Assembly: GCA_035561515.1 (NCBI GenBank)
Contig: DATMXP010000018.1
Span: 104,681 to 168,680 of the forward strand
Length of the DNA: 64,000 nucleotides
Reading direction: 5' to 3'
Source: Terriglobales bacterium
GTDB lineage: Bacteria; Acidobacteriota; Terriglobia; Terriglobales; Acidobacteriaceae
Shown: positions 1 to 64,000 of the stretch, in pieces
Layout of the letters: every line of letters starts with the position of its first letter
Position numbering within the stretch: position 1 is the first letter of the stretch
Notes under the pieces: generated by a model
What the model saw: only the letters and a program-made list of their open reading frames with translations
Databases searched by the model: none
Told to the model about the DNA's origin: nothing
Translations under genes and position numbers: made by a program

Positions 1-1
1 A

Positions 2-1645
2 TCGCCAGCGGCAGCTACGGGTGGCAAGGTCCCGGACAAAGTCAATTTCGTTTTGCCCGAGAACATCCCCGTCATGAAACAACCCAGCGATATGTCCTGC
101 TGGGCAACCGTCGCCACCATGATGGTCAACTGGAAGGAGCAACCTGCAACTCCTTACACCATTGAGGAAGTCCTAACCCGGGCTGGCCAAGAATACCTGC
201 AGAAATTCAAGAACGGTGCTGGGCTGGCGCGATCTGAGAAGTTGGCGTTCCTCAGCGCTCTTGGCATGGCTCCGGATGAGGGCAATTTCCAAAGCAACAA
301 CTACGACTACTACCTCGAAAAGCTCAAAGCCTACGGGCCACTTTGGGTGACAGTCGACGTGTCCGACACTGAACTTGCCGCCCACGCAAAAATCATCCGC
401 GGCATACGCGGTGACGGCACACCCACAGGAACCTCGCTGTTGATCATTGATCCCAACGGAGGGAAGACCTATGAGGAAACCTTCCAGCAATTCACCAAGG
501 AGTACGAGGACGTCGTTCGCGAAACTCCTGCTGGAGCCGACCTCTTCATCCAGATCGTTCGGTTCGGTGATCAGCGTGCCGTCGATGAAGAGGGGAGATC
601 TCAACCTCAACAACGCCGCCAACTGATCAACGCCTTCATCCCGAATGATGACAAGACCGTTGTCGTGAATATGATCGAATACCCATTCGATCCGGGTAAC
701 TTCAGGAACTACAAGAACTGGAAGACAGATCCCAAGGTTCAGCACAACGACATCTGGAACGACAAGCAACTCAGGCAGGTCGACAAAATCAATCAGATCG
801 CCATACACGAAACAGGATCTGAAGGTGAAGGCGCTTTCATGAAGCCGTACACTGCGCACCTCGCGGTTCTGCGCAACGGCAACATCGTTCAGTTCAACGA
901 CCTGGTCGAGATGGAGTACCACATCTCTGCATTCAACGATCACTCGATCGGAATCGAATTCGCGAACCTTTCCTGGGTTCCCGACGCCAAGGCCACAGCG
1001 GCAACGCTACAGGACAAGTACAAAGATGAAGACAAATACCTGGCAGTGTTCTGGGGAGAAGGCCGAAACGTTTACACCCTTCCAAGCGTGACTCAGCTCG
1101 ACAGGCTAGTCGAGTTGCTAACGTGGCTTGTCAGTTTCAATTCTCCTCCAGATCCGTTCAATCCCCGCCCGCACTTCGATCAGATGTGGCATCAACTCGT
1201 CTCTTACGACGACGTAAGCGGCGTATGGGATTTTCCGGCCGCCAGCATCCCGGCCACAGCTGCCGATAAGGCGAAGAAGCGTTACTTCATCATGACCTTC
1301 GGTCACCGCTATCTGACGCCGGACAATTTCCTCGATACATCCGGCATCATTTGCCACGCCACGGTAGCGAGGAATGCGGCCTACTTCACGGCGTGTGATC
1401 ACGTAGATGGAGCGCTGCCATCGCTGTACGCATGCCTTCGTATGGTTAAAAACAAAAACTCATCCGCGGCCTACGATTTGATGAAGGACCTGATGAAAAA
1501 CAAGTTCCTGAAAGTGAAAACCATTCAGACGGTTCCTATCCGGGCCACCAACAGTCAATGTGCGGAAATCATCGAGAACAATGCGCCCAAGATCGTGAAC
1601 AACATAAAGCGCGACGTTGTCCTCGTCGATTTGGATGGGATTTAA
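2..1645 (+). CDS. 5'-truncated cell-wall hydrolase/toxin-like protein: papain-like cysteine peptidase (C39/C70-like) domain fused to an N-acetylmuramoyl-L-alanine amidase (Amidase_2/PGRP) domain
   Basis: The frame is open from nt 2 with no stop before the first start-like codon (TTG at 53). N-domain motifs are QPSDMSCWATVATMM (catalytic Cys) and AHAKIIRGIRG...LLIIDPNGG (His/Asp). C-domain motifs IAIHETGS...YHISAFNDHSIGIEFAN are typical of Amidase_2. Confidence 0.6.
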   Translation, partial: SPAAATGGKVPDKVNFVLPENIPVMKQPSDMSCWATVATMMVNWKEQPATPYTIEEVLTRAGQEYLQKFKNGAGLARSEKLAFLSALGMAPDEGNFQSNNYDYYLEKLKAYGPLWVTVDVSDTELAAHAKIIRGIRGDGTPTGTSLLIIDPNGGKTYEETFQQFTKEYEDVVRETPAGADLFIQIVRFGDQRAVDEEGRSQPQQRRQLINAFIPNDDKTVVVNMIEYPFDPGNFRNYKNWKTDPKVQHNDIWNDKQLRQVDKINQIAIHETGSEGEGAFMKPYTAHLAVLRNGNIVQFNDLVEMEYHISAFNDHSIGIEFANLSWVPDAKATAATLQDKYKDEDKYLAVFWGEGRNVYTLPSVTQLDRLVELLTWLVSFNSPPDPFNPRPHFDQMWHQLVSYDDVSGVWDFPAASIPATAADKAKKRYFIMTFGHRYLTPDNFLDTSGIICHATVARNAAYFTACDHVDGALPSLYACLRMVKNKNSSAAYDLMKDLMKNKFLKVKTIQTVPIRATNSQCAEIIENNAPKIVNNIKRDVVLVDLDGI

Positions 1646-1668
1646 GCCTGGGTTCCTAAATGGCAGAT

Positions 1669-1693
1669 GCCAGCGAGATTACTTCTCGCTGGC
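1669..1693 (+). terminator. Stem-loop (9-bp perfect stem GCCAGCGAG/CTCGCTGGC) 24 nt after the stop codon; no U-tract
   Basis: Inverted repeat read directly from the sequence. The position suits a terminator, but the lack of a T-run lowers confidence. Confidence 0.3.
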
Positions 1694-1816
1694 GCTGCCG
1701 TCCCGGCATGTCAGCCAAGTGCGCCGAGAAAGGGAATAGACAGCGATCTTTGTCATCCACTCCCCATGTGCCCTCTGCGAATCCATTGCCATCCGCGGAA
1801 CATCTCAATAATCATC

Positions 1817-1978
1817 ATGGCAAAGAAAATCTCAGCCGACCACCACACCCCCGAGGAAGACCAGATCATTCGTGAGCGCACGCTCGACAAGACGATCGCC
1901 GACTCCTTTCCCGCCAGCGACCCTCCGTCGAGCAATCCCGATCCACACGACGAAGACGTCCTGATAGAAGCCGCCTGA
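1817..1978 (+). CDS. Small conserved hypothetical protein (53 aa) with a DSFPASDPP motif
   Basis: An internal ATG of the 1667..1978 ORF gives MAKKISADHH...LDKTIADSFPASDPPSS. The (D/E)xFPASDP motif recurs in small proteins of many soil bacteria (from memory). Third codon positions are GC-rich. No clear SD. Confidence 0.5.
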   Translation: MAKKISADHHTPEEDQIIRERTLDKTIADSFPASDPPSSNPDPHDEDVLIEAA

Positions 1979-2219
1979 GACATACGCTCTTCCAGTCGGG
2001 CTTCGATTGTCGCTAAGTCTCTGAAAAAACTGGCCCATAGCCGTTTTCTGCCCCTCCCTTCAGTGGTTAGGATTCCCATTCAATCCCCGAAAATCCCCGT
2101 TCACCGCTTTGTGGATGAGTAATTTGACCTGTATGTCAACAATATGGGCACTGCGACCATGAGGATGGCAGCGCAGGCAGAGTACTACCTAACCAGCTTC
2201 AAGTGCGAAAGGTGATGGC

Positions 2220-4031
2220 ATGAGCACTTCGACTCATCCGGCTACCAGCGGCGGACTGGTGCAGATTGCGCCCAATGATGTACCCAACGGGCGTTCCCTC
2301 GACACTGCGACCCTAGAAGAACTTATTCGCGAACGCGTAGCAGCAGAACGCGCTCGACTCGAACAGCAAGCCGGACTGGTTCACAAACAAGTTCACCACT
2401 TCCACAAGCCCATTGAACGGCCCTTCACAGCCGACCAGCGCGCAAGAACCACGCTGCTCTTCGGCGGACTCACGTGGAAGCACGAGAAACTCGTCCACGG
2501 TGCCCTTGAAGGCCTCGGCTACAAGTGTGAAGTAGTCCCAACGCCCAACGTAGCGGCGTTCCAGCTCGGCAAAGAGTACGGCAACAACGGCCAATGCAAT
2601 CCGACGTACTTCACCGTCGGCAACCTCGTTCAATATCTTCAGAAGCTTGAAGAGTCCGGCGTTCGCCGCGAAGACCTCATCAACAACTACATTTTCCTGA
2701 CCGCCGGCGCGTGCGGTCCGTGCCGTTTCGGCATGTATGAGGCCGAGTATCGGCTCGCGCTCCGCAACTCCGGTTACGACGGCTTCCGCGTCATCCTCTT
2801 CCAACAGTCGGGCGGACTCAACCAGTCCGATGCCGAAGCTGGACTGGAGATGAACCTCGACTTCTTCCTCAACCTGCTGAACGCGCTGAATATGGGCGAC
2901 ATCGTCAATGAAGTCGCGTACCAGATCCGCGGGTTCGAGGTGAACGCCGGCGAAACCGACGGCATCCTGGAAGAGTCAATCGACTACCTCCATGAAGTCC
3001 TCAAGAAGAAGTCTCCGTGGAAGGTCGAAGACGGACTCGGCAAGATTGGCAAGAACATGCCGATGAAGGGAACCGTCGAGTACCTCGGCAAGTTCATCAA
3101 CCAGCTTGTCAGCGACGACTACATGGAAGCGCTGAACCACGTCCGCGATCGCTACAACACGATCCAGGTCGACCGCTTCCGCGTGAAGCCGATCGTGAAG
3201 ATCACCGGCGAATTCTGGGCGCAGACCACCGAAGGTGACGGCAACTTCAACATGTTCCAGTTCCTGCACCGTGAAGGCGCGCAGGTGATCGTGGAGCCGA
3301 TCGGCACCTGGATCATGTACATGATCCACCAGGTAGTCCAGAAAATCAGGGACATGCGCGGCCTCGAAGAGGGCGCGGTCATGCCTCCGAAGTGGCGCCT
3401 CGACAAGCAGGCAAAGATCGAGTGGAACTACCGTCAGAAGCTGATGAAGCTGAAAGCAGCCGAAGTCATCTTTGCGCGTGAATACCACCGCATCATCGAC
3501 GCGCTCGGTGGCACAGCTCACCGCCTGGTTGATCAGTACGAACTCCAGCGGCTCGGACATCCCTACTACAACTCGCGTGCGGGTGGCGGTGAAGGTCACC
3601 TCGAAGTCGCGAAGAACATTTACTACACCAACAAAGAGCTGGCGCACATGGTGCTGTCGCTGAAGCCCTTCGGCTGCATGCCTTCCACGCAGTCAGACGG
3701 CGCTCAGTCGGCGGTCGTGTCGCACTACAAGGACATGATCTTCCTTCCGATCGAAACGTCGGGTGAAGGCGAGATCAACGCGCATAGCCGTGTGCAGATG
3801 GCGCTCGGCGAAGCCAAGGCCAAGGCGAAGCTGGAGTTCGCGGAAGTCGTGAAGAACACCGGCAAGACGCTCGAAGAGCTGAAGGCTTACGTCGAACAAC
3901 GTCCGGAGATGCAGAAGGCGCTGTATCACGTTCCCAAGTACAAGGGCGTGATCGGCACCGCGGCGAACTTCGCGATCCACGTTGCAGAAGCGATGGGCGC
4001 GAAGACTCCGTACCACCAGGAAGCGCACTAA
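2220..4031 (+). CDS. HAD/BCR-family (DUF2229-type) subunit, partner of the fused activase; PlsR/PlsA-partner-like
   Basis: Three spaced Cys motifs GQCNPTYF, ACGPCRFGMY and KPFGCMPS, the same pattern as the C-terminal module of the next gene. SD GAAAGGTGA lies before the ATG. Confidence 0.7.
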   Translation: MSTSTHPATSGGLVQIAPNDVPNGRSLDTATLEELIRERVAAERARLEQQAGLVHKQVHHFHKPIERPFTADQRARTTLLFGGLTWKHEKLVHGALEGLGYKCEVVPTPNVAAFQLGKEYGNNGQCNPTYFTVGNLVQYLQKLEESGVRREDLINNYIFLTAGACGPCRFGMYEAEYRLALRNSGYDGFRVILFQQSGGLNQSDAEAGLEMNLDFFLNLLNALNMGDIVNEVAYQIRGFEVNAGETDGILEESIDYLHEVLKKKSPWKVEDGLGKIGKNMPMKGTVEYLGKFINQLVSDDYMEALNHVRDRYNTIQVDRFRVKPIVKITGEFWAQTTEGDGNFNMFQFLHREGAQVIVEPIGTWIMYMIHQVVQKIRDMRGLEEGAVMPPKWRLDKQAKIEWNYRQKLMKLKAAEVIFAREYHRIIDALGGTAHRLVDQYELQRLGHPYYNSRAGGGEGHLEVAKNIYYTNKELAHMVLSLKPFGCMPSTQSDGAQSAVVSHYKDMIFLPIETSGEGEINAHSRVQMALGEAKAKAKLEFAEVVKNTGKTLEELKAYVEQRPEMQKALYHVPKYKGVIGTAANFAIHVAEAMGAKTPYHQEAH

Positions 4032-4037
4032 GACTCT

Positions 4038-4202
4038 TCACCACAGAGGCACAGAGACACAGAGAAGGATTCAGAAAAAGCTCTGTGCTCTGTGCTGATG
4101 GTGATTTCAGGCTTCGGTGGTTGCGATGTTCAACCAAAAACAAGGCTCAGGGTTAGTGGTTTTTCTAGTCGATTTCTCAGTGACTCTGTGCCTCTGTGGT
4201 GA
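4038..4202. repeat. Nested palindromic extragenic element (CACAGAG-type REP/MITE-like) inside the operon spacer
   Basis: Perfect 19-bp inverted repeat TCACCACAGAGGCACAGAG (4038-4056) / CTCTGTGCCTCTGTGGTGA (4184-4202). A third, reverse-oriented degenerate copy lies at about 4080-4104. Confidence 0.7.
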
Positions 4203-4220
4203 GCGGTTTAAGGGAGCGAA

Positions 4221-7200
4221 ATGCCAGGACTGACTGAAAAAGCCAATCCGCAAAAGAAGTACGACTTGCTCTGGATGGGTGTGGACGTAGGCTCCACCAC
4301 CGTGAAGATCACGGTCGTCGACAACGAGACCGACGAGATCCTCTGGGCTGATTACCAGCGCCACGAGACAAAGCAGCCCGAGAAGCTGCTCGAGATGCTG
4401 CACCAGATCAAGAACGACCTGCCCAGCACGCCGTACGAGAACTTCCGCGTGTTCATCACCGGTTCCGGCGGTTCGGGGATTTCCAAGCACATCGGTGCGA
4501 AGTTCGTTCAGGAAGTGAACGCGGTTTCGCTCGCCGTGGAAAAGCTCTATCCAGAGTGCGGTTCGGTGATCGAACTCGGCGGCCAGGACGCGAAGATCAT
4601 CATCTTCAAGGAAGATCCCGAGACCGGCAAAAAGAAGAAGCTGCCGTCCATGAACGACAAGTGCGCGGGCGGCACTGGCGCCGTAATCGACAAGATCAAC
4701 GCCAAGCTGCGCATTCCGGCCGACCAGCTTTGCCAGATGGGCTACGAAGGTCTGAAGCTGCATCCCGTCGCCGGCAAGTGCGGCGTCTTCGCCGAAACCG
4801 ACATTAACGGCCTGCAAAAACAGGGCGTTCCGGCCGACGAGCTGATGGCTTCGCTCTTCGAATCCATCATCCAGCAGAACCTCTCGGTTCTCACGCGTGG
4901 CAACACGCTGCGTCCCACGGTGCTCTTGCTTGGTGGTCCGAATTGCTACATCAAGGGCATGCGCGACTGCTGGAAGCACAACATCCCGAAAATCTGGGAA
5001 GAGCGCAATTACCCGCTGCCCGAAGGCGTGGATCCGAAAGACCTCATCAAGACTCCTGATAACGCGCAGTACTTCGCCTGTATCGGCGCGGTGGAGTTCG
5101 GCAAGAACGAAGATCCCGGACTCGGCACCTATCTCGGCTTCGAAAAGCTCGAGTGGTACATCACGGAAGGTCGTGCGCAGGAAAAGGCGAAAAAGGGTGG
5201 TGCGCAGGCGCTCGCCAAATCGCCCGAAGAACTCGCAGCCTTCAAGCAGAAGTACGCTAAGAAGAAGTTCGTGCCGACCACCTTCCAGCCCGGACAGGTA
5301 GTGGAAGGTTTTATCGGTATCGACGGCGGCTCAACTTCCACGAAGGCTGTGCTCGTGGACAAAGACCGCAACATTCTCTGCAAGACCTACCAGCTTTCGC
5401 GCGGCAACCCAATTGAAGACACGCAGGAAGTTCTGGCGAAGGTCGGCAAGCAGGTTACCGATCAGGGCGCCACGCTCAAGATCATGGGCGTCGGCACCAC
5501 CGGTTACGCGAAGGACATCCTGAAAGATGCCGTCGGGGCTGACGTTGCGCTCGTCGAAACCGTCGCGCACACGCAGGCCGCGTTGCACTTCTATCCAGAT
5601 GCGGATGTGATCTGCGACGTGGGCGGTCAGGACATCAAGATCATCATCCTGAAAGATGGCCGCGTAAAAGATTTCAAGCTCAACACGCAATGCTCCGCCG
5701 GCAACGGATACTTCCTGCAAGGCACGTGCGAAGGCTTCGGCTTCAAGGTCGAGGACTTCGCTGACATCGCCTTCAACGCGAAGGGCTATCCGCAATTCGG
5801 TTACGGCTGCGCGGTGTTCATGCAGTCCGACATCGTGGACTTCCAGCGCCAGGGGTGGAAGCCGGAAGAAATCATGGCCGGGCTTTGCAACGTATTGCCG
5901 AAGAACATTTGGCTGTACGTGTCGCAGATTCCGAACCTGTCGGCGATCGGCCGCAAGTTTGTGTTGCAGGGTGGTACGCAGCACAACATGGCCGCCGTGA
6001 AGTCGCAGGTTGACTTCATCGAGTCGCGCTTCAAGGGTAAGGAAGTTCAGCCAGAAGTCATCGTGCACCAGCATTGCGGCGAGGCGGGCGCAATCGGGTG
6101 CGCGTTTGAAGCCGTGCGTTTATGGGAGAACGGCAAACAGACCGAGTTCATCGGCCTCGAAGGCGTTGCTTCCATCACCTACACGACTACCCGTGAAGAG
6201 AACACGCGCTGTTATTTCTGCAAGAACAAGTGCCTGCGCACATTCATCGACGTGAAAACGGCGGTACCGAACCCGAACTACAAGCCGCCGGTGAAGACCA
6301 AGGTTCCGCTCGCTCCGGGTGCACAGCGACTCATCATCGCCACCTGTGAAAAGGGAACCGTCGAAAACGTCGAAGAGATGCGCGTCATTAAGGGCAACAT
6401 CGACGCCATCAAGAAAGAAAACCCGAACCTCGTCGAGATCGCGGCCAAGAAGGCGTTCACGTCCTACGAGCCGCCGGTCATCGCCGACCCGCTCCCGAAA
6501 CTTCAGATCACGAAAGCGCAAAAAGAACGTGCCGAGAAGATGAAGAACCGTGCCGAGCTACGTATCGGCATGCCCCGCGCACTCAACATGTATTCGTGCG
6601 GGCCATTCTTCACCGCCTACTTTGAGTCGCTGGGTGTAAAGGCCGAGAACATTTTCTGGTCCGAGTACACCAACGAGCAGCTTTACAAGGAAGGCGCGAA
6701 GCGCGGCGCCATCGACCCGTGCTTCCCGTCGAAGGTCGGTATACCGCACGTGCACAACTTGCTGTACTCGGTCCATCCGAAGAAGAAGCTCGACATCATC
6801 TTCTTCCCGATGATCGACTCGCTGCCCACCTTCCTCACGCACACTCAGTCGCAACGCGCATGTCCGACGGTAACGGCTACTCCGGCATCCGTGAAGGCGG
6901 CGTTCACGAAGGAAGGCAATATCTTCGAGGAGAAGGGCGTCATCTGGAAAGACACACTCACCTGTCTCCACGATGAGAAGATCATCCACCGCCAGATGTT
7001 CGACGACTGGAAAGATATCCTCGGCCTCTCCGAAGAAGAAAACTATAAGGCTATCGAAGCCGGACTCGCCGCTATGCGCAAGTTCGACGACGACGTCATG
7101 CGTGGCACCGCTCGTGAAGTCCTGAAGCGGCTCGAAGCCGAAGATCGTCTCGGCATCGTGCTCCTCGGACGTCCGTACCACAACGATCCTGGTATCAACC

Positions 7201-7817
7201 ACGAGATCCTGGAGGAGTTCCAGAAACTCGGCTACCCGGTCTTCTCGCAGGATTCGCTCCCGCTCGATGACGAAATCGTCTGGAAGCTGTTTGGCGACGA
7301 AGTGAAAGCCGGGCACATCCAGCATCCGATGGACGTCAGCGACGCGTGGAAGAACTCGTACTCCGAGAACACCACGCGCAAGGTCTGGGCCGCGAAGTAC
7401 GTCGCGCGGCATCCGAACCTTGTCGCCCTTGAGCTATCCAGCTTCAAGTGCGGTCACGACGCGCCCATCTATACCACGATCGAAGAAATCGTGGAGCACT
7501 CGGGCACGCCGTACTTCTGCTTCAAGGACATCGACGAGAACAAGCCCAGCGGCTCCATCAAGATCCGCGTGGAAACCATCGGCTACTTCCTGAAGCGGTA
7601 TCGCGAAGACATGGTTCGCAACAAGCACAAGAAGTTCACCATTGACGAGCAGCTCAAGAACTTCGAAGAGCAGTTGCGTCACGAGCTTCGCCTTGCTGCA
7701 AGCCTCGGCGGCGAAAAGGGAAGCTGTGGCACCCACAGCAACGCCCCCGCCGAACTGGTAGCGATTCAGGGAGCCCAACCCGTCGGCAATGAAATGGTTG
7801 AGATGGCAGGCGACTAA
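4221..7817 (+). CDS. Fusion protein: two BcrAD/BadFG-type ATPase (activase) domains + Cys-rich linker + DUF2229 HAD/BCR-like module (PlsA-like)
   Basis: Phosphate-1 motifs GVDVGSTTVKI and GIDGGSTSTKAV. Cluster Cys pairs DKCAGGTG/GKCGVFAE and TQCSAGNG/YGCAVFMQS. Linker RCYFCKNKC...ATCEKG. C-terminal motifs DPCFPSK, RACPTV and FKCGHD. SD AAGGGAG. Confidence 0.8.
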   Translation: MPGLTEKANPQKKYDLLWMGVDVGSTTVKITVVDNETDEILWADYQRHETKQPEKLLEMLHQIKNDLPSTPYENFRVFITGSGGSGISKHIGAKFVQEVNAVSLAVEKLYPECGSVIELGGQDAKIIIFKEDPETGKKKKLPSMNDKCAGGTGAVIDKINAKLRIPADQLCQMGYEGLKLHPVAGKCGVFAETDINGLQKQGVPADELMASLFESIIQQNLSVLTRGNTLRPTVLLLGGPNCYIKGMRDCWKHNIPKIWEERNYPLPEGVDPKDLIKTPDNAQYFACIGAVEFGKNEDPGLGTYLGFEKLEWYITEGRAQEKAKKGGAQALAKSPEELAAFKQKYAKKKFVPTTFQPGQVVEGFIGIDGGSTSTKAVLVDKDRNILCKTYQLSRGNPIEDTQEVLAKVGKQVTDQGATLKIMGVGTTGYAKDILKDAVGADVALVETVAHTQAALHFYPDADVICDVGGQDIKIIILKDGRVKDFKLNTQCSAGNGYFLQGTCEGFGFKVEDFADIAFNAKGYPQFGYGCAVFMQSDIVDFQRQGWKPEEIMAGLCNVLPKNIWLYVSQIPNLSAIGRKFVLQGGTQHNMAAVKSQVDFIESRFKGKEVQPEVIVHQHCGEAGAIGCAFEAVRLWENGKQTEFIGLEGVASITYTTTREENTRCYFCKNKCLRTFIDVKTAVPNPNYKPPVKTKVPLAPGAQRLIIATCEKGTVENVEEMRVIKGNIDAIKKENPNLVEIAAKKAFTSYEPPVIADPLPKLQITKAQKERAEKMKNRAELRIGMPRALNMYSCGPFFTAYFESLGVKAENIFWSEYTNEQLYKEGAKRGAIDPCFPSKVGIPHVHNLLYSVHPKKKLDIIFFPMIDSLPTFLTHTQSQRACPTVTATPASVKAAFTKEGNIFEEKGVIWKDTLTCLHDEKIIHRQMFDDWKDILGLSEEENYKAIEAGLAAMRKFDDDVMRGTAREVLKRLEAEDRLGIVLLGRPYHNDPGINHEILEEFQKLGYPVFSQDSLPLDDEIVWKLFGDEVKAGHIQHPMDVSDAWKNSYSENTTRKVWAAKYVARHPNLVALELSSFKCGHDAPIYTTIEEIVEHSGTPYFCFKDIDENKPSGSIKIRVETIGYFLKRYREDMVRNKHKKFTIDEQLKNFEEQLRHELRLAASLGGEKGSCGTHSNAPAELVAIQGAQPVGNEMVEMAGD

Positions 7818-7833
7818 CCAACGAACTCGCACG

Positions 7834-7867
7834 AAAAACCCTCGGGTCCGCCCGAGGGTTTTTCGTT
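7834..7867. terminator. Bidirectional rho-independent terminator between convergent genes
   Basis: AAAAA-CCCTCGGG-tccg-CCCGAGGG-TTTTT, with A- and T-tracts on both sides. Confidence 0.75.
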
Positions 7868-7881
7868 ACAGCAACCCACTC

Positions 7882-10047
7882 CTACCGAACTAGCTCCACA
7901 AGTCTTGGATCTGCATCCTCCATACTCACCAGTGCCAGCAGACGGTTTGCTGACACAGCCCAGAACACGACGGTCTTCTGCTCTCCATCGGCCCGATCGG
8001 TGAGATTCATCACTCCACGGCCATCGTCGGAGGTAGTATAGGTTCCAGCCCAGTCCATCAGCTGAAACAATCCTCCGCCACGATCTACACTCAGGAAAAT
8101 CGTCGCACTTCCATCCGTGGCCAAGTTCACCAAGCCTATCTCCTGCTCGGGCTTGAACGTCCTGGGCGGTCCAGCGACCGATGCGGTATAGGTTCCTGCC
8201 AAACCGTAGCCGCCGAACGGCGCGACTGTTTGTGGTTCGAAGTAGCCAAAGGGCGTACCAAATATCTGCTCACGGATAAGGTAGCCCTCATTCACTCCTG
8301 TCAGATAGGCAACACCTACGTGCGGACGGTACAGATTTAAAGGAATACCCGGCAAAGATAGTGCTACACGGCCATTTGGCGACACGGAATACGTGCCGGA
8401 ATCGGTCGATCGCATGGTGACCACGATTCCAACGTCCTCCACCACTTCGGTGTTGTCCGATACTTCGGCCAACGATCCAGTTCCGTCAGGGCGAATGACG
8501 CCAATGGTAGCAAATGGGCTCCACCAGCTTCCCGCGTCATCACTATTCAAGTTGTAGATTACGGGTATATTCCACGAAGCGTTCGTGAATGTTCCCGCGT
8601 CATTCTGCCGCCGCGCCTCGCCGCGCAAGACGGGTATCAACCATGTGTTGGCATCCGACTGGACCAGCAACATCTTTGCGTTGGAGACAATGTAATAAGC
8701 AAAGTGAAATGTCTCCGGTGAGCTATCCGGACCTGGTGTTACGGTCAGCGCAACGGTGCCTCTTCCGGTGAGCGGATCAGGCAAAGTGAACATACCTGTC
8801 ATCGTTCCGGTCGTGAAGAAGCGCATTACGCTGCCTCCCCACGTGAAATCCATTTGACCGTTGCCTACGTTTCCTTCGGTGCCACATGTGAGCCTGCCGA
8901 GTGCGGCGATGTTCATGAACGTCAAGGCTAAAACTCGGTCGCCCTGTACGGAGGCCATGGAGAAGGCATTCGTATTTTGCCGAAGCATGTAGCCGGATTG
9001 AATCGCGATTGTGGACAGCGGGGGATGGTTGGATGGGCTCTGCCACAGGGCAGCCGAGTCACCGCCCGATGTCCCGGCAACCATAAAGGTCCACGTTCCG
9101 CTGGAGGCACGCAGGGTGATCGTTCCAATTCCATCACTCTCCGCGGTATAGTTGCCGGCAATTGGCTCCATTGCACCACCGGACGCTTTCACAGTCGCAT
9201 CCCAGATGCCCGAAACATTCCCATTGGCATCGATATCGATGTGACCGGCAATCGCCATTTCACCGCCACCCTCGTAGTCACCCGCAATCTCAGACGCGCG
9301 CCAACCTTGAATCAGGAAAGCGTACGCCCCCTGCAAACGGTACTGAGAAGCCGAACCCATAACCACGAGGGCTGCAGTGCCACTCTGATTCGGGTCCGTA
9401 ACGGAAGTCGCTTTCAGTGTGACTGTAGCAGGGGCAGGGGCGTTACTCGGGGCCTCATAGGTAACCGAAGTAGCAGTCGCGTTGGTGAGTGTACCGCATG
9501 TGCTACCGCTGCAGCCGGCGCCTGAAACACTCCAAGTTACCCCTTGATTCACCGGATCGTAGCTGACCACAGCAGTAAACGGACGGCCTTGATTCGCGGC
9601 CAGACGCACAACAGCGGCGGGCCAGATTGTCACGGAAACCGGCATTAGATTGAGGTACGTGGTTCCCATGATGCTGCTGTTGGATTGCGATGTTGCAGCT
9701 ATTCTAAAGTTGATGTTCTTGGACACAAACGATGGTGCCGTGTACAACCCGTCCGCAGTGATTGTCCCGCAGTTGTCCACACAATTGATCAAACTCCAAC
9801 TGAAAGTTGCGGCGGTCCCATCTGACATCGCCGCGGTGAACCTTTGTGTTTCACCCGCACCGAGGTTCGCCCCATCAGGGATGATCTTGACGGAAGCAGG
9901 TTGTACGGATGCACTTGTGCCGCCGGCGGGAGTGGGTACCGGCGTAGATGTAAACGACGTGACGGTCCTTGATTGGGTTCCACCACACCCGGTTAAGACC
10001 GCGGCGAGGCTCAATGCAAATACAAGCAATACGCTGGTTCCTCGCAT
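7882..10047 (-). CDS. Lipoprotein with bacterial Ig-like (Big_2-like) domains and a large uncharacterised C-terminal region
   Basis: Lipobox LAAVLTGCGG. Two Ig-like segments (IIPDGANLGAGETQRFTA...; TIWPAAVVRLAANQGRPFTAVV...VTLKATSVTD). SD AGGAG before the ATG. Confidence 0.6.
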   Translation of the reverse strand: MRGTSVLLVFALSLAAVLTGCGGTQSRTVTSFTSTPVPTPAGGTSASVQPASVKIIPDGANLGAGETQRFTAAMSDGTAATFSWSLINCVDNCGTITADGLYTAPSFVSKNINFRIAATSQSNSSIMGTTYLNLMPVSVTIWPAAVVRLAANQGRPFTAVVSYDPVNQGVTWSVSGAGCSGSTCGTLTNATATSVTYEAPSNAPAPATVTLKATSVTDPNQSGTAALVVMGSASQYRLQGAYAFLIQGWRASEIAGDYEGGGEMAIAGHIDIDANGNVSGIWDATVKASGGAMEPIAGNYTAESDGIGTITLRASSGTWTFMVAGTSGGDSAALWQSPSNHPPLSTIAIQSGYMLRQNTNAFSMASVQGDRVLALTFMNIAALGRLTCGTEGNVGNGQMDFTWGGSVMRFFTTGTMTGMFTLPDPLTGRGTVALTVTPGPDSSPETFHFAYYIVSNAKMLLVQSDANTWLIPVLRGEARRQNDAGTFTNASWNIPVIYNLNSDDAGSWWSPFATIGVIRPDGTGSLAEVSDNTEVVEDVGIVVTMRSTDSGTYSVSPNGRVALSLPGIPLNLYRPHVGVAYLTGVNEGYLIREQIFGTPFGYFEPQTVAPFGGYGLAGTYTASVAGPPRTFKPEQEIGLVNLATDGSATIFLSVDRGGGLFQLMDWAGTYTTSDDGRGVMNLTDRADGEQKTVVFWAVSANRLLALVSMEDADPRLVELVR

Positions 10048-10252
10048 GATGAACTCCTGAAGAGGCCGATTCTCATGCGCACATCTTGTGCTTACATGAA
10101 CCGAGTGTCATCTTGGTTCCATCTTGAACCTGCCATGCCGCTAAATTCGTTGATAATAAGCGATTTGCTCTTGACCGCCCCTCGGTAAGGGCCGATGCTG
10201 TTGGCATCGCGGTGCCCCGATCGGCTCGAGTTGACTCGTTCCCGGGTTGGGT

Positions 10253-12016
10253 ATGTCCGGTGAGACTTCGATCTCGTGTTCTACAACGGTCCGCTTCGGC
10301 GGATATGAAGTGGATACTGTAGTCGGTGAACTGCGAAAGAATGGCCTTCGCATTCATCTCCGGGGCCAGTCCTTTCAGGTACTCGCGGCTCTCCTCGAAC
10401 GTCCCGGCGAGATTGTTACCCGGGAGCAGTTACGAACCCGACTTTGGCGAGGTCAGGTCTTTGTCGATTTTGAGAATGACCTAAATGCGATCATCGCTCG
10501 GCTTCGACAAGTGCTGTGCGACAGGGCGGAACAGCCGCGTTTCATAGAAACTGTTCCCCGGCATGGATATCGATTCATCGCTGAGGTCTCATACACATCT
10601 GTATCTCACCAGGCATACCGCCCCCGTATCCTTGTGCTTCCCTTCGTCAACTTAAGCGGAGATCGTGATAAGGAATACCTGGTCGATGCAATCACAGACG
10701 AAGTCATCACCGCGTTGGCAAGTTCCTATGGCGACCAGTTCGCAGTGATCGCCCTTACTACATCCATGCGTTTCAAGGGTACCCGCAAGGATCTAACAGC
10801 GATTGGACACGAATTGAATGTTCAGTTCATTACCGAAGGAAGCGTCCGTTGGGTCGGAGATCTTATGGGCATTAACGTTCGGCTCATTCAATCCCAAGAT
10901 CAGACTCAACTCTTCGCGCGTAGATACGAGACCTATTTGTCAGAGATTTTCCAGATGCACGCCTCTATCGCGAACGATGTCGCGGCGTGTATTCCGTCCA
11001 CCGAGCGCAAAGAGCTCGCAAGGCCCTCTCTGCGTAAACCAACGGCAGACATGGGCGCTTACGATGAGTACATCAAGGGGCGACACAAGTTATGGAAGTA
11101 CACCGCGGAGTCTATGACAGAAGCTAAGCAGCACTTCGAGGCGGCATTGGCTCGCGATCCCTCGTTTGCGGCTGCCTGTAATGCTCTTGCTGAACTGTAC
11201 TGGTCTGTTGGATTCTGGGGGTATGTCCCACCCGAACAAACCGATCGCATGGGCCGATTTTACGCACTCCGAGCTTTGGAGATCGATCCCATGTCTGCGG
11301 AGTCCCATGTCTTGGTAAGCCTCTTTTCAAAGAAAATTGGAAATAGAACCGAGTACTACGATTGGCCCTCCATCCAAAACGACATTGCGCATGCTCGTTC
11401 CCTCAATCCAGCGTTGCGGATGGTTAGAGTCCGGCACGCGATGGTTCAGGCGATACTCGGATATCCGGACCTGGCAGCTGCGGAACTGGAGCGCGCGCTG
11501 GAGTCAGATCCCTTGTGCTTCGATGTACGCGCCTGGCTGACCATGATGCTGCACTTGGGTCGGCACTTTGATCAGGCACTTCAGCAAGGTTACCGGCTTC
11601 TGGATCTTGAACCCGAGCACTTTGCCTCACATCAGTTACTGGGTTACGTCTACCTAGGGATGAAGGACTTCCAGAAGAGTATCGATGCTTTCCAGAAAGC
11701 GGCTCAACTCTCGAACGACTTGCCGATATCGCTGGGACTGCTCGGATTGTCTTTGGGGCTATCCGGGCATAAGCGAGAGGCGAAGGCATTGCTTGAACAG
11801 TTACGTAATCGCACAAGCCGCGAATACATCAAGCCGACTTGTTTTGCCTTCCTTCATATCGGGCTCGGGAACACCGACGAAGCGTTTGTGTGGACGGAGA
11901 AAGCGATAGATGCCGCTGATCGCCACATGGAGCCTATCAAGACCTATCCTTTTCTCGATCCTTTGCGCTCCGATCCCCGCTTCACGGCTTTGCTGCGCAA
12001 AATGAATCTTTCCTGA
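10253..12016 (+). CDS. Winged-helix (OmpR/CadC-type) DNA-binding protein with a TolB-N-like segment and TPR repeats
   Basis: FGGYEVDTVVGELRKNG...LLERPGEIVTREQLRTRLW...VPRHGYRFIA (Trans_reg_C), PRILVLPFVNLSGD, and C-terminal TPR-like helices. ATG at 10253 is preferred over TTG at 10247. Confidence 0.7.
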   Translation: MSGETSISCSTTVRFGGYEVDTVVGELRKNGLRIHLRGQSFQVLAALLERPGEIVTREQLRTRLWRGQVFVDFENDLNAIIARLRQVLCDRAEQPRFIETVPRHGYRFIAEVSYTSVSHQAYRPRILVLPFVNLSGDRDKEYLVDAITDEVITALASSYGDQFAVIALTTSMRFKGTRKDLTAIGHELNVQFITEGSVRWVGDLMGINVRLIQSQDQTQLFARRYETYLSEIFQMHASIANDVAACIPSTERKELARPSLRKPTADMGAYDEYIKGRHKLWKYTAESMTEAKQHFEAALARDPSFAAACNALAELYWSVGFWGYVPPEQTDRMGRFYALRALEIDPMSAESHVLVSLFSKKIGNRTEYYDWPSIQNDIAHARSLNPALRMVRVRHAMVQAILGYPDLAAAELERALESDPLCFDVRAWLTMMLHLGRHFDQALQQGYRLLDLEPEHFASHQLLGYVYLGMKDFQKSIDAFQKAAQLSNDLPISLGLLGLSLGLSGHKREAKALLEQLRNRTSREYIKPTCFAFLHIGLGNTDEAFVWTEKAIDAADRHMEPIKTYPFLDPLRSDPRFTALLRKMNLS

Positions 12017-12115
12017 CCCATCGACGCTCCTACCTGGCCTTTGGCAGATATCGCCCATTTCTGCGATGATGTTCACTAGACCAGTGGTACTAATTCAACC
12101 TTCGAGCGTGATTTC

Positions 12116-12823
12116 ATGACCACCTCCGCCACTCGACCTCTTGTTGGAGAACCCGTCGATCCCTCCTCCGCCCCTCGGCCGCGCCGCGTAACCTTCGAGG
12201 GCCGGACCATCCGGCTGGTTCCGCTTGTTGCGCACGAACACCTCGACGACCTTTGGGCCGCCACCGGAGGCCCGCAGAACGAGCATCTCTGGACCTACAT
12301 GTTCGAACATCCCTTCCAGAACCGCTCCTCCTTCGAAGCCAACCTCCAGCGCCAGGAAGAGTCCAACGATCCGCTCTACTACACCATCATTGACAAGCCT
12401 TCTGGCGACGCCGTCGGTTGGGCCGCCTACATGCGCATGAAGCCCCTGCATCGCGTCATCGAGGTGGGCAGCATCATGTACTCGCCGCGTATCCAGCACA
12501 CCGTCGGCGCCACCGAAGCCATGTACATCATGGCCAAGCACGCTTTCGAGGACATGAATTATCGCCGGTACGAATGGAAGTGCGACGCTCTCAACATGCC
12601 TTCGCGCCGCGCCGCTCTGCGCCTCGGCTTCACCTACGAAGGACTCTTCCGCCAGCACATGGTCGTGAAAGGGCGCAATCGCGACACCGCCTGGTATTCC
12701 ATGCTCGACTCGGAATGGCCTGCCCGCAAACGCGCCTTCGAGCAGTGGCTCGATCCCGCCAACTTCGACGCCAACGGGAAGCAGCGCATGCCGCTGTCAG
12801 AGCTTAACCGCATCAACCGCTGA
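12116..12823 (+). CDS. GNAT-family N-acetyltransferase (RimJ/RimL-like)
   Basis: Size and pattern fit: RTIRLVPL...HLDDLW, IEVGSIMYSP, YRRYEWKCDALNMPSRRAALRLGFTYEG. Confidence 0.7.
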   Translation: MTTSATRPLVGEPVDPSSAPRPRRVTFEGRTIRLVPLVAHEHLDDLWAATGGPQNEHLWTYMFEHPFQNRSSFEANLQRQEESNDPLYYTIIDKPSGDAVGWAAYMRMKPLHRVIEVGSIMYSPRIQHTVGATEAMYIMAKHAFEDMNYRRYEWKCDALNMPSRRAALRLGFTYEGLFRQHMVVKGRNRDTAWYSMLDSEWPARKRAFEQWLDPANFDANGKQRMPLSELNRINR

Positions 12824-12832
12824 ATTTGCGAT

Positions 12833-12867
12833 GCCCCACATCCGCCTTGGTTTGGCAGATGTGGGGC
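12833..12867. terminator. Hairpin between convergent genes (10-bp stem GCCCCACATC/GATGTGGGGC)
   Basis: Perfect inverted repeat in the 62-nt gap between the GNAT (+) and C13 peptidase (-) genes. No strong T-run. Confidence 0.4.
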
Positions 12868-12885
12868 CGAATCGCATTGCGCGAT

Positions 12886-14250
12886 CTACAAAATAGCGTT
12901 CACCGCTAACTTGCCGTCCGTTCCAGTCGCCGTCGGGGTATTCGTACCGACGCCATCCCCGTTGTCTTCTAGCCAGGGCGTCTCGCAATCTGTGTCCTTA
13001 CTCTTCGCATACAAAAAAGCTTCGAGAATGGATACATTGCCGTCCCCATTCGTATCGGGATTCGTCGTCAAGGCTGTGCCGGCATCGTCTGCGTTGTTCA
13101 GCGCGGAAGTGAAGTGGTACGAAAACGTGTCGTACTTGTAATCCGGATCCATCGCCCAGGAATACTGGGCATCGGTCGCAGCCGAAATCAGAATCCGGTT
13201 GTGGCCTCTCAAGTCGCGCAGAAACCCGCCGCTGAAGCATTGCTCAAAAAGTGCCACCATTTTGCCGAAGCTTAGGCTGTTAATCGTGTTTACGAAATCA
13301 TCATCGAACACGTCGTTTGAAGTCTGGTTGTAATAGTAGGTCGCTTCATCCCACGCATTCGCATTGATTTCGTCTCCTGGAATCACATCGGCTCTGCCGC
13401 CGCGGTTGGCCGGCGTTTCTCCGCAACTGCTGTCGTGGTAGCCGCCACCGTGATTCGTGACGAAGATGAAGAGATCATCCTTCACCGTCATCTTCGATCT
13501 CAGATACTTGATGGCATCGTTGAATCCGGCCGGAGACGCAGCATAATCCACCGTGATATCGCTGTCTTCGCCCGTGCCGCCCTTATACACGACAACAATG
13601 TTGTCATCGCTGAAGCCGTACTTGCTTCGCAGCGTCAGGTACATGAACTTCAAATCGTTCCAGTAGCGCGTGTACGCCTTCACCGCGTTCACTCCGCCGC
13701 TGTAGAGCAGCGCGTATTTGTTATGCAGAAACGGTGGTTTATGGCACAACTGCGGGTACCTCACGCAAATGGGCACAATCCGCGATTCAAAAGGACGTTC
13801 GGGCTTTTTGATGATCTTGGGCGGCGTCGGCAATTCCAGCACCGGCGTCGTCTTCCCCTTCACCACCGTTCTGTCTACCGCCAGGCGTCCCGTCGCACGA
13901 ACCAGCGAACCCTGGGCTTTCATATCGCGTAGTTGGACCGCGCCTGTCCCCCTGATCAGAATGTATACAGACTCCGGCATCGGCGTATTGATCCGGAAAT
14001 ACTTCATGTCCTTCACCAGCATCGGCACCGGATCATCCACGAAGTAGCCCTCCACCACGTATTGCTGCCGAAGGGTTGTTGCAGTCGCCTTTCTTAGGTC
14101 GATCGCTTTCAATCTCTCGATACTCGTCACTTGCGCCTTTACTTCGGGCCGCGGCGTGTCCTGGGCGAATGCACTTCCCAACGCCACAAGCATGAGAAGC
14201 ACCAACACCAAGATGCCACCCAATCCAGATGATCCCTTGAGCCTCTTCAT
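12886..14250 (-). CDS. Secreted peptidase C13 (legumain-like) family protein with a C-terminal dockerin/EF-hand-like Ca-binding repeat
   Basis: Signal peptide MKRLKGSSGLGGILVLVLLMLVALGSAFA after SD GGAGGAG. His-Gly FVTNHGGG and Cys EQCFSGGF. DTNGDGNVSILEAF and EDNGDGVGT loops. Confidence 0.6.
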   Translation of the reverse strand: MKRLKGSSGLGGILVLVLLMLVALGSAFAQDTPRPEVKAQVTSIERLKAIDLRKATATTLRQQYVVEGYFVDDPVPMLVKDMKYFRINTPMPESVYILIRGTGAVQLRDMKAQGSLVRATGRLAVDRTVVKGKTTPVLELPTPPKIIKKPERPFESRIVPICVRYPQLCHKPPFLHNKYALLYSGGVNAVKAYTRYWNDLKFMYLTLRSKYGFSDDNIVVVYKGGTGEDSDITVDYAASPAGFNDAIKYLRSKMTVKDDLFIFVTNHGGGYHDSSCGETPANRGGRADVIPGDEINANAWDEATYYYNQTSNDVFDDDFVNTINSLSFGKMVALFEQCFSGGFLRDLRGHNRILISAATDAQYSWAMDPDYKYDTFSYHFTSALNNADDAGTALTTNPDTNGDGNVSILEAFLYAKSKDTDCETPWLEDNGDGVGTNTPTATGTDGKLAVNAIL

Positions 14251-14438
14251 AAACTCCTCCCGGCCATGACTTCTGGTCTGATGAAGCCCGAACACCTCTG
14301 CGTTCGGGTCGGATTTTCCCCTCATCTCCCGTCGCCACCTTTCGAACCCTCACTAAGTGGTGCAATTCGCTGATCAATCGTGACGTACCAAAATGGAACT
14401 GGCGCTCCCTCCGATCCGCAACGCATCGAATTTTGCCC

Positions 14439-14484
14439 TTGACAACCTATACTGTGTTACATACAGTATGTTTCATACAGTATG
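14439..14484 (+). promoter_or_regulatory. Sigma70-like promoter (TTGACA-17-TACAGT) overlapped by a palindromic PadR-type operator
   Basis: TTGACA at 14439-14444 and TACAGT at 14462-14467. Palindrome ATACTGT-N7-ACAGTAT at 14449-14469. Direct repeat CATACAGTATG at 14460-14470 and 14474-14484, the latter including the padR ATG. Confidence 0.5.
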
Positions 14485-14829
14485 CGTGACACAGTAGAAA
14501 CCGCCATGAACCAGGAAGTACTCGACAATCTCCGTCTTGAGCTTCGTCGGGGATGTCTCATCCTGGCCGTCCTGGCGGAACTTCGCACCGAACGCTACGG
14601 CTACACGTTGCGCAAGGCCCTCGCGGAGCAGGGAATGGAAATCGACGAAGGCACTCTCTACCCGCTGCTGCGCCGGCTGGAAAGCCAGGGACTACTCGTT
14701 AGCGAGTGGCGTGAAGAGGACAAGCGAAACAAGCGGTTTTACCGCCTTTCCGCCGACGGCAAGGTAATCCTCAAGCAGCTCGCCGCCGAATGGAAGACCA
14801 TCAGCGCATCGCTCGACGGCATTCTTTAG
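14482..14829 (+). CDS. PadR family transcriptional regulator
   Basis: GYTLRKALAEQGMEIDEGTLYPLLRRLESQGLLVSEW...KRFYRLSADG is a canonical PadR wHTH. Confidence 0.85.
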   Translation: MRDTVETAMNQEVLDNLRLELRRGCLILAVLAELRTERYGYTLRKALAEQGMEIDEGTLYPLLRRLESQGLLVSEWREEDKRNKRFYRLSADGKVILKQLAAEWKTISASLDGIL

Positions 14830-14865
14830 CCCGCGAACCGCGCTTGAAAGTGATTGGAGTTGGTT

Positions 14866-15840
14866 ATGGATATGATCGAGCGTTACCTCCAGGCTGTGAA
14901 GTTCGCACTTCCCGAAGCGCAGCGCGACGACATCGTGAAGGAACTGCGCGACAGCATCTTGTCGCAGGTCGAGGAGCAGGAAGGCAGCCTCGGCCGCCCG
15001 TTGACGGAAGGCGAAACAGCCGAATTGCTGAAGCGACTGGGCAGCCCGTTCCAGTTGGCGAGCCGCTATCGCAAGCAGCAGTTCCTGGTCAGTCCCACCC
15101 TGTTTCCCATCTACTGGAAGGTTTTGAAGGCGGCGCTCGGCATCGCTCTTCTCGTCTCGGCAGCGGGATGCATCGCCATCGCCGCGGCAGGGAAGCCAAT
15201 CTGGGAAAGTCTCCGTGGATTGCTTCAGTTTCCGAACCTGGCTATCACCGTCTTTGCCTGGGTCACTCTCGTATTCGTCGGCATGGAATTCTTTGGCGCA
15301 AAGTTCCAATGCACCGAACGCTGGGATCCCCGCGCCTTGCCGCCCCTCGTCAAGGATGCCCCTCGTAAATCGCGCTTCGAGCTGATTGCCGAGCTTCTAA
15401 TTGAACTCGTGCTCGGTGTGTGGTGGCTGACCGGATTGCATTACAACTACCTGATCATGGGACCCGGCGCGAACTACCTGAATTTCGGTCCCGTGTGGCT
15501 CCAGCTCTATCCGTTGTTCGTCGCCTTGGTTTGCATCGACGTCGGCTTCACCGCGGCTCAACTCTATCGTCCGCAATGGACCAGCGGAGCTCGTATCTCC
15601 GTCGTCGTCAAGGGCGCAGTTGGACTCGTCGTGCTCTACTTCCTGCTCAACGCGCCGGATCTCATGGTCCCCGTCAATCCCACTGCGCAATGGCAGAACC
15701 TCGTACACAACCTCAATCGGGCGCTGCATCTCGGATTGACGGTCGCTTTCATCGTGATCGTGGTGAACATCGGCATCAGCCTCGTCAAACTGATTGGCAA
15801 GCGCATTGGACGAGCCCATCAAGCCATCGTCGGATCGTAA
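14866..15840 (+). CDS. Membrane protein with an N-terminal HAAS/DUF1700-like domain (PadR partner)
   Basis: MIERYLQAVKFALPEAQRDDIVKELRDSI... is followed by about 6 hydrophobic helices. GGAG lies 6 nt before ATG 14866. Confidence 0.6.
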   Translation: MDMIERYLQAVKFALPEAQRDDIVKELRDSILSQVEEQEGSLGRPLTEGETAELLKRLGSPFQLASRYRKQQFLVSPTLFPIYWKVLKAALGIALLVSAAGCIAIAAAGKPIWESLRGLLQFPNLAITVFAWVTLVFVGMEFFGAKFQCTERWDPRALPPLVKDAPRKSRFELIAELLIELVLGVWWLTGLHYNYLIMGPGANYLNFGPVWLQLYPLFVALVCIDVGFTAAQLYRPQWTSGARISVVVKGAVGLVVLYFLLNAPDLMVPVNPTAQWQNLVHNLNRALHLGLTVAFIVIVVNIGISLVKLIGKRIGRAHQAIVGS

Positions 15841-15886
15841 GCTTAAATTCCTCCTACGGCGATCCAGATGCTTGGGTCAGCCCTCA

Positions 15887-15916
15887 CCCTCGGGTCCGCC
15901 CGAGGGTATTTTTTTA
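15887..15916 (+). terminator. Rho-independent terminator
   Basis: CCCTCGGG-tccg-CCCGAGGG followed by TATTTTTTT. The 20-nt hairpin is identical to the one at 7839-7858. Confidence 0.7.
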
Positions 15917-16044
15917 TCCGGTGAGATCGAACCCAAGTGGCTGCTCGAGCTGTGCCCAGAGGCTTGGATTTATTCCGCACGCTTGATACCTAAACTAACG
16001 CTTCACGACCAAATACTAACGACTAACAACTAACGACTGGTTTT

Positions 16045-16698
16045 CTACCACTTCAACCCCAGCGCCCCACTAAAGAACCGTCCCAGCGGCGACATCTTCC
16101 GGCACGCATCCGTGAAGTCGCGCATGAAGTTCGGACCGCATACCTGCTTTTCGGTAAACTCCACCGCAGTTCCCAGGTCTCGAAGCTTCAGGTCTTCCAC
16201 AAACTCATGATCAGCCGCGAAGCCTCGCGGAGGCCTGCTCAGCTTACCCGCATCGTCCCAGTTCAGCAGATGCCGAATCTTCCTCCACTCATCCGCTCGT
16301 TCCACCATCGCCGTTCTCACCCTTAGCAGGACCGGAGGCTCCGGATGCCACAGCCCCGACGCCGCAAAACATCCCTCCGGTTCCAGGTGCAGGTAGAACC
16401 CCGGAGAGTGGACGTCCTTTCCAGCATGCGAAAACCTCATGGCCGCATGCGTCTTGTATGGCTTCTTGTCGTGCGAGAACCGTGTGTCCCGATAGATGCG
16501 GAATAGTGACCTTTTCGGGTCCGACGTCAGATACGGCGAGATCTCATAAAGAGGCCCGCCGAAATCAGCCACGAACTGCAAACACGGCTGCCGCACTAGC
16601 TTCTCGTACTCGTCTTTGTGTTTCTGAAACCACTCGCGCCGGTTGTTTCGCTTTAACCGTTTAAGAAAATCGAATAGCTCAGGAGTGAAATATCGCAT
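16045..16698 (-). CDS. DUF2461 (TIGR02453) family protein
   Basis: MRYFTPELFDFLKRLKRNNRREWFQKHKDEYE...FRIYRDTRFSHDKKPYKTH. I chose the start at the internal ATG; the longer ORF extension overlaps the divergent gene. Confidence 0.75.
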   Translation of the reverse strand: MRYFTPELFDFLKRLKRNNRREWFQKHKDEYEKLVRQPCLQFVADFGGPLYEISPYLTSDPKRSLFRIYRDTRFSHDKKPYKTHAAMRFSHAGKDVHSPGFYLHLEPEGCFAASGLWHPEPPVLLRVRTAMVERADEWRKIRHLLNWDDAGKLSRPPRGFAADHEFVEDLKLRDLGTAVEFTEKQVCGPNFMRDFTDACRKMSPLGRFFSGALGLKW

Positions 16699-16816
16699 CG
16701 GTTGAATTCTATACTCCCGAACTCGTGATAAACCCTTGAACCGCCGCCGATTCCGGAGCAACATAAGCCCAAACAGCAGTCGGGCCGAGACCACTCTTTC
16801 CTGAGAGGAGCCCGCT

Positions 16817-17212
16817 ATGTTTCGCAGACTTGCTTCCATTCTGATCGCGCTGATCATCCTTTCTCCATTTCTGATTGCTGAAGAAGCAGCCCTCCCGGAT
16901 GCTCCCTCGGCAACTCAGGCAAAAGTCAAAGGCGACCTCGCGAAGTTCGCAACCGAACAGAAGAAAGTAACCGTCAATCTCAACGACACTTCCAAAGTCA
17001 CAGGCAAGGTGCAAAACGTCGGCGAAGAGAATTTCGTGATCCTCGATTCCAAGACCGGACAGGCCTCGACCATCAACTTCACCGATGTTGCAGGTGTTAA
17101 GAAATCCGGTATGAGCAAGGCCACGAAAGTACTGCTGGGTGTGGGAATCGCCGTTGGCGCTTCATTCGCAATTGTCGGCATCCAGTGCGCTACCGGGTCG
17201 ATAAGCTGCTGA
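16817..17212 (+). CDS. Small exported protein with a C-terminal membrane anchor, function unknown
   Basis: SD GAGAGGAG, signal peptide MFRRLASILIALIILSPFLIA, and C-terminal helix VLLGVGIAVGASFAIVGI. Confidence 0.5.
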   Translation: MFRRLASILIALIILSPFLIAEEAALPDAPSATQAKVKGDLAKFATEQKKVTVNLNDTSKVTGKVQNVGEENFVILDSKTGQASTINFTDVAGVKKSGMSKATKVLLGVGIAVGASFAIVGIQCATGSISC

Positions 17213-17374
17213 GTCTGCAAGTGCGGTTCACGCTTTTCCCGTTCCGGGAAAACCGTTGTCAAGGGGGTCGGAGCCATTCTGGAAACGTAAGTCGCTGATT
17301 TAACGGCAAATATAAATTTCAAGAACGTGGCATGTTGCCCCCGCTCATCTTGCTAATCTGAAACTAGAGTAGAG

Positions 17375-17410
17375 AAAAGGCGATCGCCCCGGCGGTCGCC
17401 TTTTTGTTTG
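17375..17410 (+). terminator. Rho-independent terminator 165 nt downstream of the nearest stop codon
   Basis: AAAAGGCGAUCGCC-CCGG-CGGUCGCC followed by TTTTTGTTTG. Confidence 0.65.
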
Positions 17411-17450
17411 TCATCACGAACCGAAGGGAGGGATATGCGCTTTGTTATTT

Positions 17451-17596
17451 GTCATTCCGAGCCGCAGGCGAGGAATCCCTCCCGCAAATACAGAATTGCG
17501 GGCGAACTAAGTCTTACTGACAACCGAACCGACAACCGATGACCGGTGCTAAGTTCCTCATTCCGCCGACTTTGCCCGCAAAGCCTCTGGAATGAC
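17451..17596. repeat. REP/MITE-like palindromic element (GTCATTCCGAG...GAGGAATCC type)
   Basis: Terminal imperfect inverted repeat GTCATTCCGAG (17451) / CTGGAATGAC (17587). Internal hairpin CCCGC-N12-GCGGG. Short tandem motif CAACCGAACCGACAACCGATGACCG. Confidence 0.4.
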
Positions 17597-17669
17597 GAAC
17601 TTACCTGCAAGTCTTCGACTAACTCTTTTGTTTTCACGACCGAAAGAAATTTTGTGAAGGGACTGAAGT

Positions 17670-18266
17670 ATGAGCTACCGATTTTGCGAACACATCAAGG
17701 ACAACAATGAGCCCTGCGGTTCTCCCGCGCTCCGCGGACGGCACTTCTGCTATTACCACTCTCGTCTACGTACCGTCTCGCGGCACGAGGGTAAGCCCCG
17801 CATCCGCGTCGGTGCCATCGAGAGCCGTCAGTCCATCGAAATCCTTGCCGCTCAACTCTGCCAGGCTGTCCTCGATGACGAGATCACTCCCACTAAGGCC
17901 AATACCATCCTTCGTGCGCTCAAGTTGGTCGAATCCGCAATGAAGAAGTTTCAAACACTGCACACCCGCGAAGTCGAAGTTCCCGCCAGCATGCAGGAAT
18001 TCGTCGAGCAAGTGGACAGTAGCATCGTTGAGTCTGAGCCTGAGTGCTCCAGTCCGGAAGCCGCTGAACAATATAGCCCTCAGGAATGTGGCACAGACAT
18101 TCCTGCCTGCTCTCCTCCCGGAACCCTCGAACACACCGCCAGGTCTCTCCCTCCCCACCTCCGCTCCAACATCAAACGCATTCTGCGCCAGGGCCCCTCG
18201 CATCCCCAGTTCCGCCAGGTCTCCCGTATGCTCGACGCCCAGATCGCATCCCTCGCTGCCGGATAA
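17670..18266 (+). CDS. Hypothetical protein with an N-terminal Cys/His-rich (zinc-ribbon-like) segment
   Basis: YRFCEHIKDNNEPCGSPALRGRHFCYYH, then a helical middle and a low-complexity acidic/Pro-rich tail. Confidence 0.5.
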   Translation: MSYRFCEHIKDNNEPCGSPALRGRHFCYYHSRLRTVSRHEGKPRIRVGAIESRQSIEILAAQLCQAVLDDEITPTKANTILRALKLVESAMKKFQTLHTREVEVPASMQEFVEQVDSSIVESEPECSSPEAAEQYSPQECGTDIPACSPPGTLEHTARSLPPHLRSNIKRILRQGPSHPQFRQVSRMLDAQIASLAAG

Positions 18267-18349
18267 ATCAATTCAACATTGAAAAATCTTGAAGCCGATG
18301 CTCGCCGGATGCATCCATTCAGGGATTCCCAATTCGCGAGGAGTAATTG

Positions 18350-18943
18350 ATGCGTAAAGTCAGCGTGGTTTCGTTTCTGGTGTTGCTGAGCGCTTTGGTC
18401 GCAGTTGCACAGGCACAGGAGTTCAAGGTTGACCCCGTTCATTCATCGGCGCAATTTAAGGTCAAGCACCTCATGGTCAGCACCGTCGTTGGGCGCTTCA
18501 CTGACCTGGCCGGCACCATCTTGTACGACGCTCAGGACCCTGCGAAGTCAAGGGTAGAAGCCGTCGTCAAGACCGCCAGCATTGACACCGAGAACGCCAC
18601 CCGGGACAAGGACCTTCGCGACAACTATTTCGAGGTGACCAAGTACCCAGAGATGACTTTCAAGAGCACCAAGGTCGAAAAGCGCGGAGATCAGTGGGTC
18701 GCCATCGGACCGCTCACCATCAAGGACGTCACAAAAAACATCGAGGTCCCATTTGAAGTCAACGCTGTGGACAGCCCTCGCGGCAAGATTCTTGGTGCTT
18801 CCGCCACGTTCAAGGTGAATCGTCACGACTACCACGTGAATAAGGGCGGCGTGATCGACAACGGAGCCGTAGTGGGGAGCGACATCGCCATCGAACTCAA
18901 CGTTGAGGCCCGTCCGCCCGCGCCCGCTCCGGCCGCCAAGTAG
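18350..18943 (+). CDS. YceI family (polyisoprenoid-binding) periplasmic protein
   Basis: A signal peptide, then FKVDPVHSSAQFKVKHLMVSTVVGRFTD...ASIDTENATRDKDLR. SD GAGGAG. Confidence 0.85.
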   Translation: MRKVSVVSFLVLLSALVAVAQAQEFKVDPVHSSAQFKVKHLMVSTVVGRFTDLAGTILYDAQDPAKSRVEAVVKTASIDTENATRDKDLRDNYFEVTKYPEMTFKSTKVEKRGDQWVAIGPLTIKDVTKNIEVPFEVNAVDSPRGKILGASATFKVNRHDYHVNKGGVIDNGAVVGSDIAIELNVEARPPAPAPAAK

Positions 18944-19011
18944 TGCCGGGCGTGTGCCCCACGTAAGAGGCTCGACTTGGTAAAATATCCATTCCTACCG
19001 AGGGTGAATGG

Positions 19012-19296
19012 ATGGCGATGGAATCAGATAAGGTGATGTTCGAGATCTACCGTGACTCGACGTACACGGGAAAGTACCGTGTCGTCTACTACACGGAGCT
19101 GAACGAGAACAATAAGGAATGGGAAATCAATAAGGCCATGGCAGGCGAGCATTTCTACGATGGCTTCATCAGGAACTTCGGCAAGGACGAAGCCAAAGAC
19201 ATCATTGATGCCTTGCTCAAGCGCATGAATGACGGCGAGAATCTGTCGTCCAACGATATCGAACGCGAGTTGGGAACTCATCTCGCGACCCGATAA
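19012..19296 (+). CDS. Small hypothetical protein (94 aa)
   Basis: Coding-like composition and good length. I recognise no motif. Confidence 0.45.
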   Translation: MAMESDKVMFEIYRDSTYTGKYRVVYYTELNENNKEWEINKAMAGEHFYDGFIRNFGKDEAKDIIDALLKRMNDGENLSSNDIERELGTHLATR

Positions 19297-19319
19297 GCTC
19301 GGTTCCGGGAAACAAAGAA

Positions 19320-19352
19320 GGGCGTTGCGTGGGTGCAACGCCCTTTCGTTTT
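19320..19352. terminator. Bidirectional rho-independent terminator
   Basis: GGGCGTTGC-gtgggt-GCAACGCCC followed by TTTCGTTTT, with an A-rich tract upstream. It lies between convergent genes. Confidence 0.7.
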
Positions 19353-19391
19353 GCCCGGCCGCGAGGTGGCGCTGCCGGCAAAACAGCGCAA

Positions 19392-20128
19392 TCATCCGCC
19401 AAGGACGAACGTGACGGTGATCTGCGTTTCAACCTCAACGGGTTCGCCGTTGAGCAGATACGGCTTGTAGCGCCATTGGCGGACCGCATCCATGGCGCTG
19501 CCGATCAACAGTGGAGGACCACTGACAGCATGCAAACCTTGTATCGATCCATCGCGCCCAATCATCGCCTGCAGCACGACCGTACCTTGCTGCCGGATAG
19601 CGATGGCAGGTCTCGGATACACCGGCTGCACCTTCCGGAGCAGCAGGCCTTCGTCCAGGTGCGAAATGCGAACCATCTTCGGCTTCGGACGCGTGGGTTC
19701 CGGCGGAGCGACCGGCACCACGTTCGACGGAAGGAAGGCAGCAAACCTGTTGTTGCCCCGGCCATCGCCGGCCGGTGCGCCCTCGACATAAGGTCCCGGC
19801 TCAACTGAACGGATGGCGCTCTCGTTGATGTCGGCAACGGTGTCTGGAACTTTGCTGGGCTCCTGCAATCTGCCATTCACGATGTCGGTACTCGTGGGCG
19901 GCTTCGGTCGACCCGTGGCTTGCCTGGGCGGCTCAGGCGGGCGCCCTCTCGGGGGCAACGGCATTTCGATCCAGGTTTTTAAGCTTCCGAGCGGCACTGC
20001 GTCGGTGTAGTACAGCGGTACCAGTACCAGCACCGTCAAGCAGATGGCCTGCAATCCGAACGAGGCCATAGCGGCGACGCGGTGCTGCGGATTACGGCGG
20101 GCATAGCGAAGAGGCTGTCTTCGAACAT
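19392..20128 (-). CDS. tonB: Energy transducer TonB with an apparent frame break near the 5' end (possible pseudogene, sequencing error or N-terminally shortened protein)
   Basis: C-terminal TonB domain VQPVYPRPAIAIRQQGTVVLQAMIGRDGSI...YKPYLLNGEPVEV, a Pro-rich spacer, and TM helix SFGLQAICLTVLVLVPLYY. The SD AGGAGGA plus ATG at 20128 (MFEDSLFA...) is in a different frame from the main ORF. Confidence 0.6.
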
Positions 20129-20163
20129 GGGTCCTCCTGACTGTTTCTGGAGGAGTGCACCCC

Positions 20164-21696
20164 TTATTCGCGATCGCTACTGCTATTGACACCGCTTCTG
20201 GATGGATTTGCTCCAACTATATTTTTCGTTATACCGGGAACAACTGCGAAGGCCGTGGTGTCAGCATCGCACTGCATCGACGCGATGAAGATTCGGTCTG
20301 GACGCAACTCAAGACCGTCGAGCCAGCCATTCTGGAAGGTCGTGAATGCCGCCGCGGCGTTACCTTGAGCGTCGGTCACGCGCATGTCACTGATGCGGGA
20401 GCAGGGAAGTTGAACCGCAGCCGTCTCGTGACGCGCGTCGATCTCTGTTCCATCGGCATCAGTCTCGTCGCGGTTCAGGCTGCGCAGCCAGGCAACAACG
20501 ACCACCCGGTCGTCAGCGCGTTCAATCACGTTTACGACCGCGTTCGATTCCATCGCAGCCGACGACAGGGTTCTTGCCGCCAGCGCCCGACTGGGCTTGT
20601 CGAAAAGCTTGTTGAAGTAGCGAAGAGCATAGAACGTCGGTTTACGTTTGCCGCGGTAGTCCAATAACCCGAGGTGAAAGTTCACATGATCGTCGGAGAA
20701 GGTCGTTGTCTTCGGGTCGAAGTCATCGATCCGATACCAGCCCGTCAGCGTGACCTTCCCCGACGCAAGCGCCATCACCTGCGCCTTGAACAGCGCAGTG
20801 GCAGCGTATTGCGGCGTATGCTCATGCGGAAATGGCGCTGTCACGCCGTACTTGTTGGCCAGCGTCGGCGAGAAGCGATAATCGGCATAGCCGATCTCGT
20901 TCAACCACAGATCCTGTCGCGCACCATCGGCTTCCAGCAGGTCCGCCATCTTGTCGACCCAGGATTGGTGAACCGTCTCAGCCCGCTCCTCGAGCCACGA
21001 TTCCGGATAACCGTGCATGGCGATCACGTCCACCAACTTCTCGACGTCGTACTTCTCGATCAGTTCCCGGAAGAACGGCGATGGCCCTTTGCTCATGCCG
21101 GCCAGAACGAGCGTCGCGTTCGGATCGGCCTTGCGAATGGCCGCCGCTGCAAGTCGAACCAGTTCCGCGAACCGCTCCGTCGAGCCCATCCAATACTCCT
21201 CGATGTCCGGTTCATTCCAGATCTCCCACGAGTGAATCCGGCCACGATAGCGCCGTGCGACCTGATACATCGTATCGGCGTAGAACTTCGGATCGGTTGG
21301 TGGACGTTTCCAGAATTGGTCAGGTGTGCCCGCCGCCCATTCGGGTGTGTACGCAACGTATGGAATCAGCTTGATGTTGGTACGCTCGGCTTCATCGACC
21401 AGCATGTCCCAGAACTTCCAGTTGTACTTGCCGCGCTGGTTCTCGATGGCGTTCCAGGTAAAGGAACACCGCAAGTACTTCGCCCCGACCTGCTGCGCCA
21501 CCTGCATGTGCCTGCGCACACGCTCGCGCGAACTCGTGCCGTCGAAGTAGTCATCGGCGACAGCCGTGGGCATCCAGTAAAAGCCGCGAATGTCGGCTTC
21601 TCGGCTGCGGGAGTTCAACGCTGGGTTGACCTGCTGGGCAGCGCAAAGACTGGCCATCAGCACTGCGCCCGCGATCGCAAGACGGAACAACTTCAT
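20164..21696 (-). CDS. Secreted glycoside hydrolase, clan GH-A (GH39/GH5-like)
   Basis: SD GGAGGA plus signal peptide MKLFRLAIAGAVLMASLCAAQQ. Acid/base motif WEIWNEPD and nucleophile-like LWLNEIGY. Confidence 0.7.
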   Translation of the reverse strand: MKLFRLAIAGAVLMASLCAAQQVNPALNSRSREADIRGFYWMPTAVADDYFDGTSSRERVRRHMQVAQQVGAKYLRCSFTWNAIENQRGKYNWKFWDMLVDEAERTNIKLIPYVAYTPEWAAGTPDQFWKRPPTDPKFYADTMYQVARRYRGRIHSWEIWNEPDIEEYWMGSTERFAELVRLAAAAIRKADPNATLVLAGMSKGPSPFFRELIEKYDVEKLVDVIAMHGYPESWLEERAETVHQSWVDKMADLLEADGARQDLWLNEIGYADYRFSPTLANKYGVTAPFPHEHTPQYAATALFKAQVMALASGKVTLTGWYRIDDFDPKTTTFSDDHVNFHLGLLDYRGKRKPTFYALRYFNKLFDKPSRALAARTLSSAAMESNAVVNVIERADDRVVVVAWLRSLNRDETDADGTEIDARHETAAVQLPCSRISDMRVTDAQGNAAAAFTTFQNGWLDGLELRPDRIFIASMQCDADTTAFAVVPGITKNIVGANPSRSGVNSSSDRE

Positions 21697-21912
21697 TCCT
21701 CCAGCGTAGCGATTGCGAGCGGGCCAATCTATAAGGTGTTCGATGGGCATTGCTGGCCAGCACTTCTTAACCCGCGTCGTTTTACCGACCGTTAAATGCT
21801 GCGATGGTTCGTGGAACGGCATTCCATTGACCTTGCATTTGACCGCATCCGGTTGAAGATCTAGCGCGCCCGCTTCATCAAAACCCCAAGTCACTTTTGA
21901 GGAGGTGTAACA

Positions 21913-22158
21913 ATGTCGGGTCTCTATAAAGCTGCTCTGGGATTGGTGATTGTCGGTGCTCTGAACTGGCTTCTCGTAGGACTGTTTAACTGGAATCTCG
22001 TGGGAGCCATCTTCGGCGGCGACATGTCTGTGCTCAGCCGGATCATCTACACGGTGGTTGGTATCTGCGGCCTCATCTCCATCGGGATTCTGGCGCGGAA
22101 CCTGGACGCGAAGCCGCATGCAGTGCATGGCGATCGGGAAGTCCGCAGGGTCGCTTAA
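21913..22158 (+). CDS. DUF378 family small membrane protein
   Basis: VGALNWLLVGLFNWNLVGAIFGG...SRIIYTVVGICGL. SD GAGGAGG. Confidence 0.8.
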   Translation: MSGLYKAALGLVIVGALNWLLVGLFNWNLVGAIFGGDMSVLSRIIYTVVGICGLISIGILARNLDAKPHAVHGDREVRRVA

Positions 22159-22179
22159 TTCTGACGAGAAGGAATGGAA

Positions 22180-22206
22180 GGCGGAGCAAATCGGCTCCGC
22201 CTTTTC
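22180..22206 (+). terminator. Rho-independent terminator
   Basis: GGCGGAGC-aaatcg-GCTCCGCC followed by TTTTC. Confidence 0.6.
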
Positions 22207-22629
22207 TCATGCGTACAGTTGATAGAGCATCAGGTAGATGACTACGCCCGTGACGGACACATACAGCCAAACCGGATATGTCCAGCGTGCTATCGGGCGA
22301 TGACGATCAAACCGGCCCTTCAAGCCGCGCGTCAGCGTCACCAGAACCATCGGTACGACGATGGCCGCAAGCACGGTATGTGTGAGCAGAATTGTGAAGT
22401 AAACGGTGCGAACCCATCCTTGTCCCGGGAAGTGTTTCGACCCAACTTCAGCGTGGTAGATCAGGTACGAAATCAGGAACAGCGTGGACGTGCAGAACGC
22501 CGCGATCATTACGGCGCGATGCGCCTTCTGCCGTCCGGTCTTAATCAGGTAAATGCCGATTCCGATCAGTACAGCAGCGGTGCCGTTCAGGACGGCATTC
22601 ACCGCGGGCAGTTGCGTGTAGTCGATCAT
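22207..22629 (-). CDS. DUF420 membrane protein (CtaM-like cytochrome oxidase assembly factor family)
   Basis: LPAVNAVLNGTAAVLIGIGIYLIK...HRAVMIAAF...YLIYH. ATG at 22629 lies 1 nt after the upstream stop (TGAcATG). Confidence 0.75.
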   Translation of the reverse strand: MIDYTQLPAVNAVLNGTAAVLIGIGIYLIKTGRQKAHRAVMIAAFCTSTLFLISYLIYHAEVGSKHFPGQGWVRTVYFTILLTHTVLAAIVVPMVLVTLTRGLKGRFDRHRPIARWTYPVWLYVSVTGVVIYLMLYQLYA

Positions 22630-22630
22630 G

Positions 22631-23464
22631 TCAGGCTGCAGGTTTCGTCGTGCGGCGATTCGCAACGAAGAAGGCAATGGTGAACATTACCACGGTGAAT
22701 CCGATCAGCACAGCCAGCGAAGTCGCGAGCGCGAAAACAGGCGTTGTCTGCGCAGGGAACAGCAGAGCGCGTAACGCGTCTGTCCCGTATGTCAAAGGGT
22801 TGATGTACATGAGCGCGCGAATCCACGTGGACGCGTGCGTCAGCGAGAACATCGCACCCGACAGGATCCATAACGGAATCAGGAACAGGTTGATGATGGC
22901 GTGAAAGGCCTGCGTGGAGTCCATCGGCCAGGCGATGATGAATCCCAGCGATGTCAGCGAGAACGCAATCAGGAAGATGACCAACACGCTCATCAACAAG
23001 CTGGCCAGAGAGAAGTGCACGCCGATGAATGGTGCGAGCACGAGAAACATCAGCCCCTGCAAAGCGGCCAGAGTTGTTCCGCCCAACACTTTTCCAAGTA
23101 CGATCACAGATCGGCTCACCGGCGCCACCAACACCGAAAGCAGGAAGCCTTCGTTACGGTCTTCGATCACCGACATCATCGTGAAGATCGCCGTGAAGAG
23201 CACGATCATCGTCAGCGCGCCGGTGTAGAAGAACGTGAGGTAGCTTTGCCCAGAAGCGCCAGCACTGGCGCTGAACGAATTGCCGAAGCCCGAGCCGATG
23301 ACGATCCAGAAAAGCAGTGGAGACGCGATTACGCCGGCCACGCGACTGCGGTTACGGTAGAAGCGGACAACTTCACGTTTCCACAGAGACATGGCCGGTG
23401 TGATTACGCCGGGACTCGAGGTAACCGAAGCAGTGCGCGGAAGTGTTTGAGTGCCGCTGGCCAT
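22631..23464 (-). CDS. ABC-2 type transporter permease
   Basis: Six hydrophobic segments, an ABC-2 signature region, and a start immediately after the ATPase gene stop. Confidence 0.8.
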   Translation of the reverse strand: MASGTQTLPRTASVTSSPGVITPAMSLWKREVVRFYRNRSRVAGVIASPLLFWIVIGSGFGNSFSASAGASGQSYLTFFYTGALTMIVLFTAIFTMMSVIEDRNEGFLLSVLVAPVSRSVIVLGKVLGGTTLAALQGLMFLVLAPFIGVHFSLASLLMSVLVIFLIAFSLTSLGFIIAWPMDSTQAFHAIINLFLIPLWILSGAMFSLTHASTWIRALMYINPLTYGTDALRALLFPAQTTPVFALATSLAVLIGFTVVMFTIAFFVANRRTTKPAA

Positions 23465-24487
23465 TTACTTCTTCTTTCCCTTACCCTTCGCCGGAACAGA
23501 TTCGGCGGCTTGATTCTCGGTCCAGAAGCGATGGCCGGTGCGGTGAATGAACACGTCTTCGAGGGTCGGTTTCGCGACGGTGATTGCATCAATGGAGCCG
23601 GGAAAAGCTTCGACGACATCGGTGACGAAGCGATGTCCCTGTTCGCGCTCCAGTCGAACCTTACCGTCGAGAACGGCGGCTTCAAGTCCGAAGTGCGAGC
23701 GAATCCTGGACGAGAGCCCTTCCGCATCGGCAGTCTCAAGCAGAATCACGTCGCCGCCGATCTCGCGCTTCAGTTCGGCTGGCGTGCCGAGTGCAACCAG
23801 ATGTCCTTCACTCAGGATCGCCAAACGGTCACAGCGTTCGGCTTCTTCCATCAGGTGAGTGGTCACGATAATTGTGACACCGTCCTGATCGCGGAGCATC
23901 GCGAGATACTGCCATAGATCCTTGCGCGCGCCCGGATCGAGTCCGGTCGTTGGTTCGTCGAGCAGCAGAACCGCCGGACGATGCAGCAGTCCTTTCGCGA
24001 GTTCCAGTCGGCGCTGCATACCACCGGAAAATGTTTCCGCGAGGTCGTTGGCACGGTCGAGAAGGCCGACTCGAGTCAGTGTTTCGGTGACGCGGGCTTG
24101 CAATACCGCGCCACGCAAACCGTATAGGTGTCCAACGTGCCGGAGGTTTTCGGCGGCCGTGAGCTTTACGTCGATGCTGGGCGACTGGAAGACAACGCCG
24201 ATCTGCTTGCGCAGTCCAGCGGGATCTTTCGCTGCGTCGAATCCCATGATCACGGCGCGACCGCCAGACGGCAGCATCAGCGTGGAAAGGATACGGAACA
24301 TGGTCGTCTTGCCGCTGCCGTTCGGGCCAAGAAGACCGAATAACTCGGCAGGGAAGACCCGGAACGAGACGCCGTCAAGCGCTTTCCTCACGCCGTAGCT
24401 GTGGCGCAGGTCCTCGACGGAGATGACCGCTGTTGCGCTTGCTCCTTGCAAGAGGTCTGTGTCCGATAGATTCGTAGTAGTAGTCAA
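23465..24487 (-). CDS. ABC transporter ATP-binding protein (DrrA/NosF-like)
   Basis: Walker A GPNGSGKTT, signature FSGGMQRRL, Walker B LLLDEPTTGLD. Confidence 0.9.
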   Translation of the reverse strand: MTTTTNLSDTDLLQGASATAVISVEDLRHSYGVRKALDGVSFRVFPAELFGLLGPNGSGKTTMFRILSTLMLPSGGRAVIMGFDAAKDPAGLRKQIGVVFQSPSIDVKLTAAENLRHVGHLYGLRGAVLQARVTETLTRVGLLDRANDLAETFSGGMQRRLELAKGLLHRPAVLLLDEPTTGLDPGARKDLWQYLAMLRDQDGVTIIVTTHLMEEAERCDRLAILSEGHLVALGTPAELKREIGGDVILLETADAEGLSSRIRSHFGLEAAVLDGKVRLEREQGHRFVTDVVEAFPGSIDAITVAKPTLEDVFIHRTGHRFWTENQAAESVPAKGKGKKK

Positions 24488-24558
24488 AGTTCCCGCTGAA
24501 CTGGGTTTGTGAAGGATTCCTTCAATTCTAGCCGATCAAGGCAGGCACAACGCTCTTG

Positions 24559-25482
24559 TTACTTTATGTCTAACATCATGAGAGCCATAAGAATCGGCAG
24601 GTACAAAACTGTTGCCTGCAACAGTTGTCGTGCCGGCGCCTTGGATACAGGCGCGCTCGCCGGAAGCTTCTTCGAAGCCAGTCTCCAGCCAAAGTAAAGA
24701 AGTCCTAGCCCCAACAGAAACGCCCCGAACAAATAGATTCGCCCCGCCATCCCGATTGCTCCAGGCATCATGCTGACGGGAATAAGTGCGATCGAGTACA
24801 GAATTATTTCGCGCGCGGTAGCGCGTCCATCGGCGTAGACCACGGGAAGCATGCGTATATCCGCCCGCTCGTAGTCTTCCCGGTACAGCCACGCGATCGA
24901 ATAAAAGTGCGGGAACTGCCACAGGAAGAGGATGGTGAACAGCAGCACCGCTTCCCAGTCAATACGGTTGCGAAACGCAGCCCAGCCGAGCAGCGGAGGC
25001 ATTGCGCCGGGGAAAGCTCCGATGAAAGTGCAAATCGGCGATACGCGCTTCAAGGGCGTGTACACGCCCAAGTAAACGACGGACGTCGCAAACGTGAGCA
25101 GAGCAGCCAAGGCGTTTGTTGCGAGCCAAAGGTACAAGGTGCCGCCGAAGATCATCACGCCAGCCATGACGCTCGCGTGCATCAGGCTCATACGCTTCGC
25201 AGGCAGCGGACGCTGTGCGGTGCGCCGCATACGAGCATCGCCTTCGCGCTCGATCACTTCGTTGAAGGCAGCAGTTCCGGCAGAGACCAAACCGATTCCG
25301 AACAACGCATGAAACAAAGTCCACGAAAGTGAACTCATGCCCGACTTGTAAGCGCCGAAGTAGAAGCCAGTCCACGCGGTCATCACAATCAGGGTGGTTA
25401 CGCGCAACTTGATCAGTTCGGCGTAATCGCGAAGGAGTGAAGCGAATCCAGAGCGTGGTATTGCCATTGGGACGCTGCTCAT
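24559..25482 (-). CDS. ctaB: Protoheme IX farnesyltransferase (heme O synthase)
   Basis: UbiA-family pattern LIKLRVTTLIVMT...NEVIEREGDARMRRT..RPLP with multiple TM helices. There is a 4-nt overlap with ctaA. Confidence 0.9.
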   Translation of the reverse strand: MSSVPMAIPRSGFASLLRDYAELIKLRVTTLIVMTAWTGFYFGAYKSGMSSLSWTLFHALFGIGLVSAGTAAFNEVIEREGDARMRRTAQRPLPAKRMSLMHASVMAGVMIFGGTLYLWLATNALAALLTFATSVVYLGVYTPLKRVSPICTFIGAFPGAMPPLLGWAAFRNRIDWEAVLLFTILFLWQFPHFYSIAWLYREDYERADIRMLPVVYADGRATAREIILYSIALIPVSMMPGAIGMAGRIYLFGAFLLGLGLLYFGWRLASKKLPASAPVSKAPARQLLQATVLYLPILMALMMLDIK

Positions 25483-26498
25483 GCGGTCACCGCCTTCACG
25501 CCTTTCGAGACTCGTTCTTCACCCAACACCGGAACATGACGCCAAGCCTGGATGGCAAGTACAACAGCCGTTGCCAGGAGCAAGGCACCGACGGCTACGT
25601 GTGCCACGGTGGACCAAACCATGAATGGTTCGGGCTGAACTGCATCACGCCCCCAGACGATCTTGGTCAGGAACGAGATGAACCCGAGGCAAAGCTGAAC
25701 CATGACGAGTCCAAGCATCATGACCGCAGGACGCTTCAGCGACTCAACCTGCGAGTAGTACGAGAGCACTCGTATCGACGTCCAGGTGAGCACAATGGCG
25801 ACTACCGCTGCATTGAAGACGTGTGGTTCCCAACTCATGCCCTTGTGGCGGAACATGCCGCCGAGCGCCAACTGCACATAGAGGACAAGTACGGAAAGGA
25901 GCGTAAGGTTGATCAGCGACGGTTTGCGACGATCGACGGCGGTCCGCTCAACTTCACCGGTGTACTTACGGCCGGTGAGGAGCGCGATGGCAACAGATAT
26001 ACAGAAGAAGGTCTGACCGACAATGGCATGCGCGGTGGAAACCATCGGCGGGAGCAGATGCAACACTGTAACTCCGCCGAGGATGGCCTGCACGATGATG
26101 GTGGCGAACGCGCCTATTGCAAGACGCTTCATCCACTTACGACGGTCGACCATAAGCGTGAAGATGGTGATGCCGAGGGTCAGCAGGATGGTGAAGCCGG
26201 CCATCATGCGGTGTCCGTGCTCGTAGAGGACTCCGCCGACCATCCTGGGCATTCGGAATGTATGAAAACTGGTGGGCCAATCGGGGACGGCGAGGCCGGC
26301 ATCGTTGCTGGTCACAAGGGCGCCTGCGATGATCAGCAGGAACGTCGCGAAAGATGTGAACAGCGCGTAATAATGATGCGCCTTGTTATACGGGGTGGTG
26401 AGCGACGAACGCAGAAGCCTGCTCCTCGTTATTCTTGCTGTTCCAGACCCGCCGGAACAACCGTTTAGTGTATCACTAAGACCTGTGATACCTGTCAC
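25479..26498 (-). CDS. ctaA: Heme A synthase (COX15/CtaA)
   Basis: Eight TM helices with conserved His motifs (LYEHGHRMMAG, TAHAIVG, HVAVGALL). Adjacent to ctaB. Confidence 0.85.
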   Translation of the reverse strand: MTGITGLSDTLNGCSGGSGTARITRSRLLRSSLTTPYNKAHHYYALFTSFATFLLIIAGALVTSNDAGLAVPDWPTSFHTFRMPRMVGGVLYEHGHRMMAGFTILLTLGITIFTLMVDRRKWMKRLAIGAFATIIVQAILGGVTVLHLLPPMVSTAHAIVGQTFFCISVAIALLTGRKYTGEVERTAVDRRKPSLINLTLLSVLVLYVQLALGGMFRHKGMSWEPHVFNAAVVAIVLTWTSIRVLSYYSQVESLKRPAVMMLGLVMVQLCLGFISFLTKIVWGRDAVQPEPFMVWSTVAHVAVGALLLATAVVLAIQAWRHVPVLGEERVSKGVKAVTA

Positions 26499-26544
26499 TT
26501 AGATGAGGTTTGCTGCTGGTGGTTGCGGCCCAAAATGGGAATCT

Positions 26545-27324
26545 TCACTGCAACCTAGGTTCGACCCCGTGGGAATTCACAAAGGCGAAGTCGGCCGATT
26601 TCGTCTCTTTGGGCCCAATGGTGACCTTCATTTCCTGTTCGCCCATCTTCTCGTGGACGGCTGCGATGGTGTACTCGCCGGGCGGTAACCCCTTGATTTC
26701 AAACCTTCCATCCGGTCCTGTCACGGCAAACAAGGGATTGCTGACGACGTTCAGGTACATGCGCATCCAGGGATGCTGGTTGCACTTCACGGGGATCATG
26801 AGTTCGGGCTTATTGAACGTCTTCTGGATCGGCTGATCATTGGGAAGTTGCGATTCGTTCCACTGCTTGCTGGCCGTCGGCATCGGGTGAATGTTGTGAG
26901 TGGTTTGGTCGGCATTGATGATCTGGACTGGTTGACCGGCGACGATACCCATCACATGCGGGGTGTAACGGCAATTCTGCTGGGTGATCTTTGCGACCGT
27001 GGACACCGCGGGGAACGAACGGCCTTCCAGTCCCTTCTTCACGTAAATGAAGGCATTCGCCAGGGCACCATTGCTGACAACAAAAGACTCGTCAAAATTC
27101 GGCTTGTTGCCGCAGGCGGGATCCTGTGACATGTCGATTTGCTGAGCTTTGGGTAGCGTACCCGAGAACTTCACGTTTCCGGAGATGCTTCCCGCAGTTG
27201 CCGGGTCGATGGGTGTGAGCCCGGCTTGAGGCTGACTGGTGGCTGATGTTGATTCACTCTTTGAATTGCAGGCGCTGAGCGCCACGAGCAACAGTATCGA
27301 GCAGAAGAAGACTGTGATTCGCAT
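26545..27324 (-). CDS. Lipoprotein with a cupredoxin-like (type-1 Cu) domain and a CarboxypepD_reg-like C-terminal domain
   Basis: Lipobox LVALSACN. HN motif QTTHNIHP plus CxxHxxM motif VKCNQHPWMRMY (amicyanin-like ligand spacing). C-terminal GPDGRFEIKGLPPGEYTIAAV. Confidence 0.55.
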   Translation of the reverse strand: MRITVFFCSILLLVALSACNSKSESTSATSQPQAGLTPIDPATAGSISGNVKFSGTLPKAQQIDMSQDPACGNKPNFDESFVVSNGALANAFIYVKKGLEGRSFPAVSTVAKITQQNCRYTPHVMGIVAGQPVQIINADQTTHNIHPMPTASKQWNESQLPNDQPIQKTFNKPELMIPVKCNQHPWMRMYLNVVSNPLFAVTGPDGRFEIKGLPPGEYTIAAVHEKMGEQEMKVTIGPKETKSADFAFVNSHGVEPRLQ

Positions 27325-27345
27325 TGCACATCGATTGTAATTCGC

Positions 27346-28161
27346 CTAACGCAGAACAGCGATGCCGGCGTATCCGACTACGGCGTCGCGATCTCCTGAG
27401 ACGTCTCCGGAGGTTGCGTAGCGGATTAGCTCCGCCGAGGTTGAACCCAGCCTTTTGGCAGCTGTAAGCATTGCGATAGTGGGTCCGAAGCCGCACATTG
27501 TGACATTCTCTCGGAGCACGACGTCGTAAAGGCCCTTTGTGTCGAGAGCAAGGACGCGATCGATGGCCCGGCGGTCTTTTACGCGAGTGGTGGAGTCCGC
27601 TTCGTAGTGATTCATGTCGCTGGAGGCGATGATCATGACAGGTTCGGCGTTGCGCGAGAGCACGGTACCAATGGCGTCTCCGAGTTCGACGAGTTGTTCG
27701 TAGCGGCTGGTACCTACGGTGATCGGTACGAAGGAAAAGTTGGGGACCAAGGCCTGCAAGAAGGGAAGTTGGACTTCGAGCGCGTGCTCGTGACGCTGGG
27801 ACTCAAGGTCTTCTGTCAACAATGGTGTCGCAGATTTGAGTTCGGCGGCGAGACGGGTGTCGATCTCGATTTCTCCCAACGGGGTGAGCCAACGCCCTTC
27901 GCTCATGATGGCGAGAGGGGCTCCATAGCCGGTGTGGTTGGGGCACATGATGATAAAGCGAGAGGGAAGGTTCAGGCGTCCATACACAGCACCAGCGACC
28001 TGCCCGGAGTACATGTATCCGGCGTGAGGAGCGACGCAGCCGATGGCGTTCAACTTGTTGCCGCTGACATTGGTGTAGGAACGAACAGCTCGGAGGAGAG
28101 TCTCCGCGCTTCCGGGATAGAACTGACCCGCGACGGCAGGCATACGAACATGGACGTTCAT
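27346..28161 (-). CDS. amrB: AmmeMemoRadiSam system protein B (MEMO1 family)
   Basis: PAVAGQFYPG and CVAPHAGYMYSG. SD AGGAG lies 9 nt before ATG 28161; the alternative ATG at 28194 lacks an SD. Confidence 0.8.
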   Translation of the reverse strand: MNVHVRMPAVAGQFYPGSAETLLRAVRSYTNVSGNKLNAIGCVAPHAGYMYSGQVAGAVYGRLNLPSRFIIMCPNHTGYGAPLAIMSEGRWLTPLGEIEIDTRLAAELKSATPLLTEDLESQRHEHALEVQLPFLQALVPNFSFVPITVGTSRYEQLVELGDAIGTVLSRNAEPVMIIASSDMNHYEADSTTRVKDRRAIDRVLALDTKGLYDVVLRENVTMCGFGPTIAMLTAAKRLGSTSAELIRYATSGDVSGDRDAVVGYAGIAVLR

Positions 28162-28221
28162 AGTCCTACTCCTGATGACAACATTATCCGACACCTGGTT
28201 AGGATGTGCGCGGGAATATGT

Positions 28222-29133
28222 TCAAGATGCGGCGGCGACGAGGCTCAAGCGGTTGAACAGCTTCGCCGCTTGCTCAAGGGTGATGGCCTCGGCGCGGACG
28301 TCTTCCTTCAGGCCAGCAGCTTTCATGGCGGCCTTCAGGTCCGGATAGTGCGACTTGAGGTTGTTAGCCAGAGTCTTGCGTTTTTGCCCGAATGAATGCT
28401 TCAGGAACTCGATGAATTCTTTTTCAGGGACGCCAAGTTGTTCGAATCGCGGGGCCGTCTCAAACCGCAGAACCATGGAATGGACTTTCGGCGGGGGATT
28501 GAAGGCGCCCGGCGGCAACGTGAGTATTTTTTCGACGTGGGTATAGAGTTGGGCAGTCGCGGAGAGGAGCCCGTAATCGCTGGTGCCGGGTTTCGCGAGA
28601 ATGCGGTCGGCAACTTCCTTCTGCATCATGAGCACAAAGCGATCGAAATGCTTGTGACAGTCGAAGAGTTTTAGAAGAATATCGGAAGTGATGTAGTACG
28701 GGATATTGCCAACGACGCGGGCGGTTTTGACGGGACTTCCGGGCGTACGGTCGGTGAGGAGCCCGGGCTTGTGCCCAAGGAGTGTGGGGATCTCGATGCG
28801 AAGGAAGTCGCCTTCGACGACTTCAAGAGTCTCGAGGCGGCTGTACTTAAGGCGCATCTGGGCAGCGAGGACGTGGTCGAGTTCAATGACGATGAGTCGT
28901 CCGGCGCGCTTGAGCAGGAGTTCGGTAATGGCTCCGCGGCCGGGCCCGATCTCGATCACGGTTTCACCCGATATATCGCCGAGGGCTTCGACGATGGTTT
29001 CCGCGGCCTTGTGATCGGCAAGGAAGTGCTGGCCGAGTTTCGGCTTGCGAGATTTCATGCCGCTGCTCTCTGCATGTTTGCTGCTGACCTTCACAGATAT
29101 TGTAGAGGCATTGACCCTTGTTTCCTTCGGCAT
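28222..29133 (-). CDS. rsmA: 16S rRNA (adenine1518/1519-N6)-dimethyltransferase
   Basis: KLGQHFLADHKAAETIV and VIEIGPGRGAITELL. A strong SD AAGGGAG precedes ATG 29133; an internal ATG at 29058 is an alternative start. Confidence 0.9.
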   Translation of the reverse strand: MPKETRVNASTISVKVSSKHAESSGMKSRKPKLGQHFLADHKAAETIVEALGDISGETVIEIGPGRGAITELLLKRAGRLIVIELDHVLAAQMRLKYSRLETLEVVEGDFLRIEIPTLLGHKPGLLTDRTPGSPVKTARVVGNIPYYITSDILLKLFDCHKHFDRFVLMMQKEVADRILAKPGTSDYGLLSATAQLYTHVEKILTLPPGAFNPPPKVHSMVLRFETAPRFEQLGVPEKEFIEFLKHSFGQKRKTLANNLKSHYPDLKAAMKAAGLKEDVRAEAITLEQAAKLFNRLSLVAAAS

Positions 29134-29220
29134 TTAGACTCCCTTTGCCCATTCGGATTGCGGCGAACTGCGTGATCTGAGTGGAGGTCTGTTGTCGGTA
29201 TCAAGAGAGGAAATCCCTCG

Positions 29221-30684
29221 ATGCACATCGTATTTGCGGCATCCGAGTGTGTTCCTTTCGCAAAGACTGGCGGCCTGGCGGACGTAGTCGGCGCCCTGCC
29301 GCCGGAACTAGCGAAACTCGGCCACCAAGTAACGGTCTTCTTACCTCGTTATAAACAGACAAAAATTCCCACCGATGCGAAAACTGTAATCCCCAGCCTG
29401 ACAGTTCCTTTTGACGACAAATACCGGTTCTGCTCGGTGATCGACGGCGGGACCCACTCTCACGTGCAATTCTACTTTATCGAGTACGCGCCGTTCTTCG
29501 ATCGCGAGGCGCTTTATGGGACGTCGCTGGGAGACTACCGCGACAATGCTGAACGATTTGCACTGTACTGCCGGGCGGTTCTGGAAGCATGCAAGATCCT
29601 GGGAGTGCCCGATATCTTCCACTGCCACGACTGGCAGAGCGCGCTGATTCCGGCATTGCTGCGCAGCATTTACGAAGAAGATCCGGTGCTGGAGAAGGCG
29701 TCTACGGTATTCACGATCCACAACATCGGATACCAAGGTGTGTTTCCGGCGGACACGCTTCCGCTGCTGATGCTTCCGTGGGACTTATTCACGATCGGGA
29801 AACTGGAGTTCTACGGAAAAGTGAACCTGTTGAAAGGGGCGATCGTCTTCGCCGATTACGTGACGACGGTGAGCAGGAAATATGCGGCGGAGATTCAGAC
29901 CTCGGAGTTTGGGTTCGGATTGGAAGGCGTGTTGAAGGCGAGATCGGCGACGCTGAGCGGGATTCTGAATGGTGTCGACTACGGAGAGTGGAATCCGGAG
30001 ACGGACAAGTTCATTGCGGTGAACTACTCACACGATGATGTCCGCGGAAAGCTGCAATGCAAGAAGGACCTGCTGGCGCAATTCGGCGTGACTCAGTTTG
30101 ATCCGAAGGTGCCGGTGATCGGAATCGTGTCGCGGTTCGCATCGCAGAAGGGGTTTGACCTGATTTCGCAGGCTGCAGACAGACTTGCTGCGGAAGAGAT
30201 GATCGTGACGGTGCTGGGCAGCGGCGATAAAGATTACGAAGACCTGCTGCGACGATTGAACCGGATGTTTCCGCAGAAGATTGCGGTGAAAGTAGCTTAC
30301 GACAACAAGCTTGCCCACAAGATCGAAGCTGGCGCAGACATGTTCCTGATGCCGTCTCGATATGAGCCGTGCGGGTTGAACCAGATCTACAGCATGCGAT
30401 ATGGAACGGTGCCGATTGTGCGGGCGACCGGTGGCCTGGACGACACGGTGGAAGCATGGGATCCGCGAACGGGTAAGGGAACGGGTTTCAAGTTCAGCGA
30501 ATATACCGGCGACGCGATGATGACCGCCGTACACAATGCGGTGCTGGCATTCAAAGACCAGGCGAACTGGAAGAAGTTGATGCTGAACGGGATGACGAAA
30601 GAGTTTTCCTGGGGTCAGTCAGCACGAGAGTACGTAAAGGTTTACGACAAGGTGCTTCAACTACATACGGCTTTGCAGAGTTAG
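29221..30684 (+). CDS. glgA: Glycogen synthase (ADP-glucose type)
   Basis: MHIVFAASECVPFAKTGGLADVVGALP, with the GT5 pattern throughout. Confidence 0.9.
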   Translation: MHIVFAASECVPFAKTGGLADVVGALPPELAKLGHQVTVFLPRYKQTKIPTDAKTVIPSLTVPFDDKYRFCSVIDGGTHSHVQFYFIEYAPFFDREALYGTSLGDYRDNAERFALYCRAVLEACKILGVPDIFHCHDWQSALIPALLRSIYEEDPVLEKASTVFTIHNIGYQGVFPADTLPLLMLPWDLFTIGKLEFYGKVNLLKGAIVFADYVTTVSRKYAAEIQTSEFGFGLEGVLKARSATLSGILNGVDYGEWNPETDKFIAVNYSHDDVRGKLQCKKDLLAQFGVTQFDPKVPVIGIVSRFASQKGFDLISQAADRLAAEEMIVTVLGSGDKDYEDLLRRLNRMFPQKIAVKVAYDNKLAHKIEAGADMFLMPSRYEPCGLNQIYSMRYGTVPIVRATGGLDDTVEAWDPRTGKGTGFKFSEYTGDAMMTAVHNAVLAFKDQANWKKLMLNGMTKEFSWGQSAREYVKVYDKVLQLHTALQS

Positions 30685-30699
30685 TTTGAAAAGTAGAAT

Positions 30700-30719
30700 G
30701 GGACCGCCCTAGCGGTCCC
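30700..30719. terminator. Hairpin between convergent glgA and PilZ genes (GGGACCGC-ccta-GCGGTCCC)
   Basis: 8-bp perfect stem. The T-rich run lies only on the minus-strand side. Confidence 0.4.
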
Positions 30720-30738
30720 GATCAATGCCGTCATCGGC

Positions 30739-31083
30739 CTAAGCGTTGGCCGAGATCGTGTCTTCCAGGCGCTCGTAGCTCTCAAGCACGGCGGCTACTC
30801 CGAACCGATTTCCGACTTCGGTCTTTTCCACACGAAGCACGCGCGCCTTGCAACGAACCCATGTGTCTTCCGCGGGAGAGGGTCCGGGCATCGGAAATAC
30901 GAGTTCAAGGTCCGAGCCTTCCGCCACGCGGTTGCTCAGGTACATGAATACTCCACGCGCACTGACGTCGCGCGTCTGAGCTTCCAGATCCTGCACCGAG
31001 CCGTCGTGGTTCTTTACATTGACAGAAACCTTGGCGGGAATCCGTTTGTCACGCCGATGGTCTTCTTTTGGGTTGCTACCCAT
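30739..31083 (-). CDS. PilZ domain protein (putative c-di-GMP receptor)
   Basis: RxxxR motif RRDKR and D/NxSxxG motif DVSARG. SD GGAGA. Confidence 0.7.
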   Translation of the reverse strand: MGSNPKEDHRRDKRIPAKVSVNVKNHDGSVQDLEAQTRDVSARGVFMYLSNRVAEGSDLELVFPMPGPSPAEDTWVRCKARVLRVEKTEVGNRFGVAAVLESYERLEDTISANA

Positions 31084-31175
31084 TCAATCTCCGCGTCGCA
31101 GAGGTGCTGTGATGCAATTCGAAAGCTTATGCGACTCAGTACCGTTTTACAACGACGGAAGGACAAAATTTGGCC

Positions 31176-32561
31176 CTAGAGATGGGTGCGACTCTGGCGG
31201 GAAAAGTAGGAATAAACAGGGATTCCAGCCAGAATTACCGCGGTTGCTACCAGGGAATTCACCAGTTTGGCCTGGAACGTGTAAACGAGTACGACGGCGG
31301 CGGCCAAGATAAAGAGGGCCGGAACAACGGGATAACCCCAGGTCTTGTAGGGGCGAGGAGCATCGGGGTTACGTTTGCGGAAGATGAAGATCGAACTGGC
31401 GGCTAAAAGGTAGAACAACCATTCCGGGTACAACGCGAGCGAGAACAACTGCTGGAAATTGCCCCCGAGAACGACGAGCAAACTGGCGAGCACGGCTTGA
31501 ACGATGACGGAGTTGGAGGGCGTCCGAAAACGGGGATGGACTTTCGCAAGGAAGTGGAAGAAGTAGCCGTCGCGGGAGAGAGCGAACGGAATTCGGGCGC
31601 CCGTCATGCTGCTTCCGTTCAAGGTCACGAGCATTGAGAGAGCCATGCCGGCGGAGACGAGACCCGCGCCGAACGAACCCCAGGCAATCGCCATGGCTTC
31701 CGATGCAGGCCGGGGCGAGGCGGCGATCGCATTGGCGGGCATGACGAACTGAACAGCGGCGTTCACGCCCATATAAAGAAGTCCCACAATAGCGACCCCA
31801 GCGATGAGGGCGATGGGCAGGCTGCGTTGCGGCTCCTTGATTTCGCTGGAAACGTTGGTGACGAGGTTCCATCCGTCGTAGGCCCAGAGCGCGGCGATGA
31901 GCGCAGTCATGAAGCCGCCGAATCCGCCGAGGGCGGCACCATAGCGGGTGCCGAGGTTCGCCCACGCACCTTGGGAGTAAGTGAATCCGCCGACGATGAT
32001 GCTGGCGATCATGACAACTTTCAGGATGGTGAAGAAAAGCTGGAACTCGCCAGCCTTCTTTACGCCAATGTAGTTCAGAATCGCGATCGCTGTGATAGCG
32101 CCAACAGCGACGAGATGTCCGAAGGTGACCTGAATGGGTGCGGTGATGATCGGGTTCGGCAGAAAGGAGAGCGGAGCGAAGGTCCCAATGATACGCACGA
32201 AACCAGTGACGATGGTTGCCAACGAGGCAGGCTTGGCGATCAGGAAGTAGGTCCAGCCGTAGAGAAAGCCGCCGAGCGGGCCGATGCCGTCGCGAACATA
32301 TACGTATTCGCCACCGGCTTCGGGCTTCATGGCACCGAGTTCGGCGTAGGTGAGGGCACCGAAGAAGGAAAGAAGTCCGCCGACGATCCAGGCGAGATAG
32401 ACCAGCCCGGAGGAGCCGACGGCCTGCATCATTTCCGACGGGACGAGAAAGATGCCACTGCCGATGATGGTGCCGACGACAATGGCCGTGGCATGGCTGA
32501 CTTTCAAGTCGCGCGCCAGATCAAGAGCGCGTGTGCTGGCTTCAGGCGCCGGCCTGTGCAT
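31176..32561 (-). CDS. APC-family amino acid permease
   Basis: SHATAIVVGTIIGSGIFLVP and about 12 TM helices. ATG 32561 is preceded by GAGGATAGGAAGG; a GTG at 32576 is possible. Confidence 0.8.
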   Translation of the reverse strand: MHRPAPEASTRALDLARDLKVSHATAIVVGTIIGSGIFLVPSEMMQAVGSSGLVYLAWIVGGLLSFFGALTYAELGAMKPEAGGEYVYVRDGIGPLGGFLYGWTYFLIAKPASLATIVTGFVRIIGTFAPLSFLPNPIITAPIQVTFGHLVAVGAITAIAILNYIGVKKAGEFQLFFTILKVVMIASIIVGGFTYSQGAWANLGTRYGAALGGFGGFMTALIAALWAYDGWNLVTNVSSEIKEPQRSLPIALIAGVAIVGLLYMGVNAAVQFVMPANAIAASPRPASEAMAIAWGSFGAGLVSAGMALSMLVTLNGSSMTGARIPFALSRDGYFFHFLAKVHPRFRTPSNSVIVQAVLASLLVVLGGNFQQLFSLALYPEWLFYLLAASSIFIFRKRNPDAPRPYKTWGYPVVPALFILAAAVVLVYTFQAKLVNSLVATAVILAGIPVYSYFSRQSRTHL

Positions 32562-34050
32562 CCTTCCTATCCTCACCCGTAAAAAGACTCACCACAAGAC
32601 CTACGGTGAACGTTACCACCGATCCGATCATCACGTACCAGGTAAACGGAATCGTGGTGAATTGCCAGATGTAGAGGTTCAGCATGAATCCGACGAACAG
32701 TCCGACCATGGCTCCGCGTTCGTTGGCGCGCTTGGTGAGAACGCCGAGGAGAAAGACCCCGAGCAGTGCACCGTAGGCGACAGAGGCAATGGCCAGGCCG
32801 ACTTCCACGACGACCTTGATGTTGCGAGACATGATGGCGAGGGCGAACAGGATCAGCGCCCAGATGACGGTGGATACCCGCGAGAGCTTCATGCGTTTCG
32901 CTTCACTGGTTTCCGGGTGCCGGCGAACGTAGAAATCGACGATGGAACTCGATGACAAGGAGTTGAGTGCGGCGCTTAGATTGGACATGGCCGCGGCAAG
33001 AATCGCCGCGATGAGAATGCCGGAAATTCCATGTGGCATGTGCTGCACGATGAAAGTGGGGAATATCTCGTCGAAGGATGCGAACTTCTGACCGGACGCT
33101 GCAGTGTTGTAGTAAGCGAAGAGCAGGATTCCGACGAGGAGGAAGAACGTGAACTGCATCAGTACGGCGAAGCCGCTGGAAATAAGAGCGACTTTGGACT
33201 GGCGCTCGGTACGGGCGGCGAGCAAGCGCTGCACGATGAGCTGATCGGTGCCATGGCTGGCGGTGGTGAGGAAGGCGCCGCCGATCACACCGGCCCAGAA
33301 CGTGTAGACCTTGAAGAAGTCAGGACTGAAGTCGAAGATGCGGAACTTGTTTCCGGCGCCGGCGAGGGTGGTTACAGTTCCCCATCCACCTGGGACGAGG
33401 TGCAACAGTGTCACGAATCCGACGATCGTGCCGCCGACGTAAATGAACATCTGAACGACATCGGTCCAGATGACGGCCGTCATGCCGCCTTCGAAGGTGT
33501 AGATAAGCGTGAGCAGCGTGACGATTCCGATGGCGATGACATCGCGAGTGAAATCGTCGAATCCGCCGAGTAGGCCTCCGAGAGTAATGCGGACGACGAT
33601 GGCGACGGCGAAGATGCGAACGCCTTCCGCGGCAGCACGGGTGATCAGGAACAAAGAGGCGGTGAGGGAGCGCAGACGGCCGCCGAAACGGCGTTCCATC
33701 AACTGATAGGCGGTGAAGAGTTCGCCACGGAAGTAGTGAGGAATCAGCAGCACGCTGATAATGACGCGGCCCACCACGTATCCCATAACGACTTGCAGGA
33801 AGGTGAGGTCGCCGCGATAGGCGACACCGGGGATACTGATGATGGTGAGGGTGCTGGTTTCCGCGGCAACAATAGATAACGAGATCGCCCACCAGGGAAT
33901 ATTGCGGTCGGCAAGGAAGTAATCCTTGAGGGACCGATCCTTCTTGCGGAACTTCAGTCCAAAGAGCGTGATGCCGACTAGATAGGCGGCAATGATAGTG
34001 AGATCAAGCGCATTTAAGCCCATGTCAGTTTGCAGGGCAGGGTAGCCCAT
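32542..34050 (-). CDS. Sodium:solute symporter (SSS) family transporter
   Basis: DYFLADRNIPWWAISLSIVAAETSTLT and about 13 TM helices. Confidence 0.85.
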   Translation of the reverse strand: MGYPALQTDMGLNALDLTIIAAYLVGITLFGLKFRKKDRSLKDYFLADRNIPWWAISLSIVAAETSTLTIISIPGVAYRGDLTFLQVVMGYVVGRVIISVLLIPHYFRGELFTAYQLMERRFGGRLRSLTASLFLITRAAAEGVRIFAVAIVVRITLGGLLGGFDDFTRDVIAIGIVTLLTLIYTFEGGMTAVIWTDVVQMFIYVGGTIVGFVTLLHLVPGGWGTVTTLAGAGNKFRIFDFSPDFFKVYTFWAGVIGGAFLTTASHGTDQLIVQRLLAARTERQSKVALISSGFAVLMQFTFFLLVGILLFAYYNTAASGQKFASFDEIFPTFIVQHMPHGISGILIAAILAAAMSNLSAALNSLSSSSIVDFYVRRHPETSEAKRMKLSRVSTVIWALILFALAIMSRNIKVVVEVGLAIASVAYGALLGVFLLGVLTKRANERGAMVGLFVGFMLNLYIWQFTTIPFTWYVMIGSVVTFTVGLVVSLFTGEDRKDAQAGA

Positions 34051-34162
34051 TCGGCAGGTGGGTGTCTAGGAAACCGGCAAGCGGATGAAGGTAATCACCC
34101 GGCGTACATCGGTCGCCGACCCTATGTGGTAACAGCCTTCCTTGTGATAGAACTACGCTACG

Positions 34163-35089
34163 ATGCCCCTTTATCTCGGGATTGACGGCGGAGGCACAAA
34201 AACGACTTGTGCCATCGGGGACGACGCATCTGTGTATGCGGTCGCGAACTCATCTGGCAGCAACATCATTCGGCTCGGCGAAGACAAAGCGCGTGACGCA
34301 TTGCAATCGGTGATCATGGAAGCCTGCGATGTGGCGGGAGTTGACCCGCGCGAAATTACGACGGCTTGCGTCGGTGCAGCGGGAGCAGCGAACCCACAGG
34401 TCAACGCGAAGATTACGCAGATTGTCCGGCAGCTTCTGCCAAAAGCAGATGTGGTGGTAGTGGGTGACATGGTGATCGCCATGGAAGCGACGCTGCACTC
34501 GCAACCGGGAGTGATTGCGATCGCGGGGACTGGGTCAATCGCGTACGGACGCAACGCTCAGGGCGACACGGCGCGCGCAGGCGGTTGGGGTCATGCGATT
34601 TCAGACGAAGGCTCGGGACAGTGGATAGGGCGAACAGCTATTGCTGAAGTGATGCATGCGTGCGACGCAGGCCGCGAAACGGTGCTGTTGGAGCGCGTAC
34701 TAAACACATGGAACCTGGGCACGCGAGATGACCTTATTCGTCATGTGAATGGGACGAAGCCACCGAGTTTCGCAGAGCTGTTCCCGGTGGTTCAGAAATC
34801 CGCCGACGACAAGGACGAGGTGGCGGTTGACGTACTTTCTCGCGCGGGAAAGGAATTGGCGAAGCTGGCTTTGATCGTGGTCCGTAGGCTTTGGAAGCCG
34901 GAAGAGCTTGTGCGGATTGGAGTGGCCGGTGGGATCTTCGCCCATTCGTCGCAGGTACGAAGAGCTTTTTACAACACGATTCGGCGTGGATGGGAGCGAA
35001 CGTCGGTCTGCTTCAAGATCGTTGATCCGGTGATCGGGGCACTTTGGCTGGCACGCAAGCAGGTGCCTGCTGCCGGAGCGAAGAAATGA
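34163..35089 (+). CDS. BadF/BadG/BcrA/BcrD-type ATPase, N-acetylglucosamine-kinase-like sugar kinase
   Basis: LGIDGGGTKTTCAIGD, IAIAGTGSIAYG and GGWGHAISDEGSG. Confidence 0.75.
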   Translation: MPLYLGIDGGGTKTTCAIGDDASVYAVANSSGSNIIRLGEDKARDALQSVIMEACDVAGVDPREITTACVGAAGAANPQVNAKITQIVRQLLPKADVVVVGDMVIAMEATLHSQPGVIAIAGTGSIAYGRNAQGDTARAGGWGHAISDEGSGQWIGRTAIAEVMHACDAGRETVLLERVLNTWNLGTRDDLIRHVNGTKPPSFAELFPVVQKSADDKDEVAVDVLSRAGKELAKLALIVVRRLWKPEELVRIGVAGGIFAHSSQVRRAFYNTIRRGWERTSVCFKIVDPVIGALWLARKQVPAAGAKK

Positions 35090-35841
35090 ATCCAGGGACT
35101 CAGCGCGCGCCAGACTCCAATTTCGCGCTGATCGAGCGGTTGCTGCACAGCCACTCGGAGGATGATCTTCGCGCTGTCGCCTCGAATCCGCACCTGACAG
35201 AGGACCTTGCGAAGGCATTTCTCGCCCGTCGTGATCTGCCCGGTACGGCGTTGCAGGACCTTTCCAAGAATGCGAACGCCATGAAGAACCGGGCTGTGAT
35301 CGTGGGCATCGTGTCGCATCCGCGAACGCCAAGATTCGTGTCGCTGCCAGTGGCGCGGCATCTGTTTCCGTTCGAACTTATGACGGTGGCCATGCAACCG
35401 GCGGTTCCCGCCGATGTGAAAATGGCGATCGAACATATCCTGGTGGACAAGGTGGAACAGCTTTCGCTCGGAGAACGGATCACGCTTGCGAAGCGCGGTC
35501 CAACGCGGGTGGCAGAGGCGCTTCTCCGGGACAAGGAATTACGGGTTGTTGAGACGGCCCTGCTGAATCCATACCTGGTTGAGGCGTGCATCATTCGCAC
35601 ACTGATGCAAGATGAGATCGACATACGGTTCGTGGAGATGATCGCAAGGCATCCGAAGTGGAGTTTACGAACCGACGTGAGATGCGCATTGCTGCGGAAC
35701 GCAAACACTCCGATGGCGGTAGCGCTACAACTGGCACACACGTTGCCTGCGGATGTTGCGCGGGACGCGCTCTTCCATTCGAACCTGCCGCAGAGCGTAA
35801 AGACTTACCTGATGGCGGAAATTCAACACCGCGCGCGTTAA
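35086..35841 (+). CDS. Helical repeat protein (leucine-rich-repeat-variant/HEAT-like), function unknown
   Basis: Recurring NP(H/R)(L/T)P-type repeat starts (SNPHLTEDLAKAF, SHPRTPRFVSL, LLNPYLVEACI, RNANTPMAVALQL). ATGA overlap with the upstream stop. Confidence 0.5.
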   Translation: MNPGTQRAPDSNFALIERLLHSHSEDDLRAVASNPHLTEDLAKAFLARRDLPGTALQDLSKNANAMKNRAVIVGIVSHPRTPRFVSLPVARHLFPFELMTVAMQPAVPADVKMAIEHILVDKVEQLSLGERITLAKRGPTRVAEALLRDKELRVVETALLNPYLVEACIIRTLMQDEIDIRFVEMIARHPKWSLRTDVRCALLRNANTPMAVALQLAHTLPADVARDALFHSNLPQSVKTYLMAEIQHRAR

Positions 35842-37160
35842 TCTGCGGCTACTTCCGCTCCGAAACAAGCTGGGTACTTCCGCTCATGAGGCTTCTTCTC
35901 TTTATAAGAGCGAGCCAGTTCCATGTAGATGCCCAAGTCGCGATCAAGGTCGGACTGAGTGCCGTCGAAGTAGAAATTGCGGATCGGGATGCCGCCGTAG
36001 TCCTTGCTCAGCTTGGGATATATGGCTTCGCTCACGATGCCGTTCATGCAGGTAAAGGGGCTGATGTCGACGATGCCATCGGCGCCGTTTTTGGCCAGCC
36101 ACGCGGCTTTTCCGACGCTCAACACCATCTCTCCAAGTGCGCCGTTGGCGGGAAGATAGGGCCAGGCGAGTTCAAGGACTTCAGCAATGGGTGGCTCTTC
36201 GTACCCGATGAAATCTTCGTGAAAAGGTTTTGCGAGTGTGTGCTCATCTGAGTGCTGCACGTACGCGCGGATCTTTTCCTTGAGCATGCTGAGGGACATT
36301 CCGCGACCGACCATGATGAGCTTCCGGCTGACTTCGTTGTTGGTGTAAGAGATCCACTCGGCGATGTCGCTGAGCCGGGCTTCGGCGCCGTAACCTTCCA
36401 GTTTGCGGACGAGGTCGTCGTTGCTGAAATTGTTCAGGCGACAGAAGATCTCGCCGACGACGCCAATCAGTACGCCATCCGTTGTGTAGTGGGCGGGAAC
36501 CTTACGGAAACGGTCGCTGGCGCGCTCCATGCCTTGGACCAGTTGTTTCATGGCGCAACCGGTGTCTCCACACATGCCCTCGATCACGTGGGACATGTCC
36601 TCGATGGAGTCCCAAAAGGCCTTATCGGCTGCGCCGGGCGTGGTCTCGTACGGACGTGTCTTCAGCAAGGCCTTGCGGAAGATATCGGCAATGACAAGGG
36701 CGCGGAAGGCAGCGCGAACGAAATCACCGCCGAAGTCGCCGAAACCGGCATAGCCGTTCTGGCTAGTTGGCGAGAGTACCTGGACGGTGTCGTGTCCCGA
36801 TTGTTGCAGGATCTTACGGAGGTAAGGAGCGTACTGCCCAAAACGGCATGGACCCTGAGCGGTCGCCATGAATAAGACCGTTTTGGAAGGATCGACCCCG
36901 GGCCGTTCGAGAATGCGGGCGAAGTCTCCCACGGTGATCTTCGCCGGATAACATTCATCACCATTGGTGTACTTGCCGCCCAGTTCGAGCGTGCGCTCGG
37001 TGGAAGGCGGCGTTGGATGAGCGTCGATTCCGAGCCAACGGAAAACGGCACTGAACAACTCGACGCTGCCTTCGGCCATGGCAGGTACGTAAACGGTCTT
37101 TCCGGCGAGCTGATGGTCGGCGCTTATCCGGCGACTGCTGTGGCTGTGGCGGATGGGCAT
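35838..37160 (-). CDS. HAD/BCR-family (DUF2229-type) subunit, second copy (partner of the 1024-aa activase fusion)
   Basis: Cys motifs GDECYPAKI, GPCRFGQY and SPFTCMNG. 37-nt overlap with the upstream gene. Confidence 0.7.
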   Translation of the reverse strand: MPIRHSHSSRRISADHQLAGKTVYVPAMAEGSVELFSAVFRWLGIDAHPTPPSTERTLELGGKYTNGDECYPAKITVGDFARILERPGVDPSKTVLFMATAQGPCRFGQYAPYLRKILQQSGHDTVQVLSPTSQNGYAGFGDFGGDFVRAAFRALVIADIFRKALLKTRPYETTPGAADKAFWDSIEDMSHVIEGMCGDTGCAMKQLVQGMERASDRFRKVPAHYTTDGVLIGVVGEIFCRLNNFSNDDLVRKLEGYGAEARLSDIAEWISYTNNEVSRKLIMVGRGMSLSMLKEKIRAYVQHSDEHTLAKPFHEDFIGYEEPPIAEVLELAWPYLPANGALGEMVLSVGKAAWLAKNGADGIVDISPFTCMNGIVSEAIYPKLSKDYGGIPIRNFYFDGTQSDLDRDLGIYMELARSYKEKKPHERKYPACFGAEVAAD

Positions 37161-40100
37161 CGTAAGAATCCTTTGCTATCGAGATATGCTTCGCAACGGG
37201 TGATGAACCCGGCATCGTTGGCGTGTCCGTCGAATTGCAGGATGAGGCCAGGTTTACCGGCGGCATCGTCGACGAAGGACTTGATGTAGGAATCGGGGCC
37301 GCATTTGAAGTTCGAAATGAACACAAGATGCAGGTTCGGGTTGCGACGCGCGATATTCGCGGCAGCGAGAATCCTGCGGCCGGAATTCCAATACATGTTG
37401 TCGTTGTATTCCGAAATATCCTCATCTTCCAACGGGAGGAAGTCGAGCGGTACAACGTTGACGCCGTATTGGGTCCGCAACTTGCGGGGGATGTCGCAGT
37501 TCACGCTTCGGTCGTAGATGTTGTAAGGGCGGCCAATGAGGATCAGAGCAGGTTCGTCGCTGTTATTGAGAAGCTGCAGTGCTTCGGCGCCTTTCCACAA
37601 GAGCGACTGGGCGAATTGTTTTTGGGCTGCGTAGGCAGAATCTACCGCGCGGTCGCTAACGCGCTTGCTGATTCCCAAGGCTTCCTTCGCATAATGCCCG
37701 AGTTCCTTCTTTACGTGCTCGACGCCGAGTTTGAAATGGACCGTCGGCGCAAGGACGCGGTCAGCGTAAGCTTCCATCTGTGAAGTGGAGCGGACTACGA
37801 ACGGGAGCGTCTGGTTCCACGGACAGAGGAAGGATTCGCTGCCGTCGTTCGGCGACTCCTGATTGACCGTGTTCGGGAGGAAGATGTAGTCGGTACCATT
37901 GTCGACCAGATATTGAACGTGCCCGTGCGCCACCTTAACGGGAAAACAAGGCTGTGCCACAGCCATCTCGTCGCCCACGGCCGATATCTTGCGATCGGTT
38001 TGCGGCGACGTGACCACGTCGAATCCGAGTTCCTGTAAGTAAGCGCACCAGAAGGGGAAGCGGTCGAAGTAGAACATGGTGCGCGGGATACCGATTGTCT
38101 TGCCGCCGCGAGGCGGACGCAGTACTTCCTCGAGGGCCTTATCGCGGAACTCGACCAGATCTTCGATGACGGGGATTCGATCGGTTCGGGCGCGTTTACG
38201 GAACTTGTCGGAACACTTGTCGCCCCAGTAGCTCTTGTTGCCTTCGATCTTGAATTCCTTGATGTCGCAGAAGTTCGAGCAGGCCTGGCAGACGAACTCG
38301 CGGGTAGTGAAGTCCACGCGTTCAAGGTCGTAACCGCGGAACTTGCTGGGCTGGCTCGAGCTCGCCATCTTATCGCGGGCGATAAGGGCCATGCCGATGG
38401 CGCCAATTACGCCGTTGTGCGGCGGGACGATGATCTTCTTATCAAGAATTTGAGAGAAAGCAGCGGCGACAGCATCGTTGTATGCGGTTCCGCCCTGGAA
38501 GAAGATGACATCGCCGATCTTTCTTCCGCGGACGACCCGGTTGAGGTAATTCAACACGACTGAATACGCCAGCCCGGCGGCGAGATCGCCTACTTCCGCG
38601 CCCTTGAGCAACAGGCTGGTGACGTCGCGCTCCATAAACACGGTGCAGCGTTCGCCCAGGCGGGCAGGATTCTTCGAATCAAGTGCCAGCTGAGCGAATT
38701 CGCCCTTGATGGAGATGCCCAGCTTTTCTGCCTGCTCTTCGAGGAAGGATCCGGTTCCGGCGGCACAGGCTTCATTCATGGTGAAGTCGACGACTACACC
38801 CTTGTCGAGGCGAATGAACTTGGAATCCTGTCCGCCGATTTCGAAGATGGTGTCGACGGGCTTCATGCCAAGGATATGACAGACGTGGGTGGAGCCGGTC
38901 TTATGGGCGGTAATTTCGTCGTTGACGGTGTCGGCACCGATGAGTTCGCCGATCAGTTCACGTCCGGAGCCGGTGGTCCCAACGCCGCGAATGTCGAGGC
39001 GGTCGGCTATGAGTTCCTCGATTTCCTGAAGACCCTTTTGAACGACCTCGATGGGACGTCCCTGCGTGCGTAGATAGATTTCGTGGAGAAGATTACCGTG
39101 CTGATCGATGACGACCAGGTTGGTACTGACGGAGCCGATGTCAATTCCCAGATAAGCAGGGACCCTAGTGCCGGCGGGCGGCAGCGGCGGATCTTTCACG
39201 TGATCGCGGAGCATGACGACCTTCTCCATGGAGAGCGGGTCACTGCACGCGAAGTTCTGCTTGCCCGTGTGCTGCTTCAGTTGGTGAATGCGCTTGAAAG
39301 TGCGCTTGCGCCATTCCTCGGATTCGAACATGGCGGCGCCGAGAGCACCCATCCAAGCGTGAAATTGCGGGACGAGAAAGTCGCCATCATTAAGCTTGAA
39401 TGCCTCCTGCATGGCTTTCTTGACCGCCTCGTTTTGCGCAACGCCACCGATGAAAGCGACGGGTGTGGTGACGGCACGTCCCTTCACGATGGCGGACTTG
39501 AAGTTACGCGCGACGGCGTCGCAGAGGCCACGAAGGATCTGGTCCGTGGTGTAGCCCTTCTGCTGGGCGTGAATCATGTCAGACTTGGCGAAGACGGAGC
39601 AGCGACCGGCGACGCGAGCGGCGCAGGAGGCTCCGCAAGCGACAGGACCAACTTCGTCGACCTTATAAAGTAGGCGAGTGGCCTGCTGATCGATGAAGGA
39701 GCCGGTACCCGCAGCGCAGTCACCACTGGAGGAGTAGTCGGTGATTCCGAGATAACGCGACTTGTTGGTGGGCTCGAGGCGGATGTACTTCGACGATTCG
39801 CCTCCCATTTCGAAGACAGTCCGTACTTCGGGATAAAACGTGCGGACACCCTTAGCAACGGCGCGAAACTCGTTCTCGAAATAGATGCCGAGGATTTTGG
39901 CGATCAACTGGCTGCCGGATCCGGTGACACGAATGCCTTCCACGGTCTCTTCGGGAACGTGCTCATACAGTTCGCGAAGGAGGTCGAAGGTGGACTGAAT
40001 CGGACTCCCCTGGATGCGACGGTATTTCGAGAGCACCAGTGGCCGTTCAGAGAAATCGGTGTTGGCGGGAAATGCAGCAGGGAAGAATTCTTTGTTTGCC

Positions 40101-40198
40101 TGGGTGAGCCGGCGAATGGCGGGCACATCTTCAGGCGTTCCCATGGCCGCCAGTTTCAAACTGACAGCTCCTATGTCTAATCCGATATTAATGCTCAT
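37124..40198 (-). CDS. Fusion protein: two BcrAD/BadFG ATPase domains + Cys-rich linker + DUF2229 module, second copy (PlsA-like)
   Basis: GLDIGAVSLKL and GIDIGSVSTNLV. GDCAAGTG/GRCSVFAKS and EACAAGTG/ERCTVFMER. Linker VCQACSNFC...DKCSDKF. C-terminal QPCFPVK, FLCPWN and FKCGPD. Confidence 0.8.
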   Translation of the reverse strand: MSINIGLDIGAVSLKLAAMGTPEDVPAIRRLTQANKEFFPAAFPANTDFSERPLVLSKYRRIQGSPIQSTFDLLRELYEHVPEETVEGIRVTGSGSQLIAKILGIYFENEFRAVAKGVRTFYPEVRTVFEMGGESSKYIRLEPTNKSRYLGITDYSSSGDCAAGTGSFIDQQATRLLYKVDEVGPVACGASCAARVAGRCSVFAKSDMIHAQQKGYTTDQILRGLCDAVARNFKSAIVKGRAVTTPVAFIGGVAQNEAVKKAMQEAFKLNDGDFLVPQFHAWMGALGAAMFESEEWRKRTFKRIHQLKQHTGKQNFACSDPLSMEKVVMLRDHVKDPPLPPAGTRVPAYLGIDIGSVSTNLVVIDQHGNLLHEIYLRTQGRPIEVVQKGLQEIEELIADRLDIRGVGTTGSGRELIGELIGADTVNDEITAHKTGSTHVCHILGMKPVDTIFEIGGQDSKFIRLDKGVVVDFTMNEACAAGTGSFLEEQAEKLGISIKGEFAQLALDSKNPARLGERCTVFMERDVTSLLLKGAEVGDLAAGLAYSVVLNYLNRVVRGRKIGDVIFFQGGTAYNDAVAAAFSQILDKKIIVPPHNGVIGAIGMALIARDKMASSSQPSKFRGYDLERVDFTTREFVCQACSNFCDIKEFKIEGNKSYWGDKCSDKFRKRARTDRIPVIEDLVEFRDKALEEVLRPPRGGKTIGIPRTMFYFDRFPFWCAYLQELGFDVVTSPQTDRKISAVGDEMAVAQPCFPVKVAHGHVQYLVDNGTDYIFLPNTVNQESPNDGSESFLCPWNQTLPFVVRSTSQMEAYADRVLAPTVHFKLGVEHVKKELGHYAKEALGISKRVSDRAVDSAYAAQKQFAQSLLWKGAEALQLLNNSDEPALILIGRPYNIYDRSVNCDIPRKLRTQYGVNVVPLDFLPLEDEDISEYNDNMYWNSGRRILAAANIARRNPNLHLVFISNFKCGPDSYIKSFVDDAAGKPGLILQFDGHANDAGFITRCEAYLDSKGFLRCPSATATAVAG

Positions 40199-40628
40199 AA
40201 GGGCTCAACCGGATTTAAGAGACATATGTCTTAGGGGTCTGTGACATAGAGCACGAGCGGGTGTGAGCACGTTATCGACGTCGTGAAGGGAAGCAATTGA
40301 ACGGCATAGAACCAACATTCATTGGTGTAAAACGGCTGGTGAATGGGGACACCGAGCGGATGGTGCGAAGGAAAAAATATTTGCGGAAATCGCTGTTGTG
40401 GTGCCGTAAAGGACGCATGAGACGCGGGGAAGCGCTTGCGAATTGATGGCACTCCAGATGGCAAACGAGCCGCAAAAGCAATCGGCGAGAGTAGTTATCA
40501 GTCAAACGATTTGCCTTCCATGAAAGTGAAGGTACCAACGTAAATATCTGCATCCCTTGCGTTTAGCGATACGATTTCAGCAACGGACTTCAGGGGGAGA
40601 TTTGCGAAACCAGATTCTTCGATATTCC

Positions 40629-41249
40629 ATGGCGAACATGCTTGTGTTGTCGATGCTGAGCTATTGCTCCGCGTCGACGGTAGGCATGCTTTACGTAAAG
40701 GGAGATGTGCAGGTCGACGGCATAGCCGTGAAGGATTCCCTGGCGGTTACCGCTGGATCGGTGATTAAGGTAGCGGACAACGGGACGGCGAATCTGAAAA
40801 TAAACTCCACCTCTATTTATGCGGTTAAGAATACGAGTTTTCGTTACAGCAATCCCTTCGAACTTGTGCTGGATAGTGGCGGGTTATTCGTGAACACGGA
40901 TGAGCAGGTGCAGACGAACCTGGGTAACTGCGGTTCGGTGGCTCCGGTAAACGTCGGTTCAGCGGGCAAGTTCACGAAATACGAGATACAGGTGGAGGGC
41001 AGCAAGGGTTATGTGTACGCCCGTGAACTGCCGGTGACGGTGAAAGCCGGAGGCAAGGTGATCGAGCTACAGAGTGGGACGGTGGCGGTCATAGAAGGGT
41101 TTGGCAATCCGAATTGCACCGCAATGTATTACGATTCGATGGAAAAGCTTCCTGAGTCGGCCAAGGCAATTTTGATTGGTTCCTACACAGCGGCGATCGT
41201 CTTCGCGGCTTATCCCTACGATCAGGCGATCAGCGCCTCGAAGCCCTAG
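40629..41249 (+). CDS. Hypothetical exported protein with a C-terminal anchor; possible FecR-like beta-sandwich
   Basis: A hydrophobic N-terminus, beta-rich segments (YVKGDVQVDG...AGSVIKVADNGTANLKI), and C-terminal helix AILIGSYTAAIVFAAYPY. The start is uncertain (TTG 40557 vs ATG 40629). Confidence 0.4.
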   Translation: MANMLVLSMLSYCSASTVGMLYVKGDVQVDGIAVKDSLAVTAGSVIKVADNGTANLKINSTSIYAVKNTSFRYSNPFELVLDSGGLFVNTDEQVQTNLGNCGSVAPVNVGSAGKFTKYEIQVEGSKGYVYARELPVTVKAGGKVIELQSGTVAVIEGFGNPNCTAMYYDSMEKLPESAKAILIGSYTAAIVFAAYPYDQAISASKP

Positions 41250-41298
41250 TTATTCCTTCTAAAATGAGTTTTTCGCCTGCACCGAAAAGGCGGCAGGT

Positions 41299-41324
41299 GG
41301 AACTATGTCCGGTGTTTTCACGTA
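41299..41324 (+). promoter_or_regulatory. Candidate ECF-type promoter (GGAAC-N17-CGTA) upstream of the sigma factor gene
   Basis: The AAC...CGT spacing fits ECF autoregulated promoters. It is a single occurrence and I could not compare it with other promoters. Confidence 0.3.
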
Positions 41325-41373
41325 CTTTCTAGCAGGCACTCGTTAATAATTCTCCGTTTCGAGAGTCATCGTT

Positions 41374-41937
41374 ATGAAAGCTGAACCCGGAGGTCGAATG
41401 GCGGCCGCCTGCGACTCAATTACGACTACCCAAGCGTCCATGATGCTCGAGCAACTGTTCTGGAACCATCACAAACGCGTGCTGCGTGCCGCTTACCGGA
41501 TCACCGGTAACATGGCCGATGCCGAAGATGTGGTGCAGTCGGTATTCATCCGGCTAGCCAGCGCAGGGCAGGACCAGATCGAAAACGCAGAGAGCTATCT
41601 GTATCGCGCAGCGATCAACGGAGCGCTGGATGTAATCCGGCGGCGCAAGGGCGAGATGGAGTTGGAATCGGCGTCGGAGTTGGCGTCGGTTTCGCCGCAC
41701 TTTTCTCCGGAACGTCAACTGAATAGGCAAGAACTGCAGTCCTGGCTGAGGAAGGCATTGGCTGGGCTGAGTCCAGTGGCGGCGGAGATGTTTGTTCTCC
41801 GGTTCATTGAAGAGAAGGACAACGGTGAGATTGCCCGCATTGTAGGGACGTCGCGGGCGGTCGTTGCCGTAAGGCTGCACCAAGTCCGGGCGAAGCTGAA
41901 GAAAGACTTTCAGCGTTTCATGCGAGGCGAACGATGA
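41374..41937 (+). CDS. ECF (sigma-70 family) RNA polymerase sigma factor
   Basis: Region 2 is VLRAAYRITGNMADAEDVVQSVFIRL...YLYRAAINGALDVIRRR. Region 4 is AAEMFVLRFIEEKDNGEIARIVGTSRAVVAVRLHQVRAKL. Confidence 0.85.
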   Translation: MKAEPGGRMAAACDSITTTQASMMLEQLFWNHHKRVLRAAYRITGNMADAEDVVQSVFIRLASAGQDQIENAESYLYRAAINGALDVIRRRKGEMELESASELASVSPHFSPERQLNRQELQSWLRKALAGLSPVAAEMFVLRFIEEKDNGEIARIVGTSRAVVAVRLHQVRAKLKKDFQRFMRGER

Positions 41938-44507
41938 ACGGGACTAATAAAGATAGGCAAGATCTGGATGCGGCGATCAACGCGATGCGGAACGATCAGC
42001 CGACTGATGAGCAAGTAAACAGCGCCACAGGCCGCCTGTGGCAGAAGATGCAGTCGGCGGAGGTTGAAGCGCCGGAGATTATCCATGGCTGCGAGGACGT
42101 GGTGCGCTTGCTTCCGGCGTACGCGAACCGAGCGCTTTCCGGGCAGCGCATGCTGCTGGTGGAAGCACATCTTCGCGATTGCGTTTCCTGCAGGCGGAAA
42201 GCCGAAGGCCGCGAGAGCGCGCAGGTGCTGAAGTGGGCTCCGGTGGAGTCTGCTAAAACGTCGGCGGCATGGCCACGCTGGGCACTGGCTGCGGCAGTAG
42301 TGATCTTCGCGGTGCTAGGTTTCTACGTCAACAACGCGTACTTCGCAGTGCCCGCAGGAGCGCGCGGCACGTTGCAGTCACTTGAAGGAACAGCATTCCT
42401 GGTGACCCCGAACGGAGATCGCGTTGTAACGGCGGGGCAGGTGCTGAATGAGGGTGACGTTCTGCGGACGGCTTCGGATTCCCACGCGTATGTGAGATTG
42501 AGCGATGGGTCGCTGGTGGAAGTCCGGGAGCGGAGCGAATTGGCGGTGAAGGCGCGTGGAAGGGACACGACGATTGCACTCGATCGTGGGGCCGTGATCA
42601 TCCAAGCGGCAAAGCGAGACTCGGGACACTTGTATGTAAAGACGCCCGATTCTCGTGTAGCTGTCACCGGCACTGTGTTTTCCGTGAATGCCGGCGTGAA
42701 GGGAACCCGTGTGTTCGTGGTTGAAGGCGCCGTTGAAGTGCAACATGGTGGGAGTGACGATTTGTTGCACGCGGGTGATCAGGTCGCTACGGGCGAGAAC
42801 ATGGCCAATGTTTCCGCGGCTTCGGAACTCGCCTGGAGCAAGGATCTCTCGAAGCACCTGGAACTGCTGGCGCAATTTAAGCAGCTCGAGAAGAAACTCG
42901 AACAGGTAACTCTGCCAGCTCCCCGATACGAAAGTCGATTGCTGGGGAGAATGCCAGCCGATGCGGTGATCTATGCAAGTCTTCCTAATGCCGGACAGGC
43001 GCTGGAAGACGCGAACAGAATCTTCCAGGACCAGATCGAGCAGAGCGCGGCGCTTCGTGAGTGGTTTACTCACGGCGATGCGCACGCGGCGGCGAAGATG
43101 AACGAAACCATCGCGAAGATTCGGGCCTTGAGCGACTATCTGGGGAACGAAGTGGTGGTGGTCGGTTTCGGTGGGCCGGAATCGGGTATGGCAATCGTGG
43201 CTGAAGTGGAGCGCCCGGGCTTGCGTGAATTCCTGCAATCACAGTTCAAAAGCTCCGACGGCCAACCTGACATGCTTGTGATCGACGAGGCGCAGCTTGG
43301 GACGGTACCTGCGGGCTATCGAGGACTGATTGCATTGATCCGGCAGAACGAGGTTGTGTTCTCCGGCAATCACGGCAATGCCCTGGCGAAAGTGAATGCG
43401 CAGTTGAATTCAAGTGCAGCGGGACTGGACAAGACCGCATTCGGGCAACGGTTACTGGAAGCTTACAACCGTGGCGCGGGGTTCGTATTCGCAGCCGACC
43501 TGAAGACGCTGATCGCCGAGAAGAAAGCCCGGCACGTGAAGCAGGGGCGGCCACAGGTGGCGATGGCGAGAACCGGGCTCGAAAATATGCGTTACCTGGT
43601 GCTTGAACACCGCGAACTGAACCAAGTTCCCGAGAACCGTATGGTGCTGGACTTTGCAGGCCAGCGTTATGGAGTTCCTTCGTGGCTCGCAGCGCCGGCA
43701 CCGATGGGGTCACTTGAGTTCGTCTCGCGGAATGCTTCGGTCGCGATCGCATTGCTGGCGAAAGATCCGCAAGCGATTATGACGGATATCTTCAGCATGG
43801 GTGGCAATCCGGCGAAACAGCAGGCGCACCTCGCTGAGGCGGAGTCCAAACTCAGGCTGCGTATTCGGGAAGACCTGGCCGCACACTTCGGCGGTGATAT
43901 TGTGTTCGCGCTGGATGGGCCGGTGCTTCCGATGCCATCCTGGAAGCTGGTTATCGAAGTTCATGATGCCGCCAGACTGCAGGCTTCGCTGGAAACGCTG
44001 GTGGGTAGCTTCAACCAGGAGGCACAACAGCATGGGAAGCCGGGGCTGGACCTGAAGGCTGAAGATGTGAACGGCCAAAGGTACTACACTCTGCAGCCGA
44101 GGAGCACGAAAGCCAAGCCCTTCTACTACACCTACAGTGCTGGATACATGATTGCGGGTCCGGATCGCGCGACCGTGATGAATACCCTGCGAGTTCGTGC
44201 AACCGGGGATTCTTTGGCGAGATCAGGCGAGTTCAAGGCGCTGTTGCCGAAGGACGAAAACGCCAACTATTCCGTGATTGCGTACCAGAACCTGGCTCCG
44301 ATTTTGCAGCCGCTGACGTCGGTGGTTAACGGCCAGCAAGCTAAGGTGTTACAGGAATTGGCAGCCGATTCACGGCCGAGCGTAATCTGCGGATGGGGAA
44401 GAGAGAATCAGATCGAGGCCATTACGAACAGCCGGTTCATCGGCTTTGACTGGCTGGCTCTCACTTCCTTGTTTTCCAAAGGAACAACTAACAGGCAAAC
44501 TCCGTAA
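41934..44507 (+). CDS. Anti-sigma factor: zf-HC2 (ZAS) motif + TM helix + FecR domain + large (about 550 aa) extracytoplasmic domain
   Basis: HLRDCVSC (HxxxCxxC), [18 protein letters not shown], and FecR motifs [24 protein letters not shown]...[10 protein letters not shown]...[12 protein letters not shown] coupling to the sigma gene. Confidence 0.75.
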
Positions 44508-44515
44508 ATATATAC

Positions 44516-45454
44516 ATGGCGGTCATTGAATTAAACGGGTTGGAAGTTCGGCTTGGGGGCCGGGTGGTTCTGGACGCGCTGCATGGTGAGCTAGCGGGAC
44601 GCGCCATAGGACTGCTCGGCCCTAACGGATCTGGCAAGTCCACCCTGATCAACACCCTGCTAGGATTCCATGCGCCGTCTGCCGGGACGGCACGAGTCTT
44701 TGAGCACGATATCCGAGCCGAAAGCCGAAAGATCCGATCGCTCGTGGGCTACATGGCCGAGAACGATTCGTTCATCGGCAACATGAGCGGCATCCACTTC
44801 GTGCGATACATGGCTGAACTTGCGGGAATTCCGGCGGAGCATGCGCTGGAGCGCGCGCACGAAGCGATGTTCTACGTGGGACTCGGCGAAGTGCGATACC
44901 GGCTGATTAACACCTATTCTCTGGGCATGAAGCAACTGGTGAAACTGGCCCAGGCGCTGGTGCATGGTCCGCGACTGCTCATCCTGGATGAGCCGACGAA
45001 CGGGCTGGATCCGGTGGCTCGGCAGAGAATGATCCAATTGATCCGCGAAGTACGGGACAGTGGACATACAAGCCTGCTGATTTCTTCGCACCTGCTGCGA
45101 GATGTGGACGAGACCTGCGATGAGGTACTCATCCTGAAGACCGGGCGAGTGGCTTCGATCTGCAACCTGGAAGAAGAGCGGCGGGCGAACCGGCGGTTCA
45201 TTGAGTTAGAAACGGTTTCGGCGAAAGAAGAGTTCGGCGTCGCGGTTCGCCAGTTAGGCTGCGAGTGCGCATCGTTTCCGGGGGGCCGTTGGAAGCTGGT
45301 GATGCCGGAGAACGTAGAGATTCGCGATTTGTACCGGATCGCAGCGCAGCAGGGAGTACAGATACGCAGGATGAATTACCGTCGCGATTCACTCGAAGAC
45401 ATCTTCCTCACTGCGATGGACAGCAAATTGGGGGTGGCTCGTGTCGGTGTATAA
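44516..45454 (+). CDS. ABC transporter ATP-binding protein (ABC-2 subfamily type)
   Basis: [10 protein letters not shown], signature variant YSLGMKQLV, and [11 protein letters not shown]. Confidence 0.9.
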
Positions 45455-46331
45455 GCGAACTTATCGACCCTACACGGGAAGGCTCACGACCGATGTCACG
45501 CGCTTCGGCGTTCTGGTGCGATACGGACTCGCGGATATCTGGTCGTCGCGGATCACCAATGTTTTGTTCGTTGTCTGCATGCTGCCGACGGTGATTGCGA
45601 TCGCGGTCATCTACATCATGAATAACGACGCAGTGCGACTGCTGCTGGCGGGACAGGGCGGATCAGGTGCGGCACTGAATGTCACCATCAACGAGCAGTA
45701 CTTTTTCGTGATCATGCAGTTTCAGTGTTGGCTCGGAATGGCGCTGACGGCTTGGGTGGCTCCGAGGCTGATCTCAGCCGACATGTCGAACAATGCACTG
45801 CCGACGATCTTCAGCCATCCGATCTCAAGACTGGAATATGTGCTGGCTAAGATGACGGTGTTGGGCGGATTGCTCTCGGCCATCACGTGGGTACCGTTGC
45901 TGCTGCTGTTCGGGTTTCAGTCGTTCATGAGCGCGACGCCATGGGCCAGTTCGCACTGGCATCTGGCGACCGGAGCTTTCATGGGCTCGCTCGTTTGGAT
46001 CCTGCTGTTGTGCCTGTTGGCGTTGGCGGTGGCATCGTGGGTGAAATGGAGGATCGTCGCAACAGGCCTGGTGTTTGCGTCGATGCTGATTCCTGGCGGC
46101 ATGGGCGCGGTGTTCAATGCAGTGATGCGGACGAATCTGGGAACGCTGGTGAATATTCCGCAACTGATGTCCTCCATCTGGAGGCAGTTGTTGCATGTGG
46201 TACTGCCGCAGTTCGCAACGCGAAATGAACTGCCGCTATTCGCATCCTTGCTGGCGGTGACAGCGATGTGCGTGGGATGCGGGTTTGCGCTGAATGCGCG
46301 GATTCGAGCCCGTGAGGTGGTGCGGGGATGA
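45441..46331 (+). CDS. ABC-2-like permease / polytopic membrane protein
   Basis: GTG start with upstream GGGGGTGG. About 6 hydrophobic helices. 14-nt overlap with the preceding ATPase gene. Confidence 0.65.
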
Positions 46332-47269
46332 ACGATCGAATCGTGTTTGAGGACGTGTCGAAGTTTTACGGCGAAGTCCTTGGCGTGAATCGCGTTTCCA
46401 TTTCGCTTCCGCCCGGCATCACGAGCCTTGTGGGACCGAACGGGTCTGGCAAGACGACACTGATGAACCTGATGACGGGGCTGATTCGTCCGACGCGTGG
46501 ATCGTTGACGGTGATGGGGCTGACGCCTTCCGATGCCTATGAATTCTTCCGGATGGTCGGCTACTGCACGCAGTTCGATTCGTTTCCCCGTGGCGTGACG
46601 GGATGGGAGTTTGTATTCGACAGCTTGCGGTTGCATGGGATGACTGCAAAGCAGGCGTCAGATCTAACAGCGGAAGCGTTGACACGGGTTGATCTAGGGC
46701 AAGCCTCCCACCGACTGGTGGCGGGTTACAGCAAAGGAATGCGACAGAAGGTCAGGCTGGCACAGGCGATTGCGCATCATCCAACGGTGTTGGTGTTGGA
46801 TGAGCCGCTGAATGGGCTGGATCCCATGGCGCGAGCAGAATCACTTGCTTTGTTCCAGGAACTCGGTAGGAAGGGAATGCACGTGATCATTTCCAGCCAC
46901 GTGCTAGAGGAAGTGGATCGAATCTCGGATCGCGTTGTGCTGATGACCGGCGGATACGTGATTGCGGAAGGGAACATCCATCAGGTGAGGCAGGAGGTTC
47001 GCGACAAGCCTATGCAGATTCTGGTGCGGTGCCAAAAACCGGAACTGCTGGCGGCGCGAGTGTTCGAACTTGACCATTGCGTGGAAGCCCGATTGCACGC
47101 GGATGGCGCGGGAGTGTTTCTCCGGACGCAGGATGTGGATCAGTTCTACACGTTATTGAATAAGGTAGTGACGGACGGGTTGGTGCAGATCGAAGCGATT
47201 TCGCCGGCAGACGACGATGCGAATGCAATCTACCAGTACCTGATTGGGTCGGACGGAGGGACGGTGTAA
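46328..47269 (+). CDS. ABC transporter ATP-binding protein (second)
   Basis: GPNGSGKTTL, YSKGMRQKV and LVLDEPLNGLD. ATGA overlap. Confidence 0.9.
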   Translation: MNDRIVFEDVSKFYGEVLGVNRVSISLPPGITSLVGPNGSGKTTLMNLMTGLIRPTRGSLTVMGLTPSDAYEFFRMVGYCTQFDSFPRGVTGWEFVFDSLRLHGMTAKQASDLTAEALTRVDLGQASHRLVAGYSKGMRQKVRLAQAIAHHPTVLVLDEPLNGLDPMARAESLALFQELGRKGMHVIISSHVLEEVDRISDRVVLMTGGYVIAEGNIHQVRQEVRDKPMQILVRCQKPELLAARVFELDHCVEARLHADGAGVFLRTQDVDQFYTLLNKVVTDGLVQIEAISPADDDANAIYQYLIGSDGGTV

Positions 47270-48120
47270 TGGAATCGAAGCTCAGAACGTTGGCCCAACA
47301 GCCGTGGGGACTGTGGCTCAGGCAGGTGCGAAGCATTGTTGAGCTTGAAAGCCGTCGAAATCTCTTTACCTGGCGCTCGTTGTGGCTCTACTTCATTGCG
47401 TTCGCGCCGACGGTGATCATTGTTGCCCATGCTCTTTTTGACCGCTCGCACCACGAACCTATAGCAGGCGACACGACGGTGCTGGCGGCGATTTTCCAGT
47501 TCTACTATGTGAGGCTGGGAATTTACTTCGGATGCCTCGGCATTTTCACAAGGCTTATTCGCGGCGAAATGATCGAGCGGAGCCTGCATTACTACCTTCT
47601 GGCTCCGGTACGCCGGGAAGTGTTGCTGATCGGGAAGTTCCTGGCGGGAGCGGTACGCTCGATCCTGCTGTTCGAGACGGCCGTGGTTGCTTCGTTCTTC
47701 TTCATGTACTTCCATTACGGACAGGCCGGCATGCAGTACGTGCTGGATGGGCCGGGTCTTTCACAACTACTTGCCTACATGTTGATCACCGCCTTGGCGT
47801 GCCTGGGATATGGCGCGATTTTCCTGCTGTTCAGCATGCTGATGAAGAATCCCGCACCGGCCGCGTTGCTGCTGATGGGATGGGAATTTATTAGCGCAGC
47901 GCTTCCGGCTCTGCTGCAACGGTTCAGCATCTCGTCGTATTTACGTCACTTGATGCCGGTATCGGTACCGGCTGAGGGAGTGTTTGCCATCCTGACCGTG
48001 GCGACGGAACCGATCCCAGCCTGGCTTGCGGTGACGGGGGCGCTCACATTGACGCTCGTCATCCTGGCGCTTTCGTCGTACCGGATGCGTTTCCTGGAGA
48101 TCAGCTACACAACTGAATAG
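47269..48120 (+). CDS. ABC-2-like permease / polytopic membrane protein (second)
   Basis: TAATG overlap with the preceding gene and about 6 hydrophobic helices. Confidence 0.65.
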   Translation: MESKLRTLAQQPWGLWLRQVRSIVELESRRNLFTWRSLWLYFIAFAPTVIIVAHALFDRSHHEPIAGDTTVLAAIFQFYYVRLGIYFGCLGIFTRLIRGEMIERSLHYYLLAPVRREVLLIGKFLAGAVRSILLFETAVVASFFFMYFHYGQAGMQYVLDGPGLSQLLAYMLITALACLGYGAIFLLFSMLMKNPAPAALLLMGWEFISAALPALLQRFSISSYLRHLMPVSVPAEGVFAILTVATEPIPAWLAVTGALTLTLVILALSSYRMRFLEISYTTE

Positions 48121-49940
48121 GTGCTCGGATTCACGGCGTAGACGCGTACGTAATCGAATACTGCCGTGTAGCCGGCCAGGCTCATGGAGACAAGTCCGAA
48201 ACGCGCAGTGATGCCGAGGTTGTGTGTCCACGTGCCACCTTGTGTCCAGGTCTGGCCATCGCGACTGCTGAAGGCCGTGTAGCGTTCCTCTCCGCTTATT
48301 GTTCGCTTCCATATGCGCAGATAGGTCCAGTCGCCGGGAGCTTCCAGAGACATGCTGCCGTATCGCGGATACCCGGTTGTGACAGGAAACATCTCTTTTC
48401 CGAATTCAATCTGGCGACTCCAGCCGATCGATGCGTGTACAAGCTTCAGATAGTTGTCGTCGCCCGCGAATACCAGCAGTCCAGCCTGTGTGTAGTTGAA
48501 GCAACAGCCTGCCTCTGGAACGGTAAGGCGGAGCTTCGTTTCCAGGATGTAATCGCCTGAGGGCGCTGCTTGCGAGAGGATGGAGGCGCTATTGGTGTTC
48601 TCGAATAATTCGGCAGACTGGGTGTCGAATTCGAGCGCGGAACCATTCATGCGGACGCCGGAAGTGGGAGGACGGACCCAAGACCACTTAGGATCGATGG
48701 AGGCAGAATCGAAATCGTCTGAGCGGGCGGTGTCGACTGCGCCGATCGTTACGACGGGCGGATGCGTCATGGCATAGCGAGCGGGTTCTCCGGGCTGCGC
48801 TGCGGGTCGTGGCTGGGTAGTGCTGGATGCCCAAAAGCCGCCGCGAACGGCTGGCCAACCCTCAACCCAATCGATGGGATCGAGCATGGCAGGGCGACGC
48901 GTGTCGGTGGTTCCAGCGAAGTAGGGACGAGTTCGATCGATTGCGTGATAGACGGTCCAATCCTGTCCTGCGAAATCGGTGAAGACGGCGTTGTGCCCAA
49001 CGCCGACCCACTTGTCCCCGTTCGGACTGAGAACAAGGCTGCCACCGGCACGAGCGGAAAGCATGGAGTTTCCGTCCCGGTCGAGGAAGGGACCGGTCGG
49101 CGTGGTGGCACGACCGACGAAGACACTATATCCGGTGAGCGGACCGTTGCAGCAGTTAGACACGGAGGCAAACAGATAGAAATAGCCTTCGTGCTTCACG
49201 ACCTGGGCTGCTTCGTAGCGATCGGGAACGGTGATCTGTACTTCGCTCGCGGGATCGGAGTGGAATCCATCGGCGGAAAGACGACGAACGCTGATTCCGC
49301 CGTAGAAACTGCCATAGTAAATGTAGAGTTCGCCGTTGTAGTCGATGACGTCGCTGTCGATGGTCCAGCGGTCGGACTCGGAACAGCATTGCGCCTTGTG
49401 TGGTTCGACGACGGGATCGGGGGCGTGCGTCCAGGGACCTGCAGGGCTGGAACTGGTTGCGACGGCGATGGCGGAAGCACCGCCGGGTAACGTGGTGTTT
49501 GGGACGGAGTAATACAGGTAGTACTTGCCATTGAGATACTCGATATCCGGAGCCCATGCGCCGGCACCGGAAGCGACCCACGAGGGACGCGTGGTAAGGG
49601 CGTCGCCAATGTAAGTCCACGAAGACAGATTGCTCGACCGGTGGATAGTAATGAGATGGTCGCGGTATTGAGAGCCGTTCTTGTCGGTGTCGTTCAGGGG
49701 ATTACCAGTGCAGTAGAGGTACCAGTACTTGTCGGCCGAGTTGTAAATGATGGAGGGATCAGGGCAGCTTTCGACCGTCGTGTTGACACTGGTGGCTGGA
49801 CTTATTGGATTCGTGTAAGTCGTGACTTCTATGGACGGTGGCGGCGGTACTGGCGTAGTTGGGGCAGTACCACCGCCGCATCCGGCAAATGTGACACATA
49901 TCGAAAGTAGAGCGGCAAAGGCACTGTGGCGCGAACTCAC
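48105..49940 (-). CDS. Glycoside hydrolase family 43 lipoprotein with a C-terminal ConA-like/LamG-type domain
   Basis: AGGAGGAcaccGTG start gives (M)SSRHSAFAALLSICVTFAGCGG (lipobox). GH43 motifs CPDPSIIY and WAPDIEYLNGKYYLYYS. Confidence 0.8.
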   Translation of the reverse strand: MSSRHSAFAALLSICVTFAGCGGGTAPTTPVPPPPSIEVTTYTNPISPATSVNTTVESCPDPSIIYNSADKYWYLYCTGNPLNDTDKNGSQYRDHLITIHRSSNLSSWTYIGDALTTRPSWVASGAGAWAPDIEYLNGKYYLYYSVPNTTLPGGASAIAVATSSSPAGPWTHAPDPVVEPHKAQCCSESDRWTIDSDVIDYNGELYIYYGSFYGGISVRRLSADGFHSDPASEVQITVPDRYEAAQVVKHEGYFYLFASVSNCCNGPLTGYSVFVGRATTPTGPFLDRDGNSMLSARAGGSLVLSPNGDKWVGVGHNAVFTDFAGQDWTVYHAIDRTRPYFAGTTDTRRPAMLDPIDWVEGWPAVRGGFWASSTTQPRPAAQPGEPARYAMTHPPVVTIGAVDTARSDDFDSASIDPKWSWVRPPTSGVRMNGSALEFDTQSAELFENTNSASILSQAAPSGDYILETKLRLTVPEAGCCFNYTQAGLLVFAGDDNYLKLVHASIGWSRQIEFGKEMFPVTTGYPRYGSMSLEAPGDWTYLRIWKRTISGEERYTAFSSRDGQTWTQGGTWTHNLGITARFGLVSMSLAGYTAVFDYVRVYAVNPSTYSVV

Positions 49941-49963
49941 GGTGTCCTCCTGCAATGGCGGAG

Positions 49964-51010
49964 CTAACGCTCCGTGTAGTGCACTTCGCGAGTGTCACGA
50001 AGCCGCTCGGCGGCCGACTCGGGCGTGATGTCTCTTTGCGGCGTGCCAAGGAGTTCGTAGCCAACCATGAACTTGCGTACGGTCGCCGACCTAAGCAATG
50101 GAGGCAGGAAGTGCGCATGGAAGTGACACTCGCTATGTTCAGCACCATCTGTCGGGCGCTGATGAAATCCCATCGAGTAAGGGAATGAAGTTTCGAATAT
50201 GTTGTCGTAACGAATCGTGATGCGTTTGAGAATGTCGGCGAGGGCGTCTCGTTCGCTCGCGGTCAGAGCGTTCATATCTGCGACGTGACGCTTGGAAATC
50301 AGGAGAGTTTCAAAAGGCCAGATCGCCCAGAAGGGGACGACGACGAGAAAATGGTCGTTCTCGGCGACCACTCGGGCACCCAATTGTTTTTCAGCCGCCA
50401 TGTAGTCGCAAAGCAGGCAGCTTCCGTGGGTGTTGCGGTAGTCGGTGAGCGATGCAAGTTCGCGGGATGTTTCATTGGGCAAGCTCTCGTTGGCCCAAAC
50501 CTGGCAGTGCGGATGGGGATTGCTGGCGCCCATCATGGCGCCGCGGTTCTCGAAAATCTGGACAGAGTTAATCCAAGGGACAGAGCCGAGTTCCTGGTAC
50601 TGGCTTGCCCAGACGTCGATCACAGTCCTGATTTCCTGCGGGGTCATAAGAGCTAGCGTGAGGTCGTGCCGTGGCGAAAAGCAGATGACCCGGCAGATAC
50701 CACGCTCGGCTTCGGCGATGATGAGGTTGTGCTGATTGATGGAAAAGCGCTCGGCATCGGGTTTGAGCGCGGCGAAGTCGTTGTCGAACACGAAGGTGGA
50801 GTCGTATTTCGGGTTGTGATGACCGCCCGCCCGTGAATTCCCGGGGCAAAGGTAGCAATCGGGATCGTACTGAGGCGATTTTTCGGCAGCGGTCTTTTCG
50901 ACTTGTCCCTGCCAAGGACGCTGGGTGCGATGCGGAGAGACGAGTACCCAATCTCGTGTGAGCGGATTAAAGCGTCGGTGCGGAGTATTGCGAAGTGCAT
51001 CCAGGTTCAT
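49964..51010 (-). CDS. galT: Galactose-1-phosphate uridylyltransferase
   Basis: [25 protein letters not shown] and active-site HPHCQ. A GTG at 51016 is an alternative start. Confidence 0.9.
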
Positions 51011-51019
51011 CGTCACGTA

Positions 51020-52576
51020 CTAACGGCTCGCTTTCATGCGGAAGTATGTAAACTGCGCCGGCTCCAGACTACCGCCGGTAAAGAGCGCGAGGCGAATGGA
51101 ACGGTCCCAGGGCGGAAGGAACATAGCACTGAGGTTGTCGCCCAAATCCTTCCACGACTTACCTTCATCGCTGCTGAAAGAGAACTGGACCGTGTGTCCA
51201 TCTTTAGCAGCAACGCGCAGGCGAACGGGAGCGCTCTTGCGCACCTTTCCGGTTGCCAGCGTGCGCATTTTATTCTCGCGGAGTTCCCACAGAGTGAGCG
51301 TTCCATTTTGAACGCCGATCCCAATTGCATTGTTCAGGTCGCCGAATGCGGAGATTCCGGCGTGGCCTTTGGCTGGAGCCAGAACTTCCGTTTCCGCGGT
51401 GTAGTCCGGGGAAACCGTGGCACGGGCAATTACAGCGGCCAGGAAAGTTTGCGGATTTGTTGATGGGGACAACTTCAATCCGTTACCCACAGTGATCTTT
51501 GGAGGCGAGTTGAGAGGCCAATGCCAAAGGGGATCGAGTGCAAGGCCAGAGAACTTGTCGTCAACTGTGTACTCAAGATTCTTTCCGCCGACCCCGAGTG
51601 GGGCGGGCGCACTGACGCTTACCCCAGCACCCTTTACGAAAGGCCATCCGGTGTCTTGCCAGAGTATTTCGTCAACGACAGGCTCGCGGCCAACGTAAAC
51701 GGAACCACGTTTGTTGTAGGCGTGGTACATGAAGAAGGTGCGGCCTTTGGCGTCTTCCACGATGCTGCCGTGTCCGGGGCAGCGCCACTCGTCGTCATCC
51801 TTGATGATGGGATTGCCGGAATATTTCTCCCATGGGCCGAGCAGCTTTTTGGCGCGGGCGACACCCACGGCGTACTCGCACTTGAGTCCGCAGCAGGCGT
51901 TACCGGCGTAGAAGAGATAGAAGAAGCCGTTGCGGCGCTGCACGAAAGGACCTTCGACGACAGCGCGTTCCCAAGGCGCGTCGTTGCGGATGAGTTCCTT
52001 CTTCTCTCCGAGAAGTTTCGTCGCGTCTTCGGACAATGGCTGTGCCCAGAGTATGGTGGGCTGATTACGGCTATTGCCGTCGTTTTTCCAGATCAGGTAA
52101 CGCTGGCCGTTCTCGTCAGCAATGGAGAAGCCGTCAATAGATCCGTCTTCCTGACAAACGAGAGGGCCATTGTCCTTATAGGGACCCTGAGGTTTGTCGG
52201 ACGAGGCAGAGGCGACACAGAGCGGACCGTTCTTGCGCCGCGCCGTGTACATGACGTAGTACCGCCCCTTGTATTCGGAGATTTCCGGAGCCCAGAAGTT
52301 CGTCTGTGCCCACTCGGGTTTCGCATGGAATACCGCGCCAACAACTTCCCAATTGACCAGATCACGGGAATGCAGGAGAGGGAAATGGGGAGCCCATTCT
52401 GAAGAAGTGGCAGTAGCCCAGTAGTCATCTCCGACGCGAATGATGGAAGGATCAGGGTAATCACCGCCAAGTACAGGATTGCTATAAACAGGGCCAGGTG
52501 CGGTGGCTTGTGCGATCGAGAAAACGGCCATGAATAAGAAGACGACGAGAGTCCAAGTGGATAGAGAAACTTTCAT
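51020..52576 (-). CDS. Secreted glycoside hydrolase family 43 (beta-xylosidase/arabinofuranosidase/exo-galactanase type) with a C-terminal ConA-like domain
   Basis: Signal peptide MKVSLSTWTLVVFLFMAVFSIAQA. YPDPSIIRVGDDYW and FWAPEISEYKGRYYVMY. Confidence 0.85.
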   Translation of the reverse strand: MKVSLSTWTLVVFLFMAVFSIAQATAPGPVYSNPVLGGDYPDPSIIRVGDDYWATATSSEWAPHFPLLHSRDLVNWEVVGAVFHAKPEWAQTNFWAPEISEYKGRYYVMYTARRKNGPLCVASASSDKPQGPYKDNGPLVCQEDGSIDGFSIADENGQRYLIWKNDGNSRNQPTILWAQPLSEDATKLLGEKKELIRNDAPWERAVVEGPFVQRRNGFFYLFYAGNACCGLKCEYAVGVARAKKLLGPWEKYSGNPIIKDDDEWRCPGHGSIVEDAKGRTFFMYHAYNKRGSVYVGREPVVDEILWQDTGWPFVKGAGVSVSAPAPLGVGGKNLEYTVDDKFSGLALDPLWHWPLNSPPKITVGNGLKLSPSTNPQTFLAAVIARATVSPDYTAETEVLAPAKGHAGISAFGDLNNAIGIGVQNGTLTLWELRENKMRTLATGKVRKSAPVRLRVAAKDGHTVQFSFSSDEGKSWKDLGDNLSAMFLPPWDRSIRLALFTGGSLEPAQFTYFRMKASR

Positions 52577-52587
52577 TCGACAAACTC

Positions 52588-53763
52588 CTAAATGCACTCG
52601 CCAGCGCCTTGGGCAGCATCGCTGACGTATAGGTTAGGGTCGACACCGACCGCGCGTTTGTAATCCGCAGCCACCTTAATTCGAAAGTCGGGGACTGCCG
52701 CCTGGTTCACAATGTTGACGGTGCAACCGCCGAATCCTGCTCCGGTCATCCGAGCGCCGTAGACACCTTCGATCTGCCTGGCGCTTTCCACGAGGATGTC
52801 CAACTCCCGACAACTGACTTCATAATCATCGCGAAGGCTGCGATGCGACTCGTACATAAGCCGGCCAAAAAGCTGAAGGTCAGCCGCTTTGAGTGCATCG
52901 GCGGCCCTCAGAGTGCGATCAATTTCTGTCACAACATGACGGCAGCGGCGGTACGTGAGGTCCGGAAGGTGTGCCTTGTGAGCTTCGAGTTGCTCAGGGG
53001 TGACGTCGCGTAACGCCTTAACGCCTGGCAGAGACTTGCTCAGTTCGACAACGCCGATCTCACAGGCGGCACGCCTCTGGTTGTACTCACCGCCGCTGAC
53101 TGCGTGTTTTACCCGTGAATCGCAGATGACGATCTGCGCACCCGGCGGGACCGCGAGAAGTTCGAAGCTCAACGAGCGGCAATCGAGAAGAAGAGCGTGC
53201 CCCTTGCGGCCATGCACCGAAATGAATTGGTCCATGATGCCGACTCTTGCACCAGCGTATTCGTGCTCAGCCTGCTGGCAAATCAAAGCGATTTCAGCAC
53301 CGGGAATCTGCAGCCCTGAAACCCCGAGAAGTGCAAAGGCAGTAGCGACTTCGATCGCGGCCGACGAACTTAGCCCCGATCCCACAGGTACGGACGACTG
53401 TATAACCAAATTTGACCCGCGAAGCTTGTGACCGCGGGACTGAAGGACTCCGGCGACACCGCGCACGTAATCACTCCAATGGCCGCTAGCACCGGGAGCT
53501 AGGGAGGCAAGATCCCATTCCTCGGTCTCTGAAAACTTCTCGGAATACACACACAGTCGATTGTCGTCACGCAGGCCGGCGGCGATCAGAGTGGAAAAGC
53601 TGATGGCCGCCGGCATTACGAATCCGTCGTTGTAGTCGGTGTGTTCACCAATAAGGTTGACCCGACCAGGCGCGCGAAACACTCGAGCTGTTCCGCCGAA
53701 AAGCTGGGTGAATCGCTGGCGAATCAGGGACAAGTTGTCGCAGGCGGCTTCAGTGCTCGACAT
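52588..53763 (-). CDS. galK: Galactokinase
   Basis: GRVNLIGEHTDYNDGFVMP and GHMP motif PVGSGLSSSAA. Confidence 0.9.
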   Translation of the reverse strand: MSSTEAACDNLSLIRQRFTQLFGGTARVFRAPGRVNLIGEHTDYNDGFVMPAAISFSTLIAAGLRDDNRLCVYSEKFSETEEWDLASLAPGASGHWSDYVRGVAGVLQSRGHKLRGSNLVIQSSVPVGSGLSSSAAIEVATAFALLGVSGLQIPGAEIALICQQAEHEYAGARVGIMDQFISVHGRKGHALLLDCRSLSFELLAVPPGAQIVICDSRVKHAVSGGEYNQRRAACEIGVVELSKSLPGVKALRDVTPEQLEAHKAHLPDLTYRRCRHVVTEIDRTLRAADALKAADLQLFGRLMYESHRSLRDDYEVSCRELDILVESARQIEGVYGARMTGAGFGGCTVNIVNQAAVPDFRIKVAADYKRAVGVDPNLYVSDAAQGAGECI

Positions 53764-53974
53764 GGTCGTCCTCCGCCGGTGTTTTTCCCGAGCGTAGTCC
53801 GAAAACGAGCATCAGAACCCCAAAAAGTACAAGAAGCAGTCCCCACCAAAGATTCAGGTTTATGCCAAGTGACTTCTGGTGAATGTCACCTGGGATAAAC
53901 AGACCAGCACTGACGAGAATGAGGCCGAGTACGCTAAACATTAGGCCGATCGGAGTGCGAATATCCAGTCCCAT
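53750..53974 (-). CDS. Small two-helix membrane protein (74 aa) downstream of the SSS transporter
   Basis: MGLDIRTPIGLMFSVLGLILVSAGLF...WWGLLLVLFGVLMLVFGL. It starts 15 nt after the transporter stop and overlaps the galK start by 14 nt. Confidence 0.45.
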   Translation of the reverse strand: MGLDIRTPIGLMFSVLGLILVSAGLFIPGDIHQKSLGINLNLWWGLLLVLFGVLMLVFGLRSGKTPAEDDHVEH

Positions 53975-53988
53975 AAGCCAGGCTCCGG

Positions 53989-55782
<1,794 letters not shown>

Positions 55783-55863
55783 GCTCTGCCTCTTCGTTCA
55801 GAGTGGTACTGCGCGCAGACCCGCGGCGAGCCTGCTTTGATTTCTTTAAACTCGTGGATATGA

Positions 55864-58638
55864 CTATTCATTCTTACCTTGACCATTTGCAGCGGCCAGA
55901 GAAATCATGGAGTCGAGTAACATCTTTGCAAATGGATCCTTTGCGTATTGGTCAAAGCGAAATGTTGTAACGAGTGCTTCGCCGGTACCGAACGGGATCC
56001 GAGCTGCCAGTGCCGCATTGTTGTTAAGCCATCCGTAGAAGATCCCTGCCACGACCTGGTCGTATTTGTCTGAAGGAATGCCCTGCAAGATGAAAGCGGG
56101 TGTTACCGCAGAGGCTTCAAATCCCAGCAGCGGGCGAAGCGCAACGCCTTTGAAAGGCGCGTCGTTAAGTACGACCCAATTGAAGTTCGTAACCCAATTC
56201 CCGTCTAGATCCGAACCTGCGCGAGCGGCGATCTTGAACGGCGCGTTGGTGCTGACTGCGTCTTTCTTGTCCAGCAGAAGCAGGGCGCGGCCACCGTTCT
56301 TCAGGTGCGTTTCAATTTCAGTATCCCAAGCACTGGAAAGCATGAGATTACCTTTTCCAAAGCTGTAGCCGCTTGATCGCATTTGTGACACTAGCGGATC
56401 GAGGGTCTTAGCCGGATCGTGGACAACGACACTCTTGACGGCGCGAGTCGAAGACTTGGGGAAGACATAGTACTCCAGCTCATTGCGAGCCAGGATCTGA
56501 CCATCACGCGAGGTCAATGTCGCTGTCAGTAATTCCAGCTTCGGACTCTGTACCTGTGGGGCATTGAACTGGATCTTCGGAAGGGAAGTGACTGTGGTCA
56601 ATTTGGGTACTGCGTTGATGGCAGTCTTCCCGCTTAGCCCCGAACTGGTTGACCATTCGAGTTGTGCGCCATTCCAGTCTGCATTTGCATAAGCAGAAAG
56701 GGATGCGTTGATGAGCACCTGTTCTCCGGACAAAACTGAACGGCGAGTGGAACTCAGCAGAATAACGTTATCCTGCTGGACTTGGGCGAGTTTGGTCGCG
56801 TAGGCCTTTGGCTTTCGCCACATATCCATAAGACCGTTCGCTTCCCAGTTGATGTCGGTGAGCTCGGTGATCACGTAGCCCTGGATCGGCTCGTGGCTGC
56901 GCATGGACTCGATCTCATGTTTCAGGGATCGGTATTGATGCCACTGAGTGGCTAATGCGAGTGCATTGAAGTCAGGGAAGATGCGCTGGAATTTGTATTC
57001 ACGGAAGCGGTCGAGCACTCCGGCGGGACGGGTGACTTCACGTCCTCCAAAGTCGCGATCAAACCACCAAGGAAGCTGTGATGGCAGTTGCGGCAATCCC
57101 CAGTTGCCGAATTCCGAGACGATAAGCGGTTCACGCCCTGTCCGCTCGGCATCGCCGTGCTGGCTGTAAGACCACTTCGGGCGAGAAGCGAAGTCCGCGA
57201 CCCATTTGTCCCACTTATGTGCGTTGTCTGGAATGGAATAGTACTGGTGGAAATCGTCGAGGTCGCTCTTGACGTGAAAGTTCGAGCAACAAGCGCTGTT
57301 GTCAACGACGAGTGCCCGGTCGCCAAGAAAAGTCTTGGCATGCTCATAGGCGGCTTTGAGCCATTGCCTCTGGTCGGCATTTCGCAAGTCAGCGCCCCAC
57401 GACTCGTTGATGACACTGGCGATCACAATGGACGGGCGATTCCAGTCACGCTCAAACATCGCGCGGAAGATCTTCTCTCCGCGTTCAGCCGCAGCCATGG
57501 TGAAGACGTTACCTTCGTTGCGGTCATTCCAGGAAGGGATCTCGTACCAGACAAGCATTCCGACTTCGTCGGCAGCATTCAGGTATTGCGGGTCGCAGAC
57601 CTTTATGTGGCAGCGAAGCAGGTTGAGCCCGAGAGCTTTGGCCTTGAGCATCATTTCCCGGACGTAAGCTTCGCTGGGAGGCGTATAGATGGTGTCTGGA
57701 TAGAAATCCTGATCGAGAGCAGCCCGCATGTAGAAGGGCTCGCCATTCAGGTAGAGTTTGCCATCGCGAGCTTCAAACTGACGGAATCCGAACCGCGTGG
57801 TGTACCGATCGCCATTCGCCAGCGTGGCTGAGACGGAGTAGAGCGCCGGGTTGGAAGGACTCCAAAGTTCAGGGTGATCGACAGTCAGTTCCAGAGTCCC
57901 TTTACTGCCGCTGACCTGCAGCGTACGCTCGGCAACGATTCCGCCAGTGTTGTTGTAAACAGCCATCGATACGTTTTCGGAACCACCGCCGCTGATGGTG
58001 ACTTCGAACTTCGCGTTTCCGTTGTTGCGGGGAGTAATCCGCAGGTCAGAGATATATGTCTGGGGTCGAAACTCTAGCCAAACTGGTTGCCAGATACCGC
58101 CGGTCTGAACATACCAATTCTGTTTGCCGTGGGGGATCTCGTCATAAGGCGTGAACTTGGATCCCGCTTCGGCCTTCATTGGCGGATCAACTACTCGGAC
58201 GGCTACGTCATTGATGCCGGGCTTCACGAGCCTGGTAATGTCCAACGTGAATGGTGTGTAGCCACCTTCGTGGGAACCGGCAGACTGCCCGTTGACGAAT
58301 ACTTCTGAGGTGTTATCGACAGCGCCGAATCGCAGAAGAACGGCCCGAGGCGACTGAAACTGAGGAACGTCGATCTGGGTGCGATACCACGCAACGCCCA
58401 TGTAGTCGCGCAGATCGGGAAATTGGGCGTTCCAGGAGAGACCTACGCGAGCGGAACGCCACTCGGGGTCAGCGGCTTCAGGCAACTGCTGGATGGTGAG
58501 ATTGCCGCCCTTGTCTACCAGCAGTTTCCATCCGTCTTGCAGTTCGACTGACTGTGCAGCCGCTGCAACTGGCAATACCAAGCAGAGAAGCACAACATAA
58601 TAGAGCCGTAGAGATTTCTTCCGAGCCACACATGACAT
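55864..58638 (-). CDS. Secreted glycoside hydrolase family 2 (beta-galactosidase-like)
   Basis: A signal peptide. Sugar-binding domain YMGVAWYRTQ...VFVNGQSAGSHEGGYTPFTLDIT. Acid/base VINESWG and nucleophile IVSEFGNWG. Confidence 0.8.
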   Translation of the reverse strand: MSCVARKKSLRLYYVVLLCLVLPVAAAAQSVELQDGWKLLVDKGGNLTIQQLPEAADPEWRSARVGLSWNAQFPDLRDYMGVAWYRTQIDVPQFQSPRAVLLRFGAVDNTSEVFVNGQSAGSHEGGYTPFTLDITRLVKPGINDVAVRVVDPPMKAEAGSKFTPYDEIPHGKQNWYVQTGGIWQPVWLEFRPQTYISDLRITPRNNGNAKFEVTISGGGSENVSMAVYNNTGGIVAERTLQVSGSKGTLELTVDHPELWSPSNPALYSVSATLANGDRYTTRFGFRQFEARDGKLYLNGEPFYMRAALDQDFYPDTIYTPPSEAYVREMMLKAKALGLNLLRCHIKVCDPQYLNAADEVGMLVWYEIPSWNDRNEGNVFTMAAAERGEKIFRAMFERDWNRPSIVIASVINESWGADLRNADQRQWLKAAYEHAKTFLGDRALVVDNSACCSNFHVKSDLDDFHQYYSIPDNAHKWDKWVADFASRPKWSYSQHGDAERTGREPLIVSEFGNWGLPQLPSQLPWWFDRDFGGREVTRPAGVLDRFREYKFQRIFPDFNALALATQWHQYRSLKHEIESMRSHEPIQGYVITELTDINWEANGLMDMWRKPKAYATKLAQVQQDNVILLSSTRRSVLSGEQVLINASLSAYANADWNGAQLEWSTSSGLSGKTAINAVPKLTTVTSLPKIQFNAPQVQSPKLELLTATLTSRDGQILARNELEYYVFPKSSTRAVKSVVVHDPAKTLDPLVSQMRSSGYSFGKGNLMLSSAWDTEIETHLKNGGRALLLLDKKDAVSTNAPFKIAARAGSDLDGNWVTNFNWVVLNDAPFKGVALRPLLGFEASAVTPAFILQGIPSDKYDQVVAGIFYGWLNNNAALAARIPFGTGEALVTTFRFDQYAKDPFAKMLLDSMISLAAANGQGKNE

Positions 58639-58654
58639 TGATATTGGCCTCTTC

Positions 58655-59296
58655 CTATTTCGGGGTTACTACCCTAACTGAATCCCTACAACTCTCTGAA
58701 GTGCCCCAGCCGTACAGCATCACATCGAAGTCGCGATGCATGCCGGAGAAGTTCTTCTGAATGCCAGGCTCGCCGTTGAGCACAAACATGAGGGTGTCAC
58801 CGCGGCGTACGATGCCAAGGGTCGGGGATTTCTCTTTTGTGCCCATTCGTTTGTTGTCGAGACGCTGCCCGCGACCGTCCTTTACAAACCAGGCTTCGAG
58901 CATGCCGTCGCTGCGGAGAATCCATTCGATTCGATTTCTGCCGGATGAATCGAATAGGACCGTGAGAGATGCAAAACCGGTCGGTTGGTTAAATGCCTTT
59001 GGTAACCCGGCCACAACGGCTTCAAAGATAAATCGGTCGGAATGAAAGGCTGGGGTGGAGCGAACGCCAGCACGGCCATTCTCTACTCCACGGACGCAAA
59101 GGATCCCGTCTCCCATTTGGACGGTGGCTGCGCTTGGTCCCTCGAAGCTGAATTTCTCCCATCGAGGACCGAGTTCTGCACGGTCGAAATTGTCGTCCCA
59201 CTGATCGACCTGATGCATTTGCGGCCTGCTACTGTCCTGCGCATAGAGGCAGCATGAGATCAATACTGATAGCAGAAAGGCAATCGCGCCTTTCAT
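58655..59296 (-). CDS. Secreted ConA-like/LamG-fold protein, function unknown
   Basis: GGAGGA SD plus MKGAIAFLLSVLISCCLYA. Beta-rich with WDDNFDRAELGPRWEKF. Confidence 0.5.
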   Translation of the reverse strand: MKGAIAFLLSVLISCCLYAQDSSRPQMHQVDQWDDNFDRAELGPRWEKFSFEGPSAATVQMGDGILCVRGVENGRAGVRSTPAFHSDRFIFEAVVAGLPKAFNQPTGFASLTVLFDSSGRNRIEWILRSDGMLEAWFVKDGRGQRLDNKRMGTKEKSPTLGIVRRGDTLMFVLNGEPGIQKNFSGMHRDFDVMLYGWGTSESCRDSVRVVTPK

Positions 59297-59343
59297 GGGA
59301 AGTTCCTCCAAGGTAGATGAGTCCAGTTTGCAGTTAGCGAAGT

Positions 59344-59386
59344 GCCAGGGACTAGATGAGAAGTCCCGTCCCGTCCTGTCCCTGGC
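59344..59386 (-). promoter_or_regulatory. Compound intercistronic stem-loop after the TonB-dependent receptor gene
   Basis: The outer 9-bp stem GCCAGGGAC/GTCCCTGGC encloses an inner GGGACT-N8-AGTCCC hairpin. It sits in the 102-nt gap between receptor stop and next start. Confidence 0.4.
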
Positions 59387-59398
59387 TACTAACGCTCG

Positions 59399-62300
59399 TT
59401 AGAACACGAACCGCACGCGCAACTGAATTACGCGAGGATCGTCTTGCACGGAGGAAACCCCGAAGTTGCCGTTCGTGGGGTTACCGTTATTGAAGCCGTC
59501 GAGATTCGAATCCGGCATCCAATAACGGTGACGATTAAAGGGATTGAAGAACTCGGCGCCGATTTCCGCGAACATGCCTTCCGTCACGGAAACTTTCTTC
59601 AGCAGGCTGAAGTTCTCGCTGTAGTAGGGAAGAACCGTGTTGCCGAGTACTGCGGGCGCGGTTCCAAACCAGACGTTCGGGTCGCGGTTGTAGTAGGCGG
59701 CGTAAGCTGCATTGCCGATCACACATCCGCCGGGGCAGTTGGTGTACTGAGGTGGTGCTGAGAACGCTGCCGGATTCAGAACGTCAACGGTGGCACCGGT
59801 AGCGTTGTAGCTCTGGACAGGATTCTGGCCAGTAAGGTTTGGACGAAGGTTGCCGTAGTAGCCCACCATGTCGAGGAAGCCGCGGTAGGCCCCACCGTTG
59901 ATGGATACGACTAACGGTAGTCCGCTCTGGTAGCGGTGGATTCCGCTGAACTGCCATCCGCCGACGATCTTGTCGAGGATGGAGTTGTTGTTGAGCAACG
60001 GCTTGCCCTTGCCGAACGGAAGTTCAAACAGGTAGTTGAACACGAACACATGCGGGGCGTTCGTAGCGGAAGTCGCCCGGACCGAACGCGGATCGAATGG
60101 GTTCTGGAGAACATTGTTCAACAAGCTGTTACCGCTCAGGTCGTCAGACGCCGTTGTGATCAGTTTCGACCATGTGTACGACGCCATGAACTGGAATCCG
60201 GCCGCAAAGCGCCGTTCGACGCGGAGGTTCATCGCGTTGTACCAGCTTTGTCCGAGAGCTTCCATCCCACTGTTGATCCGGTTGTACTGCGGGAACGGCC
60301 GCAGTGCCTGGGCTACGCTGCCGTTGAATCCGGCGTAAACAGCATCGCCATTCGCCGGAAGGGTGACGCCGACGCTGGTCGCGTATGCGCGGTCCGTAGC
60401 ATCAACGGCGTTGATGTTCTTGTTGAGTAGATCGTTCCCAAGTTTGAGAACGTTCAACGGTGCCGCATTCACCCGGAGCAGGTTAGAGCGGAGCCGCGTG
60501 CCCTTGTTTCCAATGTAGGCTGCGGTAGCAACGAAATTGCCGGGCAATTCGCGCTGCACGTCAAGATTCCACTGTACTGTGCGCCCGGTTTTTGCGTCCG
60601 TCTGGAAGTACTCCACGTCCGAGCCGATGTACTGACCATTCGGATCGGTGATTGGAGCATTCGGCAAGCCGCTCAAGTAGACGCCCGGTGTCATCCAGCC
60701 GAGGCCGCCAAATCCGCCCCAGTTCGGCTCGAGGTAGCGAGCTGCACGGTAACCCTGCTGGCCTCCACCGGCACCATAGAGGAATGGCGAGTAGTAGATG
60801 CCCATGCCGCCGCGCAGGACGGTCTTGTTGTCGAGTGAGTACGCCAAACCGAATCGCGGAGCGAAGTTGGTCTTATCGGTTTCCATCAATCCGCGGTTGC
60901 CGGACTGCGTCGCACTTACGAGCGCACCCGGGCGGTTGACGTCAGGATTGGCCGCTGTCGGGTCAAACGCACGATAAAAATCGTGTGCTTCCGTACGGGG
61001 TAGCTGAAGTTCGTAACGGAGGCCGAGGTTCAGAGTCAGTCGTTGTGTGACCCTGAAATCGTCGTTCACGAATCCTGCCCAGGTTTTATACCGATACGCT
61101 GGTTTGTCGCTGGTGATGGTGACCCACGTTTGGCGGGATGCGCCGGTCGCGAGGCTAGCCATATTCCAGCCGGAAAGGGTGGAGAAGTCGTTGCCCCTGG
61201 TCTGTTCGCCAGAGAAGGAGAAGTGTCCTCCGTTATCGAAGTTCTGGAACATGTTGAGCTGTTGAATGCGCAGCTCACCACCGAACTTGAAGGTGTGTTT
61301 ACCTGTGGACCAGCTGACGGTGTCGTTGATCTGCACCATGTTGTCGCCCATCTGGTCGTGCCACCAGGTGGAGCCGATGCCCTGAGCTGCGCGAGGATCA
61401 GTGAGGTCGCCGCCGGCAAGGATGCCGGGATCCCAGAACTCGACCATGGGGAACGTCAGGTTCGCGGTTGCACCAGGAGGCATCCCGAGAGTGCGGGGGT
61501 CGAATCCGTACGTAGAGTTCTTGTTCTCCACGTACACGCGGTTCCAGCCGATATTGAAGTGATTGAGCATGGTGGGACTGATGGTGTAGTCGTGCTGTGC
61601 GCGAGCATAGTGCGACTTGAACGCCTGGTCCCATACACCGGTCGCAATTGCCGGACTCGGCATGCGCGGGAATCCGCCCTTGATCGATGGCTGATTACGG
61701 TAGCTATAGCTGACAGAGAGGCGCTGCTTATCGGTCAATATCTGATCGATTTTCACAACCTCGCTATCCATGTTGATCGGGGCCGAACTGTTGGCGAGAT
61801 AGTTGTGGAACACGCCGGACCCAGTCGGAGTGGGGTAGCTCTTCAAGATGTTGAGCCCCACTGGATCGAGTAGTGCGCCGCCGTTGTAAAGGTCGAGGCG
61901 GTTGCCAGTAATCGCTGCGGCCGGTGTGCGCAGGTTCGGATCCTGATGGGGGTTATAGATCAGCACTGGGTTCCCGCCGTTGATGCGGAGAACGTCGGGA
62001 TCAGTGAGCAACTCGGAGAAGTCGCCGGTGCGCATCTTCGCAGTTGGAATGGTGATATATCGATTCTCAGACTTGGTGTTGCGATAACCGTTGTAGTTGA
62101 AGAAGAAGAAGGTCTTGTTGCGACCGTCGTAGATCTTTGGGATATACACCGGGCCGCCGAGATTGAAACCGAAATCGTTCTGGCGATCGCGGCCCTTGCG
62201 GAGTCCTTGATTGTTATTGTTCCAACTATTCGCGTTCAAGGCTTCATTCCGAAACAGTTCGTAGACCTCACCGTGAATTTTGTTGGTTCCCGATTTGAGG

Positions 62301-63040
62301 GTCAGGTTCACGACTCCGGCAGATGAGTTTCCGAATTCGGCGGAGTAGCTGGAGGTGTTATAGGTAAACTCCTGGAAAGCGTTTGGTCCAGGGGCAACCT
62401 CGGTGAAGAAACTTCCGTTCTGGGCACGACGGGTGTTGGCACCGTCGATGAGAATCTCAGCACCGAGAGCTTGGCCGCCATTCACGCGGAAGCTCGTGGC
62501 GTTCTGCTGGCTTCCGTTATCTGACGAAGTGACGTTGCTGTCCAGGAAGATGAATGCCAGTGGGCTGCGTCCGGCGTAATCGGACTGTACCTGCAGAGGC
62601 ATTTCCCGGACCTGGCGTTCCGTGACGTTGGTCTGCATCGTGGCGTTTTCGGTTTGAATCGCCTGCACTTCGCCTTCGACGTTCACGGTTTCACTGGCCG
62701 CGCCGACGGTCAGGGTAATGTTCACGCTCTGCACGACACCGACAGCGATTTTGACGTTGTCGTAGGTCGTTTTCTTGAACCCGGGCGCTTCGGCGCTCAA
62801 CGTCCAGGTGCTTGCTTTCAACTCCGGCAATTGATACGAGCCGGAAGCCGAACTGGTTGTTGTACGGGTTTCTCCTGTCGCCTGATCTACGGCTGAGATC
62901 TTGGCGTTTGCCACCATGGCACCAGTGCTGTCTTGCACTGTGCCGGTGATCGACCCACGGTCGCTCTGTGCATTTGTGGTGAGGCACAGGGCAGCCATGA
63001 GGCCCAGGAGCAGAAGCACACGGCAACTGCGAATGTACAT
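59399..63040 (-). CDS. TonB-dependent receptor with an N-terminal CarboxypepD_reg domain (Acidobacteriota SusC-analogue type)
   Basis: SD GGAGA plus signal peptide MYIRSCRVLLLLGLMAALCLTTNAQS. GSITGTVQDSTGAMVANAKISAV... The C-terminal beta-barrel ends RVRFVF. Confidence 0.9.
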   Translation of the reverse strand: MYIRSCRVLLLLGLMAALCLTTNAQSDRGSITGTVQDSTGAMVANAKISAVDQATGETRTTTSSASGSYQLPELKASTWTLSAEAPGFKKTTYDNVKIAVGVVQSVNITLTVGAASETVNVEGEVQAIQTENATMQTNVTERQVREMPLQVQSDYAGRSPLAFIFLDSNVTSSDNGSQQNATSFRVNGGQALGAEILIDGANTRRAQNGSFFTEVAPGPNAFQEFTYNTSSYSAEFGNSSAGVVNLTLKSGTNKIHGEVYELFRNEALNANSWNNNNQGLRKGRDRQNDFGFNLGGPVYIPKIYDGRNKTFFFFNYNGYRNTKSENRYITIPTAKMRTGDFSELLTDPDVLRINGGNPVLIYNPHQDPNLRTPAAAITGNRLDLYNGGALLDPVGLNILKSYPTPTGSGVFHNYLANSSAPINMDSEVVKIDQILTDKQRLSVSYSYRNQPSIKGGFPRMPSPAIATGVWDQAFKSHYARAQHDYTISPTMLNHFNIGWNRVYVENKNSTYGFDPRTLGMPPGATANLTFPMVEFWDPGILAGGDLTDPRAAQGIGSTWWHDQMGDNMVQINDTVSWSTGKHTFKFGGELRIQQLNMFQNFDNGGHFSFSGEQTRGNDFSTLSGWNMASLATGASRQTWVTITSDKPAYRYKTWAGFVNDDFRVTQRLTLNLGLRYELQLPRTEAHDFYRAFDPTAANPDVNRPGALVSATQSGNRGLMETDKTNFAPRFGLAYSLDNKTVLRGGMGIYYSPFLYGAGGGQQGYRAARYLEPNWGGFGGLGWMTPGVYLSGLPNAPITDPNGQYIGSDVEYFQTDAKTGRTVQWNLDVQRELPGNFVATAAYIGNKGTRLRSNLLRVNAAPLNVLKLGNDLLNKNINAVDATDRAYATSVGVTLPANGDAVYAGFNGSVAQALRPFPQYNRINSGMEALGQSWYNAMNLRVERRFAAGFQFMASYTWSKLITTASDDLSGNSLLNNVLQNPFDPRSVRATSATNAPHVFVFNYLFELPFGKGKPLLNNNSILDKIVGGWQFSGIHRYQSGLPLVVSINGGAYRGFLDMVGYYGNLRPNLTGQNPVQSYNATGATVDVLNPAAFSAPPQYTNCPGGCVIGNAAYAAYYNRDPNVWFGTAPAVLGNTVLPYYSENFSLLKKVSVTEGMFAEIGAEFFNPFNRHRYWMPDSNLDGFNNGNPTNGNFGVSSVQDDPRVIQLRVRFVF

Positions 63041-63152
63041 GGGAATCTCCGAATGTTGGGGGATGGAATCGTGTTGTGAGCGAAACGGCATGCTAAAAGC
63101 CCCGCAAGGTTCAAACGGCAAGTGGCCGGAGCCCAAAAACTCGAGCTCAGAG

Positions 63153-63191
63153 AATGTAAACGCTTACATTTTCAAATGTAACCGTTTACAT
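63153..63191. promoter_or_regulatory. Two tandem LacI/GalR-type palindromic operators in the divergent control region
   Basis: AATGTAAACGCTTACATT (63153-63170) and ATGTAACCGTTTACAT (63176-63191). Both match the TGTAAnCGnTTACA style of LacI-family sites. Confidence 0.6.
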
Positions 63192-63281
63192 CACGGTCTC
63201 AAGAGGAATACACTTCTACTTCCGAGCAGAACTGATGTCAAGCAGAATTTGTATAAAGGCTACCCTTGACGTGGAGAACGG

Positions 63282-64000
63282 ATGAACATCAAAGCGGTTG
63301 CCGCCAAAGCCGGGGTATCGATCGCGACGGTCTCCAGGACCATCAACGGTCATGCTTCTGTTACTCCGGAGACGGCGGAAAACGTGTTGCGTGCCATTCG
63401 CGCGCTCGGGTATTACCCCAATCGGCAGGCACGCACACTTGCTTCCGGACGCAGCCATACTTTTGGACTCATTATCTCGGATATCGCTAATCCATTTTTC
63501 CCCGAATTAGTAAAAAGCTTCGAGACTACCGCACTGTCACACAACTATGACGTTACCGTGTTCAATACGAGTTACGACTCACATCGTCTGCGTACTTCCA
63601 TCGAGCGCATGCTGGAGCGCCGGGTGGATGGCGTAGCGGTCATGACCTCGGAATTCGACCGTCGAGTGTTGGGAGAGCTTTCTCGGCGCGGAGTGCCGAT
63701 AGTGTTCCTGGACGTGGGAACGGTGCAGTCGCGCATCAGCAATATTCTCGTGGATTACGAAAAAGGAATCCGTGAAGCTGTCCAGCACGTGAGCGAGTTA
63801 GGGCACCAGAAGATCGCGTTCATCTCCGGTCCGTTACAGCTGAAGTCAGCCGGAATCCGCTGGCGCGCCATGCAGAAGTGCATGCATGATTGCGGACTGC
63901 AGATTCCGTCGCGCTTCATGCGAGAGGCGAATCACCGTGTGGATGGCGGGCAGATTGCGATGGCCGATCTACTGAACCAAAAAGACCCGCCGACGGCGGT
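63282..64000 (+). CDS. LacI family transcriptional regulator (3' end beyond the window)
   Basis: My own translation gives MNIKAVAAKAGVSIATVSRTINGHASVTPETAENVLRAIRALGYYPNRQARTLASGRSHTFGLIISDIANPFF... It is open to the window edge and is not in the ORF track because no stop is reached. Confidence 0.9.
   Translation, partial: MNIKAVAAKAGVSIATVSRTINGHASVTPETAENVLRAIRALGYYPNRQARTLASGRSHTFGLIISDIANPFFPELVKSFETTALSHNYDVTVFNTSYDSHRLRTSIERMLERRVDGVAVMTSEFDRRVLGELSRRGVPIVFLDVGTVQSRISNILVDYEKGIREAVQHVSELGHQKIAFISGPLQLKSAGIRWRAMQKCMHDCGLQIPSRFMREANHRVDGGQIAMADLLNQKDPPTA

Follow-up and report, generated by a model that had tools for sequence, protein, structure and literature searches.

A conserved two-gene locus

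The window, a 64,000-nucleotide stretch of contig DATMXP010000018.1 of a Terriglobales bacterium, contains two co-directional genes that a sequence-only reading of this DNA had described, and both open reading frames were found at the positions and on the strand given there. The locus comprises the following features:

2220..4031, + strand: small-subunit gene, 603 aa, Red2/PlsR-equivalent (open reading frame and translation)
4038..4202, + strand: long hairpin with 29-nt inverted-repeat arms at 4038-4066 and 4174-4202 (93% complementary)
4221..7817, + strand: large-subunit gene, 1198 aa, Act1-Act2-4Cys linker-Red1, the "BBD" architecture (open reading frame, Pfam, NCBIfam)
4269..5120, + strand: Act1, first BcrAD_BadFG/ASKHA ATPase, residues ~17-300, ligands Cys148 and Cys187 (Pfam/NCBIfam, invariant Cys)
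5298..6128, + strand: Act2, second BcrAD_BadFG ATPase, residues ~360-636, Cys491 and Cys530 (best Pfam stretch 365-624)
6177..6359, + strand: small beta-rich linker module, residues ~653-713, Cys664/Cys667/Cys671/Cys709, CxxCxxxC...C (invariant Cys, AF2 secondary structure)
6561..7625, + strand: Red1, DUF2229-type reductase/dehydratase-like module, residues ~781-1135, invariant Cys834/Cys881/Cys1077 (Pfam, Cys invariance)
7683..7817, + strand: variable, low-confidence C-terminal tail, residues ~1155-1198 (pLDDT <50, tail comparison)

At least 586 GTDB species genomes contain orthologues of the pair (66-96% identical); the orthologues in Solibacter/Bryobacteraceae MAGs are 70-77% identical. The closest relatives are Terriglobales/Acidobacteriota MAGs, which bears out the earlier impression of an Acidobacteriota-like genome. 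The 603-aa gene precedes the 1198-aa gene in 78 of 80 Terriglobia loci, and both genes are under strong purifying selection (dN/dS of 0.047 and 0.045 against a 92%-identical relative); the two are a real and strongly conserved pair. Both products are of the soluble type, with no transmembrane helix, as in PlsA/PlsR. In two relatives (P0303 and P0307) the large and small subunits form one fused polypeptide, with both orders found, and we regard the coupling of the two subunits as established.

The hairpin in the spacer (RNA fold of -84 kcal/mol, z = -6.3) ends just 5' of AAGGGAG (4210-4216), from which ribosomes would start on the 1198-aa gene as their binding site, and matched no Rfam family. 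The spacers of orthologous loci also contain palindromes, of different sequence.

Domains and cysteines of the two subunits

The motifs previously named for the 1198-aa protein are all present in its translation, namely GVDVGSTTVKI, GIDGGSTSTKAV, DKCAGGTG, GKCGVFAE, TQCSAGNG and YGCAVFMQS, as are those of the linker and Red1 (RCYFCKNKC...ATCEKG, DPCFPSK, RACPTV and FKCGHD). Pfam identified two BcrAD_BadFG domains (E = 9.7e-74) and DUF2229 at residues 781-1013 (E = 3.7e-46), and NCBIfam an acyl-CoA dehydratase activase domain; of the three profiles proposed earlier as a check, BcrAD_BadFG and DUF2229 thus matched this protein and HGD-D did not. The motifs DVGST, GGQD and GGP can be read in Act1. 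Act2 has PDB sequence matches to HadI, HgdC, MbdPQ and DCCP-R and Foldseek TM-scores of 0.8-0.9, normalised to the target, and the activator domains superpose on HadI, MbdQ, HgdC and DCCP-R. The four linker cysteines, invariant in eight of eight family members compared and in orthologues, are presumed to form an extra metal or Fe-S site. The C-terminal dipeptide -GD is shared by 107 of 115 Terriglobia orthologues.

The motifs GQCNPTYF, CGPCRFG and FGCMPS, as read earlier, occur in the translation of the smaller partner, and three of its cysteines (C126, C168 and C486) are invariant, but it matched nothing in Pfam, even at E ≤ 10, or in NCBIfam; DUF2229 was matched at 1.8e-6 in both the set-2 partner (see below) and the Fusobacterium PlsR-type partner. 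The DUF2229 and/or HGD-D fragments that mark the Red2 part of BBD+HDDH and similar architectures (Sahonero-Canavesi 2022) were not detected in it. BLAST nevertheless aligned the protein to the C-terminal Red2 region of fused PlsA proteins (1e-12 to 1e-20), including residues 1011-1449 of the Haliovirga protein (1e-20) and 992-1255 of the Listeria protein (6e-18). In its AF2 model (pLDDT 71) the best fold matches were DCCP, BzdNO and MbdON, and the top six all belonged to the DCCP/BCR family, those to DCCP being weak (E 2e-3, TM 0.3-0.4). The Red2 alignment and the fusions in both orders uphold its description as a second reductase-type subunit. As to the further suggestion of an alpha/beta-like pair, Red1 and Red2 each have a conserved three-Cys skeleton; profile comparison of the two gave no direct demonstration of such a relationship.

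Family placement

A second paralogous set, more PlsA-sized, lies at 35838-40198 in the window (set 2), and one of its proteins is 100% identical to a protein labelled "MAG TPA Terriglobales bacterium". All 14 key cysteines are invariant among the pair described here (set 1), set 2, Listeria PlsA and proteins of Fusobacterium, Collinsella, Haliovirga, Acetoanaerobium and Brevibacillus; each Cys pair, the four linker cysteines and the two Cys triads noted in the sequence-only reading are kept without exception in orthologues, in the set-2 paralogue and in PlsA-type proteins from five other genera.

In a neighbour-joining tree of 73 proteins and 996 columns, set 1 fell in a subfamily, here named G1, at the end of a long internal branch and split with 100/100 bootstrap support from a PlsA-type clade of Listeria PlsA and the Bifidobacteriaceae-type, Fusobacterium, Collinsella and Haliovirga proteins. 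Set 1 did not take a position inside a clade of experimentally supported PlsA/Ger proteins in this tree, from which C. perfringens PlsA and T. maritima Ger were left out. Identity between G1 and PlsA-type proteins was 28-32% for the large subunit and ~21% for the partner, and the published value of 30.2% between C. perfringens PlsA and Acid_0922 of S. usitatus (Halamka et al. 2022, PMC10087280) fits the G1-to-G2 distance.

The architecture is that of PlsA/PlsR and Ger: tandem BcrAD_BadFG ATPases, each with an HgdC-type Cys pair, are followed by a three-Cys DUF2229 module (Red1) with the CxxCxxxC...C motif before it, and the Red2/PlsR module is encoded adjacently (78/80 loci) or fused. Architecture and Cys skeleton therefore agree with the original description, in which a split module of PlsA/PlsR (Ger) type, within the HAD/BCR superfamily, has its activator fused on. 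Judged by its sequence, the pair represents a distinct subfamily, G1, of the PlsA/PlsR-Ger architectural family and stands outside the PlsA clade. G1 is widespread in Terriglobia.

Comparison with known systems

The nearest described counterpart is Acid_0921/Acid_0922 of S. usitatus Ellin6076, also of the Terriglobia, a like pair with the small subunit first (589 + 1188 aa, against 603 + 1198 here), whose orthology we infer from size, order and taxonomy. These genes were proposed as PlsAR homologues for the ester-to-ether step of brGDGTs and are the sole PlsA/PlsR matches listed for S. usitatus in Table S5 of that study; the organism makes iso-C15 mono- and diethers and brGDGTs without ElbD (Halamka et al. 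2022, PMC10087280). The ether-lipid/brGDGT idea for such a pair is thus not new, having been advanced by Halamka et al. for S. usitatus, and it has been taken up again in later papers (PMC13023045). According to that paper, a Ger homologue and Tes together coincide with brGDGT production (Chen et al. 2025, cited therein), and K. versatilis, with Tes only, makes tetraesters.

The PlsA/PlsR system of C. perfringens (CPE1195/CPE1194) and the fused PlsA of Listeria, Enterococcus, Bifidobacterium and Lactococcus share the same Act1-Act2-4Cys-Red1 plus Red2 arrangement, with the 14 cysteines kept, soluble proteins and the parts carried on one or two polypeptides. PlsR, however, has ~420 aa and lies downstream, whereas the partner here has 603 aa, lies upstream and lacks the DUF2229 fragment; the large subunit is ~190 residues longer than PlsA, the conserved -GD tail included, and the host is an aerobe-type Terriglobales bacterium, unlike the hosts of PlsA/PlsR. 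Ger (T. maritima Tmari_0479; D. alkenivorans SHJ90043) likewise combines a BBD core, which is conserved in all alkyl-ether producers (PMC13159169), with the ATP-dependent Fe-S reductase type found here. It differs in being a single fused chain whose C-terminal part carries HGD-D/DUF2229 fragments, none of which were detected in the 603-aa partner. In the published view, Ger and PlsA are not yet separable by sequence (PMC13274423).

HgdAB+HgdC, HadBC+HadI and BcrABCD/MbdONPQ have the same HgdC-type ATPase with a Cys pair 39 residues apart, and 2-hydroxyacyl-CoA dehydratases and benzoyl-CoA reductases have three-Cys [4Fe-4S] catalytic sites; the partner folds weakly like BzdNO and MbdON. In contrast to these enzymes, the activator here is duplicated and fused, a 4-Cys module is added, and no CoA-ester metabolism genes lie nearby. 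Membership of the 2-hydroxyacyl-CoA dehydratases or class I benzoyl-CoA reductases is not supported, as PF06050 (HGD-D) was found in neither protein and no association with CoA genes was seen in the window, in 80 Terriglobia loci or in ~13 other G1 lineages inspected.

Genomic neighbourhood and host

As the sequence-only reading had stated, the window encodes heme A synthesis (ctaB 24559-25482, ctaA 25479-26498) and no lipid genes flank the pair. The host genome contains aerobic-respiration genes; HAD/BCR-type clusters are oxygen-sensitive. Across the 80 Terriglobia loci there were neither lipid genes beside the pair nor conserved flanking genes, and no CoA-transferase/ligase or aromatic/amino-acid fermentation genes were found near it in the window or in these loci. 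Nor were CoA-transferase, CoA-ligase, beta-oxidation or aromatic/amino-acid fermentation genes found beside G1 members of ~13 other lineages, where Pfam calls were incomplete and many genes had none. One outcome named beforehand as refuting had two halves: the first, a clade well apart from PlsA/PlsR/Ger, was found, and the second, a differing conserved neighbourhood, with CoA-transferases for example, was not.

Lipid-related neighbours occur in three of the ~13 lineages. In Brevibacillus, genes for DagK, an MGDG-synthase-like (UgtP-like) protein and a lysophospholipase lie downstream of G1; in L094, a Tes-like radical SAM gene and a flippase-like LPG_synthase_TM gene lie in one co-directional cluster; and in L098, MMPL and GT21 genes are close by. 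This support for a lipid role is anecdotal. Other G1 neighbourhoods are mixed (SDR and ABC-2; HAD hydrolase; EutB), and the lineage with the Tes-like radical SAM gene also has an aminotransferase and several radical SAM/SPASM genes beside G1.

Proposed function and alternatives

We favour, with a probability of about 0.55, the reading that the pair constitutes the two subunits of one soluble, ATP-dependent Fe-S reductase of the PlsA/PlsR-Ger architectural family, subfamily G1, that would act on membrane-lipid esters. The mechanism proposed here, including cluster types, electron path, substrate and product, is drawn by analogy with HgdC-type activators and PlsA/Ger. The tandem ATPase domains would form an intramolecular pseudo-dimer, with Cys148/187 and Cys491/530 as ligands of a [4Fe-4S] cluster that a low-potential donor reduces. 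ATP hydrolysis would push the electron, possibly via the linker cysteines, on to Red1 (the DUF2229 module) and Red2 (the 603-aa subunit), each of which would have a three-Cys [4Fe-4S] site; there the carbonyl of the substrate ester would be reduced and dehydrated. The substrate, by the same analogy, is most likely a membrane glycerolipid whose acyl ester would become a vinyl or alkyl ether, probably under low oxygen. Such a reaction would provide the ether bonds found in iso-C15 mono- and diethers and in brGDGT-type lipids. Among DUF2229-type proteins, only PlsA/PlsR and Ger, both lipid ester reductases, have a demonstrated function in the literature searched (PMC13159169, PMC12838417, PMC9702350). 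We infer the lipid role of the pair, and counted against it the split of the G1 clade, the diverged partner, the lack of flanking lipid genes, the presence of set 2 and an oxygen-sensitive cluster type in a host with aerobic-respiration genes.

Several of these points would also be consistent with the same machinery acting on another substrate in G1, which might be a non-glycerolipid ester, a specialised metabolite, a CoA thioester or an aromatic ring, with any ether-lipid formation left to set 2 or another pathway; set 2 could then be the lipid enzyme in place of the pair. The separate clade on its long internal branch and the strongly diverged partner, without a Pfam match, agree with this; the retention of both sets in related contigs points to non-redundant roles, and the mixed G1 neighbourhoods, including the aminotransferase and radical SAM/SPASM genes, could indicate specialised metabolism. 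We nonetheless consider another substrate somewhat unlikely: no CoA-transferase, CoA-ligase or beta-oxidation gene was seen, among genes with a Pfam call, beside the G1 members that were inspected, HGD-D (PF06050), which forms the catalytic part of CoA-ester dehydratases and benzoyl-CoA reductases, was undetected, the complete PlsA cofactor skeleton is kept, and the sole listed PlsA/PlsR match in the ether-making S. usitatus is the same pair type (Table S5, PMC10087280).

The best, albeit weak, structural matches of the 603-aa model were DCCP chains (7yyl_A, 6eno), and DCCP-R was among the activator matches, so that a DCCP-like reductase of small molecules, acetylene-like or other, with its own reductase fused on, could be envisaged. 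DCCP of C. hydrogenoformans (6ENO, 7YYL) also has an ATP-dependent reductase partner, DCCP-R, but unlike the pair it is a homodimer with a separate reductase. Its defining 7-Cys motif (CX19CX18-19CX29CX166-170CX32-34CX32C), with six ligands and an [8Fe-9S] cluster (PMC7317905), is absent here, where each module has only three conserved cysteines (C126/C168/C486 in the partner; C834/C881/C1077 in Red1). With fold matches this weak and no sequence-level match found, such an activity appears very improbable. A decaying, non-functional remnant of an anaerobic enzyme, as the heme A synthesis genes of the host and the general oxygen sensitivity of the family might suggest, is scarcely credible and is contradicted by dN/dS of ~0.05 in both genes, intact reading frames in hundreds of species and the retention of every ligand Cys and ATPase motif.

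Returning to the ester-to-ether reading, G1 may further be a distinct lipid ester reductase for micro-oxic or aerobic hosts that carries out the ether step of brGDGTs and iso-C15 diethers, with the two sets sharing their chemistry and with adaptations in the tail and partner. This extension is speculative and, in our view, rather unlikely to hold in full. If true, the two sets might divide sn-1 from sn-2 esters, vinyl from saturated ethers, or diester from membrane-spanning tetraester substrates, and the clade-specific -GD tail and enlarged partner might serve docking or oxygen protection.

Significance

Few terrestrial proxies for palaeotemperature and pH are used as widely as brGDGTs, whose ether-forming enzymes in Acidobacteria are, to our knowledge, still to be verified. 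The pair would represent the Terriglobia-wide counterpart of the one candidate of PlsA/Ger type that is listed for the proven brGDGT producer S. usitatus, and to that candidate our analysis adds a subfamily of its own (at least 586 species genomes), strong purifying selection, occasional fusion and the occurrence of G1 in aerobic Brevibacillus, adjoining glycerolipid genes. G1 thereby offers a sharper target for functional tests of ether formation, and as a marker it should predict ether-lipid producers in metagenomes better than generic "Ger homologue" BLAST matches do. Should the lipid role fail, G1 would still represent a predicted low-potential reductase, driven by ATP and common among aerobic bacteria of soils.

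Conservation and domain content of the gene pair

The two co-directional genes proposed in the sequence-only reading were recovered as intact open reading frames, with all quoted motifs present in their translations, and are referred to here as set 1:

2220-4031 (+), small subunit of 603 aa (the partner, Red2/PlsR-equivalent)
4221-7817 (+), large subunit of 1198 aa with two ATPase domains (Act1-Act2), a 4-Cys linker and Red1 (architecture abbreviated BBD)

Pfam assigned the two expected BcrAD_BadFG ATPase domains (E 9.7e-74) and DUF2229 (residues 781-1013, E 3.7e-46) to the large protein, which also matched the NCBIfam acyl-CoA dehydratase activase domain. No Pfam HGD-D match and no transmembrane helix were found in either protein, and the 603-aa protein matched zero Pfam or NCBIfam models, even at E<=10, and had no meaningful match to PDB sequences.

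Orthologues share 73-95% identity with the large protein and 73-96% with the small one, and those with names are Terriglobales, Bryobacteraceae or Acidobacteriia MAGs; a search for a cultured host among close orthologues returned MAG names only. When one genome was scanned for each GTDB species, at least 586 of them encoded a small-subunit relative; the top 80 were Terriglobia MAGs throughout, and the large-subunit gene directly followed the small-subunit gene in 78 of these 80 loci. In comparison with a 92%-identical relative, dN/dS was 0.047 and 0.045 for the two genes. A pseudogene reading was rejected given these dN/dS values near 0.05, frames intact in hundreds of species, and retention of the ligand Cys and ATPase motifs.

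The aerobe-type genome anticipated from heme A synthesis was borne out by ctaB (UbiA-family heme O synthase) and ctaA (COX15 heme A synthase) at 24559-26498 (-), which overlap by 4 bases and confirm the capacity for aerobic respiration; together with sugar-utilisation genes also present in the window, they fit an aerobic heterotroph.

Subunit coupling and cofactor skeleton

BLAST aligned the 603-aa protein to the C-terminal Red2 of fused PlsA-type proteins from Haliovirga (1011-1449, 1e-20), Listeria (992-1255, 6e-18) and Collinsella (1012-1469, 2e-15), and also to the separate small subunit of Fusobacterium. Both fusion orders exist in relatives, as partner-BBD in protein P0303 (1623 aa) and as BBD-partner in protein P0307 (1579 aa), and in all inspected lineages of G1, the subfamily holding set 1, a 417-628-aa partner without a Pfam match adjoins the large gene, upstream or downstream. 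The 603-aa and 1198-aa proteins are predicted, from their sequences, to be subunits of one enzyme. The suggested alpha/beta-like pairing is a putative paralogy drawn from transitive BLAST and Pfam links; direct hhalign comparison of the 603-aa family with Red1, using shallow alignments, reached no better than E 0.11 across 37 columns.

The Cys skeleton was conserved as proposed, with 14 Cys invariant across eight aligned family members (set 1, set 2, which is a second paralogous module in the window, Brevibacillus, Fusobacterium, Listeria, Collinsella, Haliovirga and Acetoanaerobium), and likewise conserved in the orthologues compared.

Invariant Cys residues of the set-1 proteins
Act1: C148/C187
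Act2: C491/C530
Linker: C664/C667/C671/C709
Red1: C834/C881/C1077
Partner (603 aa): C126/C168/C486

The two Cys of each ATPase domain stand 39 residues apart, as do the cluster ligands of HgdC, and both domains keep DxGST, GGQD and GG(P/T) motifs as read from the sequence. In its AF2 model (pLDDT 79), the large protein superposes on HadI, MbdQ/P, HgdC and DCCP-R (DCCP, double-cubane cluster protein) with target-normalised TM of 0.8-0.9; Foldseek matches of the full 1198-aa model were dominated by ASKHA kinases, so these fold matches speak to the ATPase domains and not to Red1. The partner model (pLDDT 71) gave weak fold matches in the PDB (E 2e-3 to 2e-2, TM 0.3-0.4), the top six being DCCP, BzdNO and MbdON chains.

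Position within the family

A full search across 1.84 billion representative proteins yielded 1542 clusters at E<=1e-30, and a neighbour-joining tree was built from 73 near-full-length proteins (996 columns, 100 bootstraps). Its PlsA-type references are plasmid-collection records from Listeria, Fusobacterium, Collinsella, Haliovirga and Acetoanaerobium, and it leaves out C. perfringens PlsA/PlsR, E. faecalis PlsA and the T. maritima and D. alkenivorans Ger. G1, comprising set 1, Brevibacillus and the proteins P0299-P0353, separated from the remaining proteins with 100/100 support; its proteins share 33-60% identity with set 1 and 25-30% with Listeria PlsA. Within the non-G1 part, the PlsA-type clade (G2) contains Listeria, Acetoanaerobium, Fusobacterium, Collinsella, Haliovirga, one cluster from Parascardovia (Bifidobacteriaceae) and one from Ruminococcaceae. 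The proposed likeness to PlsA/PlsR and Ger therefore stood for architecture and Cys skeleton, but set 1 lies outside the sampled PlsA clade. Membership among classical 2-hydroxyacyl-CoA dehydratases/benzoyl-CoA reductases was rejected given the lack of an HGD-D match and of CoA-transferase or ligase genes in the neighbourhoods inspected, and DCCP membership because each module has three conserved Cys in place of the 7-Cys motif.

Set 2 is encoded elsewhere in the window:

37124-40198 (-), large protein, 1024-aa BBD
35838-37160 (-), partner of 440 aa with a weak DUF2229 fragment, following the BBD gene

In sizes and gene order it resembles C. perfringens PlsA (1004 aa) and PlsR (420 aa). Its identity to set 1 is just 26-29%, and in the tree it stands on a long branch as the sister of G2 (98/100). 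Set 2 is conserved in Terriglobales at 68-88% identity and occurs together with set 1 on the same contigs in relatives (3 contigs, with lengths of 142123, 62402 and 17763). Beside it, at 34163-35089 (+), lies a lone 308-aa BcrAD_BadFG-family protein (E 2.3e-34), which may be an activase in its own right or an ASKHA protein resembling sugar kinases.

Gene neighbourhoods

Beyond the gene pair itself, no conserved neighbourhood was found in Terriglobia, where a clade-specific dnaE-accA is the sole recurrent upstream feature. One Terriglobia sub-lineage, which also has dnaE-accA upstream, carries a 169-aa VOC/glyoxalase-family gene between the small- and large-subunit genes (loci L052, L057, L058, L062, L064, L065, L071, L074 and L078), and such a gene lies downstream in locus L004; these family assignments were made by eye from the sequences. 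Flanks differ even in L087, a 92%-identical relative, where DUF2461 and YceI directly follow the pair and the window region 7882-16000 is absent, so that this region is probably an insertion. It encodes a 721-aa protein without a Pfam match, a Trans_reg_C and TPR regulator, a GNAT protein, a protein with a weak Peptidase_C13 (legumain-like) match and a HAAS-domain protein. On the other side of the pair, a 530-aa protein (53-1645, +) unusually combines Peptidase_C70 (AvrRpt2-like cysteine protease) and N-acetylmuramoyl-L-alanine amidase domains.

Other G1 lineages have different neighbours. The pair of Brevibacillus laterosporus, an aerobic Firmicute (locus L082, 13785-18743; 47%/40% identity to set 1), is directly followed on the same strand by genes for an EEP phosphatase, a lipid kinase of the DagK type, a glycosyltransferase resembling MGDG synthase/UgtP and a hydrolase of the lysophospholipase type; upstream of the pair is a lanthipeptide-dehydratase cluster. 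In a metagenomic lineage (loci L094/L095, 43% identity), the pair sits inside a co-directional cluster (L094, 517-16126):

Before the pair: Tes/TrsS-like radical SAM, 318-aa unknown, class III aminotransferase, radical SAM/SPASM
Pair onward: partner, BBD protein, LPG_synthase_TM, radical SAM/SPASM, MacB-type ABC exporter, alpha/beta hydrolase

The first of these, a radical SAM protein with an HMPTM zinc ribbon, has tetraether synthase (Tes) as its best NCBIfam match at 227 bits, below the cutoff of 450, with TrsS at 220, and the flippase-like LPG_synthase_TM gene overlaps the stop of the large gene. This cluster may serve the synthesis of membrane-spanning or modified lipids, or of a natural product. 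Elsewhere in G1, one lineage has MMPL and GT21 genes nearby, one further lineage a B12-radical SAM, and others SDR/ABC-2, HAD hydrolase, EutB or nothing informative. The outcome named beforehand as refuting the proposal combined a clade clearly apart from PlsA/PlsR/Ger with a different conserved neighbourhood, for example with CoA-transferases; the separate clade was found, but no CoA-transferase or ligase was seen in any neighbourhood inspected. Anecdotally, the G1 neighbourhoods lean towards lipids.

Intercistronic hairpin and C-terminal tail

The spacer between the set-1 genes contains a hairpin at 4038-4202 (29-nt arms, -84 kcal/mol, z -6.3). Rfam gave zero matches over 1500-8200, hairpin included, and a promoter and terminator scan gave no signal exceeding shuffles. 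Orthologous spacers hold GC-rich palindromes of unrelated sequence, and it is the structure rather than the sequence that seems to recur. The tail of the large subunit (7683-7817, residues ~1155-1198) is variable and modelled with low confidence; 107 of 115 Terriglobia orthologues nevertheless end in -GD, the window's close relatives have a tail Cys (GSCGTH), and some orthologues instead carry Cys/Gly-rich N-terminal extensions (MGCSSGSCGTGS..., MSCGSGCGCGS...).

Possible role in ether-lipid synthesis

PlsA/PlsR converts diacyl lipids to plasmalogens, and Ger forms saturated alkyl ethers, only under anoxic expression (PMC13159169). Experimental support also exists for Listeria and Bifidobacterium PlsA (PMC9702350, PMC12838417), and L. 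cremoris PlsA functions aerobically in E. coli (PMC12838417). Sequence cannot yet discriminate Ger from PlsA, and the types of ether made may be tuned through the presence of several paralogues in one genome (PMC13274423).

Because S. usitatus lacks ElbD, Halamka et al. 2022 suggested that its PlsAR homologues turn ester into ether bonds during brGDGT synthesis, tabulating one match each for PlsA and PlsR and two for Tes (PMC10087280). Acid_0922 (1188 aa, 30.2% identity to PlsA) and Acid_0921 (589 aa, 20.9% to PlsR; PMC10087280) resemble set 1 in protein sizes and gene order, and their published identities agree with our G1-to-G2 distances. The literature searched held no mention of an experimental test of this pair. 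According to Chen et al. 2025, as cited in PMC13023045, brGDGTs in S. usitatus go together with the presence of both Tes and a Ger homologue; K. versatilis has Tes only and makes tetraesters.

The central ether-lipid hypothesis is thus already published for the S. usitatus counterpart. This work contributes the recognition of G1 and of how widely it occurs, fusions of the two parts in either order, a Cys skeleton shared in full, lipid-related and Tes-like neighbours in other G1 lineages, and the retention of two sets side by side; it also describes the -GD tail and the intercistronic hairpins, both unexplained. Set 1 belongs to a sister subfamily with a diverged partner, and its genome retains another set that is closer to PlsA in size. 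At the family level, its identity as a split, activator-fused ATP-driven Fe-S reductase of the PlsA/PlsR-Ger type is well supported, and conversion of lipid ester to ether bonds would be its most likely function, with a probability of about 0.55.

Follow-up and report, generated by a model that had tools for sequence, protein, structure and literature searches.

A probable two-gene reductase of the PlsA/PlsR-Ger family

The 64-kb window, by which we mean the whole stretch of DNA analysed, comes from a soil acidobacterium and carries two sets of genes related to plasmalogen synthase (Set 1 and Set 2). Set 2 is in our reading probably an intact two-gene enzyme, kept under purifying selection, of the PlsA/PlsR-Ger lipid-ester reductase family; its substrate and product are deduced from sequence relationships. 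This family, whose oxygen-sensitive Fe-S enzymes convert ester lipids of membranes to ether lipids, is part of the benzoyl-CoA reductase/2-hydroxyacyl-CoA dehydratase superfamily. It is large and already known, and Set 2 adds a typical, well-conserved representative to it, not a system of a new kind.

Set 2 consists of two open reading frames on the minus strand. The A gene (37124-40198) encodes a 1024-aa protein in which two activase-type ATPase domains are fused to a four-cysteine linker and a DUF2229 domain (Red1), and the R gene (35838-37160) encodes a 440-aa PlsR-like partner (Red2). The end of A and the start of R overlap by 37 nt (37124-37160, minus strand), with AAGGA 8-12 nt upstream of the ATG of R; the relatives L003 and L016 show this same overlapping arrangement. 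At the other end, the TTAA at 35838-35841 is common to the stop codons of R and of a convergent open reading frame on the plus strand (35086-35841). Set 1, at a distance of 28.0 kb, is encoded on the other strand, with the gene for a 603-aa partner (2220-4031, plus strand; no Pfam match) preceding that for a 1198-aa fusion (4221-7817, plus strand; PF01869 twice and PF09989). Gene sizes and order, the 37-nt overlap, the opposite orientation at a distance of about 28 kb and the shared TTAA thus agree with the initial annotation of this DNA. Its description of the Set 2 gene order as permuted, in turn, holds only against Set 1. Both the Clostridium plsA-plsR operon and the fused PlsA of E. faecalis have the same order as Set 2, so A followed by R is the canonical arrangement, and Set 1 is the rearranged, enlarged type.

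Domain architecture and conserved cysteines

The fusion protein, for which an identical NCBI entry is named 'acyl-CoA dehydratase activase [Terriglobales bacterium]', matches the Pfam families PF01869 (twice, E 1.8e-67) and PF09989 (E 1.2e-56), and TIGR00241 as well. ATPase domain 1 (approximately residues 1-295; 39314-40198, minus strand) contains the second PF01869 stretch and a benz_CoA_red_D match at residues 83-291. Its predicted cluster ligands, C161 and C200, are invariant in the alignment of reference A proteins and 100% conserved in 118 orthologues. Its phosphate-1 motif is a variant (LDIGAVSLK), and about 30 residues are inserted near residues 20-50; across the same 118 orthologues, the motif at residues 4-16 shows 96-99% conservation. 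ATPase domain 2 (residues 350-607; 38378-39151, minus strand) contains the best PF01869 stretch, and its sequence matches in the PDB (residues 351-616) are the activators MbdQ, HadI and HgdC; the predicted cluster ligands C478 and C518 are both 100% conserved in the orthologue set. Set 2 thus has the tandem pair of BcrAD_BadFG ATPases, with two invariant cysteines each, that characterizes the family; these cysteines are likewise invariant in 70 fused relatives.

The two ATPase domains are followed by a linker with four cysteines (C637-x2-C640-x3-C644 ... C662; 38213-38290, minus strand), which may form an additional Fe-S or Zn site. Three of them (C637, C640 and C644) are shared without exception by both sets and Clostridium PlsA, and all four cysteines are invariant in the 70 fused relatives and in the 118 orthologues. 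The DUF2229/Red1 domain (approximately residues 701-1000; 37199-38098, minus strand; PF09989 match at 701-920) is located in the same chain as the ATPases, as is typical of the family, and carries the triad C751, C792 and C966, which does not vary among the three reference lineages and is retained in 100% of the orthologues.

The second reductase half expected for this family (PlsR/Red2), with a cysteine triad of its own, is encoded directly downstream. The triad of the partner (C70, C105 and C371) shows 100% conservation among 120 orthologues, which are 431-441 aa long. The protein shows a weak PF09989 match at residues 33-90 (E 1.8e-6), as does Clostridium PlsR at residues 33-84, to which it is 22% identical (E 3e-27), and it aligns to residues 1041-1374 in the C-terminal region of E. 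faecalis PlsA (28% identity, E 2e-32). A sequence search of the partner against the PDB gave no match. In a Foldseek search with its AF2 model (pLDDT 82.9), the top six matches were DCCP and BzdNO, with a probability of 1.0, followed by a sharp drop; this predicted model matched only DCCP and catalytic subunits of benzoyl-CoA reductases (TM-scores 0.37-0.43, identity 10-13%).

DCCP with its activator DCCP-R (6ENO, 7YYL) and the benzoyl-CoA reductases BzdNOPQ and MbdONQP (8S02, 9GAI), which provide the best structural matches of the partner and the best sequence matches of the ATPase domains, resemble Set 2 in that an ATP-hydrolysing ASKHA dimer injects electrons into an Fe-S catalytic module. 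In these systems, however, activator and catalytic subunits are separate proteins, and the substrates differ. Set 2 does not correspond to a 2-hydroxyacyl-CoA dehydratase or a class I benzoyl-CoA reductase: PF06050 (HGD-D) has no match above threshold in either protein (in the partner none even at E up to 10), and activator and catalytic domain form one chain. Furthermore, the scores of both proteins against NCBIfam models of benzoyl-CoA reductase subunits are far below the cut-offs.

Set 1 and Set 2 belong to different subfamilies

Reference sequences were retrieved with published cloning primers used as exact DNA patterns, which led to the plsA-plsR operon of a Clostridium and to plsA of E. 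faecalis; the tree and the identity values refer to these references, with the Ger proteins of T. maritima and D. alkenivorans, Acid_0921/0922 of S. usitatus and the E. aggregans homologue outside the comparison. For the C. perfringens plasmalogen synthase PlsA/PlsR (Q8XL47/Q8XL48), an orthologous operon from Clostridium sp. LIBA-8841 (L002) served as the representative. Like Set 2, it consists of two genes, A (two ATPase domains and DUF2229) and then R, of similar size (975-1004 and 420 aa versus 1024 and 440 aa). All ligand cysteines are common to both, and R has the same faint DUF2229 match. The identity to Set 2 is nevertheless only 30-31% (A) and 22% (R), and the Clostridium genes are 8 nt apart instead of overlapping. 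E. faecalis PlsA (Q835P9 type, L005; validated in E. coli) shares with Set 2 the domain order A then R and the cysteine skeleton, but is a single chain of 1415 aa with 30-32% (A) and 26-28% (R) identity. The assignment of Set 2 as PlsA/PlsR-like, proposed in the initial annotation, is supported by the domain architecture, the cysteine skeleton and the weak N-terminal DUF2229 signature that the partner has in common with true PlsR.

The motif skeleton said to be common to both sets is indeed present: all quoted motifs were found in the translations, and in the alignment the cysteine columns of these motifs show no variation between the two sets and the Clostridium PlsA/PlsR pair. Beyond this skeleton, the sets differ strongly. 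The fusions are 28-29% identical (29%, E 6e-64, in the pairwise alignment; 28% over 911 columns) and the partners, which have three invariant cysteines in common, 24% (E 4e-20). In the tree, Set 1, Clostridium and E. faecalis are separated from all other sequences, including Set 2, in 92/92 bootstraps. Over the 911 columns, the Set 1 fusion is 35% identical to both Clostridium and E. faecalis PlsA as opposed to 28% to Set 2, and the Set 2 fusion is 31-32% identical to validated PlsA. Set 1 groups with the validated plasmalogen synthases of Firmicutes (C. perfringens type, E. faecalis), and Set 2 does not. With this identity and the sets on opposite sides of the split, Set 2 is not a recent duplicate of Set 1; of the two origins considered earlier, old paralogy or independent acquisition, the former is supported.

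The Set 2 subfamily is large and consists mostly of single chains of ~1400 aa in which A and R are fused. Such fused chains also prevail among the nearest relatives of Set 2 (35-58% identity), whose MAG names include Sumerlaeota, Polyangia, Pseudomonadota and Thermodesulfobacteriota. Among the members of the fused subfamily that bear a name, Desulfobacterota/Thermodesulfobacteriota MAGs predominate. Within it, the split-gene clade with Set 2 is small and monophyletic in 92/92 bootstraps. The fused relatives (1393-1436 aa) have the BBD-H-D Pfam pattern and match D. alkenivorans Ger (159 kDa) in size and phylum, so that size, Pfam pattern and phylum give an indirect agreement with Ger. Ger (T. 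maritima Tmari_0479/AGL49404; D. alkenivorans SHJ90043) likewise combines a BBD core with a second reductase half behind it, functions anaerobically and makes alkyl ethers; it is a single chain, whereas Set 2 is split into two genes. Note that PlsA and Ger are at present indistinguishable from sequence (PMC13274423).

An acidobacterial PlsAR/Ger homologue has already been proposed in the literature, namely Acid_0921/Acid_0922 of S. usitatus (589 and 1188 aa). It belongs to the same phylum and enzyme family as Set 2, but its protein sizes are those of Set 1 (603 and 1198 aa) rather than of Set 2. As this pair is the sole S. usitatus match at E < 1e-10, this producer of brGDGTs appears to lack a Set 2-type pair.

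Conservation and origin of Set 2

All 13 predicted ligand cysteines of Set 2 are 100% conserved in about 120 orthologues each (118 for the fusion, 120 for the partner), the ATPase motifs are 94-100% conserved, and the lengths of the orthologues are constant (1020-1032 aa for the fusion, 431-441 aa for the partner). The dN/dS ratio is ~0.06 for the fusion (against L016) and ~0.13 for the partner. The presence of two copies within one genome and the frameshifted partner gene of one distant relative (L015) could be taken as signs that Set 2 merely duplicates Set 1, is redundant and is decaying, and a loss of cysteine ligands or ATPase motifs in orthologues had been named as the observation that would speak for it. 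With ligands, motifs and lengths preserved, selection of this strength and a Set 1 that belongs to another subfamily at 28-29% identity, this reading is refuted, and we regard its probability as negligible: Set 2 is not decaying. A recent horizontal transfer from a donor of the Desulfobacterota type, which the predominance of these MAGs among the named members of the surrounding subfamily might suggest, is also rejected as very improbable. The GC content (57-58%), GC3 (70%) and codon usage of Set 2 match those of the host genes, the split form is widespread in Terriglobales/Terriglobia MAGs (67-88% identity), and the downstream syntenic block is shared with the 1-Mb contig L016. Any transfer must therefore have been ancient.

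In related loci, the A and R genes stay together while their neighbours change. No lipid-synthesis gene and no radical-SAM Tes/Mss gene is present in the 64-kb window or near the relatives L003, L004, L015, L016 and L018-L020, and lipid genes as neighbours were absent from eight related loci in all. An aldo-keto reductase gene adjoins the partner gene in L004, L016 and L017, and in L015 a gene for a PaaK-like CoA ligase follows two genes downstream. Genes for haem A/O synthesis show that the host respires oxygen, whereas the enzyme class of Set 2 is oxygen-sensitive.

Proposed reaction and its alternative

By analogy with the characterized systems, the two ATPase domains would bind one bridging [4Fe-4S] cluster between them (ligands C161/C200 and C478/C518), which would accept an electron from a low-potential donor. 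ATP hydrolysis would then push the electron from the bridging cluster into the catalytic pair, of which the DUF2229 domain (C751/C792/C966) is presumably one half and the 440-aa partner (C70/C105/C371) the other. At this site, an acyl chain of a membrane glycerolipid could have its ester carbonyl reduced, by way of a ketyl radical, so that a vinyl or alkyl ether results, most likely under low oxygen only. The sole characterized members with the architecture of Set 2 convert ester lipids into plasmalogens or alkyl ethers (PMC12838417, PMC13159169, PMC11150832).

The same ATP-driven Fe-S reductase machinery could instead act on a non-lipid substrate, e.g., a CoA ester or some other small molecule that is unsaturated or contains a carbonyl group, with no role in ether-lipid formation. 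We consider this rather unlikely, though it has to be weighed seriously. No validated enzyme exceeds about 30% identity to Set 2, which the tree separates from validated PlsA, and the superfamily, from which the best fold matches come, includes benzoyl-CoA reductases, hydroxyacyl-CoA dehydratases and double-cubane reductases. Membership in the PlsA/Ger family does not guarantee ether-lipid activity either, because no ether lipid was formed in E. coli by Ger2, which is closely paralogous to the Ger of D. alkenivorans. The gene context (aldo-keto reductase, CoA ligase) is not related to lipids, and the oxygen-respiring host also speaks against our main reading, given the oxygen sensitivity of the enzyme class. 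However, every characterized protein combining BBD and R acts on glycerolipid esters, and there is no HGD-D match above threshold. The aldo-keto reductase and ligase neighbours are not conserved, as seen in L003 and in the window itself. The absence of lipid genes nearby says little, as the validated PlsA genes are stand-alone as well. Reduction of a glycerolipid ester thus remains our preferred reading of Set 2. A further and decidedly speculative suggestion is that Sets 1 and 2 are two specialized ether-forming enzymes of Terriglobales (e.g., for sn-1 versus sn-2, or for the diester versus the membrane-spanning iso-diabolic tetraester), of which the Desulfobacterota/Ger-like Set 2 might supply the missing ester-to-alkyl-ether step of brGDGT synthesis in subdivision-1 Acidobacteria under low oxygen.

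Implications for acidobacterial ether lipids

The brGDGTs and related lipids of Acidobacteria underpin palaeoclimate proxies, and the candidate genes proposed to date for the formation of their ether bonds come only from BLAST searches with loose thresholds. Although Set 2 reveals no new mechanism, it makes clear that the acidobacterial 'PlsA/Ger homologues' comprise two deeply separated subfamilies, both of which can occur in one genome. 'BBD-only' matches in Acidobacteriota have been read as proteins without a second reductase domain (bioRxiv 10.64898/2026.06.23.733905). This is likely a screening error: in the Set 2 clade examined here, the second reductase domain is encoded by the adjacent, overlapping gene, which is annotated merely as 'hypothetical protein'. 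The split partner gene changes how genomes should be screened, and Set 2 offers a clean two-gene construct.

Gene organization and domain composition

Set 2 consists of genes for a fusion protein (two activase-type ATPase domains and DUF2229/Red1; 1024 aa, 37124..40198, minus strand) and for a PlsR-like partner (Red2; 440 aa, 35838..37160, minus strand). The ORF table and the sequence bear out the gene sizes of the initial annotation, the 37-nt overlap by which the two genes are coupled (fusion stop at 37124, partner ATG at 37160, read directly in the sequence) and the TTAA at 35838-35841, which contains both convergent stop codons at the end of the partner gene. AAGGA precedes the start codon of the partner by 8-12 nt. 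Set 1 is indeed found on the opposite strand at a distance of 28 kb (partner, 603 aa, 2220..4031; fusion, 1198 aa, 4221..7817; both plus strand). A 721-aa ORF (7882-10047, minus strand) directly downstream of and convergent with Set 1 has no Pfam match.

Both fusions possess two BcrAD_BadFG/activase domains and DUF2229 (Pfam, NCBIfam). The sole Pfam/NCBIfam match of the Set 2 partner is a weak DUF2229 (residues 33-90), and Clostridium PlsR has an equally faint N-terminal one (33-84, E 1e-5); the Set 1 partner has no Pfam/NCBIfam match. In a PDB sequence search, matches were confined to the ATPase domains (activators HgdC, HadI, MbdQ/MbdP and DCCP-R). The NCBI record identical to the 1024-aa fusion is annotated as "acyl-CoA dehydratase activase [Terriglobales bacterium]" and comes from a 263-kb MAG contig. 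The AlphaFold2 model of the Set 2 partner (pLDDT 82.9, pTM 0.88) had six significant Foldseek matches in the PDB, all with probability 1.0 and all catalytic subunits of the superfamily, i.e., DCCP (6ENO, 7YYL) and BzdNO (8S02, 8S2R), with modest TM-scores of 0.37-0.43; the seventh match falls to E 0.056.

Every motif quoted for Set 2 in the initial annotation is present in the translations. Three-way alignments of Set 2, Set 1 and Clostridium revealed invariant Cys residues in the fusion in ATPase domain 1 (C161, C200), ATPase domain 2 (C478, C518), the linker (C637, C640, C644) and DUF2229 (C751, C792, C966), and in the partner at C70, C105 and C371. Set 2 proteins carry further clade-specific Cys residues beyond these shared ligands (C188, C192, C226, C901 and C1002 in the fusion, 37124-40198; C197, C202 and C240 in the partner, 35838-37160, "MCGDTGC" stretch), which are 98-100% conserved and might make up another metal site or be paired in disulfides. 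In Set 2, the phosphate-1 motif of ATPase domain 1 is a variant, LDIGAVSLK (residues 4-16, window 40100-40198), where Set 1 and Firmicute PlsA proteins have GSTT(V/L)K, and the domain contains an insertion of ~30 residues (about residues 20-50, about 40050-40140). Conservation of the variant motif among orthologues is 96-99%, so a different mode of action is conceivable for one of the two nucleotide sites.

Comparison with the reference enzymes

The validated enzymes of this family include the fused plasmalogen synthase PlsA of E. faecalis and the alkyl-ether synthases Ger of T. maritima and D. alkenivorans; C. perfringens possesses a plsA-plsR operon (PlsA Q8XL47, 1004 aa; PlsR Q8XL48, 420 aa). 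Reference sequences were found using published cloning primers as exact patterns. The operon of Clostridium sp. LIBA-8841 (L002), orthologous to that of C. perfringens, comprises plsA (975 aa), an 8-nt gap and plsR (420 aa); the E. faecalis gene (L005) encodes 1415 aa and matches the primers at both ends. Set 2 had been described as permuted. Its order is opposite to that of Set 1, but both references have, like Set 2, the ATPase-DUF2229 part first and the PlsR part second; the order of Set 2 is therefore the canonical one, and Set 1 is the permuted, enlarged type. The sole matches reported for S. usitatus by Halamka et al., Acid_0922 (1188 aa) and Acid_0921 (589 aa), are of the Set 1 type, judged by size.

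Phylogenetic placement

Pairwise alignment of Set 2 with Set 1 (BLASTP), suggested in the initial annotation, gave 29% identity for the fusions (E 6e-64) and 24% for the partners (E 4e-20). Over 911 shared columns, the Set 2 fusion is 27.9% identical to Set 1, 31.1% to Clostridium and 32.0% to E. faecalis, and Set 1 is 35.3% identical to Clostridium and 35.5% to E. faecalis. Among 1.84 billion representatives searched exhaustively with HMMER, 1594 had E ≤ 1e-30. The best 150 of these 1594 share 35-58% identity with the Set 2 fusion and only ~29-31% with Set 1, Clostridium PlsA and E. faecalis PlsA; 107 of the 133 full-length sequences among these best 150 are fused chains of ~1350-1460 aa with a PlsR-like C-terminal part. 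In neighbour-joining trees (taxa picked by similarity to Set 2, midpoint root), Set 1, Clostridium and E. faecalis stand apart from all other taxa (92/92 bootstraps), and Set 2 forms a split-type clade with six representatives of ~1015-1057 aa (92/92 bootstraps), nested among fused proteins.

Several PlsA/Ger homologues per genome, and acidobacterial ones, have already been documented. What is new is that the two acidobacterial sets fall in different deep subfamilies and that Set 2 branches off from a fused subfamily as a monophyletic split-gene group. "BBD-only" acidobacterial matches were described as having no second reductase domain (bioRxiv 10.64898/2026.06.23.733905); in the Set 2 clade, as also newly found here, this domain resides in a gene of its own, which adjoins and overlaps the fusion gene and has no annotation.

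The fused relatives in a 70-sequence alignment agree with Set 2 in the pattern of invariant Cys residues and have almost identical motifs. A profile search with this alignment led to proteins 1393-1436 aa long, and those with names are from Desulfobacterota, Thermodesulfobacteriota and Syntrophaceae MAGs; other fused relatives belong to Sumerlaeota, Polyangia and Pseudomonadota. D. alkenivorans Ger (159 kDa) and Ger2 (153 kDa) match the named proteins from the profile search in phylum and size range, and the BBD-H-D Pfam pattern of fused relatives resembles the published Ger architecture. This likeness is a lead rather than a test.

Conservation and possible function

The initial annotation had considered that one set might be a decaying copy with Cys ligands or ATPase motifs lost in orthologues. 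For Set 2 this was rejected: every ligand Cys is 100% conserved in 118 orthologues of the fusion (68-88% identity) and 120 of the partner (67-83% identity, 431-441 aa), conservation of the ATPase motifs is 94-100%, and both genes are under purifying selection. Compared with the related locus L016 (Nei-Gojobori), dN and dS are 0.10 and about 1.6 in the fusion gene and 0.24 and about 1.8 in the partner gene; as dS is saturated, ω is at most about 0.06-0.13. A recent transfer was rejected as well, since GC, GC3 and codon usage of Set 2 agree with those of neighbouring genes.

By homology within the superfamily, the two ATPase domains would share one [4Fe-4S] cluster, their ATP hydrolysis would be coupled to low-potential electron injection into the Red1/Red2 pair, and an ester carbonyl would be reduced there via a ketyl radical. 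Set 2 is probably a lipid-ester reductase, which would form a vinyl or alkyl ether and presumably require low oxygen. PlsA and Ger are not yet distinguishable from sequence (PMC13274423), and in E. coli no ether lipid was formed by Ger2, which is closely paralogous to D. alkenivorans Ger. Action on a non-lipid substrate is the less likely reading. No lipid-synthesis or Tes/Mss radical-SAM genes are present within the window or adjoining three fused relatives; this carries little weight, as validated plsA operons also stand alone.

Genomic context

The conserved unit at related loci is the fusion-partner pair, with 1026 and 440 aa (overlapping) in L003, 1060 and 406 aa in L004, and 1020 and 440 aa in L016/L017. 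At L015 (47% identity; 11072-12275, 12318-14505), the partner is split over two reading frames (155 and 257 aa), owing to a frameshift or to an error in sequencing; after it come genes for a TauE-family protein and for a PaaK-like AMP-binding CoA ligase. The downstream block of the window (BadF-type kinase, SSF symporter, amino-acid permease, glycogen synthase, KsgA, Memo, UbiA) recurs in L016 and is not common to the other compared loci. An aldo-keto reductase gene lies immediately 3' of the partner in L004 (13450-14274, same strand, zero gap), L016 (11345-12310) and L017 (2976-3941; both convergent), and is absent from this position in the window and L003.

The NagK-like BadF-type kinase gene (34163-35089) overlaps the next ORF (35086-35841) by ATGA, if the latter starts at ATG 35086, which suggests translational coupling of the two. 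This helical 252-aa ORF has only a sub-threshold DUF2336 match; a pair of kinase (305-330 aa) and 257-aa ORF recurs in L016 and L017. At 40557-44507, a 230-aa ORF with no Pfam match is divergent from Set 2; next to it come an ECF sigma factor gene (41374-41937) and, overlapping the latter by 4 nt, a gene whose 857-aa product is anti-sigma-like and has zf-HC2 and FecR domains. No TetR-type regulator, as reported upstream of E. faecalis plsA, is found in this region.

A UbiA-family protohaem farnesyltransferase and COX15/CtaA, leading to haem O and haem A, are encoded at 24559-26498, so the host makes haem-copper oxidases even though an oxygen-sensitive enzyme class is present in it in two copies. 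An ORF at 53-1645 (plus strand) joins a papain-like AvrRpt2-type (C70) peptidase and an N-acetylmuramoyl-L-alanine amidase domain.
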